NCBI GenBank assembly: GCA_905235705.1
Contig: CAJOML010000001.1
Coordinates: forward strand, 12,118-76,117
Direction of reading: 5' to 3'
DNA length: 64,000 nucleotides
DNA from: an uncultured Bacilli bacterium
GTDB lineage: Bacteria; Bacillota_I; Bacilli_A; RFN20; CAG-826
The notes beneath the pieces are model-generated. The model saw only the letters and a list, made by a program, of their open reading frames with translations. It did not search any database and was not told the origin of the DNA. Numbering within the stretch: the stretch's first letter is position 1; the number at the start of each line of letters is the position of its first letter. Position numbers and translations under genes: made by a program. Of this stretch, positions 1 to 64,000 are shown piece by piece.

Positions 1-117
1 TTCTATGTCTGCGTTAATCTTGGTTATAACTACGTCCCCCCAGAACTCGAAAACCGCTCACTCCTCATCGATGGCGATTTAGGAGAAATCATCACCAGTT
101 TGGCAAAGGCAAAATAA
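1..117 (+). CDS. 3' end of an upstream CDS (C-terminal 38 codons, partial at window edge)
   Basis: Frame 1 is open from position 1 to a TAA at 115-117, followed by a hairpin terminator. Product is unidentifiable from the fragment. Confidence 0.3.
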   Translation, partial: FYVCVNLGYNYVPPELENRSLLIDGDLGEIITSLAKAK

Positions 118-150
118 AAATCCGAACCTATTCGTATATGCGGTTCGGAT
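107..150. terminator. Bidirectional rho-independent terminator (stem 120-128/142-150)
   Basis: Inverted repeat atccgaacc ...13 nt... ggttcggat. It is preceded by an A-run on the plus strand, which is a T-run for the minus-strand gene ending at 241. Confidence 0.55.
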
Positions 151-240
151 ATAAATGGCTTTTTGTCTTTATATGCCCATTTTGATACAAGGAACCGATT
201 TGGCTTTGGAGGAACCGCTTTTGAATCGACGGAACCACAT

Positions 241-2040
241 TTAGTAACGGTCGTCTTCATCATATGGATTATCTTCATTTTCCATATAATCATAAACCAT
301 ATAATTGACAAGCCTTCTTCTGACCTCTTCTTCAGGTAGTTCATCAACTAATTCCTCATATCTTTTACTTATTTCTTCGATTTTCTTATCGTATTCTCTT
401 TCTCTTTCTTCCAAATGTTCATAATAATGATTTCTTTCATCTATTGCTTGTTGGGCTTCATCAGGAAATATAGAAAAATACACCGCCATTTTATGCTTAC
501 AAATTGTTGATTTGCCAGCGGCATGAGGACAAGTGCAAGTGGATTTTCTAGGGTGGTTTATATTTAAATGAACATGATAATTTTCTGTTCCTTCTACTTC
601 GGCCTCATACTCATATTCATTTATTCTGTTTATTGATTTAACCCTATTGTTTTCGAAGTATTCTAGACCTCTCCAGTAAGAGTTATAACTACATATTTCT
701 CTCATTCCCATTATTGAATAATCTCCCAATACCCTGTTTTTCTCGATTCCATTCTCTTTAATATATCTTTTTTCATCACTATAAATAGTAGGTTTAGATT
801 TGCCTATTTTTTTAGATAATTCTGGAATAGTAATGTATTTGTTTTTTCTAATTTCACCTAGTATTGTTTTATCCAAATCGTTTATCTTATCGTTTATCTT
901 ATCATTTATCTTATCATTTAGAAAATTAGTATTTCTTAAAAATGTGAACGTGAAGCCAAATTCGTCGTTCTTATATTCGTAATCAACATTATTCTTAATA
1001 CACAAAGTAAAAGTTCTATCGAACCCGGTTCCAAATGCATCAATATATCCACACTTATAAAGGACTGATGCTATTAAAATATTCCGAATTTTGCTTCCAA
1101 TTTCTGATGAAGCAAATTTCATTGGATCTAAATTTTTATAAATTGATCCAGGATTATAGATGTTAATGGACGATTTAAAAATAACAATTTGATTGAAGTC
1201 GCCTTTAATATCATATTTACTATGAGCAAAACTATTAACTACTATCTCTCTAATGGCATTTAATGGAACTTCTGGCGTTTCAACTCTTTGTATGCCAATA
1301 ATATCCGATTTGTAGGAAATATGATTTTGAATATAAGAAGTTGCTTCCTTAATACACTCAAATATATTTCCTCTAAATTCTTTTATTTCACCAAACTCTG
1401 TCCTTGTATCTGTTGGATAATTAGCCTCTTTTAGCACAATTGGTTTTCCGTTTCCAAACAAATAGTAACCAGCTGTTTTTATTCTTCCGTTTTCATCAAC
1501 TAAATCCAGTTTAGTCAAAGCCTCACGAACATTTCTATATACATAATTCAGCCTGCCTTTGTCATTCGCAGTTCTAATAACATCAATAAGAAGTTCTTCA
1601 TCAATATCATCAAAAGAATAGTTAGTAGGTTTATCTTCCCATCTAGAATAATTGTCCTCTTTTTCTTCAAAATATTTTTGAAGCTGATTATTACTCATGG
1701 GAATATCGCCGTCGTCTACACGATAATAATAGCGGCCATAAGCCGAGTATGGAGTGTCGTCGCCTTCAACATAAACTCTAATGACGTCAACATTTTCATA
1801 TTTTATAGTCTTTACTTCTAGTTCAATCGGAAGAGGTTTTAAATTCGTTCTAATTTCATTAGAAATATCGGAAAGTGTTTTCTTTGAAATATCAAATCTA
1901 TAAGGCTTTTTTTCTGGAGTAATGCCAAAGAATAATTCACCTTTATGATTCTTATTCAGCATTGAGCTGAGTGAAATGACTCCTTCTTTCAATTGAGCCA
2001 AAGATTTTTTGTATTCGATAAGCGTGTTTTCGTCTTTCAT
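241..2040 (-). CDS. Schlafen/AlbA_2-domain protein with central ATPase-like/HTH region and C-terminal SWIM-type zinc finger; contains in-frame KIND x4 repeat
   Basis: 599-aa ORF. The N-terminus matches the AlbA_2 'divergent AAA' signature (EYKKS... GELFFGI...YRVDDGD). The C-terminus has C-x-C-x(n)-C-x-H (CTCPHAAGKSTICKH) typical of SWIM. GGAGG RBS 5 nt before the ATG. The gene is about 30-33% GC against about 47% in its surroundings. Confidence 0.65.
   Translation of the reverse strand: MKDENTLIEYKKSLAQLKEGVISLSSMLNKNHKGELFFGITPEKKPYRFDISKKTLSDISNEIRTNLKPLPIELEVKTIKYENVDVIRVYVEGDDTPYSAYGRYYYRVDDGDIPMSNNQLQKYFEEKEDNYSRWEDKPTNYSFDDIDEELLIDVIRTANDKGRLNYVYRNVREALTKLDLVDENGRIKTAGYYLFGNGKPIVLKEANYPTDTRTEFGEIKEFRGNIFECIKEATSYIQNHISYKSDIIGIQRVETPEVPLNAIREIVVNSFAHSKYDIKGDFNQIVIFKSSINIYNPGSIYKNLDPMKFASSEIGSKIRNILIASVLYKCGYIDAFGTGFDRTFTLCIKNNVDYEYKNDEFGFTFTFLRNTNFLNDKINDKINDKINDLDKTILGEIRKNKYITIPELSKKIGKSKPTIYSDEKRYIKENGIEKNRVLGDYSIMGMREICSYNSYWRGLEYFENNRVKSINRINEYEYEAEVEGTENYHVHLNINHPRKSTCTCPHAAGKSTICKHKMAVYFSIFPDEAQQAIDERNHYYEHLEEREREYDKKIEEISKRYEELVDELPEEEVRRRLVNYMVYDYMENEDNPYDEDDRY
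877..920. repeat. 12-bp tandem repeat ATCRTTTATCTT x3.7 inside the CDS (encodes KINDKINDKINDKIND)
   Basis: Direct reading: atcgtttatctt atcgtttatctt atcatttatctt atcattta. Confidence 0.9.
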
Positions 2041-2058
2041 ATAAGCTCCTCCGCTTCG

Positions 2059-2091
2059 AATTTATCTTATCATTTATCTTATCATTTATCA
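2059..2091. repeat. Same 12-bp repeat (ATCATTTATCTT x about 2.7) in the 5' leader of the AlbA_2-SWIM gene, 18 bp upstream of its start codon
   Basis: aatttatctt atcatttatctt atcatttatc lies between a TATAAT-like -10 (rc of 2116-2121) and the RBS. Confidence 0.9.
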
Positions 2092-2309
2092 ATAATTCCT
2101 ATGCATAAAAACGTAATTATAAGTGTAAAGAAATAGCTAGTCTGCAAAGCAAAAACGAGTCTCTTTCTAAGACTCCAAAAATGCGAAAAAGCCTTTGCAA
2201 TTTGGTTACTCCCTCTGGGTTCTGATACATACCTACTTTTTCAAAAAAATTCGATGTAATAAAAGAAAAAATCCCTAATACGAATCGTATCAAGGATTGT
2301 GTACTTAGA

Positions 2310-2396
2310 TGGTGGCCCCCGTCGGACTCGAACCGACACCTGCTCATCACAGAGTGGATTTTGAGTCCACCGCGTCTACCATTCCACCAGGGGGCC
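2310..2396 (-). tRNA. tRNA-Leu (anticodon CAA), type II with long variable arm
   Basis: The reverse complement folds as a cloverleaf: GGCCCCCTGGTGGAATGGTAGACGCGGTGGACTCAAAATCCAC...GGTTCGAGTCCGACGGGGGCCACCA. Anticodon loop is CTCAAAA. CCA is encoded. Confidence 0.9.
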
Positions 2397-2522
2397 ATGC
2401 GTTAAGCCTATTGGCCTGCGCAGGGGTAAATATATCACTAAATTGAATGTTTGGGTATGCTTTTTCGCCTTCTTGCCTTTATTAGGACAGTTGTTAAACT
2501 TTTCCCTAACGGGAGGTTGCCT

Positions 2523-3761
2523 ATGGATAAGGAAATCGAAGCCTTATGGCGAAAAGAGATAAAACGCCAGAACCAAGGAATTGAATTAATCGCCTCGGAA
2601 AATTATCCCTCAATGGATGTGACGAAGACGTGCGCCAGTATTTTCATGGCCAAATATGCCGAAGGATATCCGGGGAGAAGATATTATGGCGGCTGCGAAA
2701 ATGTCGACGAAGTAGAGCGTCTTGCCATCGAAAGGGCTAAACGTCTTTTTGGGGCAGAATATGCCAATGTCCAGCCTCATTCCGGCTCACAAGCAAACTG
2801 TGCCGCCTATCATGCCTTCTTAAAGAAAGGGGATAAAATCCTATCTTTGACTTTAAATGATGGCGGTCACCTTACCCATGGGAGTCCAGTTTCATTTTCC
2901 TCTCAAGACTATGATTTCGCCTTTTATCCATTAGGCGAAGACGGGCGTCTTGATTACGAATTGATCGCCAAGCGGATGGAAGAAGAAAAGCCAAATATGC
3001 TTCTTGCTGGCTATAGCGCATATCCGTTTGAGATCGACTTTAAAAAGTTGCGCGAGATTGTCGATGATTACAATTCGAAGCATGATGTGCATTGCTATTT
3101 TATGGTCGATATGGCCCATATCGCAGGCATCGTCGCAAGCGGTCTTACCCAAAATCCTGTGACATATGCCGATGTTGTGACTTCCACCACGCATAAGACG
3201 TTGCGTGGCCCTAGGGGTGGCCTAATCCTAAGTCGCGATGCAAGTTTTGGCAAAGCCATTGATTCTGCCATCTTCCCTTATTCCCAAGGAGGCCCGCTTG
3301 AACATATCATTGCCGCGAAAGCGGTGTGCTTTGGCGAAGATCTCAAGCCCGAATTCAAAGAATATATAAGACGTGTCTTAGAAAACACCAAAGCCTGCAA
3401 CGATGAACTCGCCCGCTTAGGGTGCGTTGTCTCAGGTACGGAAAATCATCTTTTCTTGCTCAATGTCTTGGATTCATTTGGAATTAATGGCAAGCAAGCC
3501 CAGGAAAAATTAGGCCAAATCGATATTACCGTGAATAAGAACATGATCCATGGCGATACCTTAAAGCCCGCCTATACTTCGGGTTTGCGTATTGGCTTTG
3601 CCGCGATCACTTCTAGAGGCGCAAGCAAGGAAGACGCGATTGAAATCGCTAGGTTGATTTTCGATTGTCTAAAAGACCCCGAATTCGATATTATTGAAGG
3701 ACGGAAGAAAGTCACTGACATTTCTTCACGGTGGCAAGATGTCACGAATTTGACGTTTTAA
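2523..3761 (+). CDS. glyA: Serine hydroxymethyltransferase
   Basis: Carries SHMT motifs (ASENY, HPHSGSQAN, the TTHKTLRGPRGG PLP-lysine region). GGGAGG RBS before ATG 2523. The ORF-track start at 2451 is an N-terminal over-extension. Confidence 0.9.
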   Translation: MDKEIEALWRKEIKRQNQGIELIASENYPSMDVTKTCASIFMAKYAEGYPGRRYYGGCENVDEVERLAIERAKRLFGAEYANVQPHSGSQANCAAYHAFLKKGDKILSLTLNDGGHLTHGSPVSFSSQDYDFAFYPLGEDGRLDYELIAKRMEEEKPNMLLAGYSAYPFEIDFKKLREIVDDYNSKHDVHCYFMVDMAHIAGIVASGLTQNPVTYADVVTSTTHKTLRGPRGGLILSRDASFGKAIDSAIFPYSQGGPLEHIIAAKAVCFGEDLKPEFKEYIRRVLENTKACNDELARLGCVVSGTENHLFLLNVLDSFGINGKQAQEKLGQIDITVNKNMIHGDTLKPAYTSGLRIGFAAITSRGASKEDAIEIARLIFDCLKDPEFDIIEGRKKVTDISSRWQDVTNLTF

Positions 3762-3772
3762 GGAGAACGAAG

Positions 3773-4663
3773 ATGGCCAAGCCAATTGTTTATTTTACAA
3801 AAGAAATCACCCCTGAAAGCCTAATCCGGATTTATGAGGCCTTAGGTGTGAAATTAAGAGGAAATATCGGAGTTAAAATCTCCACTGGCGAATATGGCGG
3901 ACATAATTACCTTAAGCCCGAATTCATCGGACCTCTTGTTGATTCGCTTAAAGGCATCATTGTCGAATGCTGCACCGCCTATGGCGGATCCCGTGAAGAA
4001 AAAGCCAAACACTGGGAAACGATTCGCGCCCACGGCTTCTTGCCACGATTCAACGTCGATATCATGGATGAATTCGGGGAAATCAAAATCCCTGTTTCCC
4101 GTGGCTTCCATTTGGATTATGACATTGTCGGAGAGCACCTGAATAATTACGATTCCATCCTTGTTTTGTCTCATTTTAAAGGACATATGATGGGTGGCTT
4201 TGGCGGTGCCTGCAAAAATATCTCGATCGGTATGGCTTCTACCGCCGGGAAAGCTTACATCCATTCCGAAGGACGGAGCACCGATTCGAAGAAATGCTGG
4301 GAAGAAGGAACCATCGCCGAACAAGACCATTTCCTCGAATCCATGGCCGATGCCGTTAGAGGTGTTATGGATTATGTGGGAAGGAAAAACATGGTCCATA
4401 TCAATGTCGCCAATCGCCTTTCCGTGGATTGCGATTGCGATTCTAATCCTTCCGAACCCAAAATGGGTGACTTAGGAATCTTCGCTTCCCTTGATCCGGT
4501 TGCCGTTGACCAGGCCTGCGTCGATGCAGTCAAAAACGCCAAAGACCCTGGCAAGGCCGATTTGATCGAACGTATGGCTTCACGTCATGGTGAGCATACC
4601 CTTGAAGCGGCTGAAGCGCTCGGAATCGGTAGCCGCGAATATGAATTAGTCGAATTAGCTTAA
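3773..4663 (+). CDS. Conserved uncharacterised protein, DUF362-like with C-terminal CDCD Cys motif
   Basis: AAGGAG RBS 7 nt before ATG 3773. 297 aa. Contains a VDCDCDSNP motif. Family assignment is from memory and not verified. Confidence 0.6.
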   Translation: MAKPIVYFTKEITPESLIRIYEALGVKLRGNIGVKISTGEYGGHNYLKPEFIGPLVDSLKGIIVECCTAYGGSREEKAKHWETIRAHGFLPRFNVDIMDEFGEIKIPVSRGFHLDYDIVGEHLNNYDSILVLSHFKGHMMGGFGGACKNISIGMASTAGKAYIHSEGRSTDSKKCWEEGTIAEQDHFLESMADAVRGVMDYVGRKNMVHINVANRLSVDCDCDSNPSEPKMGDLGIFASLDPVAVDQACVDAVKNAKDPGKADLIERMASRHGEHTLEAAEALGIGSREYELVELA

Positions 4664-5364
4664 CGATAATTTAAGTTGGCTTCGAAACAAACCCTATCAC
4701 CACATTGGCCACGAACATATGTGGCCTTTTCGTTTGTCAAAATATCTAAGGTTTCCCCTTCGGCGACTTCGCTTTCGTAATTGATTAAAAGTGAGGCAAT
4801 AGGATGATCCTGGTAAAAAGAAGTGGGGTGGATATCGACAAGTAATTCAATATAACGGGTGTTGTTCATATGGCCGTTAAGGTCGATATCGGAAGCCCTG
4901 ATGGTCCTTGAGAATTTATAAGTCACCTTTTCATCGGCGACGACTTTCCCGGGAAGAGGAAGCTCGCCTTCTAGCGAATTTGATTCCGCTTCAGGGAGAC
5001 CGGGCTTGAAAATCAGCCGACGCGAAGATGAATCGATCAAGGCTGAAAGGGAACAAATCTGAATTAAGGTTTCGCCTTGGCTGCTTTTAATAAGCCCTTG
5101 GCGAGGGAAGGCAAATCCTTTTTGTGGGTTAGGATAAGTCAAGAATTCGATATGGTCTAATTGGGATGGCTCTTGTTTGATTTCGACTTGGACGCGGGTG
5201 AAGACCCAAAGCTTGCCGGCGTTAGTGGTGACATCATGGCCATAACCGATTTTTTCGCAATCGGCGAAGGCGATATCTTGGAATAAACCAAAAAGAGAAG
5301 GCAATTTTAATTTTTGCCTTTTGTCGACCATCGTCGATTCAATCAAAATGTCTTTGCTGATCAT
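4660..5364 (-). CDS. Acyl-ACP thioesterase
   Basis: 234 aa. Overall similarity to Acyl-ACP_TE family hot-dog folds (LWVF...VEIK, NGHMNNTRYIELL). Confidence 0.7.
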   Translation of the reverse strand: MISKDILIESTMVDKRQKLKLPSLFGLFQDIAFADCEKIGYGHDVTTNAGKLWVFTRVQVEIKQEPSQLDHIEFLTYPNPQKGFAFPRQGLIKSSQGETLIQICSLSALIDSSSRRLIFKPGLPEAESNSLEGELPLPGKVVADEKVTYKFSRTIRASDIDLNGHMNNTRYIELLVDIHPTSFYQDHPIASLLINYESEVAEGETLDILTNEKATYVRGQCGDRVCFEANLNYR

Positions 5365-5374
5365 GGAGTTTTTC

Positions 5375-6490
5375 CTATATCGATAGGGCGATATCTTGGT
5401 CGATGACGATGATAAATTTATATTGAGGGAATTTTTCGCTTAAGGCAGCGGTGATTGCTTGTTGAATTTCCTTATATTTTTCTTCATCGAAATCAAAGAC
5501 CAAATCGAAGTTAACGATACCTTTCTCTTCATCAAGATAAAACCCGTGCATTTGCAAAATGGTTGGGTATTTGCGGATTTCTTCGCTGACGGCAAGCTTG
5601 ATTTTAGAAGCGATTTCGGAGCTTGTGTTCTCCGCGTAAATGCCGACAGTCATAATGATTCCGTATTTGACGAAGAGGTGTTCTTGGATTTCCCGTTCGA
5701 CTCTTTGGATATCTTTTGCCGGCATCGTTTCATCCACCCCGATATGGACGGAGCCGATAGAGCGATGCTCGCCATAGCTGTTGACGATGAGGTCATAGAC
5801 GCCATGGACTTCGGGAAAAGAAGCGACTTCTTCTTTGATGGATTTAGCAAGGATGGGATCGATGCGTTCCCCGATGATTAAGGAGAAAGAAGAACGCAAG
5901 ACATCGATGCCGGACTTGATGATGAATAAGCCAATGAGGATACCGAGATAACCTTCGATGTGGACATCGGCAAAGGTGGCAAGCAAGGCACCGACTAAGG
6001 TTGATAAGGAGAGAAGCGAATCAAGCAATGCGTCAAGGCCTGAACCTTTTAATGGCTCTGAATTGAGCTTCTTTCCTTTATAACGGAAATAAAATCCAAG
6101 GGCGACTTTAACGGCGATAGCTACTGCGATGATAATGAAGGAGTAGGTTTGGTAGGTCGCGATTTCTTTATTCACAAGCGAAGTGATCGATTGATAAATC
6201 GCCGAGCCACCGGCGAAAAGGATGATGGCGGCGATAATGGCGGAGGTTAGATATTCAACCCTGCCATGCCCATAGGGGTGTTTTTTATCGGGGCGCTTGG
6301 TCGCTAATTTGGTGCCGATGATGGTGATGGCCGAACTTAAGGCGTCGGTTAAGTTATTAACGGCGTCTAAAATAACCGAAACCGAGGATGCTAGGAACCC
6401 AACGACCGCCTTAAAAACGACTAAAACGACGTTTGCGATGATGCCAATAACTGAGGTCTTGATGATTTCTTTTTCGCGATTAATTGCCAT
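5375..6490 (-). CDS. Cation diffusion facilitator family metal efflux transporter
   Basis: Six TM helices, an HPYGHGRVEYL motif and a C-terminal cytoplasmic domain. ATG at 6490 overlaps the marR stop by 11 nt. The alternative GTG at 6520 lacks an RBS. Confidence 0.8.
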   Translation of the reverse strand: MAINREKEIIKTSVIGIIANVVLVVFKAVVGFLASSVSVILDAVNNLTDALSSAITIIGTKLATKRPDKKHPYGHGRVEYLTSAIIAAIILFAGGSAIYQSITSLVNKEIATYQTYSFIIIAVAIAVKVALGFYFRYKGKKLNSEPLKGSGLDALLDSLLSLSTLVGALLATFADVHIEGYLGILIGLFIIKSGIDVLRSSFSLIIGERIDPILAKSIKEEVASFPEVHGVYDLIVNSYGEHRSIGSVHIGVDETMPAKDIQRVEREIQEHLFVKYGIIMTVGIYAENTSSEIASKIKLAVSEEIRKYPTILQMHGFYLDEEKGIVNFDLVFDFDEEKYKEIQQAITAALSEKFPQYKFIIVIDQDIALSI

Positions 6491-6923
6491 TGCTACATTG
6501 GTCTCCGATGATTTTTTCACAAAGGGTTTTTAAAAGAGTTGCCTCTTCAAGGCTAAGATTAACGCAGCTTGCTACCTTCGACGGGATGGTTTTTAACTGC
6601 TCGCGTAATTCTAAGCCATTTTGGGTAAGGAAAATCTTTTTTTCACGGCGGTCGGTCCCGGTTGCTTTTTTGCTGACGAGTTTTCGCTTGATCAGTTTTA
6701 AAAGCAGCGGGGATAACGTGCCTGAATCTAGGCAAACGCAGTTTCCTAGCTCTTTCACGCTCACCCCATCGTGCTCATATAAGGAAAGGAGGACGATATA
6801 TTGGGTGTAAGTTAGCTCAAGCGGCGACAAGAAAGGCTGGTATAGCCTAACGATGGCTTTCGAGGCGGCGTAGAGAGGGAAACAAAGTTGATATTTAAGC
6901 TTTAAAGGTTCGTATTCGTCCAT
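6480..6923 (-). CDS. MarR-family transcriptional regulator
   Basis: 147 aa with a winged HTH (LTYTQYIVLLSLYEHDGVSVKELG...DRREK). Its start ATG overlaps the gpx stop as TAATG. Confidence 0.75.
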   Translation of the reverse strand: MDEYEPLKLKYQLCFPLYAASKAIVRLYQPFLSPLELTYTQYIVLLSLYEHDGVSVKELGNCVCLDSGTLSPLLLKLIKRKLVSKKATGTDRREKKIFLTQNGLELREQLKTIPSKVASCVNLSLEEATLLKTLCEKIIGDQCSNGN

Positions 6924-7390
6924 TATTTGCTTAACTCGGCTTTGATATCGTTTTCGATGGATTCCGGTTTTGCCATGCTTCCATAACGGGAAACGACGGT
7001 TCCATCGCGGGCAACGAGGAATTTGGCGAAGTTCCATTTGATACGGCCTTTCTTTTGGGATTTAAGATAGGCATATAAGGGGTGTTCGTTTTTTCCGTTG
7101 ACGTCGATTTTGTGGAATTGGGGGAAGCTGACATTATATTTAAGGGTGCAGAAGGAGTGAATTTCCTCGTCACTTCCAGGAGCCTGACCTAAGAATTGGT
7201 TGCAAGGGAAATCGAGGATGACAAAGCCTTGGTCTTTATATGTGTCATAAAGCTTTTGAAGCCCTTCATATTGAGGGGTGAAGCCGCATCCGGTCGCGGT
7301 ATTGACGATAAGCAGGACTTTGCCTTTGTATTCTTCTAATTTAACGTCGTTATTGGATTGATCTTTGACGACAATGTCATAAATGGTCAT
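6923..7390 (-). CDS. gpx: Glutathione peroxidase
   Basis: NTATGCGFT active-site Cys motif and FPCNQF motif. 155 aa. Confidence 0.85.
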   Translation of the reverse strand: MTIYDIVVKDQSNNDVKLEEYKGKVLLIVNTATGCGFTPQYEGLQKLYDTYKDQGFVILDFPCNQFLGQAPGSDEEIHSFCTLKYNVSFPQFHKIDVNGKNEHPLYAYLKSQKKGRIKWNFAKFLVARDGTVVSRYGSMAKPESIENDIKAELSK

Positions 7391-7448
7391 AAATAGGACC
7401 TCCTAATAAAATAAATTGTATGCAATATATTTTTCTTTGCAAGAGAAA

Positions 7449-8612
7449 TTACCATTTCGAAATCATCTCGGATATTTCTTTGAAATATGCGTCGTTTGCC
7501 TCTTCACGGAACTCTAGATTAGAAAGCGTTAACGAGCCCCCGTATTCGGTGTTGTTATTTAGGAGGCTTAAAGATAATGTGGCTTTGGATGGGTTTTTGT
7601 CCTCACTTCCATAATCAAGCGATAGGCTAGCTTTGGCGAGGTTTGATTCTTTGAGGAACTGCGATTCTGCGGAAAGATCATGGAGATAATCATTGGCGAT
7701 GCTAATTGCCGTCTCATCGAAAGCGATGTCATAACGGTTGAGGCTCTCTTCTTGCGTGGAGGTCACCAAGGTATGATGAAGGATGCCATTGATATCTCTT
7801 TTTTCCTCGCTTGATTTAGGGAGGATAGCTCCTTGCTTAGCAAAGGAGGCAAAGAGGTCCTGCGAGAAGAAAGAGTAGGGGTCAAAGGAGGGCAAATCGC
7901 TGGGAAGGGGTTCCTCCACCTTATGGAAATAACGAGGTTTCGTCTGTTTGCTCTTTTCGTCAACCGTCGTTAAGGCTAAGGAAACTTCCCCATCGATAAG
8001 GAAAATTTGAAGTTTCTCATCCTCTAATTTGGCTAGCCCCAAATCAACGTTAGAAAGAAGCGACTCATAAGTCTGATAAATCTCTGAAGAGGTTTCCTCT
8101 TCTTGTTTGAAGAAATCAAGGATGTTCTCTAAGACGGATTTACCTAAATCGGGATCGATGGAGAAAGACAAATGGATATTAGGAACCCCATCTTCGGTTT
8201 TTTGCCATTTTGAATCAAATAGAATCGAAGGGAGATTCAAGGAAGCTTTCGACGCGTTAACCGATAAGGCGGCACGGCCTTTTGCCCCGTGGAATAAGGG
8301 CGAATTAGAGTAGACCCTAACGGGACAAATCGAGGTTAAATTCCCGCAAGTTGCAGTGATTTTGACGTCTCCTAGGGCTTTTGCCGTCAATAATCCATTC
8401 CCGTCGACCGAAACGATATCAGGGTTGGAAGAAACATAACTAACGGGCTCGCTTCCAAAGTTAGGTTTAGCCGAAAGAGCGAAGGTTTTACCCACTTCTA
8501 AATTGACATGGTCAAGATTAAAAACCAATGCGGTAGGCTCACTTATAGAAGGGCCACAGCTAATTAGGGGAATCAGGCAAAGGGTAAGAAGAGAAAGATA
8601 ACGATGTTTCAT
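7449..8612 (-). CDS. Lipoprotein with Big_2 Ig-like domain, likely partner of the downstream-encoded ABC exporter
   Basis: Signal peptide with lipobox LISC|G. Region resembling Big_2 (SSNPDIVSVDGNGLLTAKALGDVKITATCG). GAGG RBS before ATG 8612. The ATG at 8630 has no RBS. Confidence 0.6.
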   Translation of the reverse strand: MKHRYLSLLTLCLIPLISCGPSISEPTALVFNLDHVNLEVGKTFALSAKPNFGSEPVSYVSSNPDIVSVDGNGLLTAKALGDVKITATCGNLTSICPVRVYSNSPLFHGAKGRAALSVNASKASLNLPSILFDSKWQKTEDGVPNIHLSFSIDPDLGKSVLENILDFFKQEEETSSEIYQTYESLLSNVDLGLAKLEDEKLQIFLIDGEVSLALTTVDEKSKQTKPRYFHKVEEPLPSDLPSFDPYSFFSQDLFASFAKQGAILPKSSEEKRDINGILHHTLVTSTQEESLNRYDIAFDETAISIANDYLHDLSAESQFLKESNLAKASLSLDYGSEDKNPSKATLSLSLLNNNTEYGGSLTLSNLEFREEANDAYFKEISEMISKW

Positions 8613-8622
8613 ATTCGATACC

Positions 8623-11196
8623 TCATTCAACCGATTTTAAGGACTCGACCGCCATGATGCGGCGGATCCTGAATGTTAATAGCAACGTGATAAAGACAGA
8701 AAGGAAGAAGGTAAATCCAAAGGCGATGCCATAAGTAAGGGGATATACGGTGTAGAGGAAGTCGACGATTTCAACTTGGTTGATAAATAAGACCAACTTG
8801 GTAAAGGGGAAGCCTAAAGCAAGGCCGCCTAAAATACCAACAAGGGATAATGAAATGGTTTCCACCAACAACGAGACCATAATTTCGATTTCCCTAAAGC
8901 CAAGGACTTTCATGGTGGCGATTTCCCGTGCCCTTTCTTTGAAATTGAGCAAGGCGAGGTCATTTAAAACGACGACGGCAAGTAAGAAAGCGAAGACCTT
9001 AATCGCGTTGGTCATGACCAAAACCGAACTCATGGCCGATTCGATGCGTTCGCGCCAAACTTGTTCCGAAGCGACTGAGCCAGCGCCCGGAATTGCGCGG
9101 GCGATTTCCATCGCGCTTTCTTGCTTTCCAGGCATAGCGTCCATCCAAACGGCATTAAAAGAAGTGACACGTCCGCCGAAATTGGTCGAATCGGCATGGA
9201 CAAAGATCCCATTATCGTAGAATGCCGGGATGATGGTGGAGACCCTGAAGGAAGAATCGCCTTTGCCAACGTTGAAACGGACTTCATCGCCGATTGTGAT
9301 TTGCAATGCGCGGGCGACTTTTTCGGTCACTAGGACTTCATCTAAGGGGAAATCGTATTGGAAGTGTTTTCGCGCTTCGCCTCCGCCGACAAGATGATAA
9401 TCATCTAGGATATGGACGACGCCGAAATAAGAAGTCTTTGGCGAGATGATGTTCATCGATTCGCGTTGGAAAGATTGATAGCCATAGATGAGGGAATTCC
9501 CGCTATCGTCTTTGACGGAGAAATCATTTTTTAATTTGTCTACGGCTCTAGATTCGATCAAATATAAAGTCGCATCCGCGCCGGAAGTGATCAAAGGATC
9601 GGTATCAACGCCATAACGGATCGTATCTTCGATGCCGAATCCGCAAACCAGAAGGGCCGTGCATCCTAAAACGCCAATCACGACCATCGCCGATTTGACC
9701 CAGTCGCCACGAATGCTTCTCCCTGCCATTTTGAGGGAAAGCTGCCAGAGCCTTTTATCCTTGAAGGAGCGGATCTTCTTTTCTTTTTGCGAAGGAGGCA
9801 AAGGACGCATCGATTCGACTGGCTTACGCTTAATCTCGCGTCTAGAGATGCCATAAGTCACAAGCATGGCGACGCCGATGAAAATAACGGCTGCGGCTAG
9901 GCCTGCCCAAACCGGGAAATAGTAAGTACGCGCAGGCAAAGAATAAAGTAACGAATATTTATTTCCCAGAATCGCCGGAACGATTAAAGGTCCTAAGATC
10001 TCGCCGATTAAAGTCCCCAAGCCGACAAGAAGGAACGTTTTCAAGAAGAAGTGACCATGTATCTCTTTTCCGGTGATACCTAGGGCTTTAAAGGTGCCGA
10101 TTTCAGTCCGTTCGCGCAAAATCATTTGCCGCACTGAAATCAAGATGACAAGCAAAGCCACGGCGAAGAAGACGACGGGGAAAACGTATGTTAATTGGGT
10201 TGCCTGCTCCGCCTCGGTTCGGATAGTGAGAATGGGGGTGGATTCATCTAAGGTCTGGCATAGATAAAGATTGTTTATGGGCTTAGATGCGAAATAATTT
10301 TGGATTTGTGTTTTGGCTTGTTTCGCATCGCTTCCTTGTTTTAGGCGGACAAGATATTGGTTGGCGGCAGGGAAATTGGAAGCATCCCCTTTGGGATTGC
10401 CATCCCCCCACCCAAGCAAATCTTTGAAGCCGTTTTCCCAGATTAATTTGACGCCGGCCTCGGAAAAGGTGCTGGCCATCGTTTCATACATGGAGTCTCT
10501 AAAATAGGAAGAAGAGACCATAAACATCGTCGGGGAGAATTCGCCTCTAGCGGTATCTTCGAGGTGTTTCATTGCCCCTGTGACCTTAAAATTCAATTCG
10601 ATTTTGCCATAACGGAAGGGATTCTCTTTGCCTTCGAGGAGGAATCCATCAAGCATCGCAAGGGTGGTTTCCTTGATCGAGAAACTAGAAACGTCGAAGC
10701 TCATCAAAGCCGGACCACCAAGAGTTAAGGCATCGCCTTCTTTAGCCTGATTTGCATCGACAAGATAAGAATCTACCATGAAATAATGGTCTTCTGTTTG
10801 CTCTTCTGTCTTTTCAATTAATTCATACGGCTTGGACATTGAGCCGATAGTGGGGGAGATAACGGAGATGGCATTGCGGGAAGCCATCGTGCAAAAAGAA
10901 TAAAAACGGGATTCGACGGCTTCCAGGTTATCAACATACGAAAACAAATTCACGGCATCGCTAGGATCGGCGGCTTTACGTGGATCGGCGGTGACGTAAA
11001 TATCGGGGGTATTTGACTCGGCGATCATCTTATCGATGCGAGATTCCAATGACCCGGAGTTAGCTAAAAAGCCGCTGAAAAGGGTGATGGCGATGCCACC
11101 GATCGCAATAACGGCAAGAGACTGCGCCCAATCGGCAAGATTTTGCCTCGCCGCCAAAGAAAGGAATATGGAAGTAAGGCTGCGCTTTTTCACCAT
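8623..11196 (-). CDS. ABC transporter permease, FtsX/MacB-type with two FtsX domains and large extracytoplasmic domains
   Basis: 857 aa with 8-10 TM segments arranged as two FtsX-like 4-TM bundles. Its start overlaps the upstream ATPase gene. Confidence 0.8.
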   Translation of the reverse strand: MVKKRSLTSIFLSLAARQNLADWAQSLAVIAIGGIAITLFSGFLANSGSLESRIDKMIAESNTPDIYVTADPRKAADPSDAVNLFSYVDNLEAVESRFYSFCTMASRNAISVISPTIGSMSKPYELIEKTEEQTEDHYFMVDSYLVDANQAKEGDALTLGGPALMSFDVSSFSIKETTLAMLDGFLLEGKENPFRYGKIELNFKVTGAMKHLEDTARGEFSPTMFMVSSSYFRDSMYETMASTFSEAGVKLIWENGFKDLLGWGDGNPKGDASNFPAANQYLVRLKQGSDAKQAKTQIQNYFASKPINNLYLCQTLDESTPILTIRTEAEQATQLTYVFPVVFFAVALLVILISVRQMILRERTEIGTFKALGITGKEIHGHFFLKTFLLVGLGTLIGEILGPLIVPAILGNKYSLLYSLPARTYYFPVWAGLAAAVIFIGVAMLVTYGISRREIKRKPVESMRPLPPSQKEKKIRSFKDKRLWQLSLKMAGRSIRGDWVKSAMVVIGVLGCTALLVCGFGIEDTIRYGVDTDPLITSGADATLYLIESRAVDKLKNDFSVKDDSGNSLIYGYQSFQRESMNIISPKTSYFGVVHILDDYHLVGGGEARKHFQYDFPLDEVLVTEKVARALQITIGDEVRFNVGKGDSSFRVSTIIPAFYDNGIFVHADSTNFGGRVTSFNAVWMDAMPGKQESAMEIARAIPGAGSVASEQVWRERIESAMSSVLVMTNAIKVFAFLLAVVVLNDLALLNFKERAREIATMKVLGFREIEIMVSLLVETISLSLVGILGGLALGFPFTKLVLFINQVEIVDFLYTVYPLTYGIAFGFTFFLSVFITLLLTFRIRRIMAVESLKSVE

Positions 11197-11903
11197 TCAA
11201 CCTCTTTGGGATTCAGCGGATTCTCATTGTATTCGTTGGCTACGATATGGCCATCGCCAATACGGATGACGTGATGGGCCACTTTGGCGATTTGGGCGTT
11301 ATGGGTAACCATGATGACGGTCTTTTGGTAATCGCGGGCCAAGTTATAAAGCAAATCGATAATCGAGGCGCCGGTTTTGGAGTCGAGGGCACCGGTGGGC
11401 TCATCGCAAAGAAGGAGTTCGGGGTTTTTTACTAAAGCCCTTGCGATGGCGGTGCGCTGCTGCTCGCCACCGGAAAGTTGGCTTGGGTAATTGCCTAAGC
11501 GGGCGCCAAGGCCGACTTTTTCCAAAGTTTCTTTTGGATTAAAAGGGTTTTCGCAGACGCTGGCGGCGAGTTCGACATTTTCCAAGGACGTCAAATTGTT
11601 GATTAGGTTATAAAATTGGAAGACAAAGCCAACGTCTTTGCGACGGAACATCGTAAGTTGCTTATCTTTGAATTTGGCGACGTCTTTGCCCGAGACTTCA
11701 TAAGAACCGGAAGTAGGGGTATCCATACCGCCGAGGATATTTAGCAACGTCGACTTTCCGGCCCCGGAAGGTCCAAGGATGACGACGAATTCACCGGTTT
11801 GCAAAGAAAAAGAGACATCGTCTAAAGCGCGTACCTCGTTTTCTTGGCCTTGGTGGTAGATTTTTGATAAATGCGAAACTGTGATTTGACCCATAATGGT
11901 CAA
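11190..11903 (-). CDS. ABC transporter ATP-binding protein (MacB/LolD-like)
   Basis: Walker [10 protein letters not shown], signature LSGGEQQR and Walker B LLLCDEPT. Confidence 0.9.
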
Positions 11904-11939
11904 ACTATAAAACAGATTTGCGATTTTAAAAATAAATTT

Positions 11940-12356
11940 TTAGTGGTGATGGTGCTCTTCTTCTTCTTGATGACCGATTTTTAAAAGATCCTTTTCTTGA
12001 AGTGGAAACAAAGAGGGAGCGGCGTTTCCAACAAGTGAAAAACCAACCGCATATGCACCTTTGCTAACTTCCATCACAACGAGGCCGATTGATCCTTTAG
12101 GCAAGCCAGGATATTCATTTAAAGTTTGGACGATATCGCCTTGGATGAAAGCCTGATTGTCTTCCTCTTTGACATATGGAGCCAATTCTTCAGGATAAAA
12201 ATAGCCAGAAGACATCATCGCATCTTCGGTCGCATAAAAGCCAACGAGATAATGGTCTCCTTTGATGGCATCGATGACGCCGACATCGCCTTCTTTGGCT
12301 TGGCCCTTTTCGATAAGGGCAATGACTTGATCGCCGACTTTAAAGGTTTTGCTCAT
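11940..12356 (-). CDS. Hypothetical protein with native C-terminal EEEEHHHH tail
   Basis: ATG 12356 overlaps the xth TGA as ATGA. 138 aa. No recognisable domain. Confidence 0.5.
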   Translation of the reverse strand: MSKTFKVGDQVIALIEKGQAKEGDVGVIDAIKGDHYLVGFYATEDAMMSSGYFYPEELAPYVKEEDNQAFIQGDIVQTLNEYPGLPKGSIGLVVMEVSKGAYAVGFSLVGNAAPSLFPLQEKDLLKIGHQEEEEHHHH

Positions 12357-13117
12357 AGGTCGATATCCAAGGTGATGGGGCAATGGTCTGAGCCAAAAAT
12401 CTCATTATGGATTTCCGCGTCTTTGACTTTGTCGATTAAACGTTTGGAAACGAGGAAATAGTCAATACGCCAACCGGCGTTATTTTCACGGGCATGGAAG
12501 CGATAACTCCACCACGAATATTTGACGGTGTCGGGATGAAGATAACGATATGTATCGACAAACCCTGCATCAAGAAGTTTTCCAAAGGCGGTTCTTTCTT
12601 CGATGGTGAAACCGGGATTACGTTCGTTCCCTTTTGGGTTTTTGATATCGATTTCTTTGTGGGCGACATTTAAGTCCCCGGTATAGATGACAGGCTTAGT
12701 TTGATCAAGACGGGTTAAATAGGCTTTGATGTCTTCTTCGTATTGAAGACGGAAGTCCAAGCGTTTTAAGCCATCGCCAGCATTGGGGACATATACGCCG
12801 ACAAGGTAAAAAGAAGGGTATTCGAGAGTAATCACCCGACCCTCATCATCATATTTGCCATTCTCTAAGCCATAGCTCACAGAAAGGGGTTTATAGCGCG
12901 TAAAAATGGCGACCCCGGAATAGCCTTTTCTAAGTTTGGAGATGGTGTGATAGAGGTGGTAGTTTTCTTTTTGGAAAGGGAAAGATTCAGGACCCTCGGT
13001 TGAAAATTTGGTCTCGCCGATGACTAAGAAGTCCGGATTAAGTTGGTCGAAGGAAGAAGCGAAATCTTTATTTAAAATGGCACGAATGCCATTGACGTTA
13101 AACGCGGCGAATCTCAT
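12353..13117 (-). CDS. xth: Exodeoxyribonuclease III
   Basis: EEP-fold motifs FNVNGIR, GDLNVAH and SDHCP. 254 aa. Confidence 0.9.
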   Translation of the reverse strand: MRFAAFNVNGIRAILNKDFASSFDQLNPDFLVIGETKFSTEGPESFPFQKENYHLYHTISKLRKGYSGVAIFTRYKPLSVSYGLENGKYDDEGRVITLEYPSFYLVGVYVPNAGDGLKRLDFRLQYEEDIKAYLTRLDQTKPVIYTGDLNVAHKEIDIKNPKGNERNPGFTIEERTAFGKLLDAGFVDTYRYLHPDTVKYSWWSYRFHARENNAGWRIDYFLVSKRLIDKVKDAEIHNEIFGSDHCPITLDIDL

Positions 13118-13129
13118 GTTTTTGCTCCT

Positions 13130-13993
13130 TTAATTGGGTTTTTGCGGATTTTTATTTGTATCGCAAGTATAGGTAAGGGGAATCTTATAGAACCTTTCGT
13201 AGACCTCTTTCCAGGCTTTGTAATTGGCGTTGCGGAGGTTTTCGGCGTTTTGATATTGGTCAAGTTTTGGATCTGGCATGATGGGCTTGCAGACAAAGAT
13301 CGTCATCTCTTGGACGGGGAAGCCATCGGGACCGATGCGGTCGGAGTCGTTCATGCAAATGAAAATAGGGAGAACCGGGACGAGGGCCTTCGCGGCAAAG
13401 CTAAAGGCGCCCTTTTTCAGAGGTTTGGGCTTCCGGTAATTCCACCACATGGATTGCTCGGGATAGACCAACACAAAGTGGCCTTTCTTCAAATGGTAGT
13501 CGACCCCTTCCAAAAATTCTTTCATGGTGGCTAAATTCGAAGATAAAGGTAACGTGTTGCACGCCCTCATCAATTTGCCATAAAACCCAGGGAAGGAAGT
13601 ATAGTTGCCTTCGCGGATGACGCGGAAGAGTTTTCTCTTTTTCGACGCGGTTGATCTTTCGTAGGCCACTTGCATGGCGAAAGAATCTAGTGCCGAGAAA
13701 TGGTTGCAGGTGATGACGGCCCCGGTTTGGAGATTATCCATATTTTCGATGCCAATTACATCTTTGACGACGAGGATCCCGTTTTTAATGATTTTGTTTA
13801 GGAAGCGGCGCGCCAAGGCGAAGGTGTATTTGGCTTTGATGCGAGTGGACAGCTTCTTTTGCTGATAATCAACGGTGCCGGGTAAGATGATTCTTCCAGG
13901 CGGATCTTCTTCGACATCCAAGTCGAAAATCCCCTCGGCTTCGAGGGCTTCGTAACGTGCGATTACCTCAAGTCTTTCGGGATCTTTTTCCAT
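13130..13993 (-). CDS. Lysophospholipid/1-acyl-glycerol-3-phosphate acyltransferase-family protein
   Basis: HxxxxD motif (NHFSALD) and an EGxR-like region. 287 aa. Confidence 0.65.
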   Translation of the reverse strand: MEKDPERLEVIARYEALEAEGIFDLDVEEDPPGRIILPGTVDYQQKKLSTRIKAKYTFALARRFLNKIIKNGILVVKDVIGIENMDNLQTGAVITCNHFSALDSFAMQVAYERSTASKKRKLFRVIREGNYTSFPGFYGKLMRACNTLPLSSNLATMKEFLEGVDYHLKKGHFVLVYPEQSMWWNYRKPKPLKKGAFSFAAKALVPVLPIFICMNDSDRIGPDGFPVQEMTIFVCKPIMPDPKLDQYQNAENLRNANYKAWKEVYERFYKIPLTYTCDTNKNPQKPN

Positions 13994-13996
13994 TGG

Positions 13997-14830
13997 TTAT
14001 GCCTTTTGGGAAAGATATTCGTCTCGTAATTTCAGATATTCTTCATAGATATCATCGAATTGGTGATATTTGAAAACCTTATGGACTTTCTCGATATGCC
14101 ACTGCTTGATGTTATCGGTGTGGGGGTAGGGCAAATAGAATAGGCGCTTCGAGAAATGACGGACGACGGTGGACTTATGAAGGAATTTTTGGTCGTTGAA
14201 TTTTTGGGGGAGAAGTTTCTTTTTCACGCACGCCCTCTGGATGGCGGATTGGTCAGCGAAAATTAATTTCTTCTTATTAATCCATTCACGCGCTTTCTCA
14301 AATAGACCAGTCTCGCGGCATTTCTTCATATCGAATAGCAAGACCCCGGCGTTAATGTAACGAGGGTTGATGAGGTATTTCCCATAATGGTCATTGGCTC
14401 CGCCGAATTCGGCCCCTTTAAGGTCATAGTCGTAAAGAAGATGGATGTCACGGTTGAACATGATATCGGCATCTAGATAAAGAAGACGGTCGGGGATGGA
14501 TTCGACTTGATCGGCAAATAGCCTAAGCAAAGTGTAAGGGGAGCAATATGCCCCTTCATTTGGCGAATAGGAAAGCTCGCTTTCATATAGTTCGGTGACA
14601 TCGACTTTCTCGACTTTCGATTCCGGGTTGTATGATTTCATTACCTTATCTAAGAAGGCGATAAGACGGTCTGAGATAGGGGTGTATTCGGGTTTTAGCC
14701 TTGTTAAGGTCATGGTGAAAACGAAAACATGATATGCGTCATGCGAAAGGTCGCGCTTAACGACCGAGAGAAGGGAGGTTAAGATGCCGTCGAAGACCTT
14801 TTCGTTTCCGCAATATAAGAGATTAATCAT
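13997..14830 (-). CDS. Glycosyltransferase family 8-like
   Basis: DxD region LYLDADIMF and NAGVLLFD as in GT8 retaining glycosyltransferases. Confidence 0.6.
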   Translation of the reverse strand: MINLLYCGNEKVFDGILTSLLSVVKRDLSHDAYHVFVFTMTLTRLKPEYTPISDRLIAFLDKVMKSYNPESKVEKVDVTELYESELSYSPNEGAYCSPYTLLRLFADQVESIPDRLLYLDADIMFNRDIHLLYDYDLKGAEFGGANDHYGKYLINPRYINAGVLLFDMKKCRETGLFEKAREWINKKKLIFADQSAIQRACVKKKLLPQKFNDQKFLHKSTVVRHFSKRLFYLPYPHTDNIKQWHIEKVHKVFKYHQFDDIYEEYLKLRDEYLSQKA

Positions 14831-15612
14831 TTTCCTTTTTCCACGTATTTGATTTTGGCGAAATCACTTAGCGAAGCTCTCTCGCACATTTGATTATAAA
14901 CCCGATTCCTTAAATCTTCTTGGGCTTGCTTGCCGGGAAGTTCGAAATTGGGGAAGAACGGACCATCGATGTAGGTGCGGATTCTGACTTTGTCTTTTCC
15001 CCGTTTATGATAAGTGTTGGTAAAGCAAAAGACGGGGGCGCCATAATAAACAGGATAAATAAAGGAGTCGCTCACGAAGGGGCGGATTCCCGTGTAATAA
15101 GGCCAAAGATGGGCTTCGGGATAGATGAAAATCGGCTTTTGCTGTTTGACCCTTAATTCGATTGCCTTATCAAAATTGGCCTTGGCTTCTTTGTCCCCAG
15201 GGAGCGGGAGGCCGCCTAAAAGAGGGACGTATTTGCCAATGCCGGGAATAAAGCAATTATTTGGGTGAACGATGACGTTGATGGAGCGGGGGAAGACCAT
15301 AAATGCCGGCATCAAAGCGTCCCCGATGATCTGGGTGTGGTTGCCATAAAGGAAGATGGCGTTCTTTTTATAGGCTTTTAATTTCCATTTTCCCACGATT
15401 TCATGACGGAACTTAATCTTTAGATAGAGTTTGGCAAGAGGGGTGGCGATGACACGGAAGACGAAAAAATGTGCGACTTTTCCCCAAAAGCCGTTATTCC
15501 GGATATAACGATAATCCTTGCCAATGTGGTCAGCATGGATTTCCATGGTCGAAAATTCGTCATGGAGAGGATCGGAATAATAAATTGTTTCGGGCAAATT
15601 TTCTTTTGCCAT
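14827..15612 (-). CDS. Putative acyltransferase (PlsC-like fold, divergent)
   Basis: 261 aa with an H-x5-D and YPEAHLWP-like motif. Lies within a lipid/glycolipid operon. Weak assignment. Confidence 0.45.
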   Translation of the reverse strand: MAKENLPETIYYSDPLHDEFSTMEIHADHIGKDYRYIRNNGFWGKVAHFFVFRVIATPLAKLYLKIKFRHEIVGKWKLKAYKKNAIFLYGNHTQIIGDALMPAFMVFPRSINVIVHPNNCFIPGIGKYVPLLGGLPLPGDKEAKANFDKAIELRVKQQKPIFIYPEAHLWPYYTGIRPFVSDSFIYPVYYGAPVFCFTNTYHKRGKDKVRIRTYIDGPFFPNFELPGKQAQEDLRNRVYNQMCERASLSDFAKIKYVEKGK

Positions 15613-15623
15613 ATGAGACTACA

Positions 15624-16634
15624 TTAAGCGATTTCGCGAAGTCTTTCAAGAAGCTCGGAGGTAATTGGGTTGGTTTCAAGGGCTTTGCTATAACGTTTGG
15701 TTTGGATGCGGCGGAGGAAATTGTCGTGACGTTGGATCTCTTCCTCACAGACGGCCATCAGGGCAGGGGCAACGTTATTTTCGGCTTCTAATTTCTCGGG
15801 GGTGATGGAAGCGAAATGGCTCTTGATTTCAAGATAATCAGGAGATTGGGATGCATATTTCCAGAAATAGGTGCTATAGTTGCAGTTGATATCGTGCCAA
15901 GGCTTGGCGGCGAAAGCGTAATGGATGATGCCATAATCGCGTTCGGAAACGTTCCAAAGGCGGATGGCTTCCATGTTCCAACGACGGGGAAGCAAATGAA
16001 CTTTGTTTTTGCAAATGACGTTGAGGTAGTCTTGGTCTTGGGCGACAACAAAGTTATAGAAGGAAACGAGTTGGATGAATTGACCAAGGACGTCTTTTTT
16101 ACGCCACATATCGCAGTTGATGATCATCATGCCGGCGTTGAAATATTTGCGTCTGCTGATGCCAAGGACCTTTTCGGTATAACGTCCGGTGGGATCCATG
16201 CTCGTCATGACGGCTTCATTGACGGCGCCGACATAGTTATGGCCGATGTTGATATCGTAAAGTTTGGCGACGTCAGCGACGATAGCGGTGTCGGAGTCAA
16301 TATAAAGAGCTTTGTCATATTGAGGGAATTTGGTCGCGATGACGAAACGATAATAGGTTGAAGCGGAATAATAATCGCGAATCGGGAGTTGATCGACGAC
16401 CTGGGCGATCTCGGATTCGATATTATGGAATTCAATCGAGGCGTTGGGTTTAGCCATTGCGATAAACTTGGCTTGGGTCTCCTCGTTAATGTCGGTATGT
16501 AAAATATGGATCTCGTAACGGCGACGAGCAGAGATATTGCTAAGCAATGAAATTAGGGCGACTCCCATAAACGGAGTGAAGCGCTGGTCGCATCCGAAGA
16601 ATACGGGGACGACGGGTTTTTTGGAATTTGCCAT
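15624..16634 (-). CDS. Glycosyltransferase family 8 (glycolipid/LPS-type glucosyl- or galactosyltransferase)
   Basis: YIDSDTAIVADV DxD motif, NAGMMIINC and the HYAFAAKPW C-terminal GT8 motif. Confidence 0.75.
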   Translation of the reverse strand: MANSKKPVVPVFFGCDQRFTPFMGVALISLLSNISARRRYEIHILHTDINEETQAKFIAMAKPNASIEFHNIESEIAQVVDQLPIRDYYSASTYYRFVIATKFPQYDKALYIDSDTAIVADVAKLYDINIGHNYVGAVNEAVMTSMDPTGRYTEKVLGISRRKYFNAGMMIINCDMWRKKDVLGQFIQLVSFYNFVVAQDQDYLNVICKNKVHLLPRRWNMEAIRLWNVSERDYGIIHYAFAAKPWHDINCNYSTYFWKYASQSPDYLEIKSHFASITPEKLEAENNVAPALMAVCEEEIQRHDNFLRRIQTKRYSKALETNPITSELLERLREIA

Positions 16635-16956
16635 GGATGATACCTCCTTCTGGCAGGCTTATCTTACCCAAAAATATGGAAAAAACCAGTCTATTAGAAA
16701 AAACATGTCAAAAAGAGACGTAACAACCTTTAAAAGAGAGTTATTTATCGATGGGAACTTTTAAGAGAAACATAAGAAGTAGCCGAAAGAAAAAGGACTA
16801 ATTATTTTGATTTTTCCGATATGTCAATTTCTTAGGAGTTCGGAAAATTTTTTCATGGATGCGGTTGCGAAGATACGGATTTTTAATCCATTTTGAAACC
16901 TTAAATTGCATTTTTGGGCTCTTGAAGTATGCTTATTTGGACTTGGAGGAACGCCT

Positions 16957-18231
16957 ATGTCTATTAACGAAAAAATCGAAGAATTTCTCAATTTATCTCA
17001 TTCCCCTTTCCATGTGATTCACCAAATGGAGGAATACGCCGCTTCTTGCGACAACATCCAATTCGGGACTGATTTTGTCCCTGGCAAGAATGTCTGCCTA
17101 AAAAGAAATGGTTCGAGCATCGCCTTGATTAAGCTGCCAGAAGGTAAGATAAACGCGGTTAAAGTCAGCGCCACCCACAGCGATTCCCCCTCTTTCAAAA
17201 TCAAACCGAATCCCCTTTTAAGGAAAAAAGATTTGGCTTGCCTAAACGTCGAGCCCTATGGCGGGCTGATTATCTCGCCTTGGTTCGATCGTGCCTTGAG
17301 CTTTGCTGGACGTATCGTCTATGAAGAAGACGGACAAATTAAATCTTCTTTAGTCGACATTGATGATGACCTTCTTGTTATTCCGAATTTATGCATTCAC
17401 ATGAACCGGGATATTAATAACGGCCACGCCTATAACGCCGCCAAAGAAACACTTCCTTTATTTGCCTCCAATTTGCCCGAGGATTTTGATTTCGGGAAGT
17501 ACGTGATGGAGAAAGCCGGTTGCAATGGTAACTTAATTTCCCATGACCTGTTCCTTAATGTGCGTGAAAAAGCGAAACGCGTCGGCAAAGACCACGAGTT
17601 CATCATGAGCCCACGTCTAGATGATCTATCCTCGGCTTATTCTTGTTTCTTGGCTTTCCTTGATTCCGTTCCCGTTGAAGGACAAGCCGATGTCTTTGTT
17701 TGCTATGATAATGAAGAAGTCGGCTCGTTAACTAAGCAAGGCGCCTCCTCGACCTTCCTTGGCGAAATCATCGATTGTATCGCCGAAGCTTATCATCTTA
17801 GTGCCCAAGAAAAAGCCGAAGTCCTTAGACGGAGCTTCATGATGAGTGTGGATAATGCCCACGCAAATCATCCCAATTACCCTGAGATTTCTGATGCCAC
17901 GACCTCCGTAAAATTAAATGGCGGCATCGTCATCAAATACAACGCTAACCAATCCTATACCACCGATGCTTTATCCGCCTCTTATGTCAAATTGATCGCC
18001 AAAGAAGCCGGCGTCGATTTCCAAGAATATACGAACCGTTCCGATTTGAGGGGTGGATCCACTTTGGGCAATTTGTCGAATAATCAGGTCTCCTTGAACT
18101 GCGCCGATATCGGTATGCCCCAACTTGCCATGCATTCTTGCATGGAGACGCAAGGGGTGAAAGACCTTGATGCGATGTTTGAGTTCATCAAGGCTTTCTA
18201 CCAAACCAATTTATTACCCTTGGCTTTCTAA
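16957..18231 (+). CDS. M18-family aminopeptidase (aspartyl aminopeptidase-like)
   Basis: HSDSPSFKIKP, the metal ligands pattern and a size of 424 aa. GGAGGAA RBS before ATG 16957. Confidence 0.75.
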   Translation: MSINEKIEEFLNLSHSPFHVIHQMEEYAASCDNIQFGTDFVPGKNVCLKRNGSSIALIKLPEGKINAVKVSATHSDSPSFKIKPNPLLRKKDLACLNVEPYGGLIISPWFDRALSFAGRIVYEEDGQIKSSLVDIDDDLLVIPNLCIHMNRDINNGHAYNAAKETLPLFASNLPEDFDFGKYVMEKAGCNGNLISHDLFLNVREKAKRVGKDHEFIMSPRLDDLSSAYSCFLAFLDSVPVEGQADVFVCYDNEEVGSLTKQGASSTFLGEIIDCIAEAYHLSAQEKAEVLRRSFMMSVDNAHANHPNYPEISDATTSVKLNGGIVIKYNANQSYTTDALSASYVKLIAKEAGVDFQEYTNRSDLRGGSTLGNLSNNQVSLNCADIGMPQLAMHSCMETQGVKDLDAMFEFIKAFYQTNLLPLAF

Positions 18232-18310
18232 GGGGACAAGAAACGCTTAACAACAGTGGTTCACTTTATTTAAAGTGTAATCACGTCTTTTTTCCGTTAT
18301 CATATTAGCG

Positions 18311-18955
18311 ATGGAAAGACCTGCTCTGATTTTTGATTTAGACGGAACATTATGGGATGCTTGTGTCCCCGTAGGCGAAGCTTGGACGATTGTCGGGCGC
18401 CGCTATTTTGGCAAGGATTATTTAGTCAGCGCCGAGATGGCTAAATCGCAAATGGGCCGAACCATGGACGAAATCGGCAAGAATTTGTCCTACCTCGGCT
18501 TAGATGAGGACAGGATGGAAACCTTCATGAAAGAATGTTTCGATTATGAAGTGGAATATCTTAAAGACCACCCGGGCGCTTTATTCGAAGATGAAATCAT
18601 CGCCTTGAATTCATTGAAAAAGATGGGCTTCCGTTTATTCATCGTATCGAATTGCCAATGTGGCTATATCGAAAATTTCCTTCCCTTGGTCGAAGGGATT
18701 TTCGAAGACTACCTTTGTTTTGGCGATACATTATCTCCCAAGAACGTTACGATCCGTGAACTAATGAAAAAGCACCAACTTAAAGATGCCATTTATATCG
18801 GCGATACCGACCGGGATGAGGTTGCCACGCGTCTTGCTGGCCTCCGTTTCATCCATGCCGCATATGGATTTGGCAACGCGAATAATCCCGATGGAGTGGT
18901 GCGCCAATTTGGCGAATATCCAATCGTGTTAAGCGAAATTTGCAAGGATTTTTAA
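18311..18955 (+). CDS. HAD-superfamily hydrolase
   Basis: Motif I FDLDGTLWD, a later K and a DTDRD motif. Confidence 0.75.
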   Translation: MERPALIFDLDGTLWDACVPVGEAWTIVGRRYFGKDYLVSAEMAKSQMGRTMDEIGKNLSYLGLDEDRMETFMKECFDYEVEYLKDHPGALFEDEIIALNSLKKMGFRLFIVSNCQCGYIENFLPLVEGIFEDYLCFGDTLSPKNVTIRELMKKHQLKDAIYIGDTDRDEVATRLAGLRFIHAAYGFGNANNPDGVVRQFGEYPIVLSEICKDF

Positions 18956-18959
18956 GATT

Positions 18960-19358
18960 ATGGATGAAGAAAACAGCGAGATAAAAGTCGTAAGCGATAC
19001 TGAATTTGTCTTAAGCGAAAGCCAAAAAGACATCATTAAAGAAGGCATCGAAAAAGTCGAGACCCTCAATGATTTCATCTCCGTTTTCGTCACCGCCGAT
19101 TCCTTTGTCCGGGCCCAAGGATCCCCCAGCGAAGAATACGAAGTTTTATTCCGCTCTACCCAAAACGCGATAAACATGATGTCTGATACTTTGAATTTCC
19201 CTGAGGATATCAAAGTCATGTCCCCGATTGTCTTCATGATGTTATTTTCAGCCTATTTGACTTTTATCCACGTCTATTCAAGCGAAGAACAAGAAAGCCT
19301 TGGGCAAGCCTTACTAGAGGCGACTGGTGTGATTAAGAAAAACACCCCTAAAGCGTGA
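18960..19358 (+). CDS. Hypothetical acidic protein (first gene of 4-gene operon)
   Basis: 132-aa ORF. Starts 5 nt after the HAD gene stop. Confidence 0.45.
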   Translation: MDEENSEIKVVSDTEFVLSESQKDIIKEGIEKVETLNDFISVFVTADSFVRAQGSPSEEYEVLFRSTQNAINMMSDTLNFPEDIKVMSPIVFMMLFSAYLTFIHVYSSEEQESLGQALLEATGVIKKNTPKA

Positions 19359-19408
19359 ACACTTGCGCGCTACGCGAAAGGGTTTAAAATATGCCAAGAG
19401 GTAATTTT

Positions 19409-19696
19409 ATGGAAAAAGACGCAGTTAAGTCTTTGGAACAACTTGTCCAACAAGCCAAAGAAAGAAACGCCGCCCTCAACGAAGAGGTAGACCAAGCCCT
19501 AAGCGAGTCTTTAGCTAACTATGGTGCTTCCCAAGAAGCTACTTTAAAATCGGCCGAAGAACTTTACGAGGAAACCTATCGCGACATTCAGTTGCGGGCT
19601 AAAAGAAGTATCCGCGAGCAAGATGAAAAATCGACCCAATCCCTTTTAAATGTCTATCACGGAACGAAAAAAGAGGAGGAACAGCAAGATGCCTGA
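19409..19696 (+). CDS. Hypothetical small acidic coiled-coil protein
   Basis: AGAGG RBS 8 nt before ATG 19409 (ORF track starts at 19391). Predicted helical. The stop overlaps the next start. Confidence 0.45.
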   Translation: MEKDAVKSLEQLVQQAKERNAALNEEVDQALSESLANYGASQEATLKSAEELYEETYRDIQLRAKRSIREQDEKSTQSLLNVYHGTKKEEEQQDA

Positions 19697-19970
19697 GAAT
19701 ACAGTTAGCCCAGAACTTCTTGCGGCGGTGACAGAGCGCCACCTTGCCGAAGAAGAACGTGCCCGCTCCTATTCCCTCAAAAGGGAACAAATCGCCTCCT
19801 CGGTTACCTTGACGGTCGAAAAATTAAACAAAACGAGCCAAGACGTGACCGCTTCCCAAATCCAGACAATGGAACAATTTTCCGCTTGTGTCGCCTCCAT
19901 TAATGCCTCTTATGCTGACTTAGTAAGGAAGATCAAAGAGGTCGGTCCCGAAGAAAGCGAGGGTGAATAA
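19689..19970 (+). CDS. Hypothetical small acidic helical protein
   Basis: GGAGGA RBS before ATG 19689. 8-nt overlap with the upstream gene (ATGCCTGA). Confidence 0.45.
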   Translation: MPENTVSPELLAAVTERHLAEEERARSYSLKREQIASSVTLTVEKLNKTSQDVTASQIQTMEQFSACVASINASYADLVRKIKEVGPEESEGE

Positions 19971-19971
19971 T

Positions 19972-21855
19972 ATGTCTGAACGCATCATCATTGCCCAAGG
20001 GCAGACGCCCGAAGCCATTCAAAAGGAAACCGAAGAAATCCGCAAAGAGATCGAATCCATCAAAGCCATTCGCCCTTATGCTGAAATCAATTTGGAAAAG
20101 ACCGAGGAACAAATTCACCGTGTTGGCGATAATTTAGGGAAAATCGCCGAACTCGAAGGTAAGTTCGCCGCATTAGAAGCCCTATGCGATTCTTTTATCA
20201 AAGGACGCGAAGATATTGCCCACTATGGCAAACTCTCGGAAGAGATCGTTGCTTTTGTCCGCGAACTTGTCGCCCAAAAACGTTATGGAGAAGCCCGCGA
20301 AGGCGCCAAGTTGCTTTTGAATAAATTCTTGACCCTCGATTATGGGTTCACCTTAAAACTGCAGAAAGCCATTCAGGAAATCGAAGGCCATCTCATCGCG
20401 GAAGTTTATTTCCAAGAAAACGAGAACCATATCGAAGAAAATACTCCCTTTGAAGAAGAGAATCTTAAAGCCTATGAAGAGCTTATTCCCGAATTAGGCG
20501 TTGAGCTCGATGGTGAAAAGAGCCGTTATTTCCATGCCGACCGGATCATCGGCTTCCGTTATGTCGATGCTTACCGCGCTTACGAAGAAAAAATCGATGG
20601 ACCCGAAGCCTTAATGAACGCAGTCATTCTCGATGGCGAGCTCAATAAAGGCGGTCTTGAACTGTCTGAAGTTACCCAAGATCGCAGGAAATTATTCCTT
20701 GATTTGATCCAATCCCGTTTTGATGTTCTTTCCCAAGAGGCTTTTGTCGGAGAAGTCTATGAGAACGCCCTCTTCTATTATGAACATCGCGATTGCATCG
20801 ATGTCAGTCTCTTAACCAGACAAGAATATTGTCTCCCGACCGAAGAAGAGTTCCACATGGCTTTCCTTAGCGAACGTGCCTCAAGGATGACGGCCGACGA
20901 ATTCTTTGCTTTCGCCAAGAGCTTAGAACCTTCCATTATTGCCGGGGATGCATTCACGATTTGTTTTGTCTCTTTGATGCTTTCTTCGGAAAAACTACCC
21001 GAATCCAAATTCGAATTGTTGGCCGCCTCTTTAGCGGGATGTGGCTTCGAAGCTTTGTTAATCGTCTTCGGTAAAGCGATGGATAACGGGCTTAGCGAAG
21101 AAAGACAATTCTCCTTGCTAAGTATGCTTATTCACGAGAAGAAGAAGGTTTGCACCTTGGATAAGGTCGCCCCCGCCCTTCTTGTCCTTGATCAGAAACT
21201 TGCCCCCTCGCAGCAAAAAGCATATGGGGCTTTACGCCGCGATTTGTTGCGTTCACCCCACAGCAAAAAAGCCATCGTCAAATCAAATGACGAATCTACC
21301 CATGCCTTGGTTGGCGAAACCAAAGCCACCTTCCGTGCACCGATGGGCAAGAAAATCAAAAACCCAAAAATCAAATCTTGGGATTTCATGTCGAAGCTAT
21401 TCTATGTGGCCTTTGCCATTATCCTCCCCTTGCTTTTAGCAGGTACTGCCGCAGCATTGATTTCGTTTACCCAGCTCGGTGATTCTTGGAAATACATTCT
21501 TTATATCGCTCCCTTTGCCGCTGCCATCATCGTTGCCATGATTGCCATCGATTACCGCTTCGGTCTTGATGAACGTGGATCTGGCGTGTGGGGATGGTTC
21601 TTCCTTTGGATTGGTTTGGCGCTTGGGGTTTGCGCTTTGCTGATCTTCATCTTCCCCGACTTTGCCAAGACAAATAACCTCCCAGTTTATGCCGGCTACA
21701 GTATCCTTGGTGCCTCGGCTGTCCTAGGAATCGCTTCTGCCTTCATCAAGGTGAAGAAGAAAAAATTCTATTTTGCTATCCAAGGTATCTTGCTCCTAGT
21801 CGTCATTGGCGCTTCCGTTATGCTCGCTTTGAGATTAATGAACGGCCTTATCTAA
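19972..21855 (+). CDS. Hypothetical protein, large cytoplasmic domain plus C-terminal 4-TM anchor
   Basis: GAGGG RBS before ATG 19972, immediately after the upstream TAA. The last 150 aa form 4 hydrophobic helices. Confidence 0.55.
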   Translation: MSERIIIAQGQTPEAIQKETEEIRKEIESIKAIRPYAEINLEKTEEQIHRVGDNLGKIAELEGKFAALEALCDSFIKGREDIAHYGKLSEEIVAFVRELVAQKRYGEAREGAKLLLNKFLTLDYGFTLKLQKAIQEIEGHLIAEVYFQENENHIEENTPFEEENLKAYEELIPELGVELDGEKSRYFHADRIIGFRYVDAYRAYEEKIDGPEALMNAVILDGELNKGGLELSEVTQDRRKLFLDLIQSRFDVLSQEAFVGEVYENALFYYEHRDCIDVSLLTRQEYCLPTEEEFHMAFLSERASRMTADEFFAFAKSLEPSIIAGDAFTICFVSLMLSSEKLPESKFELLAASLAGCGFEALLIVFGKAMDNGLSEERQFSLLSMLIHEKKKVCTLDKVAPALLVLDQKLAPSQQKAYGALRRDLLRSPHSKKAIVKSNDESTHALVGETKATFRAPMGKKIKNPKIKSWDFMSKLFYVAFAIILPLLLAGTAAALISFTQLGDSWKYILYIAPFAAAIIVAMIAIDYRFGLDERGSGVWGWFFLWIGLALGVCALLIFIFPDFAKTNNLPVYAGYSILGASAVLGIASAFIKVKKKKFYFAIQGILLLVVIGASVMLALRLMNGLI

Positions 21856-21979
21856 CCCTGCAAAAACGGTTTATTCTATTTGAAATTTAAAGCAAAAATC
21901 ACCTGCTAAGAAACTCCCTGTACCACAAACAAAGTTTCAATCCGCAGGTGATTTGCGCGTTTAATGGACTTTTTAGTTC

Positions 21980-22008
21980 TTGCATCCGCGCGCTCGCTAT
22001 ATATAATG
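21980..22008 (+). promoter_or_regulatory. Sigma-A type promoter TTGCAT-N17-TATAAT for the 22034 gene
   Basis: Hexamers at 21980-21985 and 22003-22008 with a 17-nt spacer, followed by an AAAGGAG RBS. Confidence 0.55.
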
Positions 22009-22033
22009 AGTTAAACAAAAAAGGAGATTTTGT

Positions 22034-23104
22034 ATGAAAAAAGGTCGCGTCATCGTTGCCCTTATCCTCAATGTCCTGATCCTCGGTGTTATTGGCTTTG
22101 CTTTAGTCAATCGCGCAGTTGGGTTTATGCCCAATTCCGTGCCGGTCAGCTTTGCGGAGATGGTTAAGTCTTACATCAACGATGCAAGCATCATTTTATT
22201 TGTCGCCGCTTTGCTTTCCCTTATCGGCGACATCACCATCCTTGCCGGTAAAAAGCCAAACAAGTTTGTCAATGTGTTCAAACTCATTGGCGCCACTGGT
22301 GGCTTGGTGATTACCGCTGGGGTCCTTGCCTATTGCATTCCCTTTGGCTATGGCGGGTGGACAATTAACTTCGTCACCGACTATTACTATGGATTGCTTC
22401 TTGTCCTCGTCGCCCCTGTCCTTGGCTTAATTTCCGCCATCTTGGAAGGGCAACCCAAACTCAAATGGCCCTATGCCTTCTTTGGTTTGATCGTTCCTGG
22501 TGTCTATGCCATCGCCAACTATGTCTTTGCGATGGTTAAAATCCAAGGCTTTGAATGGTATGACACCTATCATTTATTCCAGTGGCAAGATATGACCGGG
22601 CTTTGGATTAGCGTAGCTGTCCTTGGTTCGTTTGCCGTTGGTTCCTTCCTCATCGCGTACTGCATTGTCATGCTCCGCCGCATTGGCAAGAAGCAAGAAG
22701 AAGTTCCTGCTGTCGAACCCGTTGCTGAACCCGCACCTGTGGCTGAAGAAGCCAAATCCGAAGAGCCCGCTCCTACCGAGGAGTCCAAACCTGAAGAACC
22801 CAAATCCGAAGAGCCTGCTCCAGCCCAACCTCAACCCTCGAAAAAAGTTCTTGCCCGTCGTCGCCGTTCTGCTCCTGTGGCCGCCCCGCGTCGCGCCGTC
22901 CCGACTGGACGCCCTGGCCCTCGTGTTTACCACGTTGCCAAGCATCCTAGCGGCCAATGGTCGATTAAACTTGCTTCCTCCGATAAGGTTATCAAACTCT
23001 TTGATACCCAAGCCGAAGCAATCGCTTATGCCAAGGGCTTAGTCGAAAGCCGTGGCGGATCGGTCAGAATCCACTCCGTCTCCGGAAGACTTCGCAAAGA
23101 ATAA
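22034..23104 (+). CDS. Polytopic membrane protein with Pro/Glu-rich linker and C-terminal DUF2188-like domain
   Basis: About 7 TM helices, then EPAPVAEE repeats, then a C-terminal YHVAKHPSGQWSIK...FDTQAEAIAYAKGL..GGSVRIHSVSGR matching the DUF2188 pattern. Confidence 0.6.
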   Translation: MKKGRVIVALILNVLILGVIGFALVNRAVGFMPNSVPVSFAEMVKSYINDASIILFVAALLSLIGDITILAGKKPNKFVNVFKLIGATGGLVITAGVLAYCIPFGYGGWTINFVTDYYYGLLLVLVAPVLGLISAILEGQPKLKWPYAFFGLIVPGVYAIANYVFAMVKIQGFEWYDTYHLFQWQDMTGLWISVAVLGSFAVGSFLIAYCIVMLRRIGKKQEEVPAVEPVAEPAPVAEEAKSEEPAPTEESKPEEPKSEEPAPAQPQPSKKVLARRRRSAPVAAPRRAVPTGRPGPRVYHVAKHPSGQWSIKLASSDKVIKLFDTQAEAIAYAKGLVESRGGSVRIHSVSGRLRKE

Positions 23105-23174
23105 AATCATTTACCTCCTAAGTATTGAATTATTTTCTCAAACGGGGAAAATTTAATGCAAAGGAGGTTTTCTT

Positions 23175-23654
23175 ATGGAAAGACGACTCAATGGACGATT
23201 GGTTGCCTCCGTCTCCCTCTTCTTAGCTACATTAATCTTATTAATCGTTATTGTCGCGATTGATTATGGCGTTGGCATCCGGGCCAGCATTGGCAATGGG
23301 CCTTACGACGATTTCGTGGCGACGATGAGATTTGGCCTTGGCGGATTATATGGAATATTCGGTTCGATTATCTTCTATGGTGGAATCGTCTTATTTATCG
23401 TTTCCTTTATTTATTTCTATATTAAGAAAACCCTCCGTTATATATTCTTACCGATTATTGGCATTTCCGCTTTTGAGATTGGGGCTTATATGCTCCAGTG
23501 CGTTTCTTATAGAGACGTAGCTGGTTTGCCAAGTTGGTATGGTGGATTTGCGATATTCGCCGTCGCGGCTTCGCTAAGCTTCGGTATTGCCGCCTTTACA
23601 TTAAGTTTTGTCTTCCCAAGACTGCTCATAAAAAAAGCCAACGATCCAGATTAA
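23175..23654 (+). CDS. Small membrane protein (4 TM), unknown function
   Basis: AAGGAGG RBS. Hydrophobic profile. Confidence 0.5.
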   Translation: MERRLNGRLVASVSLFLATLILLIVIVAIDYGVGIRASIGNGPYDDFVATMRFGLGGLYGIFGSIIFYGGIVLFIVSFIYFYIKKTLRYIFLPIIGISAFEIGAYMLQCVSYRDVAGLPSWYGGFAIFAVAASLSFGIAAFTLSFVFPRLLIKKANDPD

Positions 23655-23678
23655 GGTCGTTGGCTTTTCGAATACAGG

Positions 23679-24665
23679 TCATTCTTCTATTATTGGGTTT
23701 TCCGGTTTTCCATATGCCTCAAACACAGAAGAAAGAGGATCATTATGGATAACGCGCTCAATGCATTCGGCGAGCATCGAAGCTAGAGAAACAACGCGAA
23801 TGTTTTTCAAGGCACTGAAGCGTTTTGGCAAAGGAATGGAATCGGTGACGATGATTTCGTCGAAGGGCTTATCTTTTAATAAGTCATAGCAAGGGTCGGA
23901 GAAGACCGGGTGAACGGCGGCGATACGAACTGATTTAGCACCAGCGGCACGTAAGGCCTTTGCCCCGATGATAGCTGAGCGCCCCGTATCGATCATATCA
24001 TCGATCATGAAGCAATCTTTGCCAGCGACAGAACCAATGATTTCCATGACTTCGGGTTCATTGTTATGCTGGCGACGTTTATCGATGATGGCGATGGGGT
24101 GCCCTCCTAAAGAAACGGCAAGGTCACGGGCGCGTTTAACCCCGCCATGGTCAGGGGAAACGACGATGGTGTTCTCCAAATCCGTGTCAGAATTTAGAAT
24201 TGCCGAACCTAGAAGCGGAACGGCGGTCAAATCATCGACAAGGCAAGAGAAGAAGCCCTGGATTTGGGCGGCGTGGAGATTGACTGTGACGACGCGGTCA
24301 ACCCCGGCAGTGGTCAAAAGATGCGCCACCAAAGCGGCGGTGATGGGTTGCCTGGGTTTGGCTTTGCGGTCTTGTCTAGCATAACCAAAATAGGGACAGA
24401 TTAGATTAATCTCTTTCGCCGAGGCGCGCTTCAAGGCATCGATGAAAATCAATACCTCAAAAATATTATCGTTAACAGGAGGGCAAGTGGGTTGGATGAT
24501 AAAGACTTGCTTGCCGCGAACGGTTTTAATTGGCTCGACGATGATTTCGCCAGAAGGGAAATGCTTAATGGAAACTTCGGAAAGCTCAGTCCCTAACTTT
24601 TTGGCAATCGCCTTAGCGAGTTCGGGGTTCCCCGAGAGGGAGAATACGGCGGCATTTTCATTCAT
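23679..24665 (-). CDS. prs: Ribose-phosphate pyrophosphokinase
   Basis: GYARQDRK, a PRPP-binding loop and a size of 328 aa. Confidence 0.9.
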   Translation of the reverse strand: MNENAAVFSLSGNPELAKAIAKKLGTELSEVSIKHFPSGEIIVEPIKTVRGKQVFIIQPTCPPVNDNIFEVLIFIDALKRASAKEINLICPYFGYARQDRKAKPRQPITAALVAHLLTTAGVDRVVTVNLHAAQIQGFFSCLVDDLTAVPLLGSAILNSDTDLENTIVVSPDHGGVKRARDLAVSLGGHPIAIIDKRRQHNNEPEVMEIIGSVAGKDCFMIDDMIDTGRSAIIGAKALRAAGAKSVRIAAVHPVFSDPCYDLLKDKPFDEIIVTDSIPLPKRFSALKNIRVVSLASMLAECIERVIHNDPLSSVFEAYGKPENPIIEE

Positions 24666-24765
24666 AGGTTTTCCTCGCAGACGGCTTAATTATAAATGCG
24701 CACGTGTGGAGCAGGTAATATTTTTAGATTAATCTCACCGTTCATTAGTGTATAATGCGACCAAT

Positions 24766-25326
24766 ATGAAAAAGGTCGTCCTTACAGAAAAAGAGATTTC
24801 ATCTATTTGCCAAAAGCTCGGCGAAACCATTTCTGCCCAGTATCAAAGCAATGAAAAGCCCCCTGTCTTAATCTGCGTTATGAATGGGGCGCTGAATTTC
24901 ACGGCCGATTTAATGAAACATCTAACGATTGACGTTGCCTTTGACTATGTCCAAGTCAAATCTTGGGAAGGAACGAAATCGACTGGCCAAATCCAAATGG
25001 CCAAAGAAGTGTCGACCCCATTGGACGGACGCGATGTGATCATCGTGGAAGATATCGTCGATACGGGGCTATCCATGCATTATCTTCTCCATCACCTAAA
25101 TCAAAAGTTCAAACCGAAATCAATCAGGATTTGCGCTCTTTTCGATAAACCGTTAGGAAGAAAAATACCCGTCAAAGTTGACTTCGTCGGGTATCGTCTT
25201 GATCATGATGAATTCTTAGTCGGCTATGGCCTTGATTATAAAGGCCTAGTCCGCAATGTCCCTTATGTCTTTGTTCCCAGCGAAGAGGAAATACTCCATT
25301 GGGATGAACTGACCGACAAAGATTAA
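24766..25326 (+). CDS. hpt: Hypoxanthine-guanine phosphoribosyltransferase
   Basis: VIIVEDIVDTGLSM PRPP motif. The ORF track begins at a GTG at 24748 that lies inside the gTGtATAAT promoter element, so ATG 24766 is preferred. Confidence 0.8.
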   Translation: MKKVVLTEKEISSICQKLGETISAQYQSNEKPPVLICVMNGALNFTADLMKHLTIDVAFDYVQVKSWEGTKSTGQIQMAKEVSTPLDGRDVIIVEDIVDTGLSMHYLLHHLNQKFKPKSIRICALFDKPLGRKIPVKVDFVGYRLDHDEFLVGYGLDYKGLVRNVPYVFVPSEEEILHWDELTDKD

Positions 25327-25952
25327 TCGAGGGTTCCGTAAATACGATCGCCTGCATCGCCAAGTCCAGGAAGGATGTAGGCTTTTTCGTTTAAGCAGCG
25401 GTCTAATGCTCCGATATAGAGAACGACTTCGGGATTTTCTTGGGTGAAGCGTTTCACCCCTTCAGGAGCGGCGATGATGCAACAGAAGGCAATGACATTG
25501 GCTCCTTTTTCTTTTAATAATTTGACGGCATCTCCAGAGGAGCCCCCGGTCGCAAGCATTGGGTCAAGAAGAATGACTTTTTTATTTTCCAAGTGAGTGG
25601 GCAGTTTGGCATAAGAGAGGTGGGAGAGAAAGGTTGCTTCATCTCGGGCCATCGCGATGAAGCCTTCGCTAGCGCAAGGCAGCATTTCCCTGGCCCCGTC
25701 TCCCATCGCTAAACCCGCCCTTAAAATCGAGACGAAGCAAATTTCCTCATCTTCTAAAGTCAAGCCGGTGCAGGTTTCTAAAGGCGTTTCGACTTGGATT
25801 TGCTTTCCCTGAAAAGTTTTCAATGCTTCGTAGGTCTCAATCATTCCGATTTCTTTGACGATAGAACGGAATAGGCCAGGGCGAGTGGCTTTGTTTCTAA
25901 GGATGGAAATCTTGTGATTAATAACCGCGTTTGACAAAATGATGGGTTCCAT
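25323..25952 (-). CDS. upp: Uracil phosphoribosyltransferase
   Basis: Upp-like sequence with the LLDPMLATGGS PRPP motif. GGAGG RBS before ATG 25952. The ORF-track N-terminal extension is rejected. Confidence 0.8.
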   Translation of the reverse strand: MEPIILSNAVINHKISILRNKATRPGLFRSIVKEIGMIETYEALKTFQGKQIQVETPLETCTGLTLEDEEICFVSILRAGLAMGDGAREMLPCASEGFIAMARDEATFLSHLSYAKLPTHLENKKVILLDPMLATGGSSGDAVKLLKEKGANVIAFCCIIAAPEGVKRFTQENPEVVLYIGALDRCLNEKAYILPGLGDAGDRIYGTLD

Positions 25953-25980
25953 AATAGCCTCCATTAAAAAGAAATCCCCA

Positions 25981-26496
25981 TCAATGGGGATATTTGACAA
26001 GAGAGAAGAAGGGAGCGGAAACTTTGTCTTTTCCGTTAAGGTCAGTGAGCTCGATAAGAGTAACGATGCCAACAACCTCGATGCCTTCCTCTTTTAACAT
26101 AGATTCGAGGACGGCAAGGGTTCCGCCTGTTGCCATGAGGTCATCGGCGAGGACGACCCTAGTCCCTTTCTTTAAGCCAAAGGCAGGAATCTCAAGGGTG
26201 TCGGTGCCATACTCAAGTTCATAAGTTTTGGCAATTGTCTTGCCTGGCAATTTGCCTTTTTTTCTGGCCATGAGGAAGCCTTTGCCAAGAGCGTAGGCAA
26301 GGGGAGCGCCGACGACGAATCCGCGCGCCTCGGGTCCGATGATGATATCGGGATTCAAAGGGGCAACGATGTCTTTGAGCTCCGCGATTGCGGAAGAAAA
26401 GGCCTCGCCATTAGAAAGAAGGGGGGAAATATCCTTGAACGAAATCCCGGCCTTAGGGAAGTCTTCTTGGATACGAATGTGTTGTTTGTAATCCAT
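25981..26496 (-). CDS. apt: Adenine phosphoribosyltransferase
   Basis: FKDISPLL, VVLADDLMATGGT and a size of 172 aa. Confidence 0.85.
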   Translation of the reverse strand: MDYKQHIRIQEDFPKAGISFKDISPLLSNGEAFSSAIAELKDIVAPLNPDIIIGPEARGFVVGAPLAYALGKGFLMARKKGKLPGKTIAKTYELEYGTDTLEIPAFGLKKGTRVVLADDLMATGGTLAVLESMLKEEGIEVVGIVTLIELTDLNGKDKVSAPFFSLVKYPH

Positions 26497-26519
26497 ACCG
26501 AGGGATATTCTACTAGGTC

Positions 26520-27125
26520 TTGGATAAAGTTCAATTGGCAAACTGCCCTTTGGGCATTATGATAATCACCATGAACACCGAAAAAGAAAAATTATTAAAA
26601 AAAGTGAAGTTGGTCTATAGCCTTGAACTGGCTATCTTTTTTGCCATCTTCGCTGTCCTTGGGACTCTCTTCCTCACCCAAGTCATCTCCGTCGCAGACT
26701 GGAAGCGAATCGCCTTCTCCTATGTCACATTGATCGGCGGGACGTGGTTGATCATCGATTTTATTTGGATGCTGGCTTCTAAAAAAAGAAGGGCCAAAAA
26801 TTCCTTCTTCGACAAAATCATCGTCTTACCAGCCGCTATCACCGTCATCTGTTTTGATATCTATGCGTTTGCCAATGGCTTAGTCCATATTCCTGAAGGC
26901 GTCGAGACCTCCCCCTTGTTCCGTTATTTCATCGGCATCGATATCCTCTATCTCGCCTTTTGCTATCTTGCCCAGATTATCTACCACTGGTTCCGTCCGC
27001 TCCCCTCTCTTATCATTGCCGTCGAAGACGCTTTAAAAGAAGAGGAAGAAGAAGCCAAGAAAGAGATGGCGTTAGAGCAGGAAAAGGTTGAAGAAAAGCC
27101 TGAAGAACCTAAAGAAAAAGAATAA
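26520..27125 (+). CDS. Membrane protein with acidic Glu/Lys-rich C-terminal tail
   Basis: 4 TM helices followed by EEEEEAKKEMALEQEKVEEKPEEPKEKE. Confidence 0.45.
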   Translation: MDKVQLANCPLGIMIITMNTEKEKLLKKVKLVYSLELAIFFAIFAVLGTLFLTQVISVADWKRIAFSYVTLIGGTWLIIDFIWMLASKKRRAKNSFFDKIIVLPAAITVICFDIYAFANGLVHIPEGVETSPLFRYFIGIDILYLAFCYLAQIIYHWFRPLPSLIIAVEDALKEEEEEAKKEMALEQEKVEEKPEEPKEKE

Positions 27126-27142
27126 TAAAGCGGGGATTTGCT

Positions 27143-27832
27143 ATGATTTGTTTTGTTTTTGCCATGGATAAAGAAGCCACTTTCTTGCTTGATTCCTACC
27201 CCCATAAACAGCAGCAGATTGGCTTCGCGAAATATTATGAATGCGAAGGTCCACACGGAAAATTTGCCGTCTTGGTTAGCGGCATTGGGAAGGTGTTTGC
27301 CGGAAGTGCTTTATCTGCTTTACTTGCCTTAAAAAAGGACGAAATCGATGGGGTTATCAATCTTGGCGTCGGAGGAAGCTTAAATGGTGAGAAGGCCGGT
27401 TTGTTCTCTTGCCTAATCGGTTCCGCTTATCTCCAACACGATTTGGACACTTCCCCGATTGGCGACCCAATCGGCATGGTTTCCGGAATCAATGTCATTC
27501 GTTTCCCCGGTCATGAGAAATTGATGGAAGCGGTGGCTAAGGCATGTACTGAAAATGGCATCGGCTGCGAAAACGGAACAATTTGCTCAGGTGATCAATT
27601 CATCGCTGCGGAAAAACAAAAAGAAGAGATCCTAGCTAAATTCGAAGATGCCGTTAGCATCGATATGGAAAGTGCCGCCTTTGCTCAGGTCGCCTATGTC
27701 TATGCAGTGCCTTATGTGGCAGCTAGATTTATCTCTGACGTTAACGCACCTGAGGAATATCACAAGAATCTTCCTGTGTGCGCTCAAAAATTGGCTATCG
27801 TTGCTAAGTGGTTAATTGACCATATCTGTTAA
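27143..27832 (+). CDS. mtnN: 5'-methylthioadenosine/S-adenosylhomocysteine nucleosidase
   Basis: PNP_UDP_1 fold motifs (GIGKV, SIDMESAA). 229 aa. Confidence 0.8.
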   Translation: MICFVFAMDKEATFLLDSYPHKQQQIGFAKYYECEGPHGKFAVLVSGIGKVFAGSALSALLALKKDEIDGVINLGVGGSLNGEKAGLFSCLIGSAYLQHDLDTSPIGDPIGMVSGINVIRFPGHEKLMEAVAKACTENGIGCENGTICSGDQFIAAEKQKEEILAKFEDAVSIDMESAAFAQVAYVYAVPYVAARFISDVNAPEEYHKNLPVCAQKLAIVAKWLIDHIC

Positions 27833-27845
27833 TGCCAGTGAAGAA

Positions 27846-27876
27846 ACGGCCCTTCTTTGAGGGGTCTTTTTCTTAA
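27846..27876 (+). terminator. Rho-independent terminator after mtnN
   Basis: A ggccc / gggtc hairpin followed by ttttt. Confidence 0.45.
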
Positions 27877-28032
27877 GGCAATCTCGTGCCACCGCCCCAA
27901 GGAGGGGGACGGTTATCATTCCAGTAATACGGACCTCCTTGGCGGCGATCGTCTACCCCGTTACGAGGAAGAAGAATTTTCCCATCGTCATACTCTAGCG
28001 CAAAGGAAGATTGATTTTATAATAGTCGTATT

Positions 28033-29202
28033 ATGGAACTTCCTTTTCTTGAAGACTGTCTAGGCTGCCCGCTTCCCAGGTGCCAAAAAGGTTGCCCTCT
28101 AGGTAATGGCATTCGGGATATCATCTCTTTTGTTAAACAAGGAAAGGAAATAGAAGCGGCGACTTTGCTCCATCAAACTAACCCCTTTCCTGAGTTGACT
28201 TCCCTCCTTTGCGATCACCAGCGCCAATGCCGCGGGAATTGCATCCGTCATATCAAGGGGAGTGGGGTTGATTTCCCTTCCCTCGAATATGCGATTAGCC
28301 AATCTTACCCCTATCCTTTAGAGCAAAAGCCGCTTAACGGGAAAAAGATCGCTTGTATCGGGGCTGGCATTGCCAATTTAACGGTTGCTTTGATTTTGGC
28401 TAAGGAAGGATATGAAGTCGAAGTTTATGAAAAGGAAGGATTCATCGGCGGGGCCATCTTAACCGGCATCCCTTCTTTCCGATTTGATAAATCTGTCCTT
28501 GTCGAGATTAAGAAACGTCTGGATTCTTTGGGAGTTATCTTCCATCTTAATACCGATGTCGATGAAGCCTCTTTCGAAAAGATTAAGCGCACCCATGACC
28601 ATACTTTCCTTGGGGTTGGGGCGGAAAAAGAGAATACGGCCGGGATGACTCTATCAGGAGACATTATCGGCGGACTGAAATTCCTTTATTCCCTGAACGT
28701 GGAAAACAGGGAGCAAGACTATATCGGATATAAAAAAGCATGCGTGTGGGGTGGTGGTAATGTCGCTATCGACTGCGCGAGAAGTTTAAAACGAATCATT
28801 GATGACGTCAGCATTATTTATCGCCGCGGCGAAAAAGAAATGCCCGCGAGTATCGATGAGGTAGAAGAGGCGAAGAAAGAAGGGATCGGATTTAACCTTC
28901 TTTGCAACGCCAAGAATGCGAATATCCAAGACGGAAGACTAAAGAGCCTCACTTTGGTTAACATGGAACTTGGGGCTCCCGACGAATCCGGAAGGGCCTC
29001 CTTTAAAGAAATCGAAAACAGCGAATTCGAATCGCCCTGTGATTTACTTATCCTCGCGATCGGGGAAAAACCTGACCTATCGAAATTTGGTAATGTCGAC
29101 GGAGTCACTCTTGTCGGCGATTGCGCCTATGGGGCAGCCAATGTGGCTAGGGCCATTCGTAGCGGCTTAGACGAGGCAAAATCATTTATTGAAAAAAATT
29201 AG
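28033..29202 (+). CDS. GltD-family NAD(P)H-dependent oxidoreductase (glutamate synthase small-subunit-like / PreT-like) with N-terminal Fe-S Cys cluster
   Basis: N-terminal CxxCxxxCxxxCP-type cysteines. A GAGIANL dinucleotide-binding motif and a second GGGNVAIDCA motif. 389 aa. Confidence 0.7.
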   Translation: MELPFLEDCLGCPLPRCQKGCPLGNGIRDIISFVKQGKEIEAATLLHQTNPFPELTSLLCDHQRQCRGNCIRHIKGSGVDFPSLEYAISQSYPYPLEQKPLNGKKIACIGAGIANLTVALILAKEGYEVEVYEKEGFIGGAILTGIPSFRFDKSVLVEIKKRLDSLGVIFHLNTDVDEASFEKIKRTHDHTFLGVGAEKENTAGMTLSGDIIGGLKFLYSLNVENREQDYIGYKKACVWGGGNVAIDCARSLKRIIDDVSIIYRRGEKEMPASIDEVEEAKKEGIGFNLLCNAKNANIQDGRLKSLTLVNMELGAPDESGRASFKEIENSEFESPCDLLILAIGEKPDLSKFGNVDGVTLVGDCAYGAANVARAIRSGLDEAKSFIEKN

Positions 29203-29273
29203 CACTCAACACTTGCGAGTGCTAAAAAATGGTATATGATTATGGTGTGACCTCTAGAAAGGAGGACTTTACC

Positions 29274-31403
29274 ATGAATGAACAAATGCCACCCAATTAT
29301 GAAAACGACCCCGAGATCTTAGAGAAATTCGGACGTAATATAAACGATGCCATCCGCGATGGGAAGATTGATCCTGTTATCGGCAGAGATGAAGAAATCC
29401 GCAAAGTTATCCAGGTTTTAGCAAGGAAAACGAAGAATAACGTCGTTCTTTTAGGCGAACCTGGCGTTGGCAAAACCGCGATTGTCGAAGGCCTTGCCGA
29501 ACGTATCGTAAAAAACGATGTCCCCCAATCCTTACAAGGGAAAACCATTTATGAACTCGATATGGGCGCCCTTTTAGCAGGCGCTAAGTTCAGAGGCGAA
29601 TTCGAGGAGAGGCTCAAAGCCGTTTTGAAGAAAATCCAAGAATCCAATGGGAAGATTATTCTCTTTATCGATGAAATCCATCTTATCGTTGGCGCAGGCA
29701 AAGCCGAGGGGGCGATGGATGCCTCCAACATGCTTAAGCCCCTTTTGGCCAGAGGAGAGATCGATTGCATTGGCGCGACGACTTTAAATGAGTATCGTCA
29801 ATATATCGAAAAAGATAGGGCTCTGGAACGTCGATTCCAACCGGTTATGGTTGGTGAGCCTAGTGTCGCCGATACGATTTCAATTCTCCGCGGCATCAAA
29901 GAACATTTCGAAGGCTACCACGGCGTCGCCATTACCGATGGCGCACTTGTTGCTGCCGCGACTTTATCGAACCGTTACATTACGAACCGTTTCTTGCCGG
30001 ATAAGGCAATCGATTTGCTAGATGAAGCCTGCGCGACCATCAAAGTCGAGATTGAATCGATGCCGACCGAATTAGATGAAAGCAACCGTAAAATCCGTCA
30101 GCTTGAAATTGAACGTGTCGCTTTGAAAAAGGAAAAAGACGAATCCTCGATGAAACGTCTATTCGACTTAGAAAAAGAACTCGATGCCGAAAAAGCCAAA
30201 TTCGGATCTTTGTCGGAAAGATGGGAAAAGGAAAAGAAGGATGTTGCCAGCGCCAAAGAAGCGAAGAAACAACTAGAGAAAGCCAAATTCGATTTATCGG
30301 TTGCCTTCTCTAATGCCGACTACCGCAAAGCCAGCGAACTCCAATATAAAGTCATCCCTGACCTTGAAGAAAAGATCCGTCTTGTCGCCATGCAAGGAAA
30401 AGAGGAAGAACGCCTCGTGAATGAAGTGGTGGATGAAGAAGAAATCGCTAAGGTCGTTGCCAGGATGACCGGTATCCCTGTTTCAAAGATTTCCAAAGGC
30501 GACAAAGAAAAGGTCCTTGAACTCGAATCGACTTTGTCCCATCGCGTCATCGGCCAAGATGAAGCCATCCATTTGGTTTCGAACGCCATCCTTAGGCAAA
30601 GAGCCGGGATCAAAAACCCCAATCGCCCGATTGGCAGCTTCCTCTTCCTTGGCCCGACTGGGGTTGGGAAAACGGAAGTTTCAAAAGCCTTGGCCGAGGC
30701 CCTCTTTGATAACGAAAACAACATCATCCGCATCGACATGTCCGAATACATGGAAAAATATAGCGTCTCGCGTTTACTTGGCGCGGCGCCAGGATATGTT
30801 GGCTATGAAGAAGGCGGGCAGCTAACCGAGAAGGTGCGCCGTAACCCCTATTCAATTGTCTTGTTTGATGAAATCGAGAAAGCCGACCCCGAAGTGTTCA
30901 ATCTCTTACTCCAAGTTTTGGATGAGGGTCGTCTAACCGATAGCCAAGGCCATGTCGTTGACTTTAAAAACACCGTCATCATTATGACGAGCAACCTTGG
31001 CTCGGAATTCCTTCTAAACAATGACAGAAAGTCAGTCGATGTCTTATTAAGGAAGACATTCAAACCCGAATTCCTTAACCGCATCGATGAAATCATCTAT
31101 TTCAACGCTTTAAACGAAACCGTCCAAAAACAGATTGTCCGCAAACTTCTCAATGAATTAAGCGACCGTCTCAAAGAACTTTATTACAGCATCGATTTCG
31201 ATGAATCGGTGGTCGATGAAGTCATCGCCAAAGCCTATTCCGAAATCTATGGGGCAAGGCCTCTCAAACATTTCATTCAAGATGAAATCGAGACCTTAAT
31301 CGCCGAAAAGACAATCCGCGGTGAAGTGGATACTTCAAGTAAATATAAAGTTGAATATACCCCTGAAAAAGGCTTCACCATCGATAAGGTCAAGATGGCC
31401 TAA
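29274..31403 (+). CDS. clpB: ClpB-type AAA+ disaggregase lacking the N-terminal domain
   Basis: Two AAA+ modules ([19 protein letters not shown]) separated by a long coiled-coil M-domain. AAGGAGG RBS before ATG 29274. Confidence 0.9.
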
Positions 31404-31420
31404 ATAACGAGGTTTTGCAA

Positions 31421-31452
31421 AGAAAAACGCTGGATTTCCCAGCGTTTTTTGT
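31421..31452. terminator. Bidirectional rho-independent terminator between clpB and flavodoxin gene
   Basis: aaaacgctgg atttc ccagcgtttttt, with an A-run on the other side. Confidence 0.7.
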
Positions 31453-31465
31453 TGGGACGTTGGAG

Positions 31466-32014
31466 TTATTCGACAATCTCTTTGTTCTCGTTAAGCCATT
31501 CTTCGATGACATAAGGGGCGGCATTGATATAGGGGGCGGCAATGGCGAATCCCTTGGCAAAATTGGCACGCGGGGCTTCCTTTTGGATTGTCTCTAAAGA
31601 ATAGAGAAAGATTTGTCCGCCATGGGTGACGAATGGGACAATTGTTTTCCCTTCGAAATCATGATCGCGGAGGAAAGAAAGGATAGGTGCGGGAATCGTT
31701 CCCCACCAGTTAGGATAGCCAAGGAAAACGATGTCGTAGGCTTCAAATCCATTCGGACCATCGTTGATTAACGGGGCCGAACCGTTTTCATATTCTTCTT
31801 TGGAACGAGCTAAGGTTTCGCTATAACTTGTGGGATAAGGAATCAAAGGTTCAATCTCGAAAAGATTGGCTTTGATATTGCGTTTAGCAAGGGCTTCGGA
31901 TAAGGCGGTCGCGGCAATTTTGGTGTTGCCTTGCCCTTTTAAGTCGATGATTTGGTCATCGATGAGATTCTCACCTCCGTGAGAGAAATAAGCGATTAAG
32001 ATACGTTTTGCCAT
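31466..32014 (-). CDS. Flavodoxin-family protein
   Basis: ILIAYFSHGGENL start with a flavodoxin-like fold pattern. 182 aa. Confidence 0.65.
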   Translation of the reverse strand: MAKRILIAYFSHGGENLIDDQIIDLKGQGNTKIAATALSEALAKRNIKANLFEIEPLIPYPTSYSETLARSKEEYENGSAPLINDGPNGFEAYDIVFLGYPNWWGTIPAPILSFLRDHDFEGKTIVPFVTHGGQIFLYSLETIQKEAPRANFAKGFAIAAPYINAAPYVIEEWLNENKEIVE

Positions 32015-32056
32015 GGGTTATCCTTTCTGCTGCAACATTGTATCGCATTTAACGAT

Positions 32057-33559
32057 TTATTTGGAATGGTATAGACGTTTGGTTTCATAAACCGGATCAG
32101 AGGTATGCTCAATTCCAAGTTTACGGAGAATCCCTTCCTCGAATTGTGACAAGATATGGGTGGTGTGGAGTTGTGAGCCGCGTAATTTCGGTAATTGTTC
32201 CATTGCTAGTTCGGCCAGGGGATTGGTAACGGCGGAGATAGAAAGGGCGACGAGAACCTCGTCAAGATGAAGACGGGGGTTATGGCCACCGAAGTCACGT
32301 GTCTTTAATTGGCATACCGGTTCGATAATCGCCTTAGGAAGGAGCAAGACATTATCGGAGATTCCGGCAAGTTTCTTTAGGGTATTCAAAACCATCGCGG
32401 ACGTGCATTTAAGAAGTGGGGTGGCTTTGCCTGTGATAAGGGTTCCATCAGGAAGCTCGATAGCCGCTGCCGGGCCACCGGTTTTTAAGCCTTTTTCCCT
32501 GGCCGCTTCGACGCAGCGACGTTGTTTGACTTCGATGCCGTTATTTTTCATGATGGCGTCGATTTTGGCGACGACCGAATCGGCGGAAGGATCATCGCGC
32601 CTAGAAGTGAGGGCTTTTAGGTAACGGCGAATAATCTCTTGGTAGGAGGCTTCGCGGCAAACTTCATCATCGATAATGCAATTACCGGCCATATTGACGC
32701 CCATGTCTGTCGGGGATTTGTAAGGAGATTGGCCATAGATCCTTTCGAACATACGGTTGAGGACCGGGAAGATTTCGATGTCGCGGTTATAATTGACCGT
32801 TGTCACCCCATAAGCTTCTAAGTGGTAGGGGTCAATCATGTTGATATCATCCAAATCCGCGGTGGCCGCTTCATAGGCAAGGTTAACGGGATGCTTTAAC
32901 GGCAAATTCCAAATCGGGAAGGTCTCGAATTTGGCATAGCCGGACTTAAGTCCTTTTTTGTTGTCATGGTAAAGTTGCGAGATACATGTCGCCATTTTTC
33001 CTGATCCTGGTCCAGGGGCGGTGACAACGATTAATGAGCGGCTGGTTTCGATATAGTCATTCTTCCCTAATCCCTCATCGGATACGATGGTATCGATGTC
33101 ATAGGGATAATTGGGAATGACGTAATGATGGTAGGTTTTGATGCCTTGGCGGTTTAAGACGCGTTCAAATTGCTTCGCCGCTTTTTGATTATTGAAATGG
33201 GTGAGACAAACCGAGCCAACAAATAATTCGGCTTCACGGAAAGCGTCGATTAAGCGGAGAACGTCTTGGTCATAAGTGATACCGAGATCTTGTCTGACTT
33301 TGGCTTGTTCGATGGTTTCGGAATTAATGACGATGACGATTTCGGCCTGCTCTTTCATTTTAAAGAGCATCTGCAATTTGGAATCGGCCTTGAATCCAGG
33401 CAAGACGCGTGAAGCGTGGTAGTCATCGAATAGCTTGCCTCCGAACTCCAAATAAAGCTTGCCGCCAAATTGGGCGATGCGTTTTTGGATTTGCGTCGAT
33501 TGCATCAAAAGGTATTTTTCATTATCAAAGCCGATTTTGTTCATAAGTGGTTCCGCCAT
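32057..33559 (-). CDS. UPF0371/DUF1846-family protein
   Basis: 500 aa. Resembles the conserved Firmicute family of that size from memory (GFDNEKYL N-terminus). Not verified. Confidence 0.5.
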   Translation of the reverse strand: MAEPLMNKIGFDNEKYLLMQSTQIQKRIAQFGGKLYLEFGGKLFDDYHASRVLPGFKADSKLQMLFKMKEQAEIVIVINSETIEQAKVRQDLGITYDQDVLRLIDAFREAELFVGSVCLTHFNNQKAAKQFERVLNRQGIKTYHHYVIPNYPYDIDTIVSDEGLGKNDYIETSRSLIVVTAPGPGSGKMATCISQLYHDNKKGLKSGYAKFETFPIWNLPLKHPVNLAYEAATADLDDINMIDPYHLEAYGVTTVNYNRDIEIFPVLNRMFERIYGQSPYKSPTDMGVNMAGNCIIDDEVCREASYQEIIRRYLKALTSRRDDPSADSVVAKIDAIMKNNGIEVKQRRCVEAAREKGLKTGGPAAAIELPDGTLITGKATPLLKCTSAMVLNTLKKLAGISDNVLLLPKAIIEPVCQLKTRDFGGHNPRLHLDEVLVALSISAVTNPLAELAMEQLPKLRGSQLHTTHILSQFEEGILRKLGIEHTSDPVYETKRLYHSK

Positions 33560-33720
33560 ACAGTTTGATATTTTGAACGAGGATAGAAAAATGGGAAGAA
33601 AAAATGAAATTATTTTTCTTTGTTCCAGTTATATTTTCCTCCTCTTATAATAAGAGAGTGGTAACCCTTGAGATCTTAGAACGTTCACAAAGAACCAGGC
33701 CTCGGAAATGGATCCGTAAC

Positions 33721-34668
33721 ATGGGCTGGATTTTCATTTTCCCGCTTCTTTTGATTTCGCTGTTGCTATTGAATCAGTTTTGGACCGATTCGCCGATCAC
33801 ATCTTGGCTAAACGAAACAATCCTCTCTCTTGGTACTTCCTCGTATCCTCTTTATACCTTGATGACTTTCCTCTTTTTGCCAGTCGCAACTTGGGTATTG
33901 GCAATCCCCATCATTATCATGTCGCAATGCATGGGGTCTTACCGCCACCCTTATTTGTTCCTTTCTATCCCTGGCGTTATCGTGGTCTTCGTTTGGCCTT
34001 TATTGATGGCCTTCGTCTATGTGGTTACCTATGTCCCTGCTGTCGCCAGTGCGGTCGGACGTTTCCTCCCCGCCGATATCCTTGCCTTGCTCAAGGACAT
34101 CAACGGTTATGTTGCAATCGGATATTCGATTTTCCTTGTTTTGATGTGCTTCTTGGCCATCATCTATAACGTCAATTACCCGGCTAAATACGAAGAGATT
34201 TATGCTAAGCGGAAAAAACGTCTCCTCGCGTATGATGATTTGGACAAACGAGCCGAATATAAACAACGTTTCTACGATGACTATAAACACGGGAATTTCA
34301 TTTCCATGATGTATGATCTCCATTTCGACGTCCTCGAAGGCGAAAGTAATGAACCCATCCCTGAGGATGCCTATGGATTCATTCGTTTCGTCAATGGCAA
34401 AAATAGGACTCAAATCTCTTCCGCCATCTTAGACGAATATATGAAAGACAAGCGTTATTGGGAAATCCGCAAAGTCTTCCATGATAACGAAACGCTTCGT
34501 CAATCCCTTGAAGGCGGGGCATCCATCAATTTGCCACCGCGAGTGAAATCTCGTAAGAAAAAACCTGCCCCTGCCGAAAAGCCGCCCTTTATTCCGCCTT
34601 TATCAAGTGACTTACGGAAGCCCCTTGATGAGAAGTCAAAATCCTGGTCGCCTGAAGATATTCGATAA
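33721..34668 (+). CDS. Membrane protein (about 5 TM) with basic C-terminal cytoplasmic tail
   Basis: ORF from 33604. The first plausible in-frame M after the promoter region is at 33721. Unknown function. Confidence 0.45.
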   Translation: MGWIFIFPLLLISLLLLNQFWTDSPITSWLNETILSLGTSSYPLYTLMTFLFLPVATWVLAIPIIIMSQCMGSYRHPYLFLSIPGVIVVFVWPLLMAFVYVVTYVPAVASAVGRFLPADILALLKDINGYVAIGYSIFLVLMCFLAIIYNVNYPAKYEEIYAKRKKRLLAYDDLDKRAEYKQRFYDDYKHGNFISMMYDLHFDVLEGESNEPIPEDAYGFIRFVNGKNRTQISSAILDEYMKDKRYWEIRKVFHDNETLRQSLEGGASINLPPRVKSRKKKPAPAEKPPFIPPLSSDLRKPLDEKSKSWSPEDIR

Positions 34669-34700
34669 AAAATAGCATGCACGTGGCATGCTATTTTCTT
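34665..34700. terminator. Bidirectional terminator (perfect hairpin atagcatgc-acgtg-gcatgctat)
   Basis: Flanked by an A-run and a T-run. Lies between convergent genes. Confidence 0.75.
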
Positions 34701-34708
34701 TGGTAAGT

Positions 34709-36487
34709 CTATTCTTTGAGTAGTTTTTCTAACTCATCAACGAGGTAGGTCATACGCCTAACGACGGCTTCGAATGGGGTTTTTGTCGTTAGGTCAACGC
34801 CGGCTTCTTTAACCTGATCGACAGGATAATCCGAACCGCCGGAACGAAGTAAGCCAAGATATTGTTCAAAGGCTCCTTCTTCGTCGTTATTGACGCGTTC
34901 ATAAATTAACATCGAAGAGGTAAACGATGTGGCGTATTGATAGACATAGAAAGGCGTGTAGAAAAGATGGGGGATATAAGCCCAAACAAGGGGTTTTAGT
35001 TTTTCTTCGGCGATTTCAATGCCATAGTAATCACGATAAAGGTCTTCCATGACTTTCGAGGCGACTTGATAGTTAATGGGTTCGCCGTTTTCGACTTTCT
35101 TGGCCATCTCATATTCATAATGGCCGAATAGGGTTTGGCGGTAGAAAGTGCCGACGATTTCATCGATGGCTTTTTGCAAAAGGAAGATGCGATCGTTTTT
35201 ATCAAGGTCGCCCTCTTTTAGAAGGTAGTCTAATAAGTTGTGTTCATTGAAAGTAGAGGCGATTTCGGCGACGAAGATGGTGTAATCTTGGGCTAAGGTG
35301 GGCTGGGATTCTTCGCTAAAGAGGGTGTGGATGGAATGGCCGGCTTCATGGGCAAGAGTGAAGACATCGTCTAATTTGCCAACGAAGTTGAGGAGAATGA
35401 AAGGGTGAAGGTCATAGCCGCCATTAGAATAAGCGCCAGTCCGTTTGCCTTCGCTAGGATAGACATCGACATAGCCATCGGCTAATACCTCGTGGGCTTT
35501 ATCTTGGAAGGTCTTGGGGAAGCGTTTGATGGAAGCGAAAAAGGTTTCTTTGGCTTGCTCATAAGTATATTCTTTGTCGCTTTGGGCAAGCTGGAGGAAA
35601 CGGTCATAGGAACGGTGCTTTTCTAAACCTAAGGCTTTCGCGCGTAAACGAATATATTTCTTTAAGGGCTCCGAGCCGTGGCTTGCCACATCGATTAGAT
35701 TCTCCAAGACGGAGACGGGGATGTTGTTATGCTTAAGATGAGTCTCGACGATAGATTTATAGCCGCGGCTTTTTTTCGTGGCTAGCTGGGCTTGCAAAAC
35801 AAGATTATAGATTTCCCCATAGGTGTTCTTGTGGAGGTCATAATGAGAATAAAGGGTCTCAAAGATCCTTTGCCTATCTTCGGCTGTCTTGGCTTTTTCG
35901 ATGAGCAACGTCCAATTTGCTTGGGAGACATTGACTTTGGATCCGTCGCTTAAGGTGCATTCTTTGCTCATCCCATCGGCAACGGAAAGTTGGGAATATA
36001 AAGTCCCGCCTTCACGAAGCAAAGGAGAATAGGCGGAAAGGAGGCTTTCCTTCTCGGCATCTAGAACGTGTTCTTGCTGGGCGAAGATTTTACGGAAGGT
36101 GAATGATAATTCCGCAAATTCTGGATATTTAGCCAAGAATTGCTTAATTTTTTCTTCGCCAATGGCGATGATTTCGGGCTGGAAGAAGGAATTCGCGGCG
36201 CTATATTCGTGATTGGCTAATTCAATTTTGGAAAGCAATGCGGCGTTTTCGACGTTCTTCTTGTTTAGGTCAGAAAGCATCTCCGCATAATAATAAAGAC
36301 GGACCAATTTCAAGGTCGCCTCTTTATCTAAACGGAGATAGGCGGCAAGACTACTTTCGCTAGAAAGTTTACCTTCATAGGCTTTAGAAAGAGGGATATA
36401 GGTCTTGAATTCGGCTAGGGCCTTTTCGGCAGCCTCATTGTTTTCAAATAGGACGCTTAAGTCCCAGGAAGTGTTATTTTTGGGCAT
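34709..36487 (-). CDS. pepF: Oligoendopeptidase F (M3B family)
   Basis: HEAGH zinc motif and M3 length. AAAGGAA RBS before ATG 36487. Confidence 0.85.
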   Translation of the reverse strand: MPKNNTSWDLSVLFENNEAAEKALAEFKTYIPLSKAYEGKLSSESSLAAYLRLDKEATLKLVRLYYYAEMLSDLNKKNVENAALLSKIELANHEYSAANSFFQPEIIAIGEEKIKQFLAKYPEFAELSFTFRKIFAQQEHVLDAEKESLLSAYSPLLREGGTLYSQLSVADGMSKECTLSDGSKVNVSQANWTLLIEKAKTAEDRQRIFETLYSHYDLHKNTYGEIYNLVLQAQLATKKSRGYKSIVETHLKHNNIPVSVLENLIDVASHGSEPLKKYIRLRAKALGLEKHRSYDRFLQLAQSDKEYTYEQAKETFFASIKRFPKTFQDKAHEVLADGYVDVYPSEGKRTGAYSNGGYDLHPFILLNFVGKLDDVFTLAHEAGHSIHTLFSEESQPTLAQDYTIFVAEIASTFNEHNLLDYLLKEGDLDKNDRIFLLQKAIDEIVGTFYRQTLFGHYEYEMAKKVENGEPINYQVASKVMEDLYRDYYGIEIAEEKLKPLVWAYIPHLFYTPFYVYQYATSFTSSMLIYERVNNDEEGAFEQYLGLLRSGGSDYPVDQVKEAGVDLTTKTPFEAVVRRMTYLVDELEKLLKE

Positions 36488-36527
36488 AAAAAATTCCTTT
36501 CTGAGAAAGGATATACCCAAAACGGGT

Positions 36528-37685
36528 TTATTTTAATAAGGAAGCGAAGTATTTAAGCTCTTTGTGAGCGATCACGCGGGCGGATTTGTCTTCGTTAAGA
36601 TAAGAAAGGAACCGTTCTTGGTATCGATCTAAACGGGTTTCGGTTTTTGTCTTTTCTTTTATTTGCGCGATCAATTCGGATGCCTTATAAGTCTTACGAT
36701 AATCGTAATCAAACATATCCATGATTCTTTCCAAGGAAAGGATAAAGGCTTTTTCCACCGGGTCCTTGATTTTTAAGACTGCTCTTTTGGTTTGGATTTT
36801 TTGCAAATCTAAGAAGCCACGCGGATCGTTTCTCATCCAGATATTGAAATATTCCCTAGCAAGAGAAGAGAAATAGAAATCGTTTTCTAAGGTAACGCGG
36901 TTCCCTTTCAATGAGCCAAAACTCTTCGCCGCGTCGATATAGCCAAGGCGAATATTATCTTCAATGCGGTTATGGGTGAAACTTAAAAACGAGCCTTGGC
37001 CAAGAGAAGGGGTAATCATGGTGACGTTAGGAAGGTCAAAAAGTTCTTGGTGCTGGGCTACCGGCAATGAATTTAGCTTCACGGCCACGACTTCTTCCGC
37101 CCCTAAGGATAAAGCAAAATCGATCGGCAGGTTATTTCGCCAACCCCCATCAACATAATCGCGTCCTTTTATTTCATATACGGGAAATACCGGCCAGCAA
37201 GCGCTGGAAGCCATTAAATAATCCACGACCTCTTCATCTTTCAATTGATTGACGACAACATCTTCTTCCTTGAATGAAGGGAAGTGGCAAATGACGATTC
37301 CGAGTGTTTTCGGGCCCCGATTGACATGAAGCGGCTCGATCACGTCCTTGAGCATTTTCTTTAAAGGAGCGGTGTTCGCGCCTTTATTCTTCTTATAAGA
37401 GTCAATGGCTTTCGAAAAAGAAGAATCCTTATTAAGATCAACCTTCCTTAGAAAGTTCCTATCGATATCGATGCCATCGGCCATGACCGAATTGACATCG
37501 ACGTTTTTCCACATATTTAACGCTTCTTCGTAGGCGTTAGATGCCACCATCGCCCCATTAATCGCGCCGATGGAAGTGCCGGTGATAATATCAAAATCCA
37601 TGCCATGTTCGCGGAAGTATTGCCATACCCCGATTTCATAGGCCCCTAAAGATCCGCCGCCACATAAGGCTAACCCACGTTTCAT
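36528..37685 (-). CDS. Patatin-like phospholipase
   Basis: CGGGSLGAY oxyanion motif, the GTSIG nucleophile elbow and a DGG motif. Confidence 0.75.
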   Translation of the reverse strand: MKRGLALCGGGSLGAYEIGVWQYFREHGMDFDIITGTSIGAINGAMVASNAYEEALNMWKNVDVNSVMADGIDIDRNFLRKVDLNKDSSFSKAIDSYKKNKGANTAPLKKMLKDVIEPLHVNRGPKTLGIVICHFPSFKEEDVVVNQLKDEEVVDYLMASSACWPVFPVYEIKGRDYVDGGWRNNLPIDFALSLGAEEVVAVKLNSLPVAQHQELFDLPNVTMITPSLGQGSFLSFTHNRIEDNIRLGYIDAAKSFGSLKGNRVTLENDFYFSSLAREYFNIWMRNDPRGFLDLQKIQTKRAVLKIKDPVEKAFILSLERIMDMFDYDYRKTYKASELIAQIKEKTKTETRLDRYQERFLSYLNEDKSARVIAHKELKYFASLLK

Positions 37686-37767
37686 GGGACTATTATGAGG
37701 GGAAGGAAAAATTTGTGAATGCTTTCTTTTCCTTTATCTAAGAAATAGAAGAGTCTAAAATCTCGTC

Positions 37768-38199
37768 ATGATCAAAAACATCTTGGCCTTAGATTTAGGA
37801 AAAGGGAGCCTAGGTATGGCTTTATCTAGGAGCGGCATGTTCGTCACGCCGCTAAATAATCTGCGTTTCCCGGCTGGCCAATACCAGTATGCGATTGACG
37901 GTATCAAAGAAGTGATGTTGACCGAAGATGTCGATTTGATGGTCATCGGCTTGCCTTTGTTTCCTAGTGGCGATCCCTGCGAGATGACGCCCATCGTTAT
38001 TTCCTTTATTGACCGTCTCCACGAAGCCTTCCCTTCCGTTCCGGTGATGCAGCAAGATGAACGTAATTCCACCGTTGAAGCGGCTGAAATGCTTCACGCG
38101 AATGGCAAAAACGCGAAAGCCCAACGGAAAAACATTGATTCGGCTGCCGCCACTATCATCTTAGAACGCTTCTTAAAAAGTATTGGCCAAATGGATTAA
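37768..38199 (+). CDS. ruvX: RuvX/YqgF Holliday-junction resolvase-like pre-16S rRNA nuclease
   Basis: ILALDLGKGSLG N-terminus, a later D..E pattern and a size of 143 aa. Confidence 0.7.
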   Translation: MIKNILALDLGKGSLGMALSRSGMFVTPLNNLRFPAGQYQYAIDGIKEVMLTEDVDLMVIGLPLFPSGDPCEMTPIVISFIDRLHEAFPSVPVMQQDERNSTVEAAEMLHANGKNAKAQRKNIDSAAATIILERFLKSIGQMD

Positions 38200-38203
38200 G
38201 CCA

Positions 38204-41200
38204 TCACGGGGTAACCGAATATCCCGTGTTTTTATAACGACTATTCGAATTTGTTTTGCCATAAGTTGAGTTATACATCGCGTTGCTGGCGGTCATGGCG
38301 TTGCTGTTAATGTTGTAATGGGTATATTTAATAAGCCAGCCGCTCGTGTATGACGAATAAGAATACATATTTACTTTGTGCGAGGAACTAGTCCAAGCAT
38401 TGGTATAAGCCCCAGAAGAAGCGATGTTGGAAATTGATAAATTGAAAGAGGCAGTCGCGGCTTGGATGCCGATTAATGAAAGACCGAAACTGCCGCTTGC
38501 TGAATACAAAGATTTCTTTGAATATCCGCTATATGTGGCGGTTTTGCCGGAGATATTGATGACAAAGTCGGTTAATATGCTGGTCCCAGTCAATCCCTCC
38601 ATCCCGATGGTTAATCGCCAAGATGGATTGGTGGTGTTTCCGCTTGAGGTAACGCCTTTGACGATGTCTTCGCCATGTAATGCTCGGTCGGAGGAAATGT
38701 CGTCTAGGCTAGAGGTAAGACTGCTTTTCATGCCTAAAATGTAGTTCAATAACCATTTCAATATGTTATCCATGAAATTTTCCCCGGTGACACGTTTATA
38801 ACTCTCACTAAAGTCATCGGAGAATACGGTGCTTGGTTCATGAACGTAACGCCGGAAGAATAAGTCTCCTCCAGTTTGGTTATCCCCATCGTTTTCATAA
38901 AATAGGTTAACGTAAGTATTTCCATCGTTTACCAAAGTTATTTTGGGGGTATAGATTGCCCCTACCATCTTGATCTCGGTTCCATCAAGGTAGACGACTA
39001 AATTTATTGTGATGGTCGTTTTTATACCAACGATCGACAAGACGACATTTCCTGAAATGTGGTAGGTGGTTAAGGTCGAAGAATCGGTTACGCCCAAGGT
39101 AATTGTCCCTAGCAAGAAGTCGATTAATTGTTTTAAACACGAATATGAGGTGAAAGAGGAAATGGATGGATTTTCACCCCAATTAAAATCGCTAGCCCTA
39201 GATAAACTGGTTTTGGCCAATTCGATCTTGACGTAGATTTCGCTTCCTTCCGAAGAGGATAAAGAAGGCATATAGAGCTCAATATATTTAGGGAGCCCCT
39301 TCTTTACGTTTCCTTCAACGATGCGGTCTTCACCATAGGTGATACGTAAAGAAGTGGGGACGTTTTCTTTGATTAAGGACGGCTTTAAGACAAACGTGTC
39401 GACGTTGGTCACATTATTGATATCGACGGAAGATAAAATGCCCGAAGAAACGACTTCGAGATATTGTCCCTTCATAATGGCGCCGAAGGTGGTCTTGGTT
39501 TTTAAATCGGTGAAAGCGGAAGTCAAACGTTTAAAACGTGGATCGGTGGAGGTCAATAACTCGGTGAGGGCGTCGAGAACACCGTTCATCGAATGGATGG
39601 AGAAGCGTCCATTCAACCCGTTTTTATTGGTAGGATCAGTAGGTGAATAGTTGCGATTGGTTGAAGTGTTATATCCGTTTTTGGCTTGGCTAGTGTTCAC
39701 CGAGGAATAGGAGAAAAGCATCATTCCGCCGGCACTAGTGTCATTACCCGAGAAATCGCCATTGGTCCAATTTGTCTCTTCCTCATCTGAAGAGGCTTCT
39801 AATGGGGCTCCGGTGACGTCGATTGCGAGGGTATGGTCGTTGATGTAATTCTCTTTACGGTCGGTGAAAATGACCTTCCCAGTCCCGATTTTGTTATACA
39901 AATCGAATCCGAGGCTACCGTTAAAAAGCATGCCCTGTTCATTTAGGTTCTTCGTCCCATCCCAGCTTGAGACGCTTTGGCGGATGTTGCTATGGTTATC
40001 GCTACCTTTTTTGGAAATATAGCCGCTGATATTGGCCTGAACCTGGGTGTTAGGAGATTCTTTTGTGCCGGCAGCATCGGCAATATATTCGTCCCAGCTT
40101 GGTAAATGGGCCATTTCCTGATAGGAAGAAAGGTCCAGGGCATCGATTTTGGCATTAGAAAAGGGTCTTAAGGTCAATAGACCGTCTAAGGTGAAAGTCA
40201 AATTGGGAGAATTTGTCGTGACTATGCCGACTTGATCAAGATCAATCGAAAGGAGGCTGGTGGCCGAATCGGTGGCGTCTAAAGTCGCCGATACCTTCCC
40301 TACCATTTTGGCTTGGAAACCTGTGCCATTTAACTTATCGAGGTCAACTCTCACAATCAATTTGTTTTGGCTCACCCTTAGCGTTGAAATCGCCTCGACG
40401 GCGGTGTGATATTGGCCTGAATCGATGACATTATAGATAGCCGAACCGGTTACGGCGTCAAGAGCGTTAGTGATGGAATCCATGGAAGCCACAACACCGG
40501 CAATGAGGTTTTTGATGGTGTCGTTTTGGATTCCTTCCATGCCTAAGGCTTCTTTTAATGTGGTGGCAAGGGAGGAAAGAGTGGACATTCCGGTCGAGGC
40601 CTTCATCACGCTTTCGTTTAAGGCGATGTAGGCTTTGGTATCTTCTGTTTCTTCTTGAAGAAGAAGGGATATCTTTTCTTGATTGCCGTTCATCGATAAA
40701 GCGGCCTCGCCGAATACTTTTTCAAATGCCCCACCTTCAAAAGAGGCGTCGGCAGATAGGCTTAAGGTCGCGTTTTCGGTGACGGCGTCACGCGAGAAAG
40801 CGGTGGAAGAACCTTCAACCGCCTCTTCGTGGTGGTAGATATTAAACGAGGCATCAATGCCAAACCGTTTGCTAGAAACATAGTCGCCCACATCTTTGAT
40901 GAGATCGATGGAAGAGGAGATTTCAACATAAGACTCGGGATCTTCAGGGGTAAGGTTTTTGATGGTGGTGGCAGGACTTATGGAGGCGGAGAAAGATATC
41001 TCTAAGCCGTCTTCGCTTTGATAGGGGCTTTCTCCTTTTAAGGGAAAATCGATGCCAGATAAAACGGCGGAAGAATTGGCGATTAGGCCAAAGGATAAGG
41101 TCTTCTCGCCTAGAGGCAGGTCATAACGGAAGTAGCCGGATTCGATTTCCTCGATTTGGTCAAAGGAGGCTTTGATTTTGTCCCCGTCAATGGTAATGCC

Positions 41201-41782
41201 ACCGTGTTTAGGCGAAGTTAAAGAAATAGCGGGCAGGTTCCAGGCGTCGAAAAGGGAGTAAAGGAAATAATCGAAGAGGCCATATTCGTAATATTCGATG
41301 CCCCTTGTGGAACTATCTTGCGAGGTAATAGCCTCGACTTGGCTGGGTTCAAGTCTGCTTTTTAGGCGAATCCCATTATTTTCCCCAGGCCAGCTTAGAC
41401 CGACATAGATTTCGTCATCTTCTAGCGACAGCCCAAAGCTACGTTCGACTTGACGGTTATAACTTAGCGTAGCCGCCATGCCGAAAGTGAGTTGATGGAG
41501 GGAAAGCCCATCAAGACGGACATATCCGTGCCCTTCATCGGCCAAAGAAAGGATGTTGTCTCCCTTCCCTTCTTTCCCGGGGATATTAAGCGAAAACGAA
41601 TTGAAATTCAGATCTAGCCCTTTATTTAGCCCCTCTTCAAATTGCTTGGAAATCGGGGCGCTAGGGGCTTCAAGAACCGGGGTGATTTCAGAATGCTCAG
41701 GCGTGGTGTTGACGCAGCTACACAAAAGTAGGCCAATTAGGCCTAGGAGGAGGTAGGGTTTAAACAAGGAAGAGCCACGCAT
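38204..41782 (-). CDS. Very large surface lipoprotein (1192 aa), paralog of 42638..46696
   Basis: Lipobox LLCSC. Ser/Thr/Asn-rich. Shared blocks with the 1352-aa protein (LSLH..., YYEYG.D..., GIDFP...). Confidence 0.6.
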   Translation of the reverse strand: MRGSSLFKPYLLLGLIGLLLCSCVNTTPEHSEITPVLEAPSAPISKQFEEGLNKGLDLNFNSFSLNIPGKEGKGDNILSLADEGHGYVRLDGLSLHQLTFGMAATLSYNRQVERSFGLSLEDDEIYVGLSWPGENNGIRLKSRLEPSQVEAITSQDSSTRGIEYYEYGLFDYFLYSLFDAWNLPAISLTSPKHGGITIDGDKIKASFDQIEEIESGYFRYDLPLGEKTLSFGLIANSSAVLSGIDFPLKGESPYQSEDGLEISFSASISPATTIKNLTPEDPESYVEISSSIDLIKDVGDYVSSKRFGIDASFNIYHHEEAVEGSSTAFSRDAVTENATLSLSADASFEGGAFEKVFGEAALSMNGNQEKISLLLQEETEDTKAYIALNESVMKASTGMSTLSSLATTLKEALGMEGIQNDTIKNLIAGVVASMDSITNALDAVTGSAIYNVIDSGQYHTAVEAISTLRVSQNKLIVRVDLDKLNGTGFQAKMVGKVSATLDATDSATSLLSIDLDQVGIVTTNSPNLTFTLDGLLTLRPFSNAKIDALDLSSYQEMAHLPSWDEYIADAAGTKESPNTQVQANISGYISKKGSDNHSNIRQSVSSWDGTKNLNEQGMLFNGSLGFDLYNKIGTGKVIFTDRKENYINDHTLAIDVTGAPLEASSDEEETNWTNGDFSGNDTSAGGMMLFSYSSVNTSQAKNGYNTSTNRNYSPTDPTNKNGLNGRFSIHSMNGVLDALTELLTSTDPRFKRLTSAFTDLKTKTTFGAIMKGQYLEVVSSGILSSVDINNVTNVDTFVLKPSLIKENVPTSLRITYGEDRIVEGNVKKGLPKYIELYMPSLSSSEGSEIYVKIELAKTSLSRASDFNWGENPSISSFTSYSCLKQLIDFLLGTITLGVTDSSTLTTYHISGNVVLSIVGIKTTITINLVVYLDGTEIKMVGAIYTPKITLVNDGNTYVNLFYENDGDNQTGGDLFFRRYVHEPSTVFSDDFSESYKRVTGENFMDNILKWLLNYILGMKSSLTSSLDDISSDRALHGEDIVKGVTSSGNTTNPSWRLTIGMEGLTGTSILTDFVINISGKTATYSGYSKKSLYSASGSFGLSLIGIQAATASFNLSISNIASSGAYTNAWTSSSHKVNMYSYSSYTSGWLIKYTHYNINSNAMTASNAMYNSTYGKTNSNSRYKNTGYSVTP

Positions 41783-41797
41783 CTGTCTTTTTCTCCG

Positions 41798-41814
41798 TTT
41801 GCATTATATGCAAA
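41798..41814. promoter_or_regulatory. Inverted repeat TTTGCAT-TAT-ATGCAAA overlapping a TATAAT -10 just upstream of the 1192-aa lipoprotein gene
   Basis: 7-bp arms with a 3-bp spacer. Lies 16 bp upstream of the start codon. The reverse complement contains TATAAT. Confidence 0.5.
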
Positions 41815-41907
41815 ACTTTTCAAGGTGGCATATCGAATATAGAAAGCCTCCATTCTCCTGTTTTGAGAATAAAAAAACGCACCACGTGGATGCGTTTTTC
41901 CTTATTT

Positions 41908-42552
41908 TTAGGCTTTTGGCTTGCGTCTGTAATTCGCCCAAAGAACGATGATGACTTGGATGGGGATGCCGACGATTAGGATATACCAAACGTTCTCCGG
42001 TGGGTCCATAAAATAGGCAAATTGGATTGAGAAGGCGATTAAGACAGTCCAAATAAAGACCGATACCAAGACGGTCGCGGCAATCTTATTGTGATAGAGG
42101 AATTTGACCTCTAAATAAGCGACAAGCAGGGCCACAGGCACCATCCAGATAAAGACGGCCCAGGAACGGAATTTAGAGGCAGGATCGACGTTGCCACCAT
42201 GGAAAGGATTGAAATATTCGGAGAAGAAAATCGAAAGGGCGACCAGCACGATAAAAGTCATCGACATGGCTAAAGTCAGGCCATAATTGATATTCCTTGC
42301 CCTGCCTTCTTTCTTGGCGATGGCTTCGAGTTTTTCTTGGTCTTGCGGTTTGAGGAAATAATCGACCGTAACGCCATAAAACTCGGCGAAGTCAACAAGA
42401 ACGTCGACCCCGGGAATGGTATAACCAAGTTCCCATTTGGAAATGGACTTATCCGAATAATTAATTTCTTTGGCAAGTTGCTGTTGGGTGAGGCCACGAG
42501 ACTTCCTTAAGGCCGCCAAGTTTTTCCCAACGATCGAGGCTAAATCTTCCAT
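41908..42552 (-). CDS. XRE-family HTH regulator with C-terminal 4-TM membrane domain
   Basis: N-terminal QQQLAKEINYSDKSISKWELG helix-turn-helix followed by four hydrophobic helices. Confidence 0.7.
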   Translation of the reverse strand: MEDLASIVGKNLAALRKSRGLTQQQLAKEINYSDKSISKWELGYTIPGVDVLVDFAEFYGVTVDYFLKPQDQEKLEAIAKKEGRARNINYGLTLAMSMTFIVLVALSIFFSEYFNPFHGGNVDPASKFRSWAVFIWMVPVALLVAYLEVKFLYHNKIAATVLVSVFIWTVLIAFSIQFAYFMDPPENVWYILIVGIPIQVIIVLWANYRRKPKA

Positions 42553-42556
42553 GCCT

Positions 42557-42570
42557 TAAGTTTAAACTTA
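42557..42570. promoter_or_regulatory. Perfect 14-bp palindrome TAAGTTTAAACTTA abutting the XRE gene start codon
   Basis: Direct reading. Lies 5 bp from the ATG (42550-42552). Confidence 0.45.
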
Positions 42571-42580
42571 GAGCGAAATG

Positions 42581-42618
42581 AAGAAAAGAAAAAGCGACGG
42601 AGACATAGCCTCCGCCGC
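42581..42618 (-). terminator. Rho-independent terminator after the 1352-aa gene
   Basis: On the minus strand gcggcggag gctatgt ctccgtcgc followed by tttttcttttctt. Confidence 0.6.
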
Positions 42619-42637
42619 AAATAATTTAGAGTCGTTT

Positions 42638-45600
42638 TTAGTCGTTCTCTAAGACTTTGGCGATGATGGTTTTTCCTTCCTTTTCGCCAAGGACGATGGT
42701 GTAGCTCTTCCCGGCTTTGAAAGCGAAGGAATATTCGTCAGTGGTCTCCTCGCCGATAGTGACCTTAACGGCATTTAGGCTGCCTTTATATTCAAGAGTA
42801 ACTTCTTCGGCATAGTCAGCCACTTCCCCTTCGACGGTAGCAACTCCTTCGACCAAGACGATGCTAGCGTCATTGGTTAAGCTAGAAGCATCGATGGTGA
42901 AGGTGACGGATTTGGTCGGGTAGATGTAGTGGTTGAATCCGCTTTCGGGGGCGGTAGCATTTTCGAGGGTGTAGTTATAACCATAGTAGTTATTCAACGT
43001 TCCTTCGCTGGTGTCGAGTTCGCCCTGGAATCCGTTTTTGAGTTCAAATAAGCTGCCACGAGCATCTGCGATAACTTCTTCATCGGTTGCATCGTTATCG
43101 TAGAGTAAGCCAGAATCATGGACATTGCCAACGTAAATCTGCGCAAAACGGCTATTTTCTCCGCAAACTGCTTCGATTTGGTTCGATCCAGAGATGTTGG
43201 TCAAATTGAGGGAGACCTTGGCGGAAGCGATGTAGAGCTGGTTGGGTTTTTCGTTGCCTTCAAGAATGTTGGAAGCGGTGGCCTTGACATTTAATTCGGC
43301 GTCAAGACCGGTGAGGATCTTTTCGCTGTAGTTGGTCGAGGTCACCTTTCTTGAATGGATGGTGACGACGATTTCATCAAGAATGCCAACGCCGACTAAC
43401 TCGCCGAGGTCAAGCGAGATGATGTAATCGCGTCCATCGGTGGTTTCGACGGACTTAAATCCGGTCCAAGCATCATCAATATGGATGCCTTTGGCAGAAG
43501 CGGATTCTTCATTTGAAGTTGTGGTCGTCGCTTCTTCGGAAGGAGTAAACAAGGATTCATTTAAGCCGATAGCATATTCGCCAATGTAGCCTAAGAGGTT
43601 GGAAAGGAGATCCTTGCCACCGACTTTAACGGCGTCTTGGACGTTGCGGAGACGGCCATAGGAGGAGTCGCGTAAGATGAGGGCGCTACCTTCGGGATCG
43701 ACACCGTTGGCATAGAAGAAGATTTCGCTGTTGCGCTTACCTTCGATCTCGTTAGGACGGAAGTAATGTTCATCATCAGGCCCGTTGATGCCACGGATGA
43801 CAGGAAGGTTGGGGAAGGAAGCGTAGATCTTAGTTTCTGCCCCTTCGACAGAAGCATCGGCGTTAAATTGATAAACGTTCATGCCATAGCCGGCGATATC
43901 AAGGCCGATGCTGCCTTCGATACCATAGTTGGAAACACCGCCGAAGGTGCCATTATCCATGTAGGTGCCGACGGTTAAGGTGTTGATGAGGTCGCGGCCC
44001 ATTTCGGCAAGAGGGCTGTAATCATCGAACCCTTCATAAGAGGAGATGAAGGAAATTTCTTCGTTTTCAGCGACGGCTTCAATGCCGGAAACGGTGAAGC
44101 TGATAACGGTGGATTCGCCTTCTTCAGGAGCTTTGGTGATGGTGACTTTCAAAGTATCGATGCCACCTTCTTCTTCCCCGCTACTAGGAAGATAGGTGAT
44201 ATCTAAAGCAATGGTGGTGTCTTTCAAGCCAATGGCAGGTCCGTTGATGATAACGGAGGTGGAGGAGCCTAAGGAGACGGTTTTAAGGATGCCTCTAGCT
44301 TCAAGCAAACCGAAGTATTCGCCATTGAGGATATCCCCGATGAGGGAGGATTCGCTCATTAAGGCGGTGCCTAAGCGGGAGAAACGGTCGTCGTTTTTGA
44401 AGAAATCGATGAGGAAGTCAAAGTCAAAGTTGTCCGAATTGAAGACTTTTTTGGCGGCTTCGACATTGATGAAGCCGTTGATGCCTTTGCTAGTTTTGGC
44501 TGAGGATTCAGCGGTGGTGGAATAAGAATCGTAATGGAAGAAGATGTCGGTGAAGCCTTCTTGGAAATCCAAGGCGATGTTGTGGTCTTGGGTGTTGGCT
44601 TCATTTTTCATTTGCTTCAAGGTGAGCTTAGCCCCGCCTTTGCCATTGCTAGTTTCGCCATTGAATTTCACGGCGATATCGCCGCCGATGGCTAGGGTTT
44701 GTTTGTCGCCTTTGGCAATAGAACCAGCTAAATTGGCTTTGAAGGATTTGGAATCGACGAGGCTCTTGATTTGGCCGCCGATGCCTTTAAGGTGGGAGAT
44801 GGTCTCGTAGTTTTTGGCGACGCTTGCGTCAAAAACAGGGGCCTTGGGCTGATCGAAAGCGACGGACTTAACGGAACCATTTAAGGTTAAGGAGGCGAAT
44901 CGGACGTTATTGAAGGTGAGGTTTAAAAGGTTTTCGTCTACCCCATCAAGGGTCAAGCTGACCGTGCCAGTTAAGCCTAAGGGGGAGAGGCCAAGTTCAA
45001 TAAGGATTTGGTTATCCGCGTTTTTGAATAGGGTTAATAAATCAAGTAGTCCGTTATAGGCTCCTTTGTCGATGGCCTTTAGAACTTTGGAGTTTTTGAT
45101 GGCATTAATGGAGTCGCCAATCGAGCCAAGAAGTTTTTCGAATTGATCAAGCGATAGCGAATCGCCAACGCCGGTGAAGGTTTCGGCGATGGTATTGGTA
45201 TAGAATTCGTGGAGATAAGTCCAACCGGATTTGGCTTTGATGACGTCATTGACGTTGAGGTAGCCATTGAAGACTTCGTTTCCTTCTTCGACTTCCTTTA
45301 AGTAAGCGACGCCGATTTTGTTGGCTTTGGTGGAATCGTGAGTTTGAATTGTGCCTTCCCCGATTTCAATGTTGGCATCAAGGCCTTCAAGGGAACGGGT
45401 CGAGGTGGAAAGGGGGTTTCCTTTTACGAAAGCATCAAGATTTGCGTCGATTTTGATATAAGCATCTTCATTGACGCTTTGTTTCTTAAGGTGAGTTCTA
45501 TCGGCTTCTCTATTGTTGCTAGTCGCATGCTTTAGATCTAAGCCGACGGAGACGCCGACTTCGGGTTTGGCGATGACTTTGGCGATCCCTTCAAAGAGCT

Positions 45601-46696
45601 CACGGGAGTTCTTTAATTCTTTGTATGAGGATGCTTCGCCTCTAACTTGCTGATTCCAGTTGATGTCGCTAGTTCCATCAACGGTAATCTCGGCTTGCAA
45701 GGTCATGCCATCTTGAATATTCCAAACAGCGGAATCGGGGGAACCGCCATTAATATCCAATTTGGCGGGGAGGTCGATGCCAGTCAGATTGTAGTCAGAG
45801 CTGCTAGCGAAGCCTAAAGGAATCGTTTTATTATCAGAAATCGGGAGATTCCAAACAAAATATGGCTTAGATGAAACTTCATATTCCTTCATTTCGTCCA
45901 TCGAGGCGAGGATTTTGTCGGTAAGCGAGGTGTCGCTGGTGCTATCATCGCTGGTGGAAGAGGAACCGGTAAGGTTATTTAGCCATCCTTCCAAAGAGAC
46001 GGAGATGCCACCTTCGGATAAGGTTTCGAGGATGACTTCAATCAACCAGTCAAGTTCGCCATATTCATAATAGTATGCGCCACGGGTGAGGGAATCGATG
46101 GAATTAACGGAAGGGTTCACCTGCGAAGCGGCGGCACTAACATGATATTTGAAATCCCAAGTGGATGTGGTGCGAGCGGGAATCTCCCCGTTTTCTTCTA
46201 AATCGGGCACGACATAAGCGGCATCGCCATTATCGAAGAGATCTAAATAGATGTCGTCATTAATCAAAGAAGCATAGATGCCTCTATTTTTGGCCTCGTA
46301 GCCATTATCGCTATAGGAAATAGGTAAATCCAAAGCGAAGTTTATGCCGTGAAGAGAAAGCTCGTTCATGGCAAAATAGATGCGGCCAGGGTTGCTTTCG
46401 GTGACTTCGATCGTGTTATGACCGGCTTTGGCGTTTTCACCGGTATAGAATTGGTCGAATTTCAAGTGCTTAACGTCAAGCTTTAAGCCCGCGGTTGCTC
46501 CTTCGGCGAGGTTTCCGATGAATCTCTCGCGTCCGGTTAAAGCGGCTAGGCCATCGCCATCATCAGGTCCGGCGACGTGCTCGATGCTCACTTTCTGCGG
46601 GATGGCAAAGAAAGTGGTCGCGGCAGCAACGCCAAATAAGGCGAACGCGCTCAAACCTAGAAGGAGACGTTTCTTTCCACTTAATTTTTGTTTCAT
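42638..46696 (-). CDS. Very large surface protein (1352 aa) with N-terminal signal/anchor, paralog of the 1192-aa lipoprotein
   Basis: N-terminal hydrophobic segment. Conserved blocks shared with 38204..41782. Confidence 0.6.
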   Translation of the reverse strand: MKQKLSGKKRLLLGLSAFALFGVAAATTFFAIPQKVSIEHVAGPDDGDGLAALTGRERFIGNLAEGATAGLKLDVKHLKFDQFYTGENAKAGHNTIEVTESNPGRIYFAMNELSLHGINFALDLPISYSDNGYEAKNRGIYASLINDDIYLDLFDNGDAAYVVPDLEENGEIPARTTSTWDFKYHVSAAASQVNPSVNSIDSLTRGAYYYEYGELDWLIEVILETLSEGGISVSLEGWLNNLTGSSSTSDDSTSDTSLTDKILASMDEMKEYEVSSKPYFVWNLPISDNKTIPLGFASSSDYNLTGIDLPAKLDINGGSPDSAVWNIQDGMTLQAEITVDGTSDINWNQQVRGEASSYKELKNSRELFEGIAKVIAKPEVGVSVGLDLKHATSNNREADRTHLKKQSVNEDAYIKIDANLDAFVKGNPLSTSTRSLEGLDANIEIGEGTIQTHDSTKANKIGVAYLKEVEEGNEVFNGYLNVNDVIKAKSGWTYLHEFYTNTIAETFTGVGDSLSLDQFEKLLGSIGDSINAIKNSKVLKAIDKGAYNGLLDLLTLFKNADNQILIELGLSPLGLTGTVSLTLDGVDENLLNLTFNNVRFASLTLNGSVKSVAFDQPKAPVFDASVAKNYETISHLKGIGGQIKSLVDSKSFKANLAGSIAKGDKQTLAIGGDIAVKFNGETSNGKGGAKLTLKQMKNEANTQDHNIALDFQEGFTDIFFHYDSYSTTAESSAKTSKGINGFINVEAAKKVFNSDNFDFDFLIDFFKNDDRFSRLGTALMSESSLIGDILNGEYFGLLEARGILKTVSLGSSTSVIINGPAIGLKDTTIALDITYLPSSGEEEGGIDTLKVTITKAPEEGESTVISFTVSGIEAVAENEEISFISSYEGFDDYSPLAEMGRDLINTLTVGTYMDNGTFGGVSNYGIEGSIGLDIAGYGMNVYQFNADASVEGAETKIYASFPNLPVIRGINGPDDEHYFRPNEIEGKRNSEIFFYANGVDPEGSALILRDSSYGRLRNVQDAVKVGGKDLLSNLLGYIGEYAIGLNESLFTPSEEATTTTSNEESASAKGIHIDDAWTGFKSVETTDGRDYIISLDLGELVGVGILDEIVVTIHSRKVTSTNYSEKILTGLDAELNVKATASNILEGNEKPNQLYIASAKVSLNLTNISGSNQIEAVCGENSRFAQIYVGNVHDSGLLYDNDATDEEVIADARGSLFELKNGFQGELDTSEGTLNNYYGYNYTLENATAPESGFNHYIYPTKSVTFTIDASSLTNDASIVLVEGVATVEGEVADYAEEVTLEYKGSLNAVKVTIGEETTDEYSFAFKAGKSYTIVLGEKEGKTIIAKVLEND

Positions 46697-46711
46697 AAGT
46701 TTTACTCCTTT

Positions 46712-47650
46712 TTATAGACTTTTGGGGAATGCTTCCAAGACGCTGCCGGGATTTGGATATCCGCCAGGCATCGGCACGTGGAAGTAGACGTTAGTGAGTT
46801 CGCCAGTGCATGAACTTCCGACGCCGGCGGAAGTGGTGGCGAAGTAACGTTCGTGGCTTTTCATGCGAACGAGGTTGAGGTCCTTGTCTAGGGTAACCGT
46901 GAGGTGTACCCAATCGAAGGTGGGCCTGTTTTTGAGGTTGGAGATGCTTTGCATCTGCTTTTGATAACGGGCCGTCGAGGTCTTAGGGTCTAATTCCACT
47001 TCGACACGGTATCCGCCGTTTTCCTCATAAATCCCAGTCGGGGGATCCCCAGAAGGGCTGCTCCCTTGTAAGAGGGTTTTCTCCGATACGATGTAGGAGA
47101 GTCCGACCGAGACATATCGCCCCATCTTCTCCTTGTATTGCTCGTTAGTGATGGTTTCGGGCGTGTGGGAAGCGTAGTCAGGGTTATCGCCCCAATACAA
47201 AGTGGTGTTATCGCCTTCTTGGAACATTCGGTCGTATAGATTAACTAGACCGCTGGAATTGGATTCCTCGAAATAGCGATTTCCTTCTTTTGCGGTGCGT
47301 GCGGTAATGACTTGCTTGACCATCGCGGCTTGGGTGAAACCGACACCCATTGAGTAATTGCTTTCCTCTTGTCCGAATAACTCGAACCCGATGTTGATCA
47401 TTTCAGGGGCGGAAAGGGAGGAATAATCGCCTTTTGATTTTGCCGCCTGATATTTCTTCATCGTCGTCTCGATGTCGATAACATAGGCATCTTCGTCAAC
47501 CACATATTGAGTGGTATCGGGCTTGAGGACTTTGGCCAAGACGAAACCGCCGACCACTCCTAGCACCGCAGCGGAGGCTAGGACAATCGGCCAGACCAGG
47601 GCGATGCCATGGTGAGAACGGGTTTTATTCACTGATTCAACGGTTTTCAT
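46712..47650 (-). CDS. Membrane-anchored (N-terminal TM) extracytoplasmic protein, unknown function
   Basis: 312 aa with a single N-terminal TM. Ends 16 bp upstream of the 1352-aa gene. Confidence 0.5.
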   Translation of the reverse strand: MKTVESVNKTRSHHGIALVWPIVLASAAVLGVVGGFVLAKVLKPDTTQYVVDEDAYVIDIETTMKKYQAAKSKGDYSSLSAPEMINIGFELFGQEESNYSMGVGFTQAAMVKQVITARTAKEGNRYFEESNSSGLVNLYDRMFQEGDNTTLYWGDNPDYASHTPETITNEQYKEKMGRYVSVGLSYIVSEKTLLQGSSPSGDPPTGIYEENGGYRVEVELDPKTSTARYQKQMQSISNLKNRPTFDWVHLTVTLDKDLNLVRMKSHERYFATTSAGVGSSCTGELTNVYFHVPMPGGYPNPGSVLEAFPKSL

Positions 47651-47940
47651 CTTTGGACCGGCAAGAATTTACTATGCGTGCGAGGCTGGTGCACTCTATA
47701 CGTGTTTCCCTAATTTAAAGGAAACCATTTCTCTAAAATAGAGAGTTATTTTAGATAGGACGTGACACAAAAAATTAATGAAATAAGGAAGGAAGGGCTC
47801 GTGATTTTAAAATGAGTGAACTTTTGGGGGAGACGAGTTTCTTTCATGTCTTAAAGCGGGCTTTTTTAATGTGATATTCCCCTTTTTCTTTCGAAAAATT
47901 GTGGTTTTTGATATAATTAACCAAAATAAGGAGGGGTCCT

Positions 47941-48465
47941 ATGGCAAATCACAAGATTGGCGATCATGTTTATCATACTTTTTGTGGTGTCTGCCAAATC
48001 AAGGACATCGCCAAACTCGATGGCGACCCCAGCGGAAACGAATACTATGTTTTATCACCTCTATATGGGGATGATCAGCGTAACATCATCCGCGTTCCCG
48101 TAAGCAATTCTTCCTCCTTACGTAGGCCTCTTGACCGCGAAGGCGCGATTGCCTTGATCAAGAGCTGGCCTTCCCCTGACCAAGACTTATATATCTTGGA
48201 TTCAAAGCAGCGAAAACTTGCTTATGAGAGAGCCCTCAATAGCGGCATGATTGAAGATCTAGCCACTTTGCTTGAAGGGGCATTGCAAAGGAAAAGACGC
48301 GATACCCATTTAAATTCAATGGATGGTCAATTCGTGAATCGCGCTTCCCCGATTGTCTATGGAGAATTATCCTTCGCCCTCGGGATTCCTTATGATGAAG
48401 TCGTCCCTTATTTAGACAAACTAACGGGCAAAGACAAACTTACGGGCAAAGATAAACTTGGCTAA
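47941..48465 (+). CDS. CarD/CdnL-family RNA-polymerase-binding transcription factor
   Basis: N-terminal IGDHVYHTFCGVCQI...YYVL...IRVPV matches the CarD_CdnL_TRCF RNAP-interaction domain. AAGGAGG RBS. C-terminal KLTGKD x2 repeat. Confidence 0.65.
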   Translation: MANHKIGDHVYHTFCGVCQIKDIAKLDGDPSGNEYYVLSPLYGDDQRNIIRVPVSNSSSLRRPLDREGAIALIKSWPSPDQDLYILDSKQRKLAYERALNSGMIEDLATLLEGALQRKRRDTHLNSMDGQFVNRASPIVYGELSFALGIPYDEVVPYLDKLTGKDKLTGKDKLG

Positions 48466-48471
48466 GCAAGC

Positions 48472-48500
48472 AAAAAACTCGTCGCGAAGACGAGTTTTTT
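48472..48500. terminator. Bidirectional rho-independent terminator
   Basis: aaaaa actcgtc gcgaa gacgagt tttttt. Confidence 0.8.
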
Positions 48501-48519
48501 CATCAATGTGGAATTTGTT

Positions 48520-48990
48520 TTAGGCCTTGAAGGCGCGATATCCAGCGTATAAGCCAACAACGCCGCCGACAATGGAGAAGATGCCGGTAAGAAGGGTACC
48601 GGTTCCGTTAGTGATGGTTTGTCCTTCGATGGGGGCAATGGTTCCGGCGTTGGCGCTTTGATAGAATTGCGGGGCAAGCAAGAAGAGAATGCCGGCAACG
48701 ATAAGAAGTAAAGCGGCGATGCCGAAGTTGATACCACCGATACGTCCGGGGATAATCGCGGCGATAAGAGCGAACACCGCGGCGACGATCTGGAGAATAA
48801 AGGCAACGATTAAGACTGGGATGGCGACTTTGTTTTGATAGCCAAACATGATTTGGAAGACATTTCCACGGGTGTCGCCATAGCTTTGATAGTCGGCACC
48901 GAAGGCCGGGGCAAAGCAAACAAGGATGGCGGTGACGGCCAATATGGCGAGGAAGATGCCGATGATAATTGAGACTTTACGATTGTTCAT
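48520..48990 (-). CDS. Small membrane protein (4 TM), unknown
   Basis: Hydrophobic 156-aa ORF flanked by a terminator. Confidence 0.5.
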   Translation of the reverse strand: MNNRKVSIIIGIFLAILAVTAILVCFAPAFGADYQSYGDTRGNVFQIMFGYQNKVAIPVLIVAFILQIVAAVFALIAAIIPGRIGGINFGIAALLLIVAGILFLLAPQFYQSANAGTIAPIEGQTITNGTGTLLTGIFSIVGGVVGLYAGYRAFKA

Positions 48991-49091
48991 AATAAAAACC
49001 TACCGCGCATAGTTTACTCATCCAAACTCAAATGGGCAATATAGAGTTTTACTCTAGATTATTCCCTTTTTGTCCCGTTCCTGTGATAATT

Positions 49092-50960
49092 ATGGCGATG
49101 AAAAAATCTTTTGGTTTTGTCATGGCCGCCTCCTTGGCCTCGATTGTCCTCGCAGGGTGCGATTTATCCCCAGGCGAGGCGGGGGATTATTTCCGTGTCG
49201 ATCTTTATTCCGATTATGAAGGAATCGACAGCGATTTGGCCAAGCAATCGCTAAAACCAACCAATGCCAAGCATCTTGGATATTGCTATGCCAAAAAGGG
49301 CGGCAAAGCCAATATTGATGGGTTAATCGTTATCGATTCATGGGAATACCATAAATCCACCCGCACAGCTCCAAGTGGATACACATATCAATTCGCTTCG
49401 TGGAACGGGTTTTATGAAGACGGCAAAAAAATCGATCTTAACGTCGTCACCGCCGCATGTTCGGTTTACGCAACTTTCGATAAAGTCGAGAAGTCTTATG
49501 CGATTGCCTTAGAGAATTCTTATCAAGTGGCGAAAAAGGGTAATGGCAAATACCAAAGCGCCCTTGGCGATGTCGAAGGTTTCGCCTTGACTTCCGATGA
49601 ATTTAAGCACGATCCTCTTAATTTTGATTACGACCCCTATTATAAAAACTACACCTTCGATGGCTATACCATCACCACCGTGGACGATGCAAACGTTTCG
49701 ACTTCCGTCAAAGTCAGCGCGAAAGAAGGCTTTTCGAAAGTAAATGAACATCTTATCGGCGGGAAGACCACGGTTGAAGTCAATTATATTGAATCGCTTA
49801 AGGATTATACGGTTACCATAAACCCCGTTTTCCGCGATGAGGATGATAATGAAACTAGCCTTGTTTCCCTTTTCGGCGAAGAAGAATTAAAACAAACCAT
49901 CACTTACGATGAAGCTTTGGCCCCGACCAAAAACCTTTCTGGTTATGTTTTCTTGGGATATGAAGGAACTTACGGGGAAGATGCCGATAGCCATGTCAAA
50001 GGGCATGTCATTGACCCGACCCATATCCGTTATCATGGCGAGGTGAAGGCGGTTTATGTTGAAGAAGTTCCTTCTCGCGAAGTCTTGTTCCATCTTGGTG
50101 CCACCTCGACTAAGAAGACGACTTTCCATCAAGGCGGGATGCCTATTCTTCCTGACCGCAACGTCGAAGTCCCCGATAAATATGCCTTTACCGGATATTA
50201 TGCAAAGACCGAGGGAAGCTATGAGGCTATCGATTTCTCATCCATCTTTGATGAAGAAACGACTCTTGACGCCTATCCGATTTTCGTGCCCTTAAGGCTT
50301 GCTTATATAAATACAAAGAAGATTGGCGGCGAGACCTATGATCAACAATTCACTTATCGTTTCGATCGCTCCTATGGCGGATATATGCTTGAAAACTATT
50401 GCTTAAGCAAAGGCGGGGTTTTCGCCGAAAGGCTCGAACCCTCCATCAAATTAAGCGCCGAAGATTTCTGGGATAAGGATAATTCTTCCGGATACGAGGC
50501 AATTGGTATCGCCGGTTATAGTGATATGGCAACGATTTTATCCGCCTATGAATTCGTTGGCGTCTCTAGTTTTACTTCCTCCTCGGCATCTAATGCCTTA
50601 GGAAGTGCCGCCTATGCCATTGAAGAACTCGCTTTGCCAAATTCAGTTAAAACGATTTCCTCGAATGGCTTTGCCTTGCTTAGCGGCTTAGGATATGGTG
50701 GCCATCAACTCGATTTAAGTGGCTTGGATTTAGAATATATCGGACCTGCCGCTTTCCGTTCTTGCATCAATTTAAAGAACATCACGTTGCCTAAATTATC
50801 CCAAGTCGATGCTCGGCTTTTTGCTGAATGTGATTGGCTTAGCGGCGTCGAAGTGGGCAATACCGAAGATGAATTATCTACCCTTATCGGCGAGGGCAAA
50901 GTCCATGCCGATTGGAATAAAAACGGAGATGTTACCATCCCCGTGACTTATGCTGCTTGA
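49092..50960 (+). CDS. Lipoprotein with C-terminal BspA-type leucine-rich repeats
   Basis: MAMKKSF..LAGC lipobox. C-terminal repeats with the LPNSVKTIS..AF / L..I.LP.L..V pattern typical of LRR_5. Confidence 0.6.
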   Translation: MAMKKSFGFVMAASLASIVLAGCDLSPGEAGDYFRVDLYSDYEGIDSDLAKQSLKPTNAKHLGYCYAKKGGKANIDGLIVIDSWEYHKSTRTAPSGYTYQFASWNGFYEDGKKIDLNVVTAACSVYATFDKVEKSYAIALENSYQVAKKGNGKYQSALGDVEGFALTSDEFKHDPLNFDYDPYYKNYTFDGYTITTVDDANVSTSVKVSAKEGFSKVNEHLIGGKTTVEVNYIESLKDYTVTINPVFRDEDDNETSLVSLFGEEELKQTITYDEALAPTKNLSGYVFLGYEGTYGEDADSHVKGHVIDPTHIRYHGEVKAVYVEEVPSREVLFHLGATSTKKTTFHQGGMPILPDRNVEVPDKYAFTGYYAKTEGSYEAIDFSSIFDEETTLDAYPIFVPLRLAYINTKKIGGETYDQQFTYRFDRSYGGYMLENYCLSKGGVFAERLEPSIKLSAEDFWDKDNSSGYEAIGIAGYSDMATILSAYEFVGVSSFTSSSASNALGSAAYAIEELALPNSVKTISSNGFALLSGLGYGGHQLDLSGLDLEYIGPAAFRSCINLKNITLPKLSQVDARLFAECDWLSGVEVGNTEDELSTLIGEGKVHADWNKNGDVTIPVTYAA

Positions 50961-50987
50961 TTTAATTTCCATCAGTAATGGATGAGG

Positions 50988-52343
50988 TCATGTCTTTGAC
51001 CTTTTTCTTTGGAAATATAACCATATCGAAGGAATCAAAGCCAAGAAGGCGGCGATGGCAACGACGAGGAACATATTGGCATCGGGGGCTTTTTCGGTTT
51101 GCCCAAATTCATTGACGGTGGAATTGACGAAAGTGGCGGAGGCGATATTCGAACCAACGACCATCGGGATCATGACCACGAAAACCATTCTAACGGCTTG
51201 GAATGAGCCGGCTTCCTTTTCTGGTGTATTGTCGCGGATTTCCGCCCCGAGAACGGTTGTGCCGCATAAATAGCCAAGCATCAATAAAGTAGCGAAAACA
51301 ATGCAAATCTCGAGGCTTTCCTTCACAAAATATAGCCCAATCGCACCGGCGATGACTAGCGAAATGGCCGGGAATAAGGTTTTGAACCTGCCGATTTTAT
51401 TCATGAATAAGCCAATAAGAATAACCCCGATAGAAGCAACCCCGATGACCGTTCCCACGACGATATAGAAGCCTCCGGAGGTAGAAACGATGACGGGGAG
51501 ATTTTGCATATAGACCATGAAATAAGGCATGAAGGCGTCGATGGCGATATTGAAGAACATGAAGGCTAGCAAAGCGATATAGAAGACGGGGTTGGATTTG
51601 ACCGATTTCGGGGTGAAACCTTTAACCATATGCTTGAAATAGGCTTCATCTCTACTTGCCTCAATATGGTCTTTCGGCAATAAGAAGAAGGAAATGATGC
51701 CGATGAGGGTTGTTAAAATCCCAAAGACAAGGAAAAAGATGAACCATGGCTTAGCGATTTGGTTAGCCCAGGTTATGTTATCAAGATCTCCTTGATTGCC
51801 AGGGACACCTAAAATAATGCCTAAGGCAAGCATAATACCCATCGCAAGCAGGGGCATAATCGATAAAACGGATTCGACGAAAGGCCGATTTTTGGGATTG
51901 GTTTCGTCGGTGACAAAGGCATTGAAACAAGCGTCGTTGGAAGTGGAACCAAAGAAAGTCATGACGCAGTCGACGATGACGTTCATGACACCAACAAGTA
52001 ACAAAGCGGTGCCCATATTACCTCCGGCAAGGGAGGTCATATTCGATAAAGAAGCGAGACCGAACCCGAAGACGCTGACGCCCCAAATGGTATAACCGGC
52101 CGCGATAAAGATTTTCCTTTTCCCGAGTTTATCCGATAACGCGCCCATGAAGAAGGTGGTGATTGTCGCAACTACGGCCGAAGCGGTGGTCATCCAGGCG
52201 ATGTGATTTGCATCGTGACTTTGGGAATAGACCCATAAGTTGATGTAATTGTTTTCGATCGCCCAAGCGATTTGACCAATCAGGCCAATTAAGATAATGG
52301 CTAGCCAGCGACGGTAGCCGAGTTTTGATTGTTTGCTTTCCAT
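50988..52343 (-). CDS. MFS-family transporter
   Basis: 12 predicted TM segments and 451 aa with an MFS-like organisation. Confidence 0.65.
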   Translation of the reverse strand: MESKQSKLGYRRWLAIILIGLIGQIAWAIENNYINLWVYSQSHDANHIAWMTTASAVVATITTFFMGALSDKLGKRKIFIAAGYTIWGVSVFGFGLASLSNMTSLAGGNMGTALLLVGVMNVIVDCVMTFFGSTSNDACFNAFVTDETNPKNRPFVESVLSIMPLLAMGIMLALGIILGVPGNQGDLDNITWANQIAKPWFIFFLVFGILTTLIGIISFFLLPKDHIEASRDEAYFKHMVKGFTPKSVKSNPVFYIALLAFMFFNIAIDAFMPYFMVYMQNLPVIVSTSGGFYIVVGTVIGVASIGVILIGLFMNKIGRFKTLFPAISLVIAGAIGLYFVKESLEICIVFATLLMLGYLCGTTVLGAEIRDNTPEKEAGSFQAVRMVFVVMIPMVVGSNIASATFVNSTVNEFGQTEKAPDANMFLVVAIAAFLALIPSIWLYFQRKRSKT

Positions 52344-52446
52344 ATTTTGATTATAGGGAGATTAAAGAAGAAAAGTGATAACAAACATCTTGCTTCCTTA
52401 ATAAAGTAGAAGAAGCAATAATTAATTAAACCAAGGAGCTTTCGTT

Positions 52447-53130
52447 ATGGTGGATTTCTCCTCTATCCCGGTCGTCAGTTACGTCTTTTTCGCGATTTTC
52501 ATTCTCGTGAGTCTGATTCATTTGCTTTTCTGCTATGAAGAGAATGAATTATGGCGAAAGATCACCAAGCCCATGTGCGTGGGTTCGTTGCTTGTGGCGG
52601 TGATTTGCTATATTCCCCAATATCCCCTTGTCTATATTGGCCTCGCTTTTGGGCTGCTGGGAGATATCTTCTTATTAAAGAAGCACAAAGTCTGGCCTTT
52701 CGTTTTGGGGATGATTTCCTTCTTAATCAACCATATTCTCAATATCATCCAATACATCATCCTTTCCGGGGCAACGCATTATTCTTATTATGTTGCAACC
52801 GGGGTTGGGGTTGCCTTGCTTATCCTATTTGGGTATCGTGTCTGCAATAAGATTGTCAGAACAAAGCCCCTGGCTTTTGGCGGGGACGTGTATCTAGGTT
52901 CGCTTGTTTATGAATTGACTTGGGCCATTATTTGTTGCGCTAAGGGAAGATTTGATTTCCTCTTCCTTGGCGTCCTTGGCGGGATTTGCTTTATCATCTC
53001 CGACATCTACCTTGCCTATACCTCTTTCGTATCGAATAAGAAAAGGCGCGACTTCTATATCATGGCTACATATTTACTAGCCCAGACATTAATCGCGCTT
53101 GGATTCTGCTTTACGCTAATGGCCGCTTAA
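52447..53130 (+). CDS. YhhN-family (lysoplasmalogenase-like) membrane protein
   Basis: GLLGDIFLL motif and 7-8 TM segments. Assignment tentative. Confidence 0.45.
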   Translation: MVDFSSIPVVSYVFFAIFILVSLIHLLFCYEENELWRKITKPMCVGSLLVAVICYIPQYPLVYIGLAFGLLGDIFLLKKHKVWPFVLGMISFLINHILNIIQYIILSGATHYSYYVATGVGVALLILFGYRVCNKIVRTKPLAFGGDVYLGSLVYELTWAIICCAKGRFDFLFLGVLGGICFIISDIYLAYTSFVSNKKRRDFYIMATYLLAQTLIALGFCFTLMAA

Positions 53131-53714
53131 AGAATCAGGAAGAGCTTTAGTTTTCGCGAAGCGATGCCACGGTGGCTATATTGGTTTTTGATTTCCTTGC
53201 TGGCGGTGCCAAAATCGCAATTCCCTTCTTCGCAATGGAAGATGGGGTCATAGCCAAATCCTTGTTCGCCAACCGGTTCGAATAAGATATGTCCTTTGCA
53301 AATGCCTTCGAAATACAAAGGCTTGGCATCTTTATTTTGCAAATAGCAAATGCAGCAAATAAATTCGGCTGAGCGATCTTGCTTATGCTCAAGTTCTTTG
53401 ATGATATTGGCCATCGCTTGCGGATAGCCTCCATATTTTTGGGCATAACGGGAAGTATGGACACCAGGGATGTGGTTTAGGGCATCGACTTCCAAGCCCG
53501 AATCATCGGCGATGACGGGAAAAGGGGAGACCGCGGCCAAGGCTTTGGCTTTTAAATAGGCGTTTTCGCGATATGTTGACCCGGTCTCGTCGACTTCGAT
53601 ATCGAGATTTAAATCGGCAGGGGAATACACCAAAAAGCCGAGCGGAAATAAAAGAGAACGATATTCTTCGAGTTTGTGCTTGTTGTTAGTCGCAAGGAGG
53701 ATCTCTTTTTTCAT
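53127..53714 (-). CDS. rdgB: Non-canonical purine NTP pyrophosphatase (dITP/XTPase)
   Basis: LATNNKHKLEE, DDSGLEVDAL and FGYDPIF Ham1 motifs. Confidence 0.85.
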   Translation of the reverse strand: MKKEILLATNNKHKLEEYRSLLFPLGFLVYSPADLNLDIEVDETGSTYRENAYLKAKALAAVSPFPVIADDSGLEVDALNHIPGVHTSRYAQKYGGYPQAMANIIKELEHKQDRSAEFICCICYLQNKDAKPLYFEGICKGHILFEPVGEQGFGYDPIFHCEEGNCDFGTASKEIKNQYSHRGIASRKLKLFLIL

Positions 53715-53755
53715 ATTTATTTATAAGAAAACCCTCATTCGAGGGTAACTGGCTC

Positions 53756-53829
53756 TGGAGCAGGTGACGGGAATCGGACCCGCATAACCAGCTTGGAAGG
53801 CTGGTGTTCTACCACTGAACTACACCTGC
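53756..53829 (-). tRNA. tRNA-Gly (anticodon UCC)
   Basis: Reverse complement GCAGGTGTAGTTCAGTGGTAGAACACCAGCCTTCCAAGCTGG...CACCTGCTCCA. Anticodon loop CTTCCAA. CCA is encoded. Confidence 0.85.
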
Positions 53830-53831
53830 GC

Positions 53832-53908
53832 TGGCGGACCATACGAGATTCGAACTCGTGATCTCTTCCGTGACAGGGAAGCATGTTAGGCCGCTACACC
53901 AATGGTCC
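53832..53908 (-). tRNA. tRNA-Asp (anticodon GUC)
   Basis: Reverse complement GGACCATTGGTGTAGCGGCCTAACATGCTTCCCTGTCACGGAAG...GGTCCGCCA. Anticodon loop CTGTCAC. Confidence 0.85.
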
Positions 53909-54004
53909 GAGCGAGGGTAATATATCACAACTTGGCCGGACGTGAAATAAAAAATGACTTCAAGAAGAAAAAACCCGCGGTTTGTATCCGCGGGGGAAGC
54001 TTTC

Positions 54005-54307
54005 TTAAGCAATCAAGGCTTCGACGCCAGGCTTGGGAAGAAGACCGACTTGCTCTTTGACTTTTTCGCCGTTTTTGAAGACGATGAGGGTCGGGATAGA
54101 GAAGACGTTGTATCTTCTGGCGATGTCACCGAGTTCATCGACATCGACTTTGATGAATTTGACTTCAGGATGTTCTTTTTCGACTTGATCGATGGTGGGG
54201 GCTAACATCTTGCAGGGTCCGCACCAGGTGGCGAAGAGATCGACAAGGACGGTGCCTTCCGCGATTTCTTTATCGAATTCTTCTACGGATTGAATTTGCT
54301 TTGGCAT
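54005..54307 (-). CDS. trxA: Thioredoxin
   Basis: WCGPCK active site. 100 aa. Confidence 0.9.
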   Translation of the reverse strand: MPKQIQSVEEFDKEIAEGTVLVDLFATWCGPCKMLAPTIDQVEKEHPEVKFIKVDVDELGDIARRYNVFSIPTLIVFKNGEKVKEQVGLLPKPGVEALIA

Positions 54308-54319
54308 AGTGAATACCTC

Positions 54320-55228
54320 CTAGATATGTCCAAATGATACAAAGAAAATCAAAATTAAGATACCTAAATGCACCGGGAAATATGCATAAGAGATGATGCG
54401 GAAGGTTTTTGAATCATACCCGCGCTTACCGCTATAAAGATAATAAAGGGGGATGGAGAGCAAACAATAGGTTTGCAATGGCATCGAATAGGGGTCATAG
54501 GTGGTGTAACTGATGGCCCAGAAAATTAATGTCACGACGAATAAGGCGGTGACTGAACCGATATTGAGGACCTTTTGATATTCGGGTTCTTGTTTGAATG
54601 TATCGAAATCGAGTTCAAGTTTTTTGCAATAGTTACTAGTAATAAGGTTGGAGATGGGACGCACCAAATAGAAGCTTAGGGCCAAGAACATGCCATAAAT
54701 CCCATAGGCAGGGCGGAACATCAAAGGGAACCAATAGATGGTTGAGGCGTTACGTGTCTCGATAATGACAAGGATATAGGAAAGAATCTCGATGCCAATA
54801 GGAAGCAAGGCAAAAAGCTTTTGGGCCTTCGGGCGATAAAGGAAAAATAGCATCAAGGCGATGAGCAATAAATCCGTGATGGGACTAGGTCCGGGATAAG
54901 TGGTGTTTGCAAAATCGGGTTGCCGCAAGATGGCATAGACAAAAATGATTTCCGCCACCGTGACAAGCAAATAAAGCGAAGCGATTCTTAGAAGATATTT
55001 CCCCCGGCTATGACTATAAAACATACCCTCAACCATCATGAAGACAAATAGAGGGAAAGCAAACCTGCCGATGATATAAAAGATACGGGCGATATCGGGG
55101 GCAGCCCCACCGATATCACTAGAATAAAGTCCGATAAAGGTCCCGATATGGGAAAAAGTCATCGTGATGATGGCGATGATACGTAACCAGAATTGGTCAA
55201 GGATTTGCAGGTTTTTCTTTTCGTTCAT
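54320..55228 (-). CDS. TraX-family membrane protein
   Basis: LRIIAIITMTFSHIG N-terminal signature. Polytopic. Confidence 0.55.
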   Translation of the reverse strand: MNEKKNLQILDQFWLRIIAIITMTFSHIGTFIGLYSSDIGGAAPDIARIFYIIGRFAFPLFVFMMVEGMFYSHSRGKYLLRIASLYLLVTVAEIIFVYAILRQPDFANTTYPGPSPITDLLLIALMLFFLYRPKAQKLFALLPIGIEILSYILVIIETRNASTIYWFPLMFRPAYGIYGMFLALSFYLVRPISNLITSNYCKKLELDFDTFKQEPEYQKVLNIGSVTALFVVTLIFWAISYTTYDPYSMPLQTYCLLSIPLYYLYSGKRGYDSKTFRIISYAYFPVHLGILILIFFVSFGHI

Positions 55229-56103
55229 TAGGGAATTAAGGCTATTACGATACCAATGATATTATTCATCGCATGGGCTAGGAAGGAAGCGCCAAACCCG
55301 AAACGATCATAGACAAAACAAAGCAAGGCGCCGGCTCCGACATAAGGCGGAAGATTGATTAATTCGATAATCAGTCGCTGACTGTCCCCGAAAGCGTTCC
55401 AATCGAAATGAATTAGTCCGAAGACGAGCATGCCTAGGATATAAGCGGCGACTTTGTTGATACGTCCAAGGAAACCAAAGAGTCCGACGCGATAAGCGAT
55501 TTCTTCAACCAAAGGCCCCAAGATCCCAAATACGAAGACGCTGACAACAGGATAAGAGGCAATCATCGTGTTGATGCGAGACTGATTGCCGTTGGCTGAG
55601 GGAGCGATGCCGGCAAGTCGCATCAATGGACTAGCGATAAGATTGTTGTAGAACATATCCATCCCGATGATGAAAGCGACAGCAACGATAGCGGCGACAT
55701 AAGGGAGCCATCCTTTAAAAGATCTTCCGATTTGCTTTAATAGGGGACGTGCAACGAAAAATAAGGCGATGGACACAGCAAGATAGGCAATTCCGTTGAT
55801 CGCCAAAGAAACGCCGGCTGAAGAGGAGATTTCGTTTAGCTGGTCAGGACTTGCCCCCGGATTTGCCATGCCAACGATTGCCCCGGCAAAAACAGAGACG
55901 ATGAGGCTAGCGATTTGAAGTCCGAGGATGCCGATAAGGAAAAGGACGATTTGGCGCCACGGCTCGGCGTGGACTTGATGGAGATAGCCGCGCGCAAAAG
56001 CTTCGGTTTCGGTGACCTCCCCACAACGTGGGCATTTTCCTTCGATGGGGTCATATTGACCACCGCAATGGGAACATGTTCTTCGGGCGAAATGATTTTC
56101 CAT
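55228..56103 (-). CDS. CPBP-family (CAAX/Abi) intramembrane metalloprotease with N-terminal zinc ribbon
   Basis: CSHCGG...CPRCG ribbon, then TMs with the EEIAYR, FGLIHF and HAMNN motifs. ATG 56103 is preferred over 56184, which would sit 13 bp from the divergent gene. Confidence 0.65.
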   Translation of the reverse strand: MENHFARRTCSHCGGQYDPIEGKCPRCGEVTETEAFARGYLHQVHAEPWRQIVLFLIGILGLQIASLIVSVFAGAIVGMANPGASPDQLNEISSSAGVSLAINGIAYLAVSIALFFVARPLLKQIGRSFKGWLPYVAAIVAVAFIIGMDMFYNNLIASPLMRLAGIAPSANGNQSRINTMIASYPVVSVFVFGILGPLVEEIAYRVGLFGFLGRINKVAAYILGMLVFGLIHFDWNAFGDSQRLIIELINLPPYVGAGALLCFVYDRFGFGASFLAHAMNNIIGIVIALIP

Positions 56104-56162
56104 GGCGAAAGTATACCATTTTGGGGAAAACGAGGTTATGAGAAAACATCTCGCGGAGGCTA

Positions 56163-56196
56163 GCGCGTTGCAACGCGCCCTCATTTACGCGATAAT
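56163..56196 (+). promoter_or_regulatory. Promoter TTGCAA-N17-GATAAT with perfect 16-bp palindrome GCGCGTTGCAACGCGC over the -35, driving the 2471-aa gene
   Basis: Palindrome at 56163-56178. Hexamers at 56168-73 and 56191-96. The predicted TSS coincides with ATG 56203, implying a leaderless transcript. Confidence 0.5.
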
Positions 56197-59100
56197 ATGC
56201 GCATGATACTCGCGAGCGGATTTGACATCAGTGGCCTCATTGATAATTTGGATTTGATTTGGTCAATCGTCTTCTGGTCTATTCTTGGCCTTTTGCTTAT
56301 TTCGTTTTTCATTGGCTTACTTCGTGGCTGGAAAAGCGGGACATATCGCCTGATTTTCCTTTCCGTCTTGGCCGTAACGTTGCTTGCTTTTCTTGGCGTT
56401 TTTGCCGATGTTATCGGCAAAATAGATTTACGTTCCTTTACACAGAATCCGATTAGCTTCACTTTGAATGAGGTAGAGATCAGCGCCAACCCAGGACCTG
56501 TTTTCGAAACGGTTCGGGAACTGACCTATAAGGTCCTCAAAGACGCCTTGAAAATCAAGGGCTCGGTTGAGACGCTTCAAAACTATGCCGTCGCATTGAC
56601 CGCTTCAATGATTCGCCTTGCTCTTATCGCCATAATCGGCATAACGGTTGCTACCGTCGGCTCGTTGCTTTGCTGGATATTGTGGCACATTGCCTTTAAA
56701 TTCATCATCCCCAAGCCCAAACGTAAGCCGAAATTACGTTGGGTTTCAGGCATTGAGGAAGTGGTTGTCACAGCCTTATGTGGCGTTTTGATGCTCACCC
56801 CATTCTCGGCCATTAGCAACTCCACTATTTCTAACATCAATCCCAATTCGATTTCCAGCACAGACGAAACGGTCGTGATGTTTAAAAAAGTGGCCTCAAC
56901 TTACAACGAATCAATTTTAAATAAAGCTTTCTTTGCTTGGACAAAAGGGGATGGCAGCAGGACCCTTGATGCCCAGTTTGTCGAATTCCTTTGCCAAGTT
57001 GACACTGAAACGATGTCGGCAAACATCATCTCCGATTTGGCCAATATCAGCTATGCGGCAGGAAAGATCTTGGATGCGGCTTCGGGGGGAGAAAACGCCA
57101 ATGGCGAGCTTTCGGGCTTTGCCTTTGCCCCGATTAATTATGCCGGTCACCTGTTGGTAGAGACCCTTACTTTCGCTGGCAATGACGGCATTGGACTAGT
57201 CAACGGGCTTGCTTCTTTTGCCTCCGACCTCGCGGTTCATTCAGACCAAGTCGTCTCTTATTTAGGCAACGATATCCAAGACCAACTTGTCACGAAAGAA
57301 AAGACCCCTGAGGCTTATCTAAAGAAAGCGGCCCGTTCTTATCGCGCTTTAGCGCAGGCCGAATTCCTTCCGACTATAGTCGATCCCTTCTTTGAAGCGG
57401 AGACGCCATATCCTTCTTATGATGACCCCTATGCCTTATTGACCTCGGATTATACCTTGGATTGCTTGCTCGAATTAAAGAAAGACCAGGAGAGCCGTTC
57501 CTTTTATGACGGCTTGATAAAAGGTTATATCTATGACCATGGTTCACATGCTTCCTTAAAGACGCTTGCGCCGCTGAAAGAAGATGGCTCTGCCGATGTA
57601 AAGGCGATGAATGACATCTCTTATCTTGATGAAGCGGTCACGGTCGTCACCTTCCTTAACCGGGCCAACCACATCGATGCCGATTTCACAAAACAGTTGA
57701 TTCGCTACGCTTCCGAAGGAGGCAGCAACCAAAGCTCTTCCACCGATCTTAGTAGCCTCCTTGCTATGGCGATGAGGGCATTAGCCAATAATAGCGAGGC
57801 TTTAGCCGATGCTTTGATTGGGCCTCGCGACGAACAAGGCGAACCAATCACCGGATATCGTGGACTTTCTAGTAAAGGCTGCTTAATGGATTCAGGCTTA
57901 ATCAATGCCGCTTTCCCCGCTCTTTTGGAATTGGCTGGCAACGTCCTTTCTAATGCCACCGACTCTACCGTCGATATCTCCGAAGTGGCGAATGCTCTTT
58001 CTGATCCAAACTGGGAGATTTTAGTTAAGAATAACAAACGCGAACTTGGGGCTACCTTAGATGTTTTGCTACGTCTAACCCAAAACCCCTATGCCGGTAG
58101 CTCTAACCAAGAAAAAGTCACCTATGGCCAGTCGATTGCCGATACCGGGAAAGCTTTCCTCCGTGATTTCAGCAAACACCCCGGCGTTGACCTTGATCCT
58201 GAAAAGCACCTTTATGATTTCGATGGCAAATTAGGCAGTAGTTTGATGTATGCCATTTCGGGCTTAGACAAATCTAAAGCCCTTGCCGCTTTGGTCCCTG
58301 CCTTTGCCGAAAACGCGATTAACAATATCGACCTATTTAAGGGCGATAATCCGCTTACTTTCGATTTCCATCCCATTGATAGTCAAGGTAATTCGATTCT
58401 TGGTATTGAACTTGCTAAGATTCTTTCAATTGTCGCTCAAGCTCCTCACGTCTTCCCAATTTTCCTTAGAAGCGGGACTTTCAGCGTCAATTCCATCTCC
58501 ACCGCGATGATGAATCACGAACAGGAATTCGTCAAAATTTTAGATGCCTTTGCCGGGTCTAAAATCGCTAACCCCGTGATCAATGGCAATAAAAACGTGA
58601 ACATGATTCGCCTATTCAATAGCCTATTTAAGGGGCTTGAAATCGAATCATCCTTAACCGAAAACGACCTTAACGACGTCGCCCTTGTCAATACCTATGA
58701 TGGGGAAGACGGCAATATCGTGTCCTATTTAAGCGGCAACATCGTAGCAGGCAAGGAAACCGAGGATTATTATCTCATCAATGCCGTCGCCGGCGTCATG
58801 AATAGCGGCGTTCTTAACGCTTTACAAACGATTACCAATACCAATGAAATCCTTGCCAATTTGGGCGAAGCCGATATGGAAGGTATCTTCTCCTCACTTG
58901 GCGGGTCGGTCATTTTACGCAAAGTCATGCCAGCTTATTTAGATGCCAAGATTTTAGATGACATGCTCAATTCCGCGGGTGACGTGAGCTTGAAGAAAAT
59001 GGGCGTTAGCTTCACTAACCTTACCACCAAACAGCAATGGGCTAGTGAAGGGGCTCGTTTCCAATCGATGATCGATCTTATCACCAAAGGTATCGATTTA

Positions 59101-62100
59101 TCCGATTTCGATTTATTCAAAGACGGCGTCAACCTTGTCGATTTGATGGATACATTATGCGATAGCCGCATGTTTATGCCCCTTGCCTCCTCCATCGAAA
59201 ACCCTGACCCGAGGTTGGTGTTTACCGATGAATCCGGAACCCAATATTATTATGTCTTCCCCTCTTATTTCTCGCAGAAGATTCTTTCCGCAGCCGGCAA
59301 AAGCAATCTTTATATCTTCCAAGATGAAAACCCCAATGGGACGACTTCGGAAGAAAAATGCTCTGCCTTTGTTTCGTCTTGTTTGGATCTTAACGAACCC
59401 GCGAAATGGAAATTAAACGATGCTGGCACGGGCGAGCTCGATTATTTGAAGACCATCTTCATCGATTTGAAGGCGCTTGGTAGTTTCGATGCCCTTAGCG
59501 AACTCGATGATCAATCCATCCCGAAGATGCGTTCTGCCTTGAAGCACATGGAGGAATCCTATTGCTTCTCAACCGTCTCCGTTGCCAATGCCTTAGGCAA
59601 GGCAATGGAAAAAGTCGGTGGGAGTGGGGATATCGATTTCTCCGCCGCCCATACCGCTTATTTCTATGACACCAATCGCGGCGAAGGTTATAACCGCGAG
59701 GCTACTGTCACCGAGAAGAAGGCTCAAATCGACCATTTGATGGGTGTCATGTCGATTCTTTATGACCCCCAATATGGATTTGCCAAAGATGGTAAAATCG
59801 ATCTTTCTAATATTAGCCTAGGCAAACTTTCCACTGAATATTTCCTCCGTCCTTTCCTCGAAAATTCATTTGAATCGGAAGTTCTCCATAGCCGTGACGA
59901 GACTTTCTTAGCGACGATTGAAGCGACCGTGTTTGAACAAATCATGGGCTCGCTTGCCGTCAATTCCTCCATCTATGGCATGGATACTTCTCGTTTCAAT
60001 TGGAAGAGCCCCCTTTCGTTAATGGAAGACACATCCCATAAGAACCTCGGGTATCAATCCACCTCCTCCATCTTTAGCATCATTAAATCGACTTCCGATG
60101 CCGAATGGCCAAGTGAAATCGACGATTTATGCGATCTTATCGATTTCCTCCAAAAGAGTGAATTTATCAATGACAAAGGCGATTTCAGCGCCTCTGCCTT
60201 AAATGATATCGGCTCTTATTTTGGCTCAGATCCCAAAATAAAAGAACAAAAGAAAGAAAACCTTAACACGATGATGAGCGGCGTCAATAATGTCGAATTA
60301 TTCCGTCGCGCCTTACCCCGTTACCTCCAAAATGCCATTAATGACGGTAAGTTCAGCGGCAGCTTAGGCAATGACCTAAAATGCACCGATTTCTATTACC
60401 ACGTGAAGCATTATGGAAGCGATATGGATTATGGCGCCTATCCGCAGAACGAAATCGATAGCCTCATCACCATCTTCTCCGAGTTAGGTAGCTCCACCGA
60501 TATCGATATGAACGACACCCGTTCTTTAGATGGCGAGGCTTTATCTAAGGCCTTAGCCGAGATGGAACATACCGGTTCATTTAATGGCAACAAGGAGAAA
60601 GCGGCGAGCATCTTCGCTTCTGGCGATCCCCATGTTGGCCATACCGCCTTTGCCAATATTCTTGCTGATGTCTTAAATGCCGATGCATTAAAGGATTATT
60701 TCTTCTATGCGAGTAGCCCCAAAGACCAACACCACGTCTCCAATAGCGATTATTCTTCCTCTTTAACCAAAGCCATTTATATGGTCGATACCTATTGCGC
60801 GAACAATTATTCGGAGCCTGCAAAAGGCAGCGAAAAGATTGCAGAACTTGGCCGTTTCATTAATTTTATCGCTTCTGAAGAGATGGCTATGTATATGGGT
60901 TCTAGCGGCACTTCCTTCGACCAAATGGATGGTGTCACTTTAGGGGATTTACTCCATGCCTTAAACGAGACCACCTTCTATCGCGATTGCGTCCCCGCCG
61001 CCTTAGATAAGAGCATCAATGCGGATGGAACTTATAACATCGATGGCATTGACCTCTCTTTAACCAATCTTTATTTCTCTTATTATTGGGTGAATGAAGA
61101 TGGCTCGATTAAGGCTGCGGCTTCGACCCGGCCCGATTATGAAGTTCCTTTCTATGATCCTGAAATCGATCAGCTTTCTTACATCATCGGAACCTTAAAA
61201 GACAACAAGGATGCCATGTCTTCCTTTGATGTCTCCTCCTTTGACCCGATGGTCTTAAGGAACTTGCTCCGCGAAATGGTCGATTCTTATTGTTTCCATG
61301 AAGCCGGCGTTAACCTTTCCAGCCCATCTTATAAGACGGCTTGGTTCAAATTTGACGATTCGTATCAATTCGTTGCTTCCGGGAATGTTGATTTACGCCG
61401 TAACGATTTAACCGTCTTTGAGCAATTCGTGCAGAAGATTTATCTTGATTCCAAGCTTTATGAGAAGAATTTCTCCTTGAGTTCAAGCGAAGCTGACCTC
61501 GCCTTATATCTAGAAGCCGCCAAAGGAACATCCGGATCCTATGGTATTGGTTTAGGAAGCGACGAAGAAAGCATCATCGCCTCCGCTTCAAAGATTAAAC
61601 TCCATGACAATATCGTCGCCTTTAACGAGCATACGCTGACCGATGTCAAAAACGCTCTTATCACAACTAGGTGGGGCGATGAAATCGATGCCCTTACTAC
61701 CGACGGGCACCCTCATACTCCGAGGATTGACCAAAGCGAGCCTGACGATTCTTTCGTTGGCTTAATCGAAATCATCCAAAAGCTTGGCATCGCTTCATCT
61801 GGAACAATCGAACTTGGCAACTCCAACTTAAATGGATATGAGCCCAATGAGCTTTATTATCTCTTTAATTCCATCAACGACCTCTCCATCGTTAACGAAG
61901 TATTGCCCAATTCTTTTGCCGGCTTCATTTCGGGTAAGGGTAGCTCTAGCGATGGGTTTGGCTTAGACAAATATAGTAAGGACGAAGTTTCCTATGGAAG
62001 TGGGGCGATTTCTTCGATCGCTTATGACGTGAACGATTATGGCTTGGCCAATACGTTATCCTTTACTTATTCGGGTGCCGATTTGAGTGATGCTTCATTA

Positions 62101-63612
62101 GGGTTGCTTCACGTTAATTATGGAGGCGAAGACGTCACTTCTTTGACTTCCATTAGCAAAGACGGGTCGGTTTACACTTTGAATGTTGAGAAGATTCCTG
62201 GCTCGTTCACCGTTTCTGCCGAAAGCGGTGAGACTTTTGATGATGTCAAGGTAACTTTCGACCGTGCCGATTATCGCCAAGACCAGAAGACATATGAACT
62301 GTTCGGTATCCGTTCCTTGTATTATTTCTTCGCCTCGACCTTCCGCGGCATGAAAGTCGGTGATTCTTACTACTATTCCTTCGATAGCGATTCCGAACTT
62401 GGCGAATTCTTGGAAGAGAATCCCACCAATACACCCGAAAAGACCAAGTTCAAGCATTCGACTTTCGGGTTGCTCAATTTGGTCATCGGTTCGGGTTTAT
62501 ATGAACGTGAATTCCTTAATGCCAGTGATTCTTACCGCGCCAAGGACTACTTCTTATATAATTTGCTCACGGTTAACGCCAACGTTGCCTATATCGGTGA
62601 CTTCAAATATTCCTTTGTTTCTGATTTTGGAACCTTTGGGCTACAAGATGTTTATGATTCGGCGGTTGGACTAAATCAATTGACCGAAGTCTTGAAGAAT
62701 GCCGACCCCGATATCGAAATCGCCAACGAGAAGCGCTTCTGCTTCGAGCAAGCCGCCTATTTGGATCAATTCTGTTCCGATTTGGGCTTTGCCGGTGCCT
62801 TCGCCGAAAACGTCTATTACCGTAATTATCTTGGACAGCGTCCTGATGCTTATGCTGCGACTAGCCCGACTGATTTCATGATGTTAGTCGAAGATGGAAC
62901 GATCGCCTCAGATGCTACCGGTTATAGCCATATCGTTGGCTTTACCAAGACCCATGATTCCTTCGTTGGTTCTGGGTATCAAATCCACCTTTATGGCACC
63001 AAAGAAGGTGCAGCCAACACCAATTTCGTGACTTCCAGCGACCCGATTAATGAGCCTGGCGAAATGATTAAAGGCATTGAAAGCGGCATCGTTAAGAAAT
63101 TTGCCTATGGCTATGCTAACGCGGTGAATGAGACGAACCGTAATTATAAGGTTCCGACCTTCAGCCCGACGATTTCTTCGACGACTTATTATATGGATGC
63201 TTCCCGTAGCGCTTATATCGCTCCCGTTAGCGATGCCTTGGATTACCTTGGCACTTATGAAGAGGCCTTCTCACCCGATAGTGGCTATAGCGTCCTAGGC
63301 GCGTTAAACCGCGTTTGGACATTCCTTGAAGAATCTTCCCGTAGCGGCAGCGGGCTTGATAAAGAGGCCCTTGCTGATGCCATTGCCAATTTTGCAGGTG
63401 CAAGCACCTATGCTAGCGAACTCGTCAATCGCTTCTATCTTGGCGAAGGGTATGACCGACTTTGTCGCACCAATAGCTCTTATATCCCGAACTTCTTCGA
63501 TAACAACAATGTCTACTTCGACTTTGTGGGTAACCATAACATCGCCGCTGGAACTGGCGATTTGCCCTTTAGCTATACCGGACTCGCTAATATTGTGAGG
63601 TCCCATCTTTGA
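56197..63612 (+). CDS. Giant (2471 aa) protein with N-terminal 4-5 TM anchor and a very long Asp/Ser/Gly/Tyr-rich domain of unknown function
   Basis: Single uninterrupted ORF ending in TGA. The start may be ATG 56203. No recognisable catalytic motif. Confidence 0.6.
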   Translation: MRMILASGFDISGLIDNLDLIWSIVFWSILGLLLISFFIGLLRGWKSGTYRLIFLSVLAVTLLAFLGVFADVIGKIDLRSFTQNPISFTLNEVEISANPGPVFETVRELTYKVLKDALKIKGSVETLQNYAVALTASMIRLALIAIIGITVATVGSLLCWILWHIAFKFIIPKPKRKPKLRWVSGIEEVVVTALCGVLMLTPFSAISNSTISNINPNSISSTDETVVMFKKVASTYNESILNKAFFAWTKGDGSRTLDAQFVEFLCQVDTETMSANIISDLANISYAAGKILDAASGGENANGELSGFAFAPINYAGHLLVETLTFAGNDGIGLVNGLASFASDLAVHSDQVVSYLGNDIQDQLVTKEKTPEAYLKKAARSYRALAQAEFLPTIVDPFFEAETPYPSYDDPYALLTSDYTLDCLLELKKDQESRSFYDGLIKGYIYDHGSHASLKTLAPLKEDGSADVKAMNDISYLDEAVTVVTFLNRANHIDADFTKQLIRYASEGGSNQSSSTDLSSLLAMAMRALANNSEALADALIGPRDEQGEPITGYRGLSSKGCLMDSGLINAAFPALLELAGNVLSNATDSTVDISEVANALSDPNWEILVKNNKRELGATLDVLLRLTQNPYAGSSNQEKVTYGQSIADTGKAFLRDFSKHPGVDLDPEKHLYDFDGKLGSSLMYAISGLDKSKALAALVPAFAENAINNIDLFKGDNPLTFDFHPIDSQGNSILGIELAKILSIVAQAPHVFPIFLRSGTFSVNSISTAMMNHEQEFVKILDAFAGSKIANPVINGNKNVNMIRLFNSLFKGLEIESSLTENDLNDVALVNTYDGEDGNIVSYLSGNIVAGKETEDYYLINAVAGVMNSGVLNALQTITNTNEILANLGEADMEGIFSSLGGSVILRKVMPAYLDAKILDDMLNSAGDVSLKKMGVSFTNLTTKQQWASEGARFQSMIDLITKGIDLSDFDLFKDGVNLVDLMDTLCDSRMFMPLASSIENPDPRLVFTDESGTQYYYVFPSYFSQKILSAAGKSNLYIFQDENPNGTTSEEKCSAFVSSCLDLNEPAKWKLNDAGTGELDYLKTIFIDLKALGSFDALSELDDQSIPKMRSALKHMEESYCFSTVSVANALGKAMEKVGGSGDIDFSAAHTAYFYDTNRGEGYNREATVTEKKAQIDHLMGVMSILYDPQYGFAKDGKIDLSNISLGKLSTEYFLRPFLENSFESEVLHSRDETFLATIEATVFEQIMGSLAVNSSIYGMDTSRFNWKSPLSLMEDTSHKNLGYQSTSSIFSIIKSTSDAEWPSEIDDLCDLIDFLQKSEFINDKGDFSASALNDIGSYFGSDPKIKEQKKENLNTMMSGVNNVELFRRALPRYLQNAINDGKFSGSLGNDLKCTDFYYHVKHYGSDMDYGAYPQNEIDSLITIFSELGSSTDIDMNDTRSLDGEALSKALAEMEHTGSFNGNKEKAASIFASGDPHVGHTAFANILADVLNADALKDYFFYASSPKDQHHVSNSDYSSSLTKAIYMVDTYCANNYSEPAKGSEKIAELGRFINFIASEEMAMYMGSSGTSFDQMDGVTLGDLLHALNETTFYRDCVPAALDKSINADGTYNIDGIDLSLTNLYFSYYWVNEDGSIKAAASTRPDYEVPFYDPEIDQLSYIIGTLKDNKDAMSSFDVSSFDPMVLRNLLREMVDSYCFHEAGVNLSSPSYKTAWFKFDDSYQFVASGNVDLRRNDLTVFEQFVQKIYLDSKLYEKNFSLSSSEADLALYLEAAKGTSGSYGIGLGSDEESIIASASKIKLHDNIVAFNEHTLTDVKNALITTRWGDEIDALTTDGHPHTPRIDQSEPDDSFVGLIEIIQKLGIASSGTIELGNSNLNGYEPNELYYLFNSINDLSIVNEVLPNSFAGFISGKGSSSDGFGLDKYSKDEVSYGSGAISSIAYDVNDYGLANTLSFTYSGADLSDASLGLLHVNYGGEDVTSLTSISKDGSVYTLNVEKIPGSFTVSAESGETFDDVKVTFDRADYRQDQKTYELFGIRSLYYFFASTFRGMKVGDSYYYSFDSDSELGEFLEENPTNTPEKTKFKHSTFGLLNLVIGSGLYEREFLNASDSYRAKDYFLYNLLTVNANVAYIGDFKYSFVSDFGTFGLQDVYDSAVGLNQLTEVLKNADPDIEIANEKRFCFEQAAYLDQFCSDLGFAGAFAENVYYRNYLGQRPDAYAATSPTDFMMLVEDGTIASDATGYSHIVGFTKTHDSFVGSGYQIHLYGTKEGAANTNFVTSSDPINEPGEMIKGIESGIVKKFAYGYANAVNETNRNYKVPTFSPTISSTTYYMDASRSAYIAPVSDALDYLGTYEEAFSPDSGYSVLGALNRVWTFLEESSRSGSGLDKEALADAIANFAGASTYASELVNRFYLGEGYDRLCRTNSSYIPNFFDNNNVYFDFVGNHNIAAGTGDLPFSYTGLANIVRSHL

Positions 63613-63613
63613 T

Positions 63614-64000
63614 ATGGCGTTTATCCCACTTGCTAAGAGCTATGGGCAATACAAATGCCTTGGCTCGGAATTTGATTGCGAATTAGGACCCCTTTTTCGC
63701 GAAGAAGATTTCAAGGCGATTTATGATGCCTTTAAGAAGAAATTTCCTAAGGCCGATCATTATCCTTACGGTTTTGTTATCGGCTCCTATAGCAAAAGCA
63801 GCGACGATGGTGAACCTGGGTCTTCGGCCGGGAGGCCTTTAGCTTCTTTGCTTGAAGAACGTAAAATCGACGGTTATCTCATCGTGGCTCGTTATTTTGG
63901 CGGGACAAAGTTAGGCATTCCCCGTTTAAGACGGTCGATTTTAGAATCGGCTGAAGCGGCGATTAAAGAGGCTAAATTAGGGGAAGAAGCAGGAGCTTTC
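63614..64000 (+). CDS. yigZ: YigZ/IMPACT-family protein (N-terminal part, runs off window)
   Basis: ATG 63614 lies within TGATATG after the giant gene. Contains the GEPGSSAGRP...IVARYFGGTKLG UPF0029 signature. Confidence 0.65.
   Translation, partial: MAFIPLAKSYGQYKCLGSEFDCELGPLFREEDFKAIYDAFKKKFPKADHYPYGFVIGSYSKSSDDGEPGSSAGRPLASLLEERKIDGYLIVARYFGGTKLGIPRLRRSILESAEAAIKEAKLGEEAGAF

Follow-up and report, generated by a model that had tools for sequence, protein, structure and literature searches.

When a single open reading frame (ORF) joins a Schlafen nuclease, an ATPase, a helix-turn-helix and a zinc finger, does it represent a new protein architecture or an accident that has merged neighbouring genes? 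This question is raised by the left end of a 64,000-nt stretch of DNA from an uncultured Bacilli bacterium (GCA_905235705.1, CAJOML010000001.1:12118-76117), hereafter the window, where an uninterrupted ORF of 599 aa lies on the minus strand at positions 241-2040. A sequence-only reading had described this ORF as a single-gene, AT-rich islet beside tRNA-Leu(CAA) and had remarked on its unusual fusion to a SWIM zinc finger. The ORF and its domains are as that reading had them, with profile matches to AlbA_2, HATPase_c_4, HTH and SWIM that all exceed the Pfam gathering score. The origin of the fusion proves to be another matter.

The larger part of the ORF, here called gene 1, matches SLFN_AlbA_2 (PF04326) at aa 4-115 (1.2e-13, 52.1 bits against a cut-off of 25.3), HATPase_c_4 (PF13749) at aa 283-362 (9.6e-11, 42 bits against a cut-off of 26) and HTH_24 at aa 387-419 (1.4e-5). 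The Schlafen (AlbA_2) nuclease domain, encoded at 1696-2031 on the minus strand, as is all else in the ORF, carries the E-x4-(E/D)-x-K catalytic motif of prokaryotic Schlafens (pSlfns), as defined in PMC13056530, in the form E4-NTLI-E9-Y-K11. The GHKL-type ATPase core at 955-1248, whose motifs follow the definition in preprint 10.64898/2026.05.29.728809, is recognizable by profile, alignment and fold, and possesses an N-box (E265/N269), NPGS at 296-299 and DAFGTGF at 334-340. In 61 homologues, E4-x4-E9-x-K11, E265-x3-N269 and the G-boxes are invariant, the ATPase residues concerned being E265, N269, G298, G337 and G339. The segment S25-S-M-L-N29 stands at the position expected of the (SAFAN-like) Schlafen box, for which it is a candidate, and its N29 is invariant. 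The model's fold matches were, in order, PDB 3LMM (E 1.6e-19), mammalian SLFN nuclease domains, the SAMD9 tRNase domain and GHKL kinases; the N-terminal domain matched SLFN12/13/14/5/11 and the SAMD9 tRNase domain, and the ATPase region matched the PDK and HK853 kinases. Judged from its sequence, gene 1 is a bona fide prokaryotic Schlafen of the Schlatpase-HTH type, consisting of a SLFN nuclease, a GHKL ATPase and a winged HTH (wHTH), with its predicted catalytic and ATP-binding motifs intact. Its 31 synonymous and 8 nonsynonymous differences from a related locus, L093, suggest that it is under purifying selection.

The remainder of the ORF, M444-Y599 plus the stop codon (241-711), corresponds to a SWIM zinc-finger gene of 156 aa, in which a long helical hairpin and then an acidic tail come after the zinc finger (472-579). 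Pfam SWIM (PF04434) matches aa 488-523 (3.5e-5), and the C-terminal C-x-C-x9-C-x-H finger that had been read by eye is indeed present, with C502, C504, C514 and H516 as ligands. About 100 (99) relatives of this part are free-standing proteins of 153-157 aa that start at the position of window M444, all 99 being 190 aa or shorter, and their Met1 is nearly invariant; dN/dS values of 0.05-0.28 would indicate purifying selection on the SWIM gene as well. The 156-aa protein matches positions 12-118 of the 566-position profile of the PADLOC candidate PDC-S62 (E 4e-16), as other small SWIM proteins likewise match its N-terminal part only; because just the N-terminal fifth of PDC-S62 is present, the window protein is no member of that family. 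Where the 150 best SWIM cluster representatives include long proteins, SWIM stands at or near the N-terminus, and in none of them does it follow a Schlatpase.

How, then, did the two parts come to be joined? DNA alignment with loci L003 and L001 reveals a single clean gap of 14 nt (GCACATAGAAGGTT in relatives), at 778/779 on the minus strand and inside the recognition helix of the wHTH, a placement made also by comparison with L004, L005 and L093. With these 14 nt missing, the frame shifts into the SWIM gene by way of 23 out-of-frame codons (SDEKRYIKENGIEKNRVLGDYSI; 712-780), which three-frame translation identifies as the bridge between the genes and whose DNA is identical to that of L005 except for the deletion. 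The +1 frame still reads ...KRMESRKTGYWEIIQ*, and the native stop of gene 1 (711-713) overlaps the SWIM start (709-711) in a TAATG coupling junction at 709-713 that is also found in L004, L005 and L093. Homology to the Schlatpase family ends after KSKPTIY, at aa 420, such that only the N-terminal two-thirds of the wHTH is left (aa 387-419; 784-882); R421, H422, R434, S435, R436, K437, G439, Y440 and W441, all nearly invariant in the family alignment and kept by the intact relative L093, are replaced by out-of-frame residues. In metagenomes, intact versions at 93-95% nucleotide identity occur in other contexts as a 447-aa gene followed by a 156-aa SWIM gene (L004, L093/L094), L093/L094 being 93.3% identical to the window cassette over 1,981 nt, with different flanks and both genes intact. 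Thus what had been taken for a single-gene islet corresponds in its intact form to two coupled genes, and the supposed fusion to SWIM is a frameshift caused by the 14-nt loss, with no counterpart in the homologues searched. As the sequence comparisons show, the loss causes the native stop to be skipped and the out-of-frame codons to be read into the SWIM gene, yielding a 599-aa chimera that lacks the end of the recognition helix and the wing of the wHTH.

It is very improbable that the ORF is instead a naturally evolved Schlafen-HTH-SWIM fusion, serving as a stand-alone defence or abortive-infection protein. Such a protein would account for an uninterrupted ORF with four Pfam domains above threshold and intact nuclease and ATPase motifs, and a cell could tolerate the joining of two genes that usually lie side by side and are coupled. 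However, the best 120 relatives of the full ORF (365-466 aa, covering 57-77% of it) are all without SWIM, and no second instance of the fusion occurs among them, in the 99 SWIM relatives or in the 150 best cluster representatives for SWIM; moreover, the joint consists of out-of-frame gene 1 codons created by a deletion, and the most conserved wHTH residues are gone. The sequence collection searched contains no record of exactly this 599-aa product. Because the flanking DNA is otherwise identical to that of intact relatives, the deletion event is recent, and the fusion is, by these comparisons, a mutational accident and not a natural architecture.

An accident of a different kind, namely an error of sequencing or assembly in a genome that really carries the intact cassette, is improbable. 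Repeats abound in this region, which differs between strains, and gut metagenomes contain many closely related variants of the cassette side by side. The only two other same-strain contigs, which come from other samples and were recognized by an exact glyA protein, stop at window positions 2043 and 2353; they cover neither an empty site nor the deletion, and their ends show that assemblers struggle here. Against this, a clean 14-nt loss that is neither repetitive nor homopolymeric is an atypical error for any sequencing platform, and frameshifts or truncations affect at least 8 other independently assembled loci, which argues that decay is a genuine feature of the cassette family. The broken wHTH makes it most likely that the window allele lost its activity or its regulation recently and belongs to the many decaying copies of the cassette, although with nuclease and ATPase motifs untouched the chimera could retain activity.

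That the two genes form a unit is suggested by what lies next to SWIM elsewhere. In close SWIM loci, a Schlatpase-HTH gene, or a vestige of its last codons, stands directly 5' of the SWIM ATG, and SWIM adjoins Schlatpase-HTH genes of three subfamilies whose mutual identity is only 23-39%, which points to a real two-gene unit that often decays. The pair is conserved and no description of it was found in the literature searched: SWIM does not occur in the main text of PMC13056530, the main text of preprint 10.64898/2026.05.29.728809 has no SWIM partner, and a search for SWIM in anti-phage systems returned nothing relevant. SWIM is nevertheless dispensable for the Schlatpase family, as all six close Schlatpase-HTH genes that were sampled independently of SWIM lack it downstream, and intact Schlatpase-HTH genes 59-90% identical to that of the window exist without it. 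The antitoxin-like notion that SWIM always stays intact while gene 1 decays is weakened by those SWIM-less genes, by truncation of SWIM in L120 (where gene 1 is intact) and in L112, and by a sample of SWIM loci that was itself picked through SWIM. SWIM also follows an unrelated defence candidate, PDC-S01.

The islet stands out from the genome around it. GC content is 0.26-0.35 over about 150-2250 and about 0.45 beyond; the damaged cassette proper, delimited by comparison with L093/L094 at 164-2122 on the minus strand and including its own promoter region, has a GC content of 0.312 against 0.458 for window positions 2400-64000, and a GC3 of 0.24 against 0.465 for glyA. These values, together with cassette kin at 93-95% nucleotide identity in other genomic contexts, bear out the earlier description of an AT-rich islet, which is a mobile cassette, compositionally foreign and horizontally acquired. 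The flanks of related cassettes have a GC content of 0.27-0.34, and similarity to other loci ends at 164-183. To the left lies the 3' end of a gene of host-like composition (...ITSLAKAK*; 1-116, plus strand), which runs off the window edge, followed by a hairpin at 120-150 that is a possible terminator for both convergent genes. Folding of 105-175 gave -20.1 and -14.7 kcal/mol on the two strands (z -4.5 and -3.3), and a U-run adjoins the hairpin on the minus strand, such that the bidirectional terminator proposed from the sequence is reasonable. To the right, an AT-rich spacer (2157-2298, minus strand) contains two terminator-like hairpins, one at 2270-2298 just after the tRNA and one at 2157-2175, both standing between tRNA and gene; window positions 2218-2312 are 86% identical to positions 1120-1214 of L003. 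An Rfam scan of the islet found no RNA element above threshold except the tRNA. A cassette of about 2 kb has come from a low-GC donor (about 30% GC) to lie between a host gene terminator and tRNA-Leu(CAA), with gene 1 (447 aa) and the SWIM gene (156 aa) of the intact form translationally coupled through TAATG. That the locus is such a horizontally acquired two-gene cassette, fused by a 14-nt deletion and with a function of the kind proposed from its relatives, is considered quite likely.

The position beside a tRNA gene invites two explanations, one of insertion and one of function. The tRNA-Leu(CAA) is confirmed by ARAGORN at 2310-2396 on the minus strand and by Rfam (RF00005, 53 bits); it is intact, and is upstream of and co-directional with the cassette. 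As the sequence-only reading had also held, no integrase is present, at least not in the gene calls for the 10 kb on the right-hand side of the cassette; neither was a second copy of the tRNA 3' end found within the window (up to 3 mismatches allowed), nor, by repeat search, a direct repeat joining the tRNA end to the far cassette border. Integrase-type insertion at the tRNA was therefore set aside, there being no att-like repeat and no integrase in the right flank. Among the nearest species-representative genomes, whose glyA is only 66-72% identical, none has a tRNA-Leu near glyA with which an empty site or synteny could be compared. A phage or plasmid origin was likewise set aside: 2.9 million viral contigs contain no SWIM relatives and two distant Schlatpases, and annotated plasmids and phages yield few matches, all distant.

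A functional reason for the adjacency, be it a nuclease directed at type II tRNAs or a cassette that needs this tRNA gene, is hardly credible. Eukaryotic SLFN11/13 prefer type II tRNAs, and three of the five tRNAs beside related cassettes are tRNA-Leu (CAA here, GAG in L101, CAG in L112); these three isoacceptors differ, however, and the other two are tRNA-Thr (L107) and tRNA-His (L121, about 3.5 kb from a cassette remnant). No tRNA occurs in the fetched flanks of L001, L003, L004, L005, L093/094, L099, L103 and L120, the two hairpins stand between the gene and the intact tRNA of the window, and pSlfns that have been characterised act on several tRNAs as nucleases. Variable regions in general tend to lie downstream of tRNA genes. 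The link to a type II tRNA that had been raised earlier finds no backing in these neighbours or in any att-like repeat.

If the wHTH is a regulatory module, what does it bind? Tandem 12-nt repeats (GATAAGATAAAT and variants) at 869-922 on the minus strand encode the NDKINDKINDKIN linker that precedes the wHTH, and a second copy lies at 2061-2090, 21-50 nt upstream of the start codon, where it overlaps a promoter-like site (TTGATA-17-TAAGAT; 2064-2092). A motif search returned three matches where 0.01 were expected, the 30-nt match of the upstream copy to the linker copy was reached by none of 200 shuffles, and the 12-nt repeat co-varies between subfamilies; in L135a a GATAGG variant goes with a PTINRH helix, a suspected case of co-variation between protein and DNA. 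This pattern makes it probable that the wHTH is a regulatory or sensing module that binds 12-nt direct repeats at the promoter and in the linker-coding DNA; the linker/promoter repeat pair is also one that mediates deletions, the one between the two arrays measuring 1.15 kb. The design is not universal, being absent from four more distant Schlatpases (L123, L126, L130 and L132) and from the paralogue L135b. An internal promoter was discarded as a role for the intragenic repeat, since the -35-like element formed at the border of the upstream repeat is, by eye, missing from the linker copy. The literature searched held nothing relevant on repeats or autoregulation of PF04326/PF13749 proteins.

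What the cassette does can be approached through its relatives. Papers of 2026 have tied the Schlafen class of gene 1 to anti-phage tRNA cleavage (PMC13056530; 10.64898/2026.05.29.728809), the latter defining a Schlatpase supradomain with ATP-driven tetramerisation and tRNA cleavage. ATP-dependent oligomerisation, tRNA cleavage and phage protection are known for other pSlfn classes only, and the HisKinase-type pSlfns assayed in PMC13056530 gave no protection against the phage panel used there. By analogy with RzAgo SLFN-pAgo, RorSlfn5 and EcoSlfn7, oligomerisation would assemble Schlafen active sites, which on the model of the same three relatives would cut tRNAs in the anticodon arm and thereby halt translation in the course of a phage infection; sequence patterns suggest that SWIM may be an accessory partner, whether adaptor, sensor or inhibitor. 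It is possible, if only as a tentative proposal, that the pair is a previously unrecognised two-gene variant of prokaryotic Schlafen immunity. SWIM would then serve the tRNase as sensor, adaptor or brake, the wHTH would regulate its own gene through the iteron-like 12-nt repeats (operators in promoter and linker, with looping by the ATP-driven tetramer), and the repeat pair would be a built-in switch by which the toxic nuclease-ATPase part is deleted while wHTH and SWIM stay behind.

The surroundings give this proposal no island to stand in. Among the genes within about 10 kb to the right are glyA, DUF362, an acyl-ACP thioesterase, a cation efflux gene and MarR; no known defence gene was found there, and these neighbours are housekeeping genes rather than a defence island. 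Close homologues also sit among ordinary genes, and related loci have R-M, AbiJ, AAA_13, RelB or HipA neighbours in some cases and none of these in others. It is rather unlikely that the cassette is no immune system at all and works mainly as an autoregulated DNA-binding or addiction-type module carried by mobile DNA, in which the nuclease would be the toxin and SWIM its antitoxin-like partner or a regulator. Such a module would fit the many unrelated contexts without defence neighbours, the toxin-antitoxin-type neighbours (RelB in L005, HipA in L004), the operator-like direct repeats over the promoter and the frequent degradation of gene 1 where SWIM persists under purifying selection, yet an antidote that is missing beside intact Schlatpase-HTH genes (59-90% identical) is not a required one, SWIM is truncated beside an intact gene 1 in L120, and anti-phage roles have been demonstrated for proteins related through the Schlafen domain.

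Whichever function applies, the cassette offers handles on the small Schlatpase-HTH class, the largest among prokaryotic Schlafens: a SWIM partner that is conserved and translationally coupled, a candidate operator, present in promoter and linker-coding DNA, that varies together with the gene, and naturally occurring alleles with deletions or fusions, from which the dispensable parts can be read. Were the immunity proposal true, the accidental fusion of the window would serve as a natural 'Rosetta stone', pointing to a physical interaction between Schlatpase and SWIM. It is also a warning to annotation, since what looks in one genome like an unusual domain fusion can turn out to be a frameshift that has merged neighbours.

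Among known systems, the closest is the HisKinase-HTH class of pSlfns (Perez Taboada et al., Nat Microbiol 2026, PMC13056530), which at 19.2% of 5,930 pSlfns is their commonest architecture in that work and is the same as the small Schlatpase-HTH of 10.64898/2026.05.29.728809. Gene 1 shares with it PF04326, PF13749 and a C-terminal HTH in the same order, along with the E-x4-(E/D)-x-K motif and the GHKL N-box, but the window copy has lost the end of its HTH and is fused to the downstream gene. DIP2311 of Corynebacterium diphtheriae, a structural genomics target (PDB 3LMM), has the same AlbA_2-GHKL-HTH layout and matches over the full-length fold (Foldseek E 1.6e-19, 462 aligned columns) at 15% sequence identity. 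The Schlatpase supradomain is common to gene 1 and to the SLFN-pAgo of Runella zeae, RzAgo, for which the model runs from ATP through a tetramer and an assembled SLFN site to tRNA cleavage and abortive infection; RzAgo senses DNA by its RNA-guided Argonaute core, whereas the candidate sensors of the window cassette are only the wHTH and the separate SWIM protein. The nuclease domain of mammalian SLFN11/12/13/14 and the tRNase domain of SAMD9 match the N-terminal structure and have the same acidic catalytic motif, although relative to the mammalian SLFNs gene 1 has the equivalent of the C-lobe only, a GHKL ATPase in place of an SF1 helicase, and an identity of 14-18%. On the SWIM side, eukaryotic proteins such as ZSWIM8 and Shu2/SWS1 are 16-18% identical, and the window protein is without their cullin-ligase or Rad51-paralogue context. 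PDC-S62 and other proteins share the N-terminal SWIM module, which in longer relatives of the 156-aa protein is joined to an AAA+ ATPase, to PRiA4_ORF3 or to a Macro domain, whereas the window module stands alone with its helical hairpin and acidic tail.

The 599-aa ORF is present as first described, on the minus strand at 241..2040, with the tRNA-Leu(CAA) gene on the same strand at 2310..2396 (Rfam tRNA, 53 bits), two terminator-like hairpins between the tRNA and the ORF, and a further hairpin at 120-150 for which RNA folding is significant on both strands. GC content drops to 0.26-0.35 across about 150-2250, with about 0.45 on the right side; measured directly, it is 0.312 for 164-2122 versus 0.458 for 2400-64000, and GC3 is 0.24 in the ORF versus 0.465 in glyA. 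SLFN_AlbA_2 (aa 4-115), HATPase_c_4 (aa 283-362), HTH_24 (aa 387-419) and SWIM (aa 488-523) all score above the Pfam gathering score. Because ORF, tRNA, GC dip, hairpins and Pfam domains were all found, the observation made by the sequence-only reading was correct. A 20-nt tandem direct repeat at 190-229 (AGGAACCGATTTGGCTTTGG / AGGAACCGCTTTTGAATCGA, 70% identical) lies just 3' of the SWIM stop codon, within the conserved end of the cassette.

The 599-aa ORF is almost certainly two genes joined by a 14-nt frameshifting deletion. In a search of 5.8 billion protein clusters, the top 120 homologues of the full ORF were all 365-466 aa long, covered only 57-77% of the query, and lacked a SWIM domain without exception. 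In alignments, homology to the family breaks off sharply after KSKPTIY (aa 420), midway through the recognition helix of the winged HTH (wHTH), and translation of the other frames shows that the +1 frame still encodes the family's usual C-terminus, KRMESRKTGYWEIIQ, followed by a TAA stop codon that overlaps an ATG (TAATG) corresponding to M444 of the long ORF. Aligned with two relatives, the window DNA shows a single clean 14-nt gap directly after ACTATTTATAG. Residues 444-599, used as a query, retrieved 99 proteins, almost all of 153-157 aa, of which nearly all align over 100% of their length (identity up to 97%) and start with the same MG(M/L). The two-gene arrangement is found on metagenome contig L004, at 95% nucleotide identity to the window, and the metagenome contigs L093 and L094, 93.3% identical to window 164-2122, possess genes of 447 aa and 156 aa (SWIM) joined by TAATG, and retain the 14 nt (GCACATAGAAGGTT). 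The flanks of the intact-arrangement contigs are unrelated to the window, indicating a mobile unit, a cassette of about 2 kb that comprises two genes and not the single-gene islet originally proposed. Given the gap, the free-standing SWIM relatives and the intact pairs of L093 and L094, the supposed SWIM fusion is a mutational accident harming the gene, with loss of wHTH residues (R421, H422, R434-W441) that are nearly invariant across the family. Because the DNA from the break to the SWIM start is identical to that of related locus L005 except for the deletion, the event is recent. No record of the exact 599-aa product was found in the protein collection searched, nor any other Schlatpase-SWIM fusion among the top 120 whole-ORF relatives, the 99 SWIM relatives, or the best 150 of 817 SWIM cluster representatives.

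Damage is common among close SWIM loci, and the window allele is thus one of many damaged copies of a fast-turnover cassette. Complete intact pairs are found in L093/L094 and L107, while L120 combines an intact gene 1 with a truncated SWIM gene, and in eight loci gene 1 is unbroken as far as the contig edge. Gene 1 is frameshifted, internally deleted or 5'-truncated in nine (the window, L004, L005, L101, L103, L104, L105, L108 and L121), and only a vestige of it persists in L007-L010 and L098 and, behind an AAA_14-DUF4143/PDC-S01-type gene, in L006, L102 and L112, the last with a truncated SWIM gene too. The vestiges of L102 and L112 were assigned from that of L006 and not read directly, and L098 was placed with L007-L010 by an identical 62-aa upstream ORF. 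Across all comparisons, orphan copies included, SWIM dN/dS is 0.05-0.28. On the 3.1-kb metagenome contig L010, a perfect inverted duplication of the SWIM gene and its 62-aa upstream ORF (638-2501) may be a hairpin artefact of assembly.

The wider SWIM family of 817 representative clusters consists mostly of stand-alone proteins of 140-180 aa, with a few relatives in which the module either follows a Macro domain or precedes an AAA+ ATPase, PRiA4_ORF3 or roughly 450 residues lacking annotation; the PADLOC candidate PDC-S62 has only the N-terminal SWIM module in common with the cassette protein. In a survey of 40 SWIM loci, wherever upstream sequence is available in the close subfamily (at least 60% identity to the window's SWIM), the SWIM ATG is almost always immediately preceded by Schlatpase-HTH sequence or by what is left of its final codons (GYSEVIK or LLEIIN, then a stop). 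Direct reading shows the TAATG overlap in eight loci (the window and L004-L010) and again in L093, and the L104 junction is TGATG. The Schlatpase partners fall into three subfamilies with mutual identity of only 23-39%, yet their SWIM proteins are still 60-75% identical, a pattern that favours a two-gene unit with a function, or at the least a linkage kept by persistent selection. None of six close Schlatpase-HTH genes sampled independently of SWIM has a SWIM gene downstream, making SWIM an accessory in a minority. SWIM genes also lie directly 3' of AAA_14-DUF4143 ATPase genes, both in the close subfamily (L006, L102, L112) and in a distant group (L113-L115, L117; SWIM 43-47% identical) where just 13 nt separate the two. 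In L006 the ATPase gene matches PADLOC PDC-S01 (E 2e-95), and for one gene of the distant subfamily (L114) the Pfam domains were verified. This suggests that SWIM recurs as a partner in more than one family of defence candidates.

A Staphylococcus aureus record in PLSDB (NZ_CP077866.1, L129) encodes a 157-aa SWIM protein with 39% identity to that of the window; femA/femB, trpA and an oligopeptide ABC transporter lie nearby. The record, listed as a plasmid, resembles a piece of chromosome, and its distant SWIM gene is apparently a core and not a defence gene. On Haliovirga abyssi plasmid pHIC (L131 2271-3681), a PRiA4_ORF3 gene is followed after 1 nt by the gene of an 'ATP-binding protein' with GHKL alone, a relative of the Schlatpase ATPase, and in protein P0277 the same N-terminal SWIM module is joined to PRiA4_ORF3, which hints at a shared SWIM/PRiA4_ORF3/GHKL network.

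Tandem 12-nt units at 869-922 encode the linker NDKINDKINDKIN before the wHTH, and a second copy at 2061-2090 lies 21-50 nt 5' of the start codon, overlapping a promoter-like site; the motif occurs three times in the window versus 0.01 expected. The linker repeat is duplicated upstream in the window, L001, L003, L093, L133, L135, L136, L107 and L120. In seven loci of the window's subfamily, the best upstream-to-gene-body match spans 25-33 nt at 84-85% of gene length, a match length reached by none of 200 shuffles. In L135a, whose linker is NDRINDRIN, both copies carry GATAGG (GATAAG elsewhere), so the two repeat sites co-vary. Other subfamilies use other units, GTTGGTGATAAA in L120 and ATAGAG(T/G)GACAA in L107, and the best upstream match is again at the linker. 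Four distant Schlatpases and paralogue L135b lack the design. From sequence, the repeats may act as operators bound by the wHTH, one at the promoter and the other inside DNA that codes for a tolerant linker. Relative to L120 and L107, loci L101 (2300-2815) and L104 (300-590) are exact repeat-to-repeat deletion products that have lost the Schlafen and GHKL coding part and keep the promoter, a 75-82-aa wHTH remnant and SWIM; we infer that such deletions are either a by-product or a switch. L101 has an L107-type upstream element stacked between tRNA-Leu(GAG) and an L120-type promoter, indicating that remnants accumulate at one hotspot. Surrounded by ordinary genes, the two paralogous Schlatpase-HTH genes of L135 (8001-9329 and 15549-16853) are 6 kb from each other, the second without the tetrapeptide linker and with two upstream copies of an inverted-repeat motif (ATATGCAAAAAAA..TTGCATA).

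Like the window cassette (tRNA-Leu(CAA), 2310-2396), cassettes or remnants at four of 14 related loci scanned for tRNAs are downstream of and co-directional with a tRNA gene: L101 (2142-2226), L112 (1340-1424), L107 (113-186) and L121 (1140-1216), the upstream tRNAs being tRNA-Leu(GAG), tRNA-Leu(CAG), tRNA-Thr and tRNA-His. Fetched flanks of the other ten (L001, L003, L004, L005, L093/094, L099, L103, L118, L120) contain no tRNA. Three of the five tRNA-adjacent loci have tRNA-Leu, with differing anticodons (CAA, GAG, CAG), numbers too small for interpretation. The proposed link between the nuclease and tRNA-Leu specifically finds no support, as other cassettes lie beside tRNA-Thr, tRNA-His or no tRNA; siting 3' of tRNA genes is in keeping with a general hotspot of variable regions.

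The host is an uncultured gut Bacilli bacterium. No species-representative genome has a glyA more than 72% identical to the host's; the closest are MAGs of Bacilli, Erysipelotrichaceae and Ca. Enteromonas, and in these relatives no tRNA-Leu lies beside glyA. With a GC content of 0.312 against 0.458, and surroundings of 27-34% GC in other loci, the cassette is clearly foreign in the window, bearing out the idea of horizontal acquisition. The same-strain contigs L091 and L092 (99.99-100% identical), independently assembled from other samples, end at the islet, L091 exactly at the Schlatpase gene start (2043) and L092 inside the tRNA (2353), which suggests that in natural populations strains differ at this locus or its sequence is multi-copy. 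The cassette is rare on plasmids and essentially absent among the viral contigs searched; the gene calls of the available flank include no integrase, and the tRNA end has no att-like second copy. In Mycoplasmopsis arginini (NZ_LR215046.1, L130), a 454-aa Schlatpase gene is part of a type I restriction-modification locus, flanked on one side by hsdS genes with a tyrosine recombinase and on the other by hsdR, a setting that agrees with the R-M association from the SLFN-pAgo preprint.

The AF2 model of gene 1 (pLDDT 80) matches PDB 3LMM (DIP2311) over its full length (E 1.6e-19), followed by the nuclease domains of SLFN12, 13, 14, 5 and 11, the SAMD9 tRNase domain and GHKL kinases. The window protein has the motifs E4-x4-E9-x-K11, E265-x3-N269, NPGS and DAFGTGF, and key catalytic and ATP-site residues, K11 left aside, are invariant among 61 homologues; of the codon differences between gene 1 and that of L093, 31 are synonymous and just 8 nonsynonymous. 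The catalytic motif of prokaryotic Schlafens is given as Ex4(E/D)xK, and pSlfn-HisKinase-HTH proteins make up 19.2% of 5,930 of them; HisKinase-type pSlfns assayed in E. coli gave no protection (Perez Taboada et al., 2026, PMC13056530). The SLFN+GHKL 'Schlatpase' supradomain occurs in 58.6% of 103,533 prokaryotic SLFN proteins, mostly small ones with a short C-terminal HTH or no further domain, and tetramerisation builds the Schlafen site, leading to tRNA cleavage and phage protection (2026 preprint 10.64898/2026.05.29.728809). In the literature, phage defence has been demonstrated for no member of the small Schlatpase-HTH class, and we consider a tRNase-defence function of the cassette as likely to be right as wrong; the fairly high confidence held in the overall explanation blends this even balance with the near-certainty of the frameshift. 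Of the sequence-only reading, the Schlafen-type, horizontally acquired, defence-like cassette thus stands, and the SWIM fusion in one gene gives way to the deletion accident. The two-gene cassette is a new variant of a known Schlafen type. By motifs, invariant residues and fold, gene 1 of the window is a member of the pSlfn-HisKinase-HTH/Schlatpase-HTH class, from which it differs in its broken HTH.

Follow-up and report, generated by a model that had tools for sequence, protein, structure and literature searches.

A 64,000-nucleotide stretch of DNA from an uncultured Bacilli bacterium (hereafter the window) carries four consecutive genes, g1 to g4, that form a conserved cassette unlike any known family or fold and that we tentatively read, with a probability of roughly one in three (about 0.35), as encoding a cytoplasm-facing membrane scaffold, in which g4 would act as anchor and platform, g2 and g3 as its helical partners and g1 as an adaptor to a haloacid dehalogenase (HAD)-family phosphatase. 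The integral-membrane core of the proposed assembly would be g4, whose N-terminal stalk would lead into a helical-repeat platform of ~320 residues and, through a conserved basic juxtamembrane segment, into a five-helix transmembrane (TM) anchor. The two unrelated acidic helical proteins g2 and g3, translationally coupled with g4, would bundle with this stalk, and the products of the operon would most likely build a complex of fixed stoichiometry on the inner side of the membrane. Finally, g1 could dock the upstream-encoded HAD phosphatase onto the g4 platform, and dephosphorylation by the docked enzyme would then occur at the membrane.

The four open reading frames, all on the + strand as are the other features mapped below, span positions 18960-19358 (g1, 132 aa), 19409-19696 (g2, 95 aa), 19689-19970 (g3, 93 aa) and 19972-21855 (g4, 627 aa), in agreement with the sizes given in the original prediction (132, about 95, about 93 and about 627 aa). 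That they are real genes is shown by 11 further distinct loci in which their protein sequences are maintained, with identities of 16-55%. The linkage of the cassette by overlapping or abutting codons, also part of that prediction, holds for the g2 stop and g3 start, which overlap (ATGCCTGA), and for the g3 stop and g4 start, which abut (TAAtATG); a gap of 50 nt lies between g1 and g2, leaving only two of the three junctions tight. Similarly, the GGAGG-type ribosome-binding site claimed for every gene is borne out by Shine-Dalgarno-like motifs before g2 (AAGAGGT), g3 (GAGGAGG) and g4 (GAGGGTGA), with a weaker motif, AAGGA, before g1. An alternative g2 start, the ATG at 19391, was rejected on the basis of homologue alignment and independent gene calls. 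As overlapping or abutting gene pairs are frequent in the window (e.g., 14827/14830, 11190/11196 and 55228/55228), coupling alone is weak evidence, and tight packing is general in the genome, which likewise makes adjacency alone a weak argument for a scaffold.

The limits of the local transcription unit appear to be wider than the four genes. An open reading frame for a 214-aa HAD-IA family hydrolase (18311..18955) stops 4 nt short of g1 and is fused to it in a sister clade, and the packed four-gene operon initially proposed is therefore probably a five-gene unit, of which the HAD gene is the probable first member. Upstream of the latter lies a weak sigma-70-like consensus match (TTAACA-18-TAAAGT, 18247..18276) that is a possible start of the transcription unit, and in two of the other loci (L001 and L002) the HAD gene adjoins, or is overlapped by, an M18 aminopeptidase gene on its upstream side. 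At the other end, the unit probably closes with an 11-bp inverted repeat (AAATCACCTGC ... GCAGGTGATTT, 21896..21954) that begins 40 nt past the g4 stop and has an RNA fold z-score of -2.45; its stem persists in L002, where a T>A / A>T exchange is compensatory. Between the repeat and the next gene lies a conserved TATAAT (22002-22007).

The status of the cassette as a module rests on its conservation across different neighbourhoods. It is present in 12 distinct loci that fall into at least four types of gene neighbourhood (M18-HAD; MscS-HAD; MscS/YjbR without HAD; and a restriction-modification/NERD island), and g2, g3 and g4 are adjacent and in unchanged order in all 12, while g1 is found in 11 and is missing from L010. 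The order is retained at g4 identities down to ~20% and across GC contents from 33 to 53%, and ATGA-type overlaps recur at cassette junctions in other loci. The g3 position of L014 holds a 61-aa open reading frame that the g3 profile does not detect. Co-conservation in related genomes, on which the original prediction had staked its four-gene module, is thus upheld in these loci. These data bear directly on the reading that the four are unrelated lineage-specific hypothetical genes packed together in a compact genome with no common function, a view in keeping with the frequency of overlapping or abutting genes in the window and with the many other orphans of this genome, among them reading frames of 1191, 1351 and 2471 aa without Pfam match. 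We consider it highly improbable, given that at least four unrelated neighbourhoods preserve the g(1)-g2-g3-g4 order and that g2, g3 and g4 are never separated in the loci examined.

The cassette, a chromosomal operon restricted to a lineage of uncultured rumen Bacilli, is known from metagenomes alone, and among named records its closest are metagenome-assembled genomes of a 'Bacilli bacterium' from goat rumen. The g4 family comprises 44 cluster representatives at 50% identity among 1.84 billion, the g2 family only 12 clusters among 5.8 billion proteins, and a metagenome scan added just three more loci, all fragmentary; a broad alignment (A7) was too divergent for deriving search patterns. No relative was found among IMG/VR viral contigs, and g4 had no tblastn match in plasmid and phage records. 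Although the narrowness of the family and its restriction to metagenomes temper its significance, a scaffold function, if confirmed, would provide a first functional handle on these poorly known, orphan-protein-rich rumen Bacilli.

Both hydrophobicity analysis and the AlphaFold model place five C-terminal TM helices in g4 (residues 479-497, 508-526, 543-561, 574-592 and 602-620; 479-620 overall, 21406..21831), one more than originally counted. The lysine-plus-arginine content of the successive loops (6 / 0 / 2 / 1 / 5 / 0) follows the positive-inside rule and predicts an N-in, C-out topology with ~470 residues facing the cytoplasm. Residues 13-117 (20008..20322) form a predicted coiled-coil-like stalk that contains a 58-residue helix (44-101); its helices are modelled at pLDDT 50-75, its periodicity is 3.4-3.45 residues (z = 8.5) and heptad-like in helix 44-101, and its profile matches in the PDB are limited to designed coiled coils and the HA2 long helix. 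The stalk is followed by an all-alpha, helical-repeat, alpha-solenoid-like cytoplasmic domain (residues 129-445, 20356..21306; pLDDT ~90), for which Foldseek returns only generic HAT/TPR/HEAT solenoids (E ≥ 0.02, TM-score ≤ 0.2) and in which no binding or catalytic site is identifiable.

Conservation within g4 is concentrated at the membrane. The most conserved stretch of the family is basic and juxtamembrane (residues 424-472, 21241..21387; DLLRSPH...KS...GE...P.GK..KNP.IKSWDF), with residues 456-472 modelled as disordered (pLDDT <50) and with R427, S428, K437 and G459 invariant or nearly so among 39 members of 19-55% identity. A second peak lies in the cytoplasmic TM2-TM3 loop with its invariant G-x-D-E-R-G-S. 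The invariant residues cluster at 427-459 and 531-534, and the family shows little conservation over the N-terminal 400 residues. All complete members share a single architecture and a single length class of 590-639 aa, shorter matches being fragments. If the cassette does encode a dedicated scaffold, it would enlarge the small set of bacterial systems that arrange enzymes along the inner side of the membrane by a new architecture, in which a coiled-coil stalk and a solenoid are carried on a C-terminal five-TM anchor and accompanied by two small helical proteins as obligate partners. A parallel may be drawn with Ypp1/TTC7 of the PI4KIIIalpha complex, likewise an all-alpha helical-repeat platform at the cytoplasmic membrane face, presumably for protein-protein interaction. 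Such scaffolds, however, are soluble and recruited by partners, whereas g4 is self-anchored by its five TM helices; nothing points to homology, and the g4 Foldseek neighbours 4n5c and 5dse are weak and generic (E 0.04-0.16, TM-score <0.2).

The three small proteins are strongly acidic (pI 4.30, 4.67 and 4.80 for g1, g2 and g3, respectively), predicted to be helical and devoid of N-terminal hydrophobic segments that could serve as signal peptides, all as originally described. The AlphaFold2 model of g1 is a compact five-helix bundle (pLDDT 79.7, pTM 0.71) with no Foldseek match in the PDB below E = 1. We also considered g1 as a tail-anchored membrane protein and rejected this assignment, as its hydrophobic helix 82-102 has a borderline Kyte-Doolittle score (1.71), carries conserved acidic residues and forms the core of the modelled bundle rather than a TM segment. 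The family profiles of both g2 and g3 show an amphipathic alpha-helical period of 3.55-3.7 residues (z 6.6-8.6), with proline and glycine nearly absent over ~80 residues; in an alignment of 10 g2 homologues, the signal reaches z = 8.6 and is phase-coherent across residues 1-85, and g3 homologues end in a variable C-terminal tail that is either acidic or proline-rich. Pairwise hhalign comparison of the g1, g2, g3 and g4 profiles detected no internal homology, g3 being unrelated to both g2 and g4.

The original statement that the four proteins fall outside known families also stands, and we call the cassette new in the sense of having no detectable relative by the searches used. Scans of g1-g4 against Pfam, NCBIfam, PADLOC and PHROGs gave no significant or consistent match, and 39 members of the g4 family, scanned one by one against Pfam, fared no better. 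Alignment profiles of the four proteins compared with all PDB sequences yielded coiled-coil and designed-helix noise only, and Foldseek searches with the g4 model (PDB and BFVD) and the g1 model (PDB) returned nothing below E = 0.02. Among anti-phage defence and phage families (PADLOC, PHROGs), g1, g2 and g4 were without match, and the PADLOC matches of g3 (E 0.009-0.03) are at chance level.

These searches also speak to the idea that the cassette is a membrane-attached cytoskeletal or morphogenetic element, in which filaments or a lattice polymerised from g2, g3 and the g4 stalk and held by the g4 TM anchor would shape or divide the cell. The original prediction had drawn a similar likeness, with which the coiled-coil and helical-repeat anatomy is compatible. 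The coiled-coil and amphipathic-helix signatures of g2, g3 and the g4 N terminus, the restriction of profile matches to coiled-coil proteins (vimentin, designed coiled coils, spectrin-like repeats) and the single-copy chromosomal location in a housekeeping context would all fit such a role. We nevertheless regard it as unlikely, because g2 and g3 are short (~90 aa) compared with known filament formers, division or cell-shape genes are not adjacent, and the Pfam/NCBIfam models of PspA/IM30/ESCRT-III, DivIVA, EzrA and bactofilin are unmatched by g1-g4. The membrane-anchored division regulators of Bacillota with coiled-coil or spectrin-like build, EzrA among them, do resemble g4 in pairing a membrane anchor with a long all-helical cytoplasmic domain, but the anchor of EzrA, a member of a distinct Pfam family, is a single N-terminal TM helix, in contrast to the C-terminal five-helix anchor of g4.

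A likeness to secretion substrates had also been suggested, here taken to mean type VII WXG100 or LXG/Lap proteins, and the LXG clusters of Bacillota do provide a formal parallel to the gene layout. In these, small alpha-helical open reading frames lie directly upstream of the LXG effector (PMC9600955), such that proteins of ~90-130 aa, including the targeting factors Lap1 (DUF3130) and Lap2 (DUF3958), precede one of ~600 aa with an elongated helical N terminus (PMC9600955, PMC10801868). By analogy, g4, with its own elongated helical N terminus, would be an LXG-type membrane-damaging toxin of a T7SSb-like effector module, g2, g3 and perhaps g1 would be Lap/WXG100-like targeting factors bundled with the N-terminal helices of g4, and the polytopic membrane proteins encoded after g4 in the window and six other loci (L002-L005, L009 and L010) would confer immunity. 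Several observations make this very improbable. LXG (PF04740), WXG100 (PF06013), DUF3130 and DUF3958 are unmatched at E ≤ 1 in g1-g4 and at E ≤ 0.1 in the 39 g4 family members; the g2 and g3 alignments lack the FxxxD and DxxTxxxGN motifs of DUF3130 (PMC9600955) and the central W-x-G turn of the ~100-aa WXG100 hairpin, with neither tryptophan nor glycine conserved at their centre, and the invariant F64 of g3 is part of an FxxxV rather than an FxxxD. Furthermore, the five TM helices of g4 are canonical and obey the positive-inside rule, and the protein is most conserved in its C-terminal membrane part and least in its N-terminal part, opposite to polymorphic toxins, which pair a conserved N-terminal trafficking domain with a variable toxin domain, with no C-terminal polymorphism in the g4 family and with the uniform architecture and length class noted above. 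The gene after g4 varies among loci (TM+DUF2188, TM+DUF1508, RnfC in L007, MarR in L008, a reverse-strand MazG in L014, or an unrelated polytopic protein) and there is thus no obligate immunity gene, nor was a gene for an FtsK/EssC-type ATPase or for another part of the T7SSb apparatus, such as EsaA or EssB, seen among the scanned window reading frames and the gene calls flanking the loci. We therefore do not retain the secretion-substrate analogy, even though bundling of small helical proteins with the N terminus of a larger one is a plausible principle common to LXG/Lap modules and the scaffold proposed here.

The variable surroundings also inform a further possibility, in which the cassette would be a membrane-stress or osmotic-response module whose 5-TM domain senses the membrane and whose platform sequesters or releases g2 and g3 as effectors or regulators. 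Genes for MscS and a small single-TM protein are found divergently upstream of the cassette in four of the loci (L005, L006/7, L008 and L014), membrane proteins with DUF2188 or DUF1508 (YegP) are often encoded downstream, and the top-conserved g4 residues sit at the membrane-cytoplasm interface. MscS, however, does not adjoin the cassette in the window, L001-L004, L009 or L010, its association elsewhere may be mere synteny among related genomes, and g1-g4 are without DNA-binding, kinase or other signalling domains, so that we hold such a function to be doubtful.

The phosphatase arm of the proposed scaffold is suggested by the gene preceding g1. Its product is a member of the HAD superfamily (Pfam HAD_2, 1.6e-15) with the DxDxT nucleophile motif (IFDLDGTLWD), and its NCBIfam matches are to generic HAD-IA only, below the cut-off for phosphoglycolate phosphatase. 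The HAD gene lies directly upstream of g1 in 8 of the 12 loci. In L001 and L003, two loci of one sister clade that are 78% identical to each other, the HAD gene and the g1 homologue form a single in-frame fusion, from which we conclude that the fusion has been maintained; it is nonetheless a single evolutionary event in that clade and could be tolerated read-through. No HAD gene is found near the cassette in 3 of the 12 loci (L005, L006/7 and L010), the last of which also lacks g1, which rules out the phosphatase link as the core function. The HAD-g1 fusion nevertheless offers a concrete entry point to the substrate of a phosphatase that would act at the membrane.

In lipin/Pah1 with Nem1-Spo7, a HAD-family DxDxT phosphatase works at the membrane. 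The analogy with the cassette, and it is only that, lies in the tie between a DxDxT HAD phosphatase and membrane-anchored partners and in the presence of glycolipid and phospholipid genes nearby; the two systems have nothing in common by sequence beyond the HAD fold, the cassette enzyme being a generic HAD-IA. The fullest version of the scaffold reading, a new bacterial membrane machine of a rumen and gut Bacilli clade that would comprise a five-TM coiled-coil/solenoid platform, two helical subunits and a lipin-like HAD recruited via g1, strikes us as a long shot; if true, it would hold enzymes in place at the inner side of the membrane and organise lipid, glycolipid or envelope metabolism in the host Bacilli. 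GT8 glycosyltransferase genes lie within ~5 kb upstream of the cassette, on the opposite strand and beyond the M18/ROK gene, in the window, L001-L004 and L009, and acyltransferase genes are similarly placed, within ~5 kb upstream on the other strand, in the window and L001-L004 but not in L009.

The cassette comprises four co-directional open reading frames on the plus strand: g1 (18960-19358, 132 aa), g2 (19409-19696, 95 aa), g3 (19689-19970, 93 aa) and g4 (19972-21855, 627 aa). As originally predicted, the g2 stop overlaps the g3 start in ATGCCTGA and g3 abuts g4 at TAAtATG; the linkage does not, however, extend to g1 and g2, which are separated by a 50-nt gap. Similarly, the proposal that each gene carries its own ribosome binding site holds clearly for g2 (AAGAGGT), g3 (GAGGAGG) and g4 (GAGGGTGA), whereas the motif preceding g1 is weaker (AAGGA). 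Longer starts for g2 (ATG 19391), g3 (ATG 19650) and g4 (GTG 19963) were discarded because homologue alignments begin at the shorter ones, and the gene calls made independently for public collections give proteins of exactly 95, 93 and 627 aa. ATGA-type overlaps at the cassette junctions are also seen in other loci; nevertheless, overlapping or abutting genes are frequent elsewhere within the window, so that translational coupling alone constitutes little evidence.

The operon does not appear to be limited to these four genes, as had been assumed. A HAD-IA family hydrolase gene (HAD; 18311-18955; HAD_2, 1.6e-15; DxDxT motif) stops 4 nt short of g1 and is itself preceded by a weak promoter-like site (18247-18276). 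On the other side, an 11-bp inverted repeat 40 nt 3' of the g4 stop (arms 21896-21906 and 21944-21954), kept in the related locus L002 with a compensatory T>A/A>T change, probably terminates the cassette, and a conserved TATAAT (22002-22007), located between the repeat and the next gene, is probably a separate promoter for the DUF2188 membrane-protein gene that follows. The HAD gene therefore probably belongs to the operon, and HAD-g1-g2-g3-g4 is most likely the local transcription unit.

Only 8 relatives of g4 emerged from a word-indexed search among 5.8 billion proteins, and 1.84 billion cluster representatives searched exhaustively with an HMM yielded 44 matches, 40 of them at E<=1e-30 and nearly all 590-639 aa long and aligned end to end; the short matches are fragments, and no protein sharing just one g4 domain was found in the latter search. 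We compared the window locus with 11 further distinct family members and 2 near-identical copies of itself, scoring all ORFs of the fetched loci with g1-g4 HMMs and with the HAD protein. Adjacent and in constant order, g2-g3-g4 are present in 12 of the 12 distinct loci, the g3 slot of L014 being occupied by a 61-aa ORF missed by the g3 HMM, and g1 is found in 11, the exception being L010, from a 33% GC organism, where the 700 bp upstream of the cassette hold no ORF. HAD lies directly upstream in 8 of the 12. The flanks consist of an M18 aminopeptidase gene and HAD on the upstream side, and of GT8, an acyltransferase and a nucleotide-salvage cluster at a greater distance, in the window and L001-L004; of a ROK-family gene replacing the aminopeptidase before HAD in L009; of a divergent MscS channel gene and HAD in L008 and L014; and of MscS and YjbR without HAD in L005-L007, of which L006 and L007 are one and the same locus. 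L010 is flanked by a NERD, ATPase and type I restriction-modification island, and the gene after g4 varies among TM+DUF2188, TM+DUF1508, RnfC, MarR and reverse-strand MazG. As the g2-g3-g4 order remains constant while the flanks differ, the cassette travels as one unit; the co-conservation on which the original prediction depended is retained, and a chance juxtaposition of the four genes is very improbable. Relatives were absent from the IMG/VR contigs, plasmids and phage genomes searched, and among named genomes the nearest are 'Bacilli bacterium' goat rumen MAGs, the other samples being rumen metagenomes.

In line with the initial impression that none of the four proteins belongs to a known family, searches of g1-g4 against Pfam-A, NCBIfam, PADLOC and PHROGs gave no meaningful E-value, and one-by-one Pfam searches of 39 g4 relatives detected no family in more than two members, the matches being coiled-coil noise. 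Profiles run against all PDB sequences retrieved only designed coiled coils, the HA2 long helix and vimentin, at the g4 N-terminus, and Foldseek retrieved only generic alpha-solenoids for the g4 model (HAT/TPR/HEAT; best E 0.02, TM-score <=0.2) and no match below E=1 for that of g1. Since the four families appear, by exclusion, to lie outside all described families and solved folds compared, we rate the module as new in that sense, and put the probability that it is real, conserved and without detectable relative at roughly 0.9. Its orphan status is less surprising given a host lineage rich in orphan proteins. Three large window ORFs lack a Pfam match (E<=1e-4 or 1e-5), at 38204-41782 (minus strand, 1191 aa), 42638-46696 (minus, 1351 aa) and 56197-63612 (plus, 2471 aa), and large orphan proteins abound in the genome.

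The AlphaFold2 model of g4 (9-sequence alignment, mean pLDDT 78) is all-alpha and falls into four parts: an N-terminal stalk of low-to-moderate confidence, which includes a 58-residue helix (residues 44-101) and shows a hydrophobic period of 3.4-3.45 residues in the family profile (z 8.5); a helical-repeat domain modelled with high confidence (residues 129-445, pLDDT about 90); a basic, conserved juxtamembrane segment partly modelled as disordered; and five transmembrane helices. The predicted C-terminal anchor is hence present but contains five hydrophobic helices rather than four (residues 479-497, 508-526, 543-561, 574-592 and 602-620 by hydrophobicity). Lys and Arg counts in successive flanks and loops (6, 0, 2, 1, 5, 0) follow a clear positive-inside pattern, which clearly predicts a cytoplasmic 470-residue N-terminal part and an external C-terminus. 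Across 39 members sharing 19-55% identity, the sole positions that are invariant or nearly so are grouped where the cytoplasmic domain ends and at the membrane interface: L403, R427 and S428 of a DLLRSPH motif, K437, G459, and G531, D533 and E534 of a G-x-DERGS loop between the second and third transmembrane helices. In the first 400 residues it is structure rather than sequence that is conserved.

The small proteins are, as first described, acidic (pI 4.30, 4.67 and 4.80 for g1, g2 and g3) and devoid of the N-terminal hydrophobic segment of a signal peptide. The predicted g1 model is a compact five-helix bundle (pLDDT 80, pTM 0.71) whose hydrophobic helix 82-102 forms the core and carries conserved acidic residues in homologues, for which reasons we rejected it as a membrane anchor. 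Amphipathic alpha-helical periodicity is strong in the family profiles of both g2 (z 8.6) and g3 (z 6.6), where Pro and Gly are almost absent over about 80 residues, and profile comparison revealed no homology of either to the other, to g1 or to g4. Every g1 homologue in two alignments (A2 and A5) has a C-terminal Ala, and all end in -K-A or -Q-A except that of L001 (-E-A), even without a stop/next-start overlap; this ending may be a functional signal.

The nearest known layout, with small helical proteins encoded ahead of a large one, is that of T7SSb, where LXG effector genes are preceded by those of the small helical Lap1 (DUF3130) and Lap2 (DUF3958), which bundle with the LXG domain, Lap1 carrying an FxxxD export motif (PMC9600955; PMC10801868). 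The suggested likeness to secretion substrates nonetheless fails on every feature that could be tested. LXG, DUF3130, DUF3958 and WXG100 have no Pfam match in g1-g4 or the 39 g4 relatives, and FxxxD, DxxTxxxGN and W-x-G motifs are absent from the g2 and g3 alignments; the best-conserved portion of g4 is its C-terminal membrane region, not an N-terminal trafficking domain, the family lacks C-terminal polymorphism, and its five canonical transmembrane helices show positive-inside topology. Furthermore, no conserved immunity-like gene follows g4 among the loci compared, and an EssC-type gene is absent from the window ORFs scanned and the fetched-flank gene calls. T7SSb membership is thus not supported and a T7SS-like effector module is highly unlikely; the two systems may nevertheless share the principle that small helical proteins bundle with a long helix at the N-terminus.

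We tentatively propose that the products assemble stoichiometrically into a complex at the cytoplasmic side of the membrane, in which g4 would be the platform and integral-membrane core, g2 and g3, whose translation is coupled to that of g4, would bundle with the coiled-coil stalk of g4, and g1 would serve as an adaptor tied to the HAD phosphatase. What the analysis shows is the anatomy, the predicted topology, the folds, the co-conservation and the HAD-g1 fusion; we infer all physical contacts, as well as any substrate. A membrane-stress or osmotic module, toward which the MscS and DUF2188/YegP neighbours would count, seems unlikely, as does a membrane-attached cytoskeletal element, the other likeness raised at the outset. 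As for the HAD arm of the proposed complex, HAD and g1 are fused in frame into a single 344-aa ORF on related rumen MAG contigs of two species (L001, 8107-9141; L003, 4332-5366), and the 78% identity of the fused proteins, in which the g1 part is conserved, indicates a maintained Rosetta-stone fusion. Together with the adjacency of HAD in 8 of 12 loci and the 4-nt gap in the window, this fusion links the phosphatase to the cassette, yet some lineages dispense with HAD and some with g1, which makes the phosphatase an accessory client rather than the core function. The fusion is the best experimental handle on the module, a testable and solid candidate of narrow distribution.

Several features of the surroundings deserve mention. 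Four separate lineages carry, upstream of the cassette and divergent from it, an MscS gene together with one for a small protein of 147-181 aa with a single TM segment (L005, 5366-6968; L006, 4203-5881; L007, 663-2341; L008, 4491-6212; L014, 2618-4383). The product of a gene after g4 is often a polytopic membrane protein in which Pro/Glu/Lys-rich linkers accompany a C-terminal DUF2188 or DUF1508 (YegP) domain (window 22034-23104 and 23175-23654; L004, 7860-10372; L005, 9932-11347); the DUF2188 portion additionally hits the PADLOC candidate PDC-S16 (2.7e-11), as well as one PHROG whose function is unknown. Just downstream, a compact nucleotide-salvage cluster (23679-27832), syntenic in L001 and L002, encodes PRPP synthetase, an HPRT-like protein, UPRT, APRT and MTA/SAH nucleosidase, as well as a conserved 201-aa membrane protein bearing a Glu/Lys-rich tail. 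The g1-less cassette of the 33% GC relative (L010, 5667-17887) sits among NERD, ATPase_2, HTH and type I restriction-modification genes, possibly a mobile or defence island. Finally, positions 1-2400 of the window resemble an island acquired at a tRNA: GC content is 32% over the first 2 kb versus about 45% elsewhere, and a minus-strand Schlafen AlbA_2/HATPase_c_4 gene (241-2040) adjoins a tRNA gene (2313-2396).

Follow-up and report, generated by a model that had tools for sequence, protein, structure and literature searches.

In the window, as we call the whole 64,000-nucleotide stretch analyzed here, four genes make up a conserved, lineage-specific envelope module found in uncultured Bacilli of the gut and rumen, whose components are a small membrane protein (p312), two giant surface proteins (A and B) and an XRE transmembrane regulator. 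In our favored reading, to which we give about an even chance, the regulator is a membrane-embedded one-component protein of a lipid-linked family and controls a lineage-specific surface complex that possibly captures lipid.

Gene layout and the membrane-embedded regulator

The four genes lie on the minus strand in the order p312, giant A, regulator and giant B, with open reading frames positioned as in the initial annotation. The p312 gene (46712..47650, minus strand; 312 aa) leads an operon with giant A (42638..46696, minus strand; 1,352 aa), which begins 15 nt past the p312 stop codon; the regulator gene (41908..42552, minus strand; 214 aa) and giant B (38204..41782, minus strand), which encodes a 1,192-aa lipoprotein, come next. 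The cluster had been described as a co-directional block, and the shared strand was confirmed, but terminators divide it into three transcription units, one comprising p312 and A and one each for the regulator and B. The intrinsic terminator 3' of giant A (42594..42618, minus strand; an 11-bp stem followed by TTTTTCTTTT) was the top-ranked terminator-like site of the region in a terminator scan, and equivalent hairpins were seen in loci L003, L004 and L005. The terminator-like hairpin with a T-run 3' of the regulator gene (41871..41896, minus strand; AAAAACGCATCCACGTGGTGCGTTTTTTT) was read from the sequence; it has a bulged stem and is missing from the list of the simple terminator scan. Overall, the regulatory layout of the cluster is well supported.

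All four parts were found together in more than 20 loci, and the hosts were in every case uncultured gut or rumen Bacilli. The order of the four genes is conserved in L002/L003, L004, L005 and L013 and permuted in L001 and L012, while the distant loci L020, L021 and L022 also hold all the parts, with 34 to 41% identity in the regulator and 28 to 31% in p312. When metagenomes were scanned with the regulator as seed, p312 and giants were again adjacent in 12 or 13 of the closest relatives. A conserved BspA-type LRR surface protein is also encoded near the cluster.

The regulator was initially annotated as an XRE helix-turn-helix protein with four C-terminal membrane helices, and the analysis bore this out: an HTH_3 domain (residues 12 to 66; E = 3.9e-16) is followed by a linker and four hydrophobic segments (residues 92 to 110, 131 to 149, 157 to 175 and 188 to 206), with both termini predicted to be cytoplasmic. 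Orthologs match over the full length at 34 to 66% identity. The recognition helix (YSDKSISKWELGY) is unchanged in the five close orthologs aligned and nearly identical in distant loci (YSDK(S/L/T)ISKWE(L/Q)G); its conservation across 80 scan loci is partly produced by the seeding of the scan with the regulator. In the membrane part, residues W131 and F134 are kept in 86 unique relatives. These features support its assignment as a putative membrane-embedded one-component regulator. Comparative genomics also supports its proposed tie to the giants, since the genes stay together even at wide divergence and the giants' transcription units are preceded by a conserved dyad (TTCTCC-N5-GGAGAA; see below).

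Membrane-bound one-component transcription regulators have been reviewed, including BcrR of Enterococcus faecalis (PMC10269533). The protein described here resembles BcrR in joining an N-terminal cytoplasmic XRE-type HTH to four membrane helices, with no further domain, in ca. 200 aa, and also in lying beside its presumed targets, the presumed operator being an inverted repeat 5' of the promoter of the target. The architecture of BcrR and its binding to inverted repeats were reportedly described by Gauntlett in 2008 and Darnell in 2019, both of whom the review cites. The likeness is one of architecture and gene setting; the operator TTCTCC-N5-GGAGAA would be specific to the present regulator family, and the targets here are giant surface proteins (DegV/FakB in a sister branch), not the bacitracin ABC transporter bcrABD.

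The giant surface proteins and a possible lipid link

The predicted topologies show p312, giant A and giant B to be membrane-tethered and to face outward. p312 is bitopic, having a single membrane helix at the N terminus (residues 15 to 33) and an extracytoplasmic domain of ca. 275 aa; it had no match in Pfam, NCBIfam or PDB, and its orthologs (28 to 60% identity) lie directly 5' of a giant in every locus examined. Giant A has an N-terminal signal-anchor helix (residues 11 to 29) followed by a large extracytoplasmic body, while giant B carries a lipobox (LLLC-SC), as do B orthologs. The initial annotation had taken the two for paralogs sharing several sequence blocks, and pairwise alignment established this (BLASTP E = 9e-39; 22% identity over ca. 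1,150 residues, including the LSLH, TRG..YYEYG.D and GID.P blocks). Their supposed richness in Ser, Thr and Asn applies to B (13.0, 8.5 and 6.7%, respectively) and less so to A. That their family was not recognized proved well founded, as neither giant had a Pfam, NCBIfam or PDB sequence-family match.

Each genome holds either one syntenic A/B pair or one giant only. The pair sits among housekeeping genes, and neither tandem repeats nor simple-sequence (phase-variation) tracts were found at it. The suggestion of an expanded family was therefore abandoned; on this genomic evidence, the giants are not an expanded variable-antigen family. Giant A orthologs are 34 to 48% identical, and the giants as a whole show the same 34 to 48% between genomes, compared with 62 to 87% for housekeeping neighbors in the same genomes. 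The mode of anchoring varies in the family: a membrane helix, a lipobox or a pilin-like N terminus. One distant relative, P0098, bears six CBM_5_12 carbohydrate-binding modules.

One lipid connection comes from the regulator family. At ca. 38 loci, more distant regulator relatives without nearby giants directly adjoin a gene for a DegV/FakB fatty-acid-binding protein, at a distance of 3 to 309 nt; DegV is usually downstream and co-directional, and a dyad of the form TCTAC-N5-GTAGA lies between the two genes. These regulators form a different branch (27 to 32% identity), and carrying their signal over to the giant-linked branch would be an extrapolation. Other neighbors of the family are VTT/DedA and glycolipid-type glycosyltransferase genes. 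Lipases also occur beside the giants themselves, at two distinct loci only: a Lipase_3 gene lies 32 nt 3' of giant B in L001, and a lipoprotein Lipase_3 is encoded directly 3' of a 4,042-aa relative in L019. In the window, a patatin-like phospholipase gene (36528..37685, minus strand; Pfam Patatin, E = 6e-33), tentatively an accessory gene, is located 474 nt from giant B, beyond ruvX on the opposite strand. Patatin genes are also found near the cluster in L003, L011, L021 and L026, in the last of these 24 nt past the regulator gene. No signal peptide was detected in the patatins, which would therefore act inside the cell, and part of their association may be inherited gene order. From these neighborhoods we infer a lipid function for the unit. 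The role of antigen or adhesin first proposed drew support from no test, while the DegV, lipase and patatin associations point to lipids.

Genetic linkage between a transcription factor and DegV, which binds fatty acids, recalls the FabT/FapR regulators of fatty-acid use in Firmicutes and the FakA/FakB (DegV) fatty-acid kinase system, and it makes membrane lipid homeostasis a likely theme. FabT and FapR are soluble proteins of the MarR and DeoR types that sense acyl-ACP or malonyl-CoA, whereas the regulator described here is membrane-embedded and of the XRE class. No account of such an XRE-membrane protein paired with DegV turned up in a literature search.

With the same regulatory layout, the giants and p312 could instead form a structure unrelated to lipids, for example an adhesin or a coat that protects the cell in its gut or rumen habitat, induced by envelope stress through the regulator. 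We consider this a possible but doubtful reading. Compared with the housekeeping genes around them, the giants evolve two to three times faster, as exposed surface proteins do, and their variable anchoring resembles that of surface appendages; the BspA-type protein close by and the CBM_5_12 modules of P0098 would fit as well, and profile searches detected no lipid-binding family in the cluster proteins or distant relatives. Nevertheless, searches of the 36 distant members revealed no adhesin, Ig-like, SLH, LPXTG or repeat domain, the pair is single copy and syntenic without phase-variation tracts, and the other presumed targets of the regulator family (DegV, VTT/DedA and glycolipid-type glycosyltransferases) belong to membrane-lipid functions rather than to adhesion.

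Palindromes and the candidate operator

Two palindromes had been placed at the giant B -10 element and at the regulator start, and both are there. The first (TTTGCATATAATGCAAA; 41798-41814) encloses the giant B -10 hexamer TATAAT (41803-41808), the best sigma-70-like -10 in the 10-kb region (ATGCCA-17-TATAAT; 10/12). A lone 7-3-7 palindrome per 125-nt spacer is only marginally beyond chance, and this one gains weight because it is conserved across species: TATAATGC is conserved in five genomes, with counterparts CTTGCATATAATGCAAG in L003, where the outer base covaries, and CGCACATATAATGCGCG in L004. The second (TAAGTTTAAACTTA; 42557-42570, minus strand) ends 4 nt before the regulator ATG. It contains a -10-like TAAACT only 6 nt before the ATG, which suggests that the regulator mRNA may be leaderless; orthologs have TACAAT, TAAGAT or TAGAAT 6 to 11 nt before the ATG. 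The sequence of this palindrome is not conserved, those of the orthologs being different or missing (L003, L004 and L005).

As operators, these palindromes are surpassed by a third element that the initial annotation lacked, the dyad TTCTCC-N5-GGAGAA, the best candidate for the regulator, whose relatives follow the regulator family into giant-free loci. Dyad 1 (47729-47745; CTCTCTATTTTAGAGAA on the minus strand; 9/12 match) precedes the p312 start by 78 nt and is kept at the same place in eight genomes (9 to 12 of 12, spacer always 5). Dyad 2 (41853-41869; TTCTCAAAACAGGAGAA on the minus strand; 11/12 match) precedes the giant B start by 70 nt, with counterparts at the same place in L003, L004, L005 and L013 (10 to 12 of 12). 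The dyad precedes B solely where B owns its promoter, and it is absent before A, before the regulator gene and before B where B directly follows A. Distant loci have variants of the form TTCTAC-N5-GTAGAA. The 1.14 Mb of locus sequence retrieved contained 67 symmetric dyads, of which 37 are no more than 450 nt away from a regulator gene and ca. 10 others belong to p312 promoters. A conserved TAGAGTGC box (47691..47698, minus strand), 30 nt downstream of dyad 1 and present in 7 of 8 p312 promoters (GAGAGTGC in L012), probably represents an additional half-site (GTAGAG) belonging to the operator family of the dyad; such half-sites recur in DegV-type promoters. The spacing between the dyad and the conserved element downstream is unequal in the two promoters, being 30 nt to this box in front of p312 and 44 nt to TATAAT in front of B, which speaks against our favored reading.

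An XRE switch acting through the two palindromes on a variable antigen or adhesin family, as first envisaged, seems very improbable to us. Both palindromes exist, and the first overlaps a -10 element and shows partial conservation, its outer base covarying. However, the half-sites TTTGCAT and TAAGTTT are unlike each other and unlike the dyad that accompanies the regulator family, the second palindrome varies despite a nearly invariant recognition helix, and neither family expansion within genomes nor repeats were found. It is very improbable that the dyad is read by another factor, or is no operator, with the XRE gene a mere syntenic neighbor exerting no control. The window's own sites are imperfect (11/12 and 9/12) and not significant within the window alone, and the motif also occurs inside a flavodoxin gene by coding coincidence; but the dyad accompanies the regulator gene to different targets and in widely differing genomes, its sequence changes symmetrically, and a single copy is left in L001 and L012, whose three structural genes make up one operon.

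Giant fold and proposed function

The AlphaFold2 model of giant B, a confident one (pLDDT, 84.5; pTM, 0.73), has four tandem units of ca. 280 aa, each composed of a helix, 5 or 6 long strands, a helical bundle and 5 strands, and internal repeats were also detected with hhalign. As modeled, A and B are built from four tandem helix/beta-meander units, in a fold without a solved counterpart: no solved structure matched the fold, the best Foldseek TM-scores (≤0.18 in the top 50 PDB hits) being not significant as folds. The weak matches were mainly open beta-sheet lipid or outer-membrane proteins, including LptD, MTP, ApoB and FadL, and 36 of 51 modeled strands are hydrophobic on one face only. As evidence for a lipid role, these structural hints carry very little weight.

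Large lipid-associated beta-sheet proteins (AsmA/TamB, LptD, the LprG/LolA fold and Mycoplasma P116) resemble the giants in size, membrane tethering, long amphipathic antiparallel strands and these weak Foldseek matches. The giants differ from them in having neither a sequence-family nor a significant structural match, in their four tandem units with helical bundles and in their pairing with a paralog and p312. That they are divergent bridge-like lipid-transfer proteins of the AsmA/TamB type, made of repeating beta-groove units, is the least probable reading of all: the N-terminal membrane anchor, the length of ca. 1,200 aa, the repeated units of a helix and a 5- to 6-strand meander with one-sided hydrophobic strands and the weak top matches (LptD, MTP and ApoB) would suit it, but no AsmA, DUF490 or related Pfam match was found in the window proteins or the 36 relatives, the top 50 Foldseek hits (TM-scores of ≤0.18) include no TamB, VPS13 or ATG2, helical bundles break the sheets, and the Bacilli hosts have no known second membrane to bridge. 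The Mollicutes, a Bacilli-derived lineage, have operons in which a smaller protein is followed by two very large, structurally related surface proteins, such as the P1 operon of M. pneumoniae and the P97/P102 pairs of M. hyopneumoniae. The present pair differs in its N-terminal anchoring, its one copy per genome and its dedicated membrane regulator; a PDB sequence search with the giants gave no match, and the top 50 Foldseek PDB hits (TM-score of ≤0.18) contain no P1, P110 or P140 structure.

In the reading we favor, the regulator would bind the dyad TTCTCC-N5-GGAGAA as a dimer or multimer, together with GTAGAG-like half-sites, and would act through the sites upstream of the p312-A and B promoters to control both units; a point against it is that a second conserved element, the -10 palindrome, has a half-site unrelated to that of the dyad. 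This binding and control have good comparative support. Less firmly, the four-helix domain may sense a signal within the membrane, most likely a fatty acid or the lipid state, because the sister regulator branch adjoins DegV/FakB with the same kind of dyad. Also less firmly, the giants and p312 may assemble into a complex on the surface, with A and B as a heteromer, to capture or handle lipid from outside, perhaps assisted by the neighboring lipases.

Gene organization and conservation of the module

The four minus-strand open reading frames (ORFs) of the initial annotation were found exactly where it had placed them, namely, a gene for a 312-amino-acid (aa) protein with one N-terminal membrane helix (p312, 46712..47650), giant A (1352 aa, with an N-terminal signal-anchor helix, 42638..46696), a regulator of the XRE type (214 aa, 41908..42552), and giant B (1192 aa, with a lipobox, 38204..41782). 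The proposed paralogy of the two giants also held, with a collinear BLASTP alignment over ca. 1150 residues (E = 9e-39, 22% identity) that contains the motifs quoted as shared. Only 15 nt separate p312 from giant A. Given the strong intrinsic terminator that a terminator scan placed 3' of giant A (42594-42618) and the hairpin and T-run read from the sequence downstream of the regulator gene, the cluster would comprise three transcription units, p312-A, the regulator, and B. No riboswitch or leader was detected with Rfam in its intergenic regions. Within the window, ruvX, a patatin gene, and pepF lie beside p312 and the giants, and the nearest ABC/FtsX genes (8623-11903) are at least 27 kb away.

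Among the homologous loci fetched from other genomes and metagenomes (designated L plus a number), the order p312, A, regulator, B recurred in L002/L003, L004, L005, and L013, and L001 and L012 had p312, A, and B with the regulator just downstream. The flanking genes are of the housekeeping kind (carD, cobW, ruvX, pepF, and clpB), which marks this as a core chromosomal locus. Between the window and L003, L004, and L001, identities were 62 to 87% for housekeeping neighbors, 34 to 48% for the giants, 47 to 60% for p312, and 54 to 66% for the regulator. The giants thus seem to evolve much like exposed surface proteins, yet the initial proposal of an expanded family did not agree with what we found, that is, one A/B pair per locus, conserved synteny, and a single copy per genome. 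Only two tandem repeats, both trivial, were present in the 10 kb of the cluster, and there were no variation-driving repeats of the phase-variable antigen type. As a module, the giants are conserved and present in single copy, and they do not make up an expanded antigen family.

In the very distant loci L020, L021, and L022, all parts were kept, with one or two giants each (only one in L021). Here, the regulator retained 34 to 41% identity over its full length, membrane helices included, and p312 retained 28 to 31%. The paired giants of L020 (9001-15295) and L022 (9001-18452) were closer to each other (307 and 458 bits, respectively) than to A or B of the window. These scores imply that the pairing either arose repeatedly, by duplication, or is homogenized by gene conversion, which in turn suggests that the working unit is dimeric. 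The anchor of the giants was N-terminal in every case, and its type varied by lineage (membrane helix, lipobox, or pilin-like N terminus). The second giant of L022 (1344 aa, 14418-18452) had, in place of a lipobox, an N-terminal methylation motif like that of type IV pilins (MKKRSGFTVIELI..., N_methyl E = 2e-6); a further N_methyl ORF was present at 22303 of the same locus. In L019 (8001-21597; GCA_024712465.1, JAMQYI010513563.1), we found a 4042-aa relative with ten matches to the middle module of the giants and six CBM_5_12 (chitin/carbohydrate-binding) modules. Since the contig number (JAMQYI010513563) implies an assembly of more than 500,000 contigs, its source may be a symbiont or a contaminant within a eukaryote genome project.

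Other features of the window were recorded along the way. The BspA-type leucine-rich repeat protein (642 aa, 49032-50960, plus strand) is conserved in synteny and diverges even more rapidly than the giants do (34% and 26% identity, versus 80% and 65% for housekeeping proteins). A 2471-aa ORF (56197-63612, plus strand), which has 17 cysteines, about four membrane helices at the N terminus, and no Pfam match, is accompanied by CAAX-protease-like and TraX-like membrane proteins; as a candidate third giant paralog, it was rejected (hhalign probability of 0.1%). Positions 1 to 2040, with a GC content of 0.32 versus ca. 0.45, encode a Schlafen AlbA_2/HATPase_c_4 protein (241-2040, minus strand), and these first 2 kb may have been acquired horizontally.

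The membrane regulator and its candidate operator

The regulator has an N-terminal HTH_3 domain (residues 12 to 66; E = 3.9e-16, exceeding the curated cutoff) and four hydrophobic segments (residues 92 to 206) with K/R-rich N- and C-terminal flanks, conserved in 86 relatives. No two-component genes are adjacent. With a predicted cytoplasmic DNA-binding domain at the N terminus, membrane helices, and no kinase or receiver partner, it would be classed as a transmembrane transcription regulator. The recognition helix (YSDKSISKWELGY) was invariant in close orthologs and nearly so in distant ones, and conservation in the membrane domain of the 86 unique relatives reached 100% for W131, 94% for F134, and 84 to 86% for P139, W189, and P197. 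The closest known pattern is that of BcrR, with an XRE HTH and four membrane helices (PMC10269533). The two are alike in this architecture, whereas bcrABD (ABC transporter and undecaprenol kinase/phosphatase) is not adjacent here. A plasmid tblastn search gave HTH-plus-membrane regulators of lactic acid bacteria at 26 to 33% identity, none of them identified as bcrR. By this likeness in architecture, the regulator may work as BcrR-type proteins do, but it should not be called BcrR.

With the regulator alignment as seed, we scanned metagenomes and obtained at least 496 full-length relatives; 80 loci were fetched and their ORFs searched with HMMs. The closest relatives (ca. 33% identity or more) had p312 and the giants adjacent in 12 to 13 loci, while the distant ones (27 to 32%) had no giants. 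Near the latter, a DegV/FakB gene lay at a distance of 3 to 309 nt in ca. 38 loci (among L038 to L101), usually downstream and codirectional; a VTT/DedA gene was found in 5 loci and glycosyltransferase/LPG-synthase genes in a few. The literature that we searched contained no account of a pairing of DegV with an XRE-membrane regulator. The spacer between regulator and DegV genes (for example, L083 10624-10800 and L072 10590-10730) contained (T/C)TCTAC-N5-GTAGA(G/A) and, at the -35 position, a GTAG(C/G)TTG box, in addition to one to three extra GTAGAG half-sites.

In the giant loci, alignment of upstream regions yielded the dyad TTCTCC-N5-GGAGAA, with scores of 9 to 12 out of 12 and a spacer of invariably 5 nt. 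It was located 78 to 124 nt 5' of p312 in 8 genomes and 55 to 164 nt 5' of B in the 5 genomes with a B-specific promoter; before A, the regulator gene, or a B directly following A, there was only background (8 to 9 out of 12, varying spacers). The window has one copy upstream of p312 (47729-47745) and another upstream of B (41853-41869), both candidate operators, and the distant loci showed the symmetric variant TTCTAC-N5-GTAGAA. Conserved in p312 promoters 30 nt downstream of the dyad is an TAGAGTGC box (47691-47698), probably a further half-site. We had considered TAGAGT as the -10 of these promoters and dropped it for an extra half-site, given the repeated GTAGAG in DegV-type promoters; a CIRCE/HrcA reading of GAGTGC...GCAC was discarded, the arms being in the wrong order. 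Across 1.14 Mb of fetched DNA, 37 of the 67 symmetric dyads had a regulator gene no more than 450 nt away and ca. 10 more were p312 promoters, so that the dyad accompanies the regulator irrespective of the target. This is the strongest argument available for taking it as the candidate operator. Matches to the motif also appeared 24 to 27 nt inside Flavodoxin_4 ORFs (L004 23335-23352, L001 19493-19509, and L013 16449-16465); they are probably a coding coincidence, since by codon reasoning the motif might spell a flavodoxin-type F-S-x-x-G-E.

The initial annotation had assigned the switch to two other palindromes. Both exist, but the dyad is the better operator candidate. The first (41798-41814) surrounds the region's best sigma-70-like -10 and is partly conserved (TATAATGC in 5 genomes, with a covarying outer base in L003). 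This -10-centered palindrome before B, with an GCATATAATGC core, is conserved at the equivalent sites of L003, L004, and L013; in its half-site it bears no relation to the dyad. At the -35 position, B promoters have a cGATA(n)GC box in common. A second factor may act at this palindrome. The second one (42557-42570) showed no conservation and shares sequence with a -10-like hexamer located 6 nt upstream of the regulator ATG. Orthologs have such a hexamer 6 to 11 nt before the ATG, a proximity that suggests a leaderless mRNA. Thus, one-component control of the giants from the membrane is plausible and has comparative backing, although through a different operator, and the predicted regulatory layout of the module is well supported.

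Family and fold of the giant proteins

Neither the giants nor p312 had matches in Pfam, NCBIfam, or PADLOC (among the four cluster proteins, only the HTH of the regulator did), and profiles of p312 and the giants retrieved no sequence match from the PDB. When 1.84 billion cluster representatives were searched exhaustively by HMM, only 192 relatives of the giants were retrieved, 120 of them at E ≤ 1e-30, in a family of ca. 190 clusters at 50% identity. The possibility that p312 is a fragment-like relative was tested and rejected. Pfam found no domain in 36 distant relatives apart from the CBM_5_12 modules of the 4042-aa protein. All named sources were "hypothetical protein" entries of "Bacilli bacterium" metagenome-assembled genomes (MAGs), and the titles of the giant-locus MAGs were "Bacilli bacterium," "uncultured Erysipelotrichaceae," and "Bacillales," with many of the MAGs named for rumen or ruminant-gut samples.

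The AlphaFold2 model of giant B (66-sequence alignment) reached a pLDDT of 84.5 and a pTM of 0.73. It predicts four tandem units, each with a helix, 5 to 6 long strands, a helical bundle, and ca. 5 further strands. Profile comparison of submodules backed this internal repeat (90% probability for 460-545 versus 720-860; 58 to 61% for other pairs). In 36 of the 51 modelled strands, hydrophobicity was confined to one face. Foldseek gave no real match to the PDB or BFVD (TM-scores of ≤0.18, with nothing among viral structures), and the best rows were generic long-sheet proteins (LptD, MTP, ApoB, FadL, and porins), not significant at these scores. Local matches to LprG and DUF1329 from an earlier 13-sequence model (pLDDT of 59.7) were absent with the better one.

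In the comparisons made, the giants could be placed in none of the AsmA/TamB, variable lipoprotein, wall-anchored/S-layer, or defense groups. The Pfam models AsmA, AsmA_2, and TamB (DUF490) matched neither A nor B (E up to 0.1) nor any of the 36 distant relatives (E up to 0.001), and solved TamB, VPS13, and ATG2 fragments were missing from the top 50 Foldseek rows for giant B. Pfam found no SLH, LPXTG/Gram_pos_anchor, CWB, or Ig-like repeat domains in the giants or these relatives, and in the PADLOC search for antiphage defense only the HTH of the regulator matched (RmrA and CapH).

Lipid-related genes and the possible role of the module

Several neighbors of the giants are related to lipids. 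In L001, a Lipase_3 gene lies 32 nt downstream of B, and in L019 a lipoprotein Lipase_3 directly follows the 4042-aa relative; the two lipases are homologous (E = 5e-24). Downstream of the giants in L020, a 474-aa gene was tried as another homolog and proved not to be one. Patatin-like phospholipases were present within the cluster or adjoining it in five cases (the window, L003, L011, L021, and L026). Together with these lipases and patatins, the tie of the sister regulator branch to a fatty-acid-binding protein points indirectly toward lipids. Lipid capture is therefore our leading hypothesis for the giants, though unproven and held only tentatively. Its main rival is a non-lipid surface coat or adhesin. 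Against lipid capture, the patatins had no signal peptides, the association may be partly inherited gene order, and the structural hints were not significant.

In the boldest form of the lipid-capture hypothesis, a hitherto undescribed family of XRE membrane regulators with the operator TCT(A/C)C-N5-G(T/G)AGA would sense fatty acids or lipid state directly in the membrane. Its target in many gut Firmicutes would be FakB/DegV. In one rumen/gut Bacilli lineage, the regulator would have been rewired to a surface machine of new fold, p312 plus two paralogous giants, capturing host or dietary lipid for a bacterium of reduced genome. Taken as a whole, we consider this scenario rather unlikely. The regulation would be of a known kind, and the controlled proteins of an unknown kind.

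Since the regulators known so far are soluble, little is understood of how Firmicutes sense exogenous fatty acids at the membrane. A membrane regulator with a clear operator, present beside fakB/degV across dozens of gut lineages, would provide a candidate sensor open to direct testing. The family of the giants is unannotated throughout, and its confident model has no match in fold. In uncultured Bacilli of the rumen and gut, these proteins are conserved as a core locus, which makes them likely to be important for the envelope or nutrition of these bacteria. The pair of operator and regulator would offer a practical route to inducing and studying them in a heterologous host.
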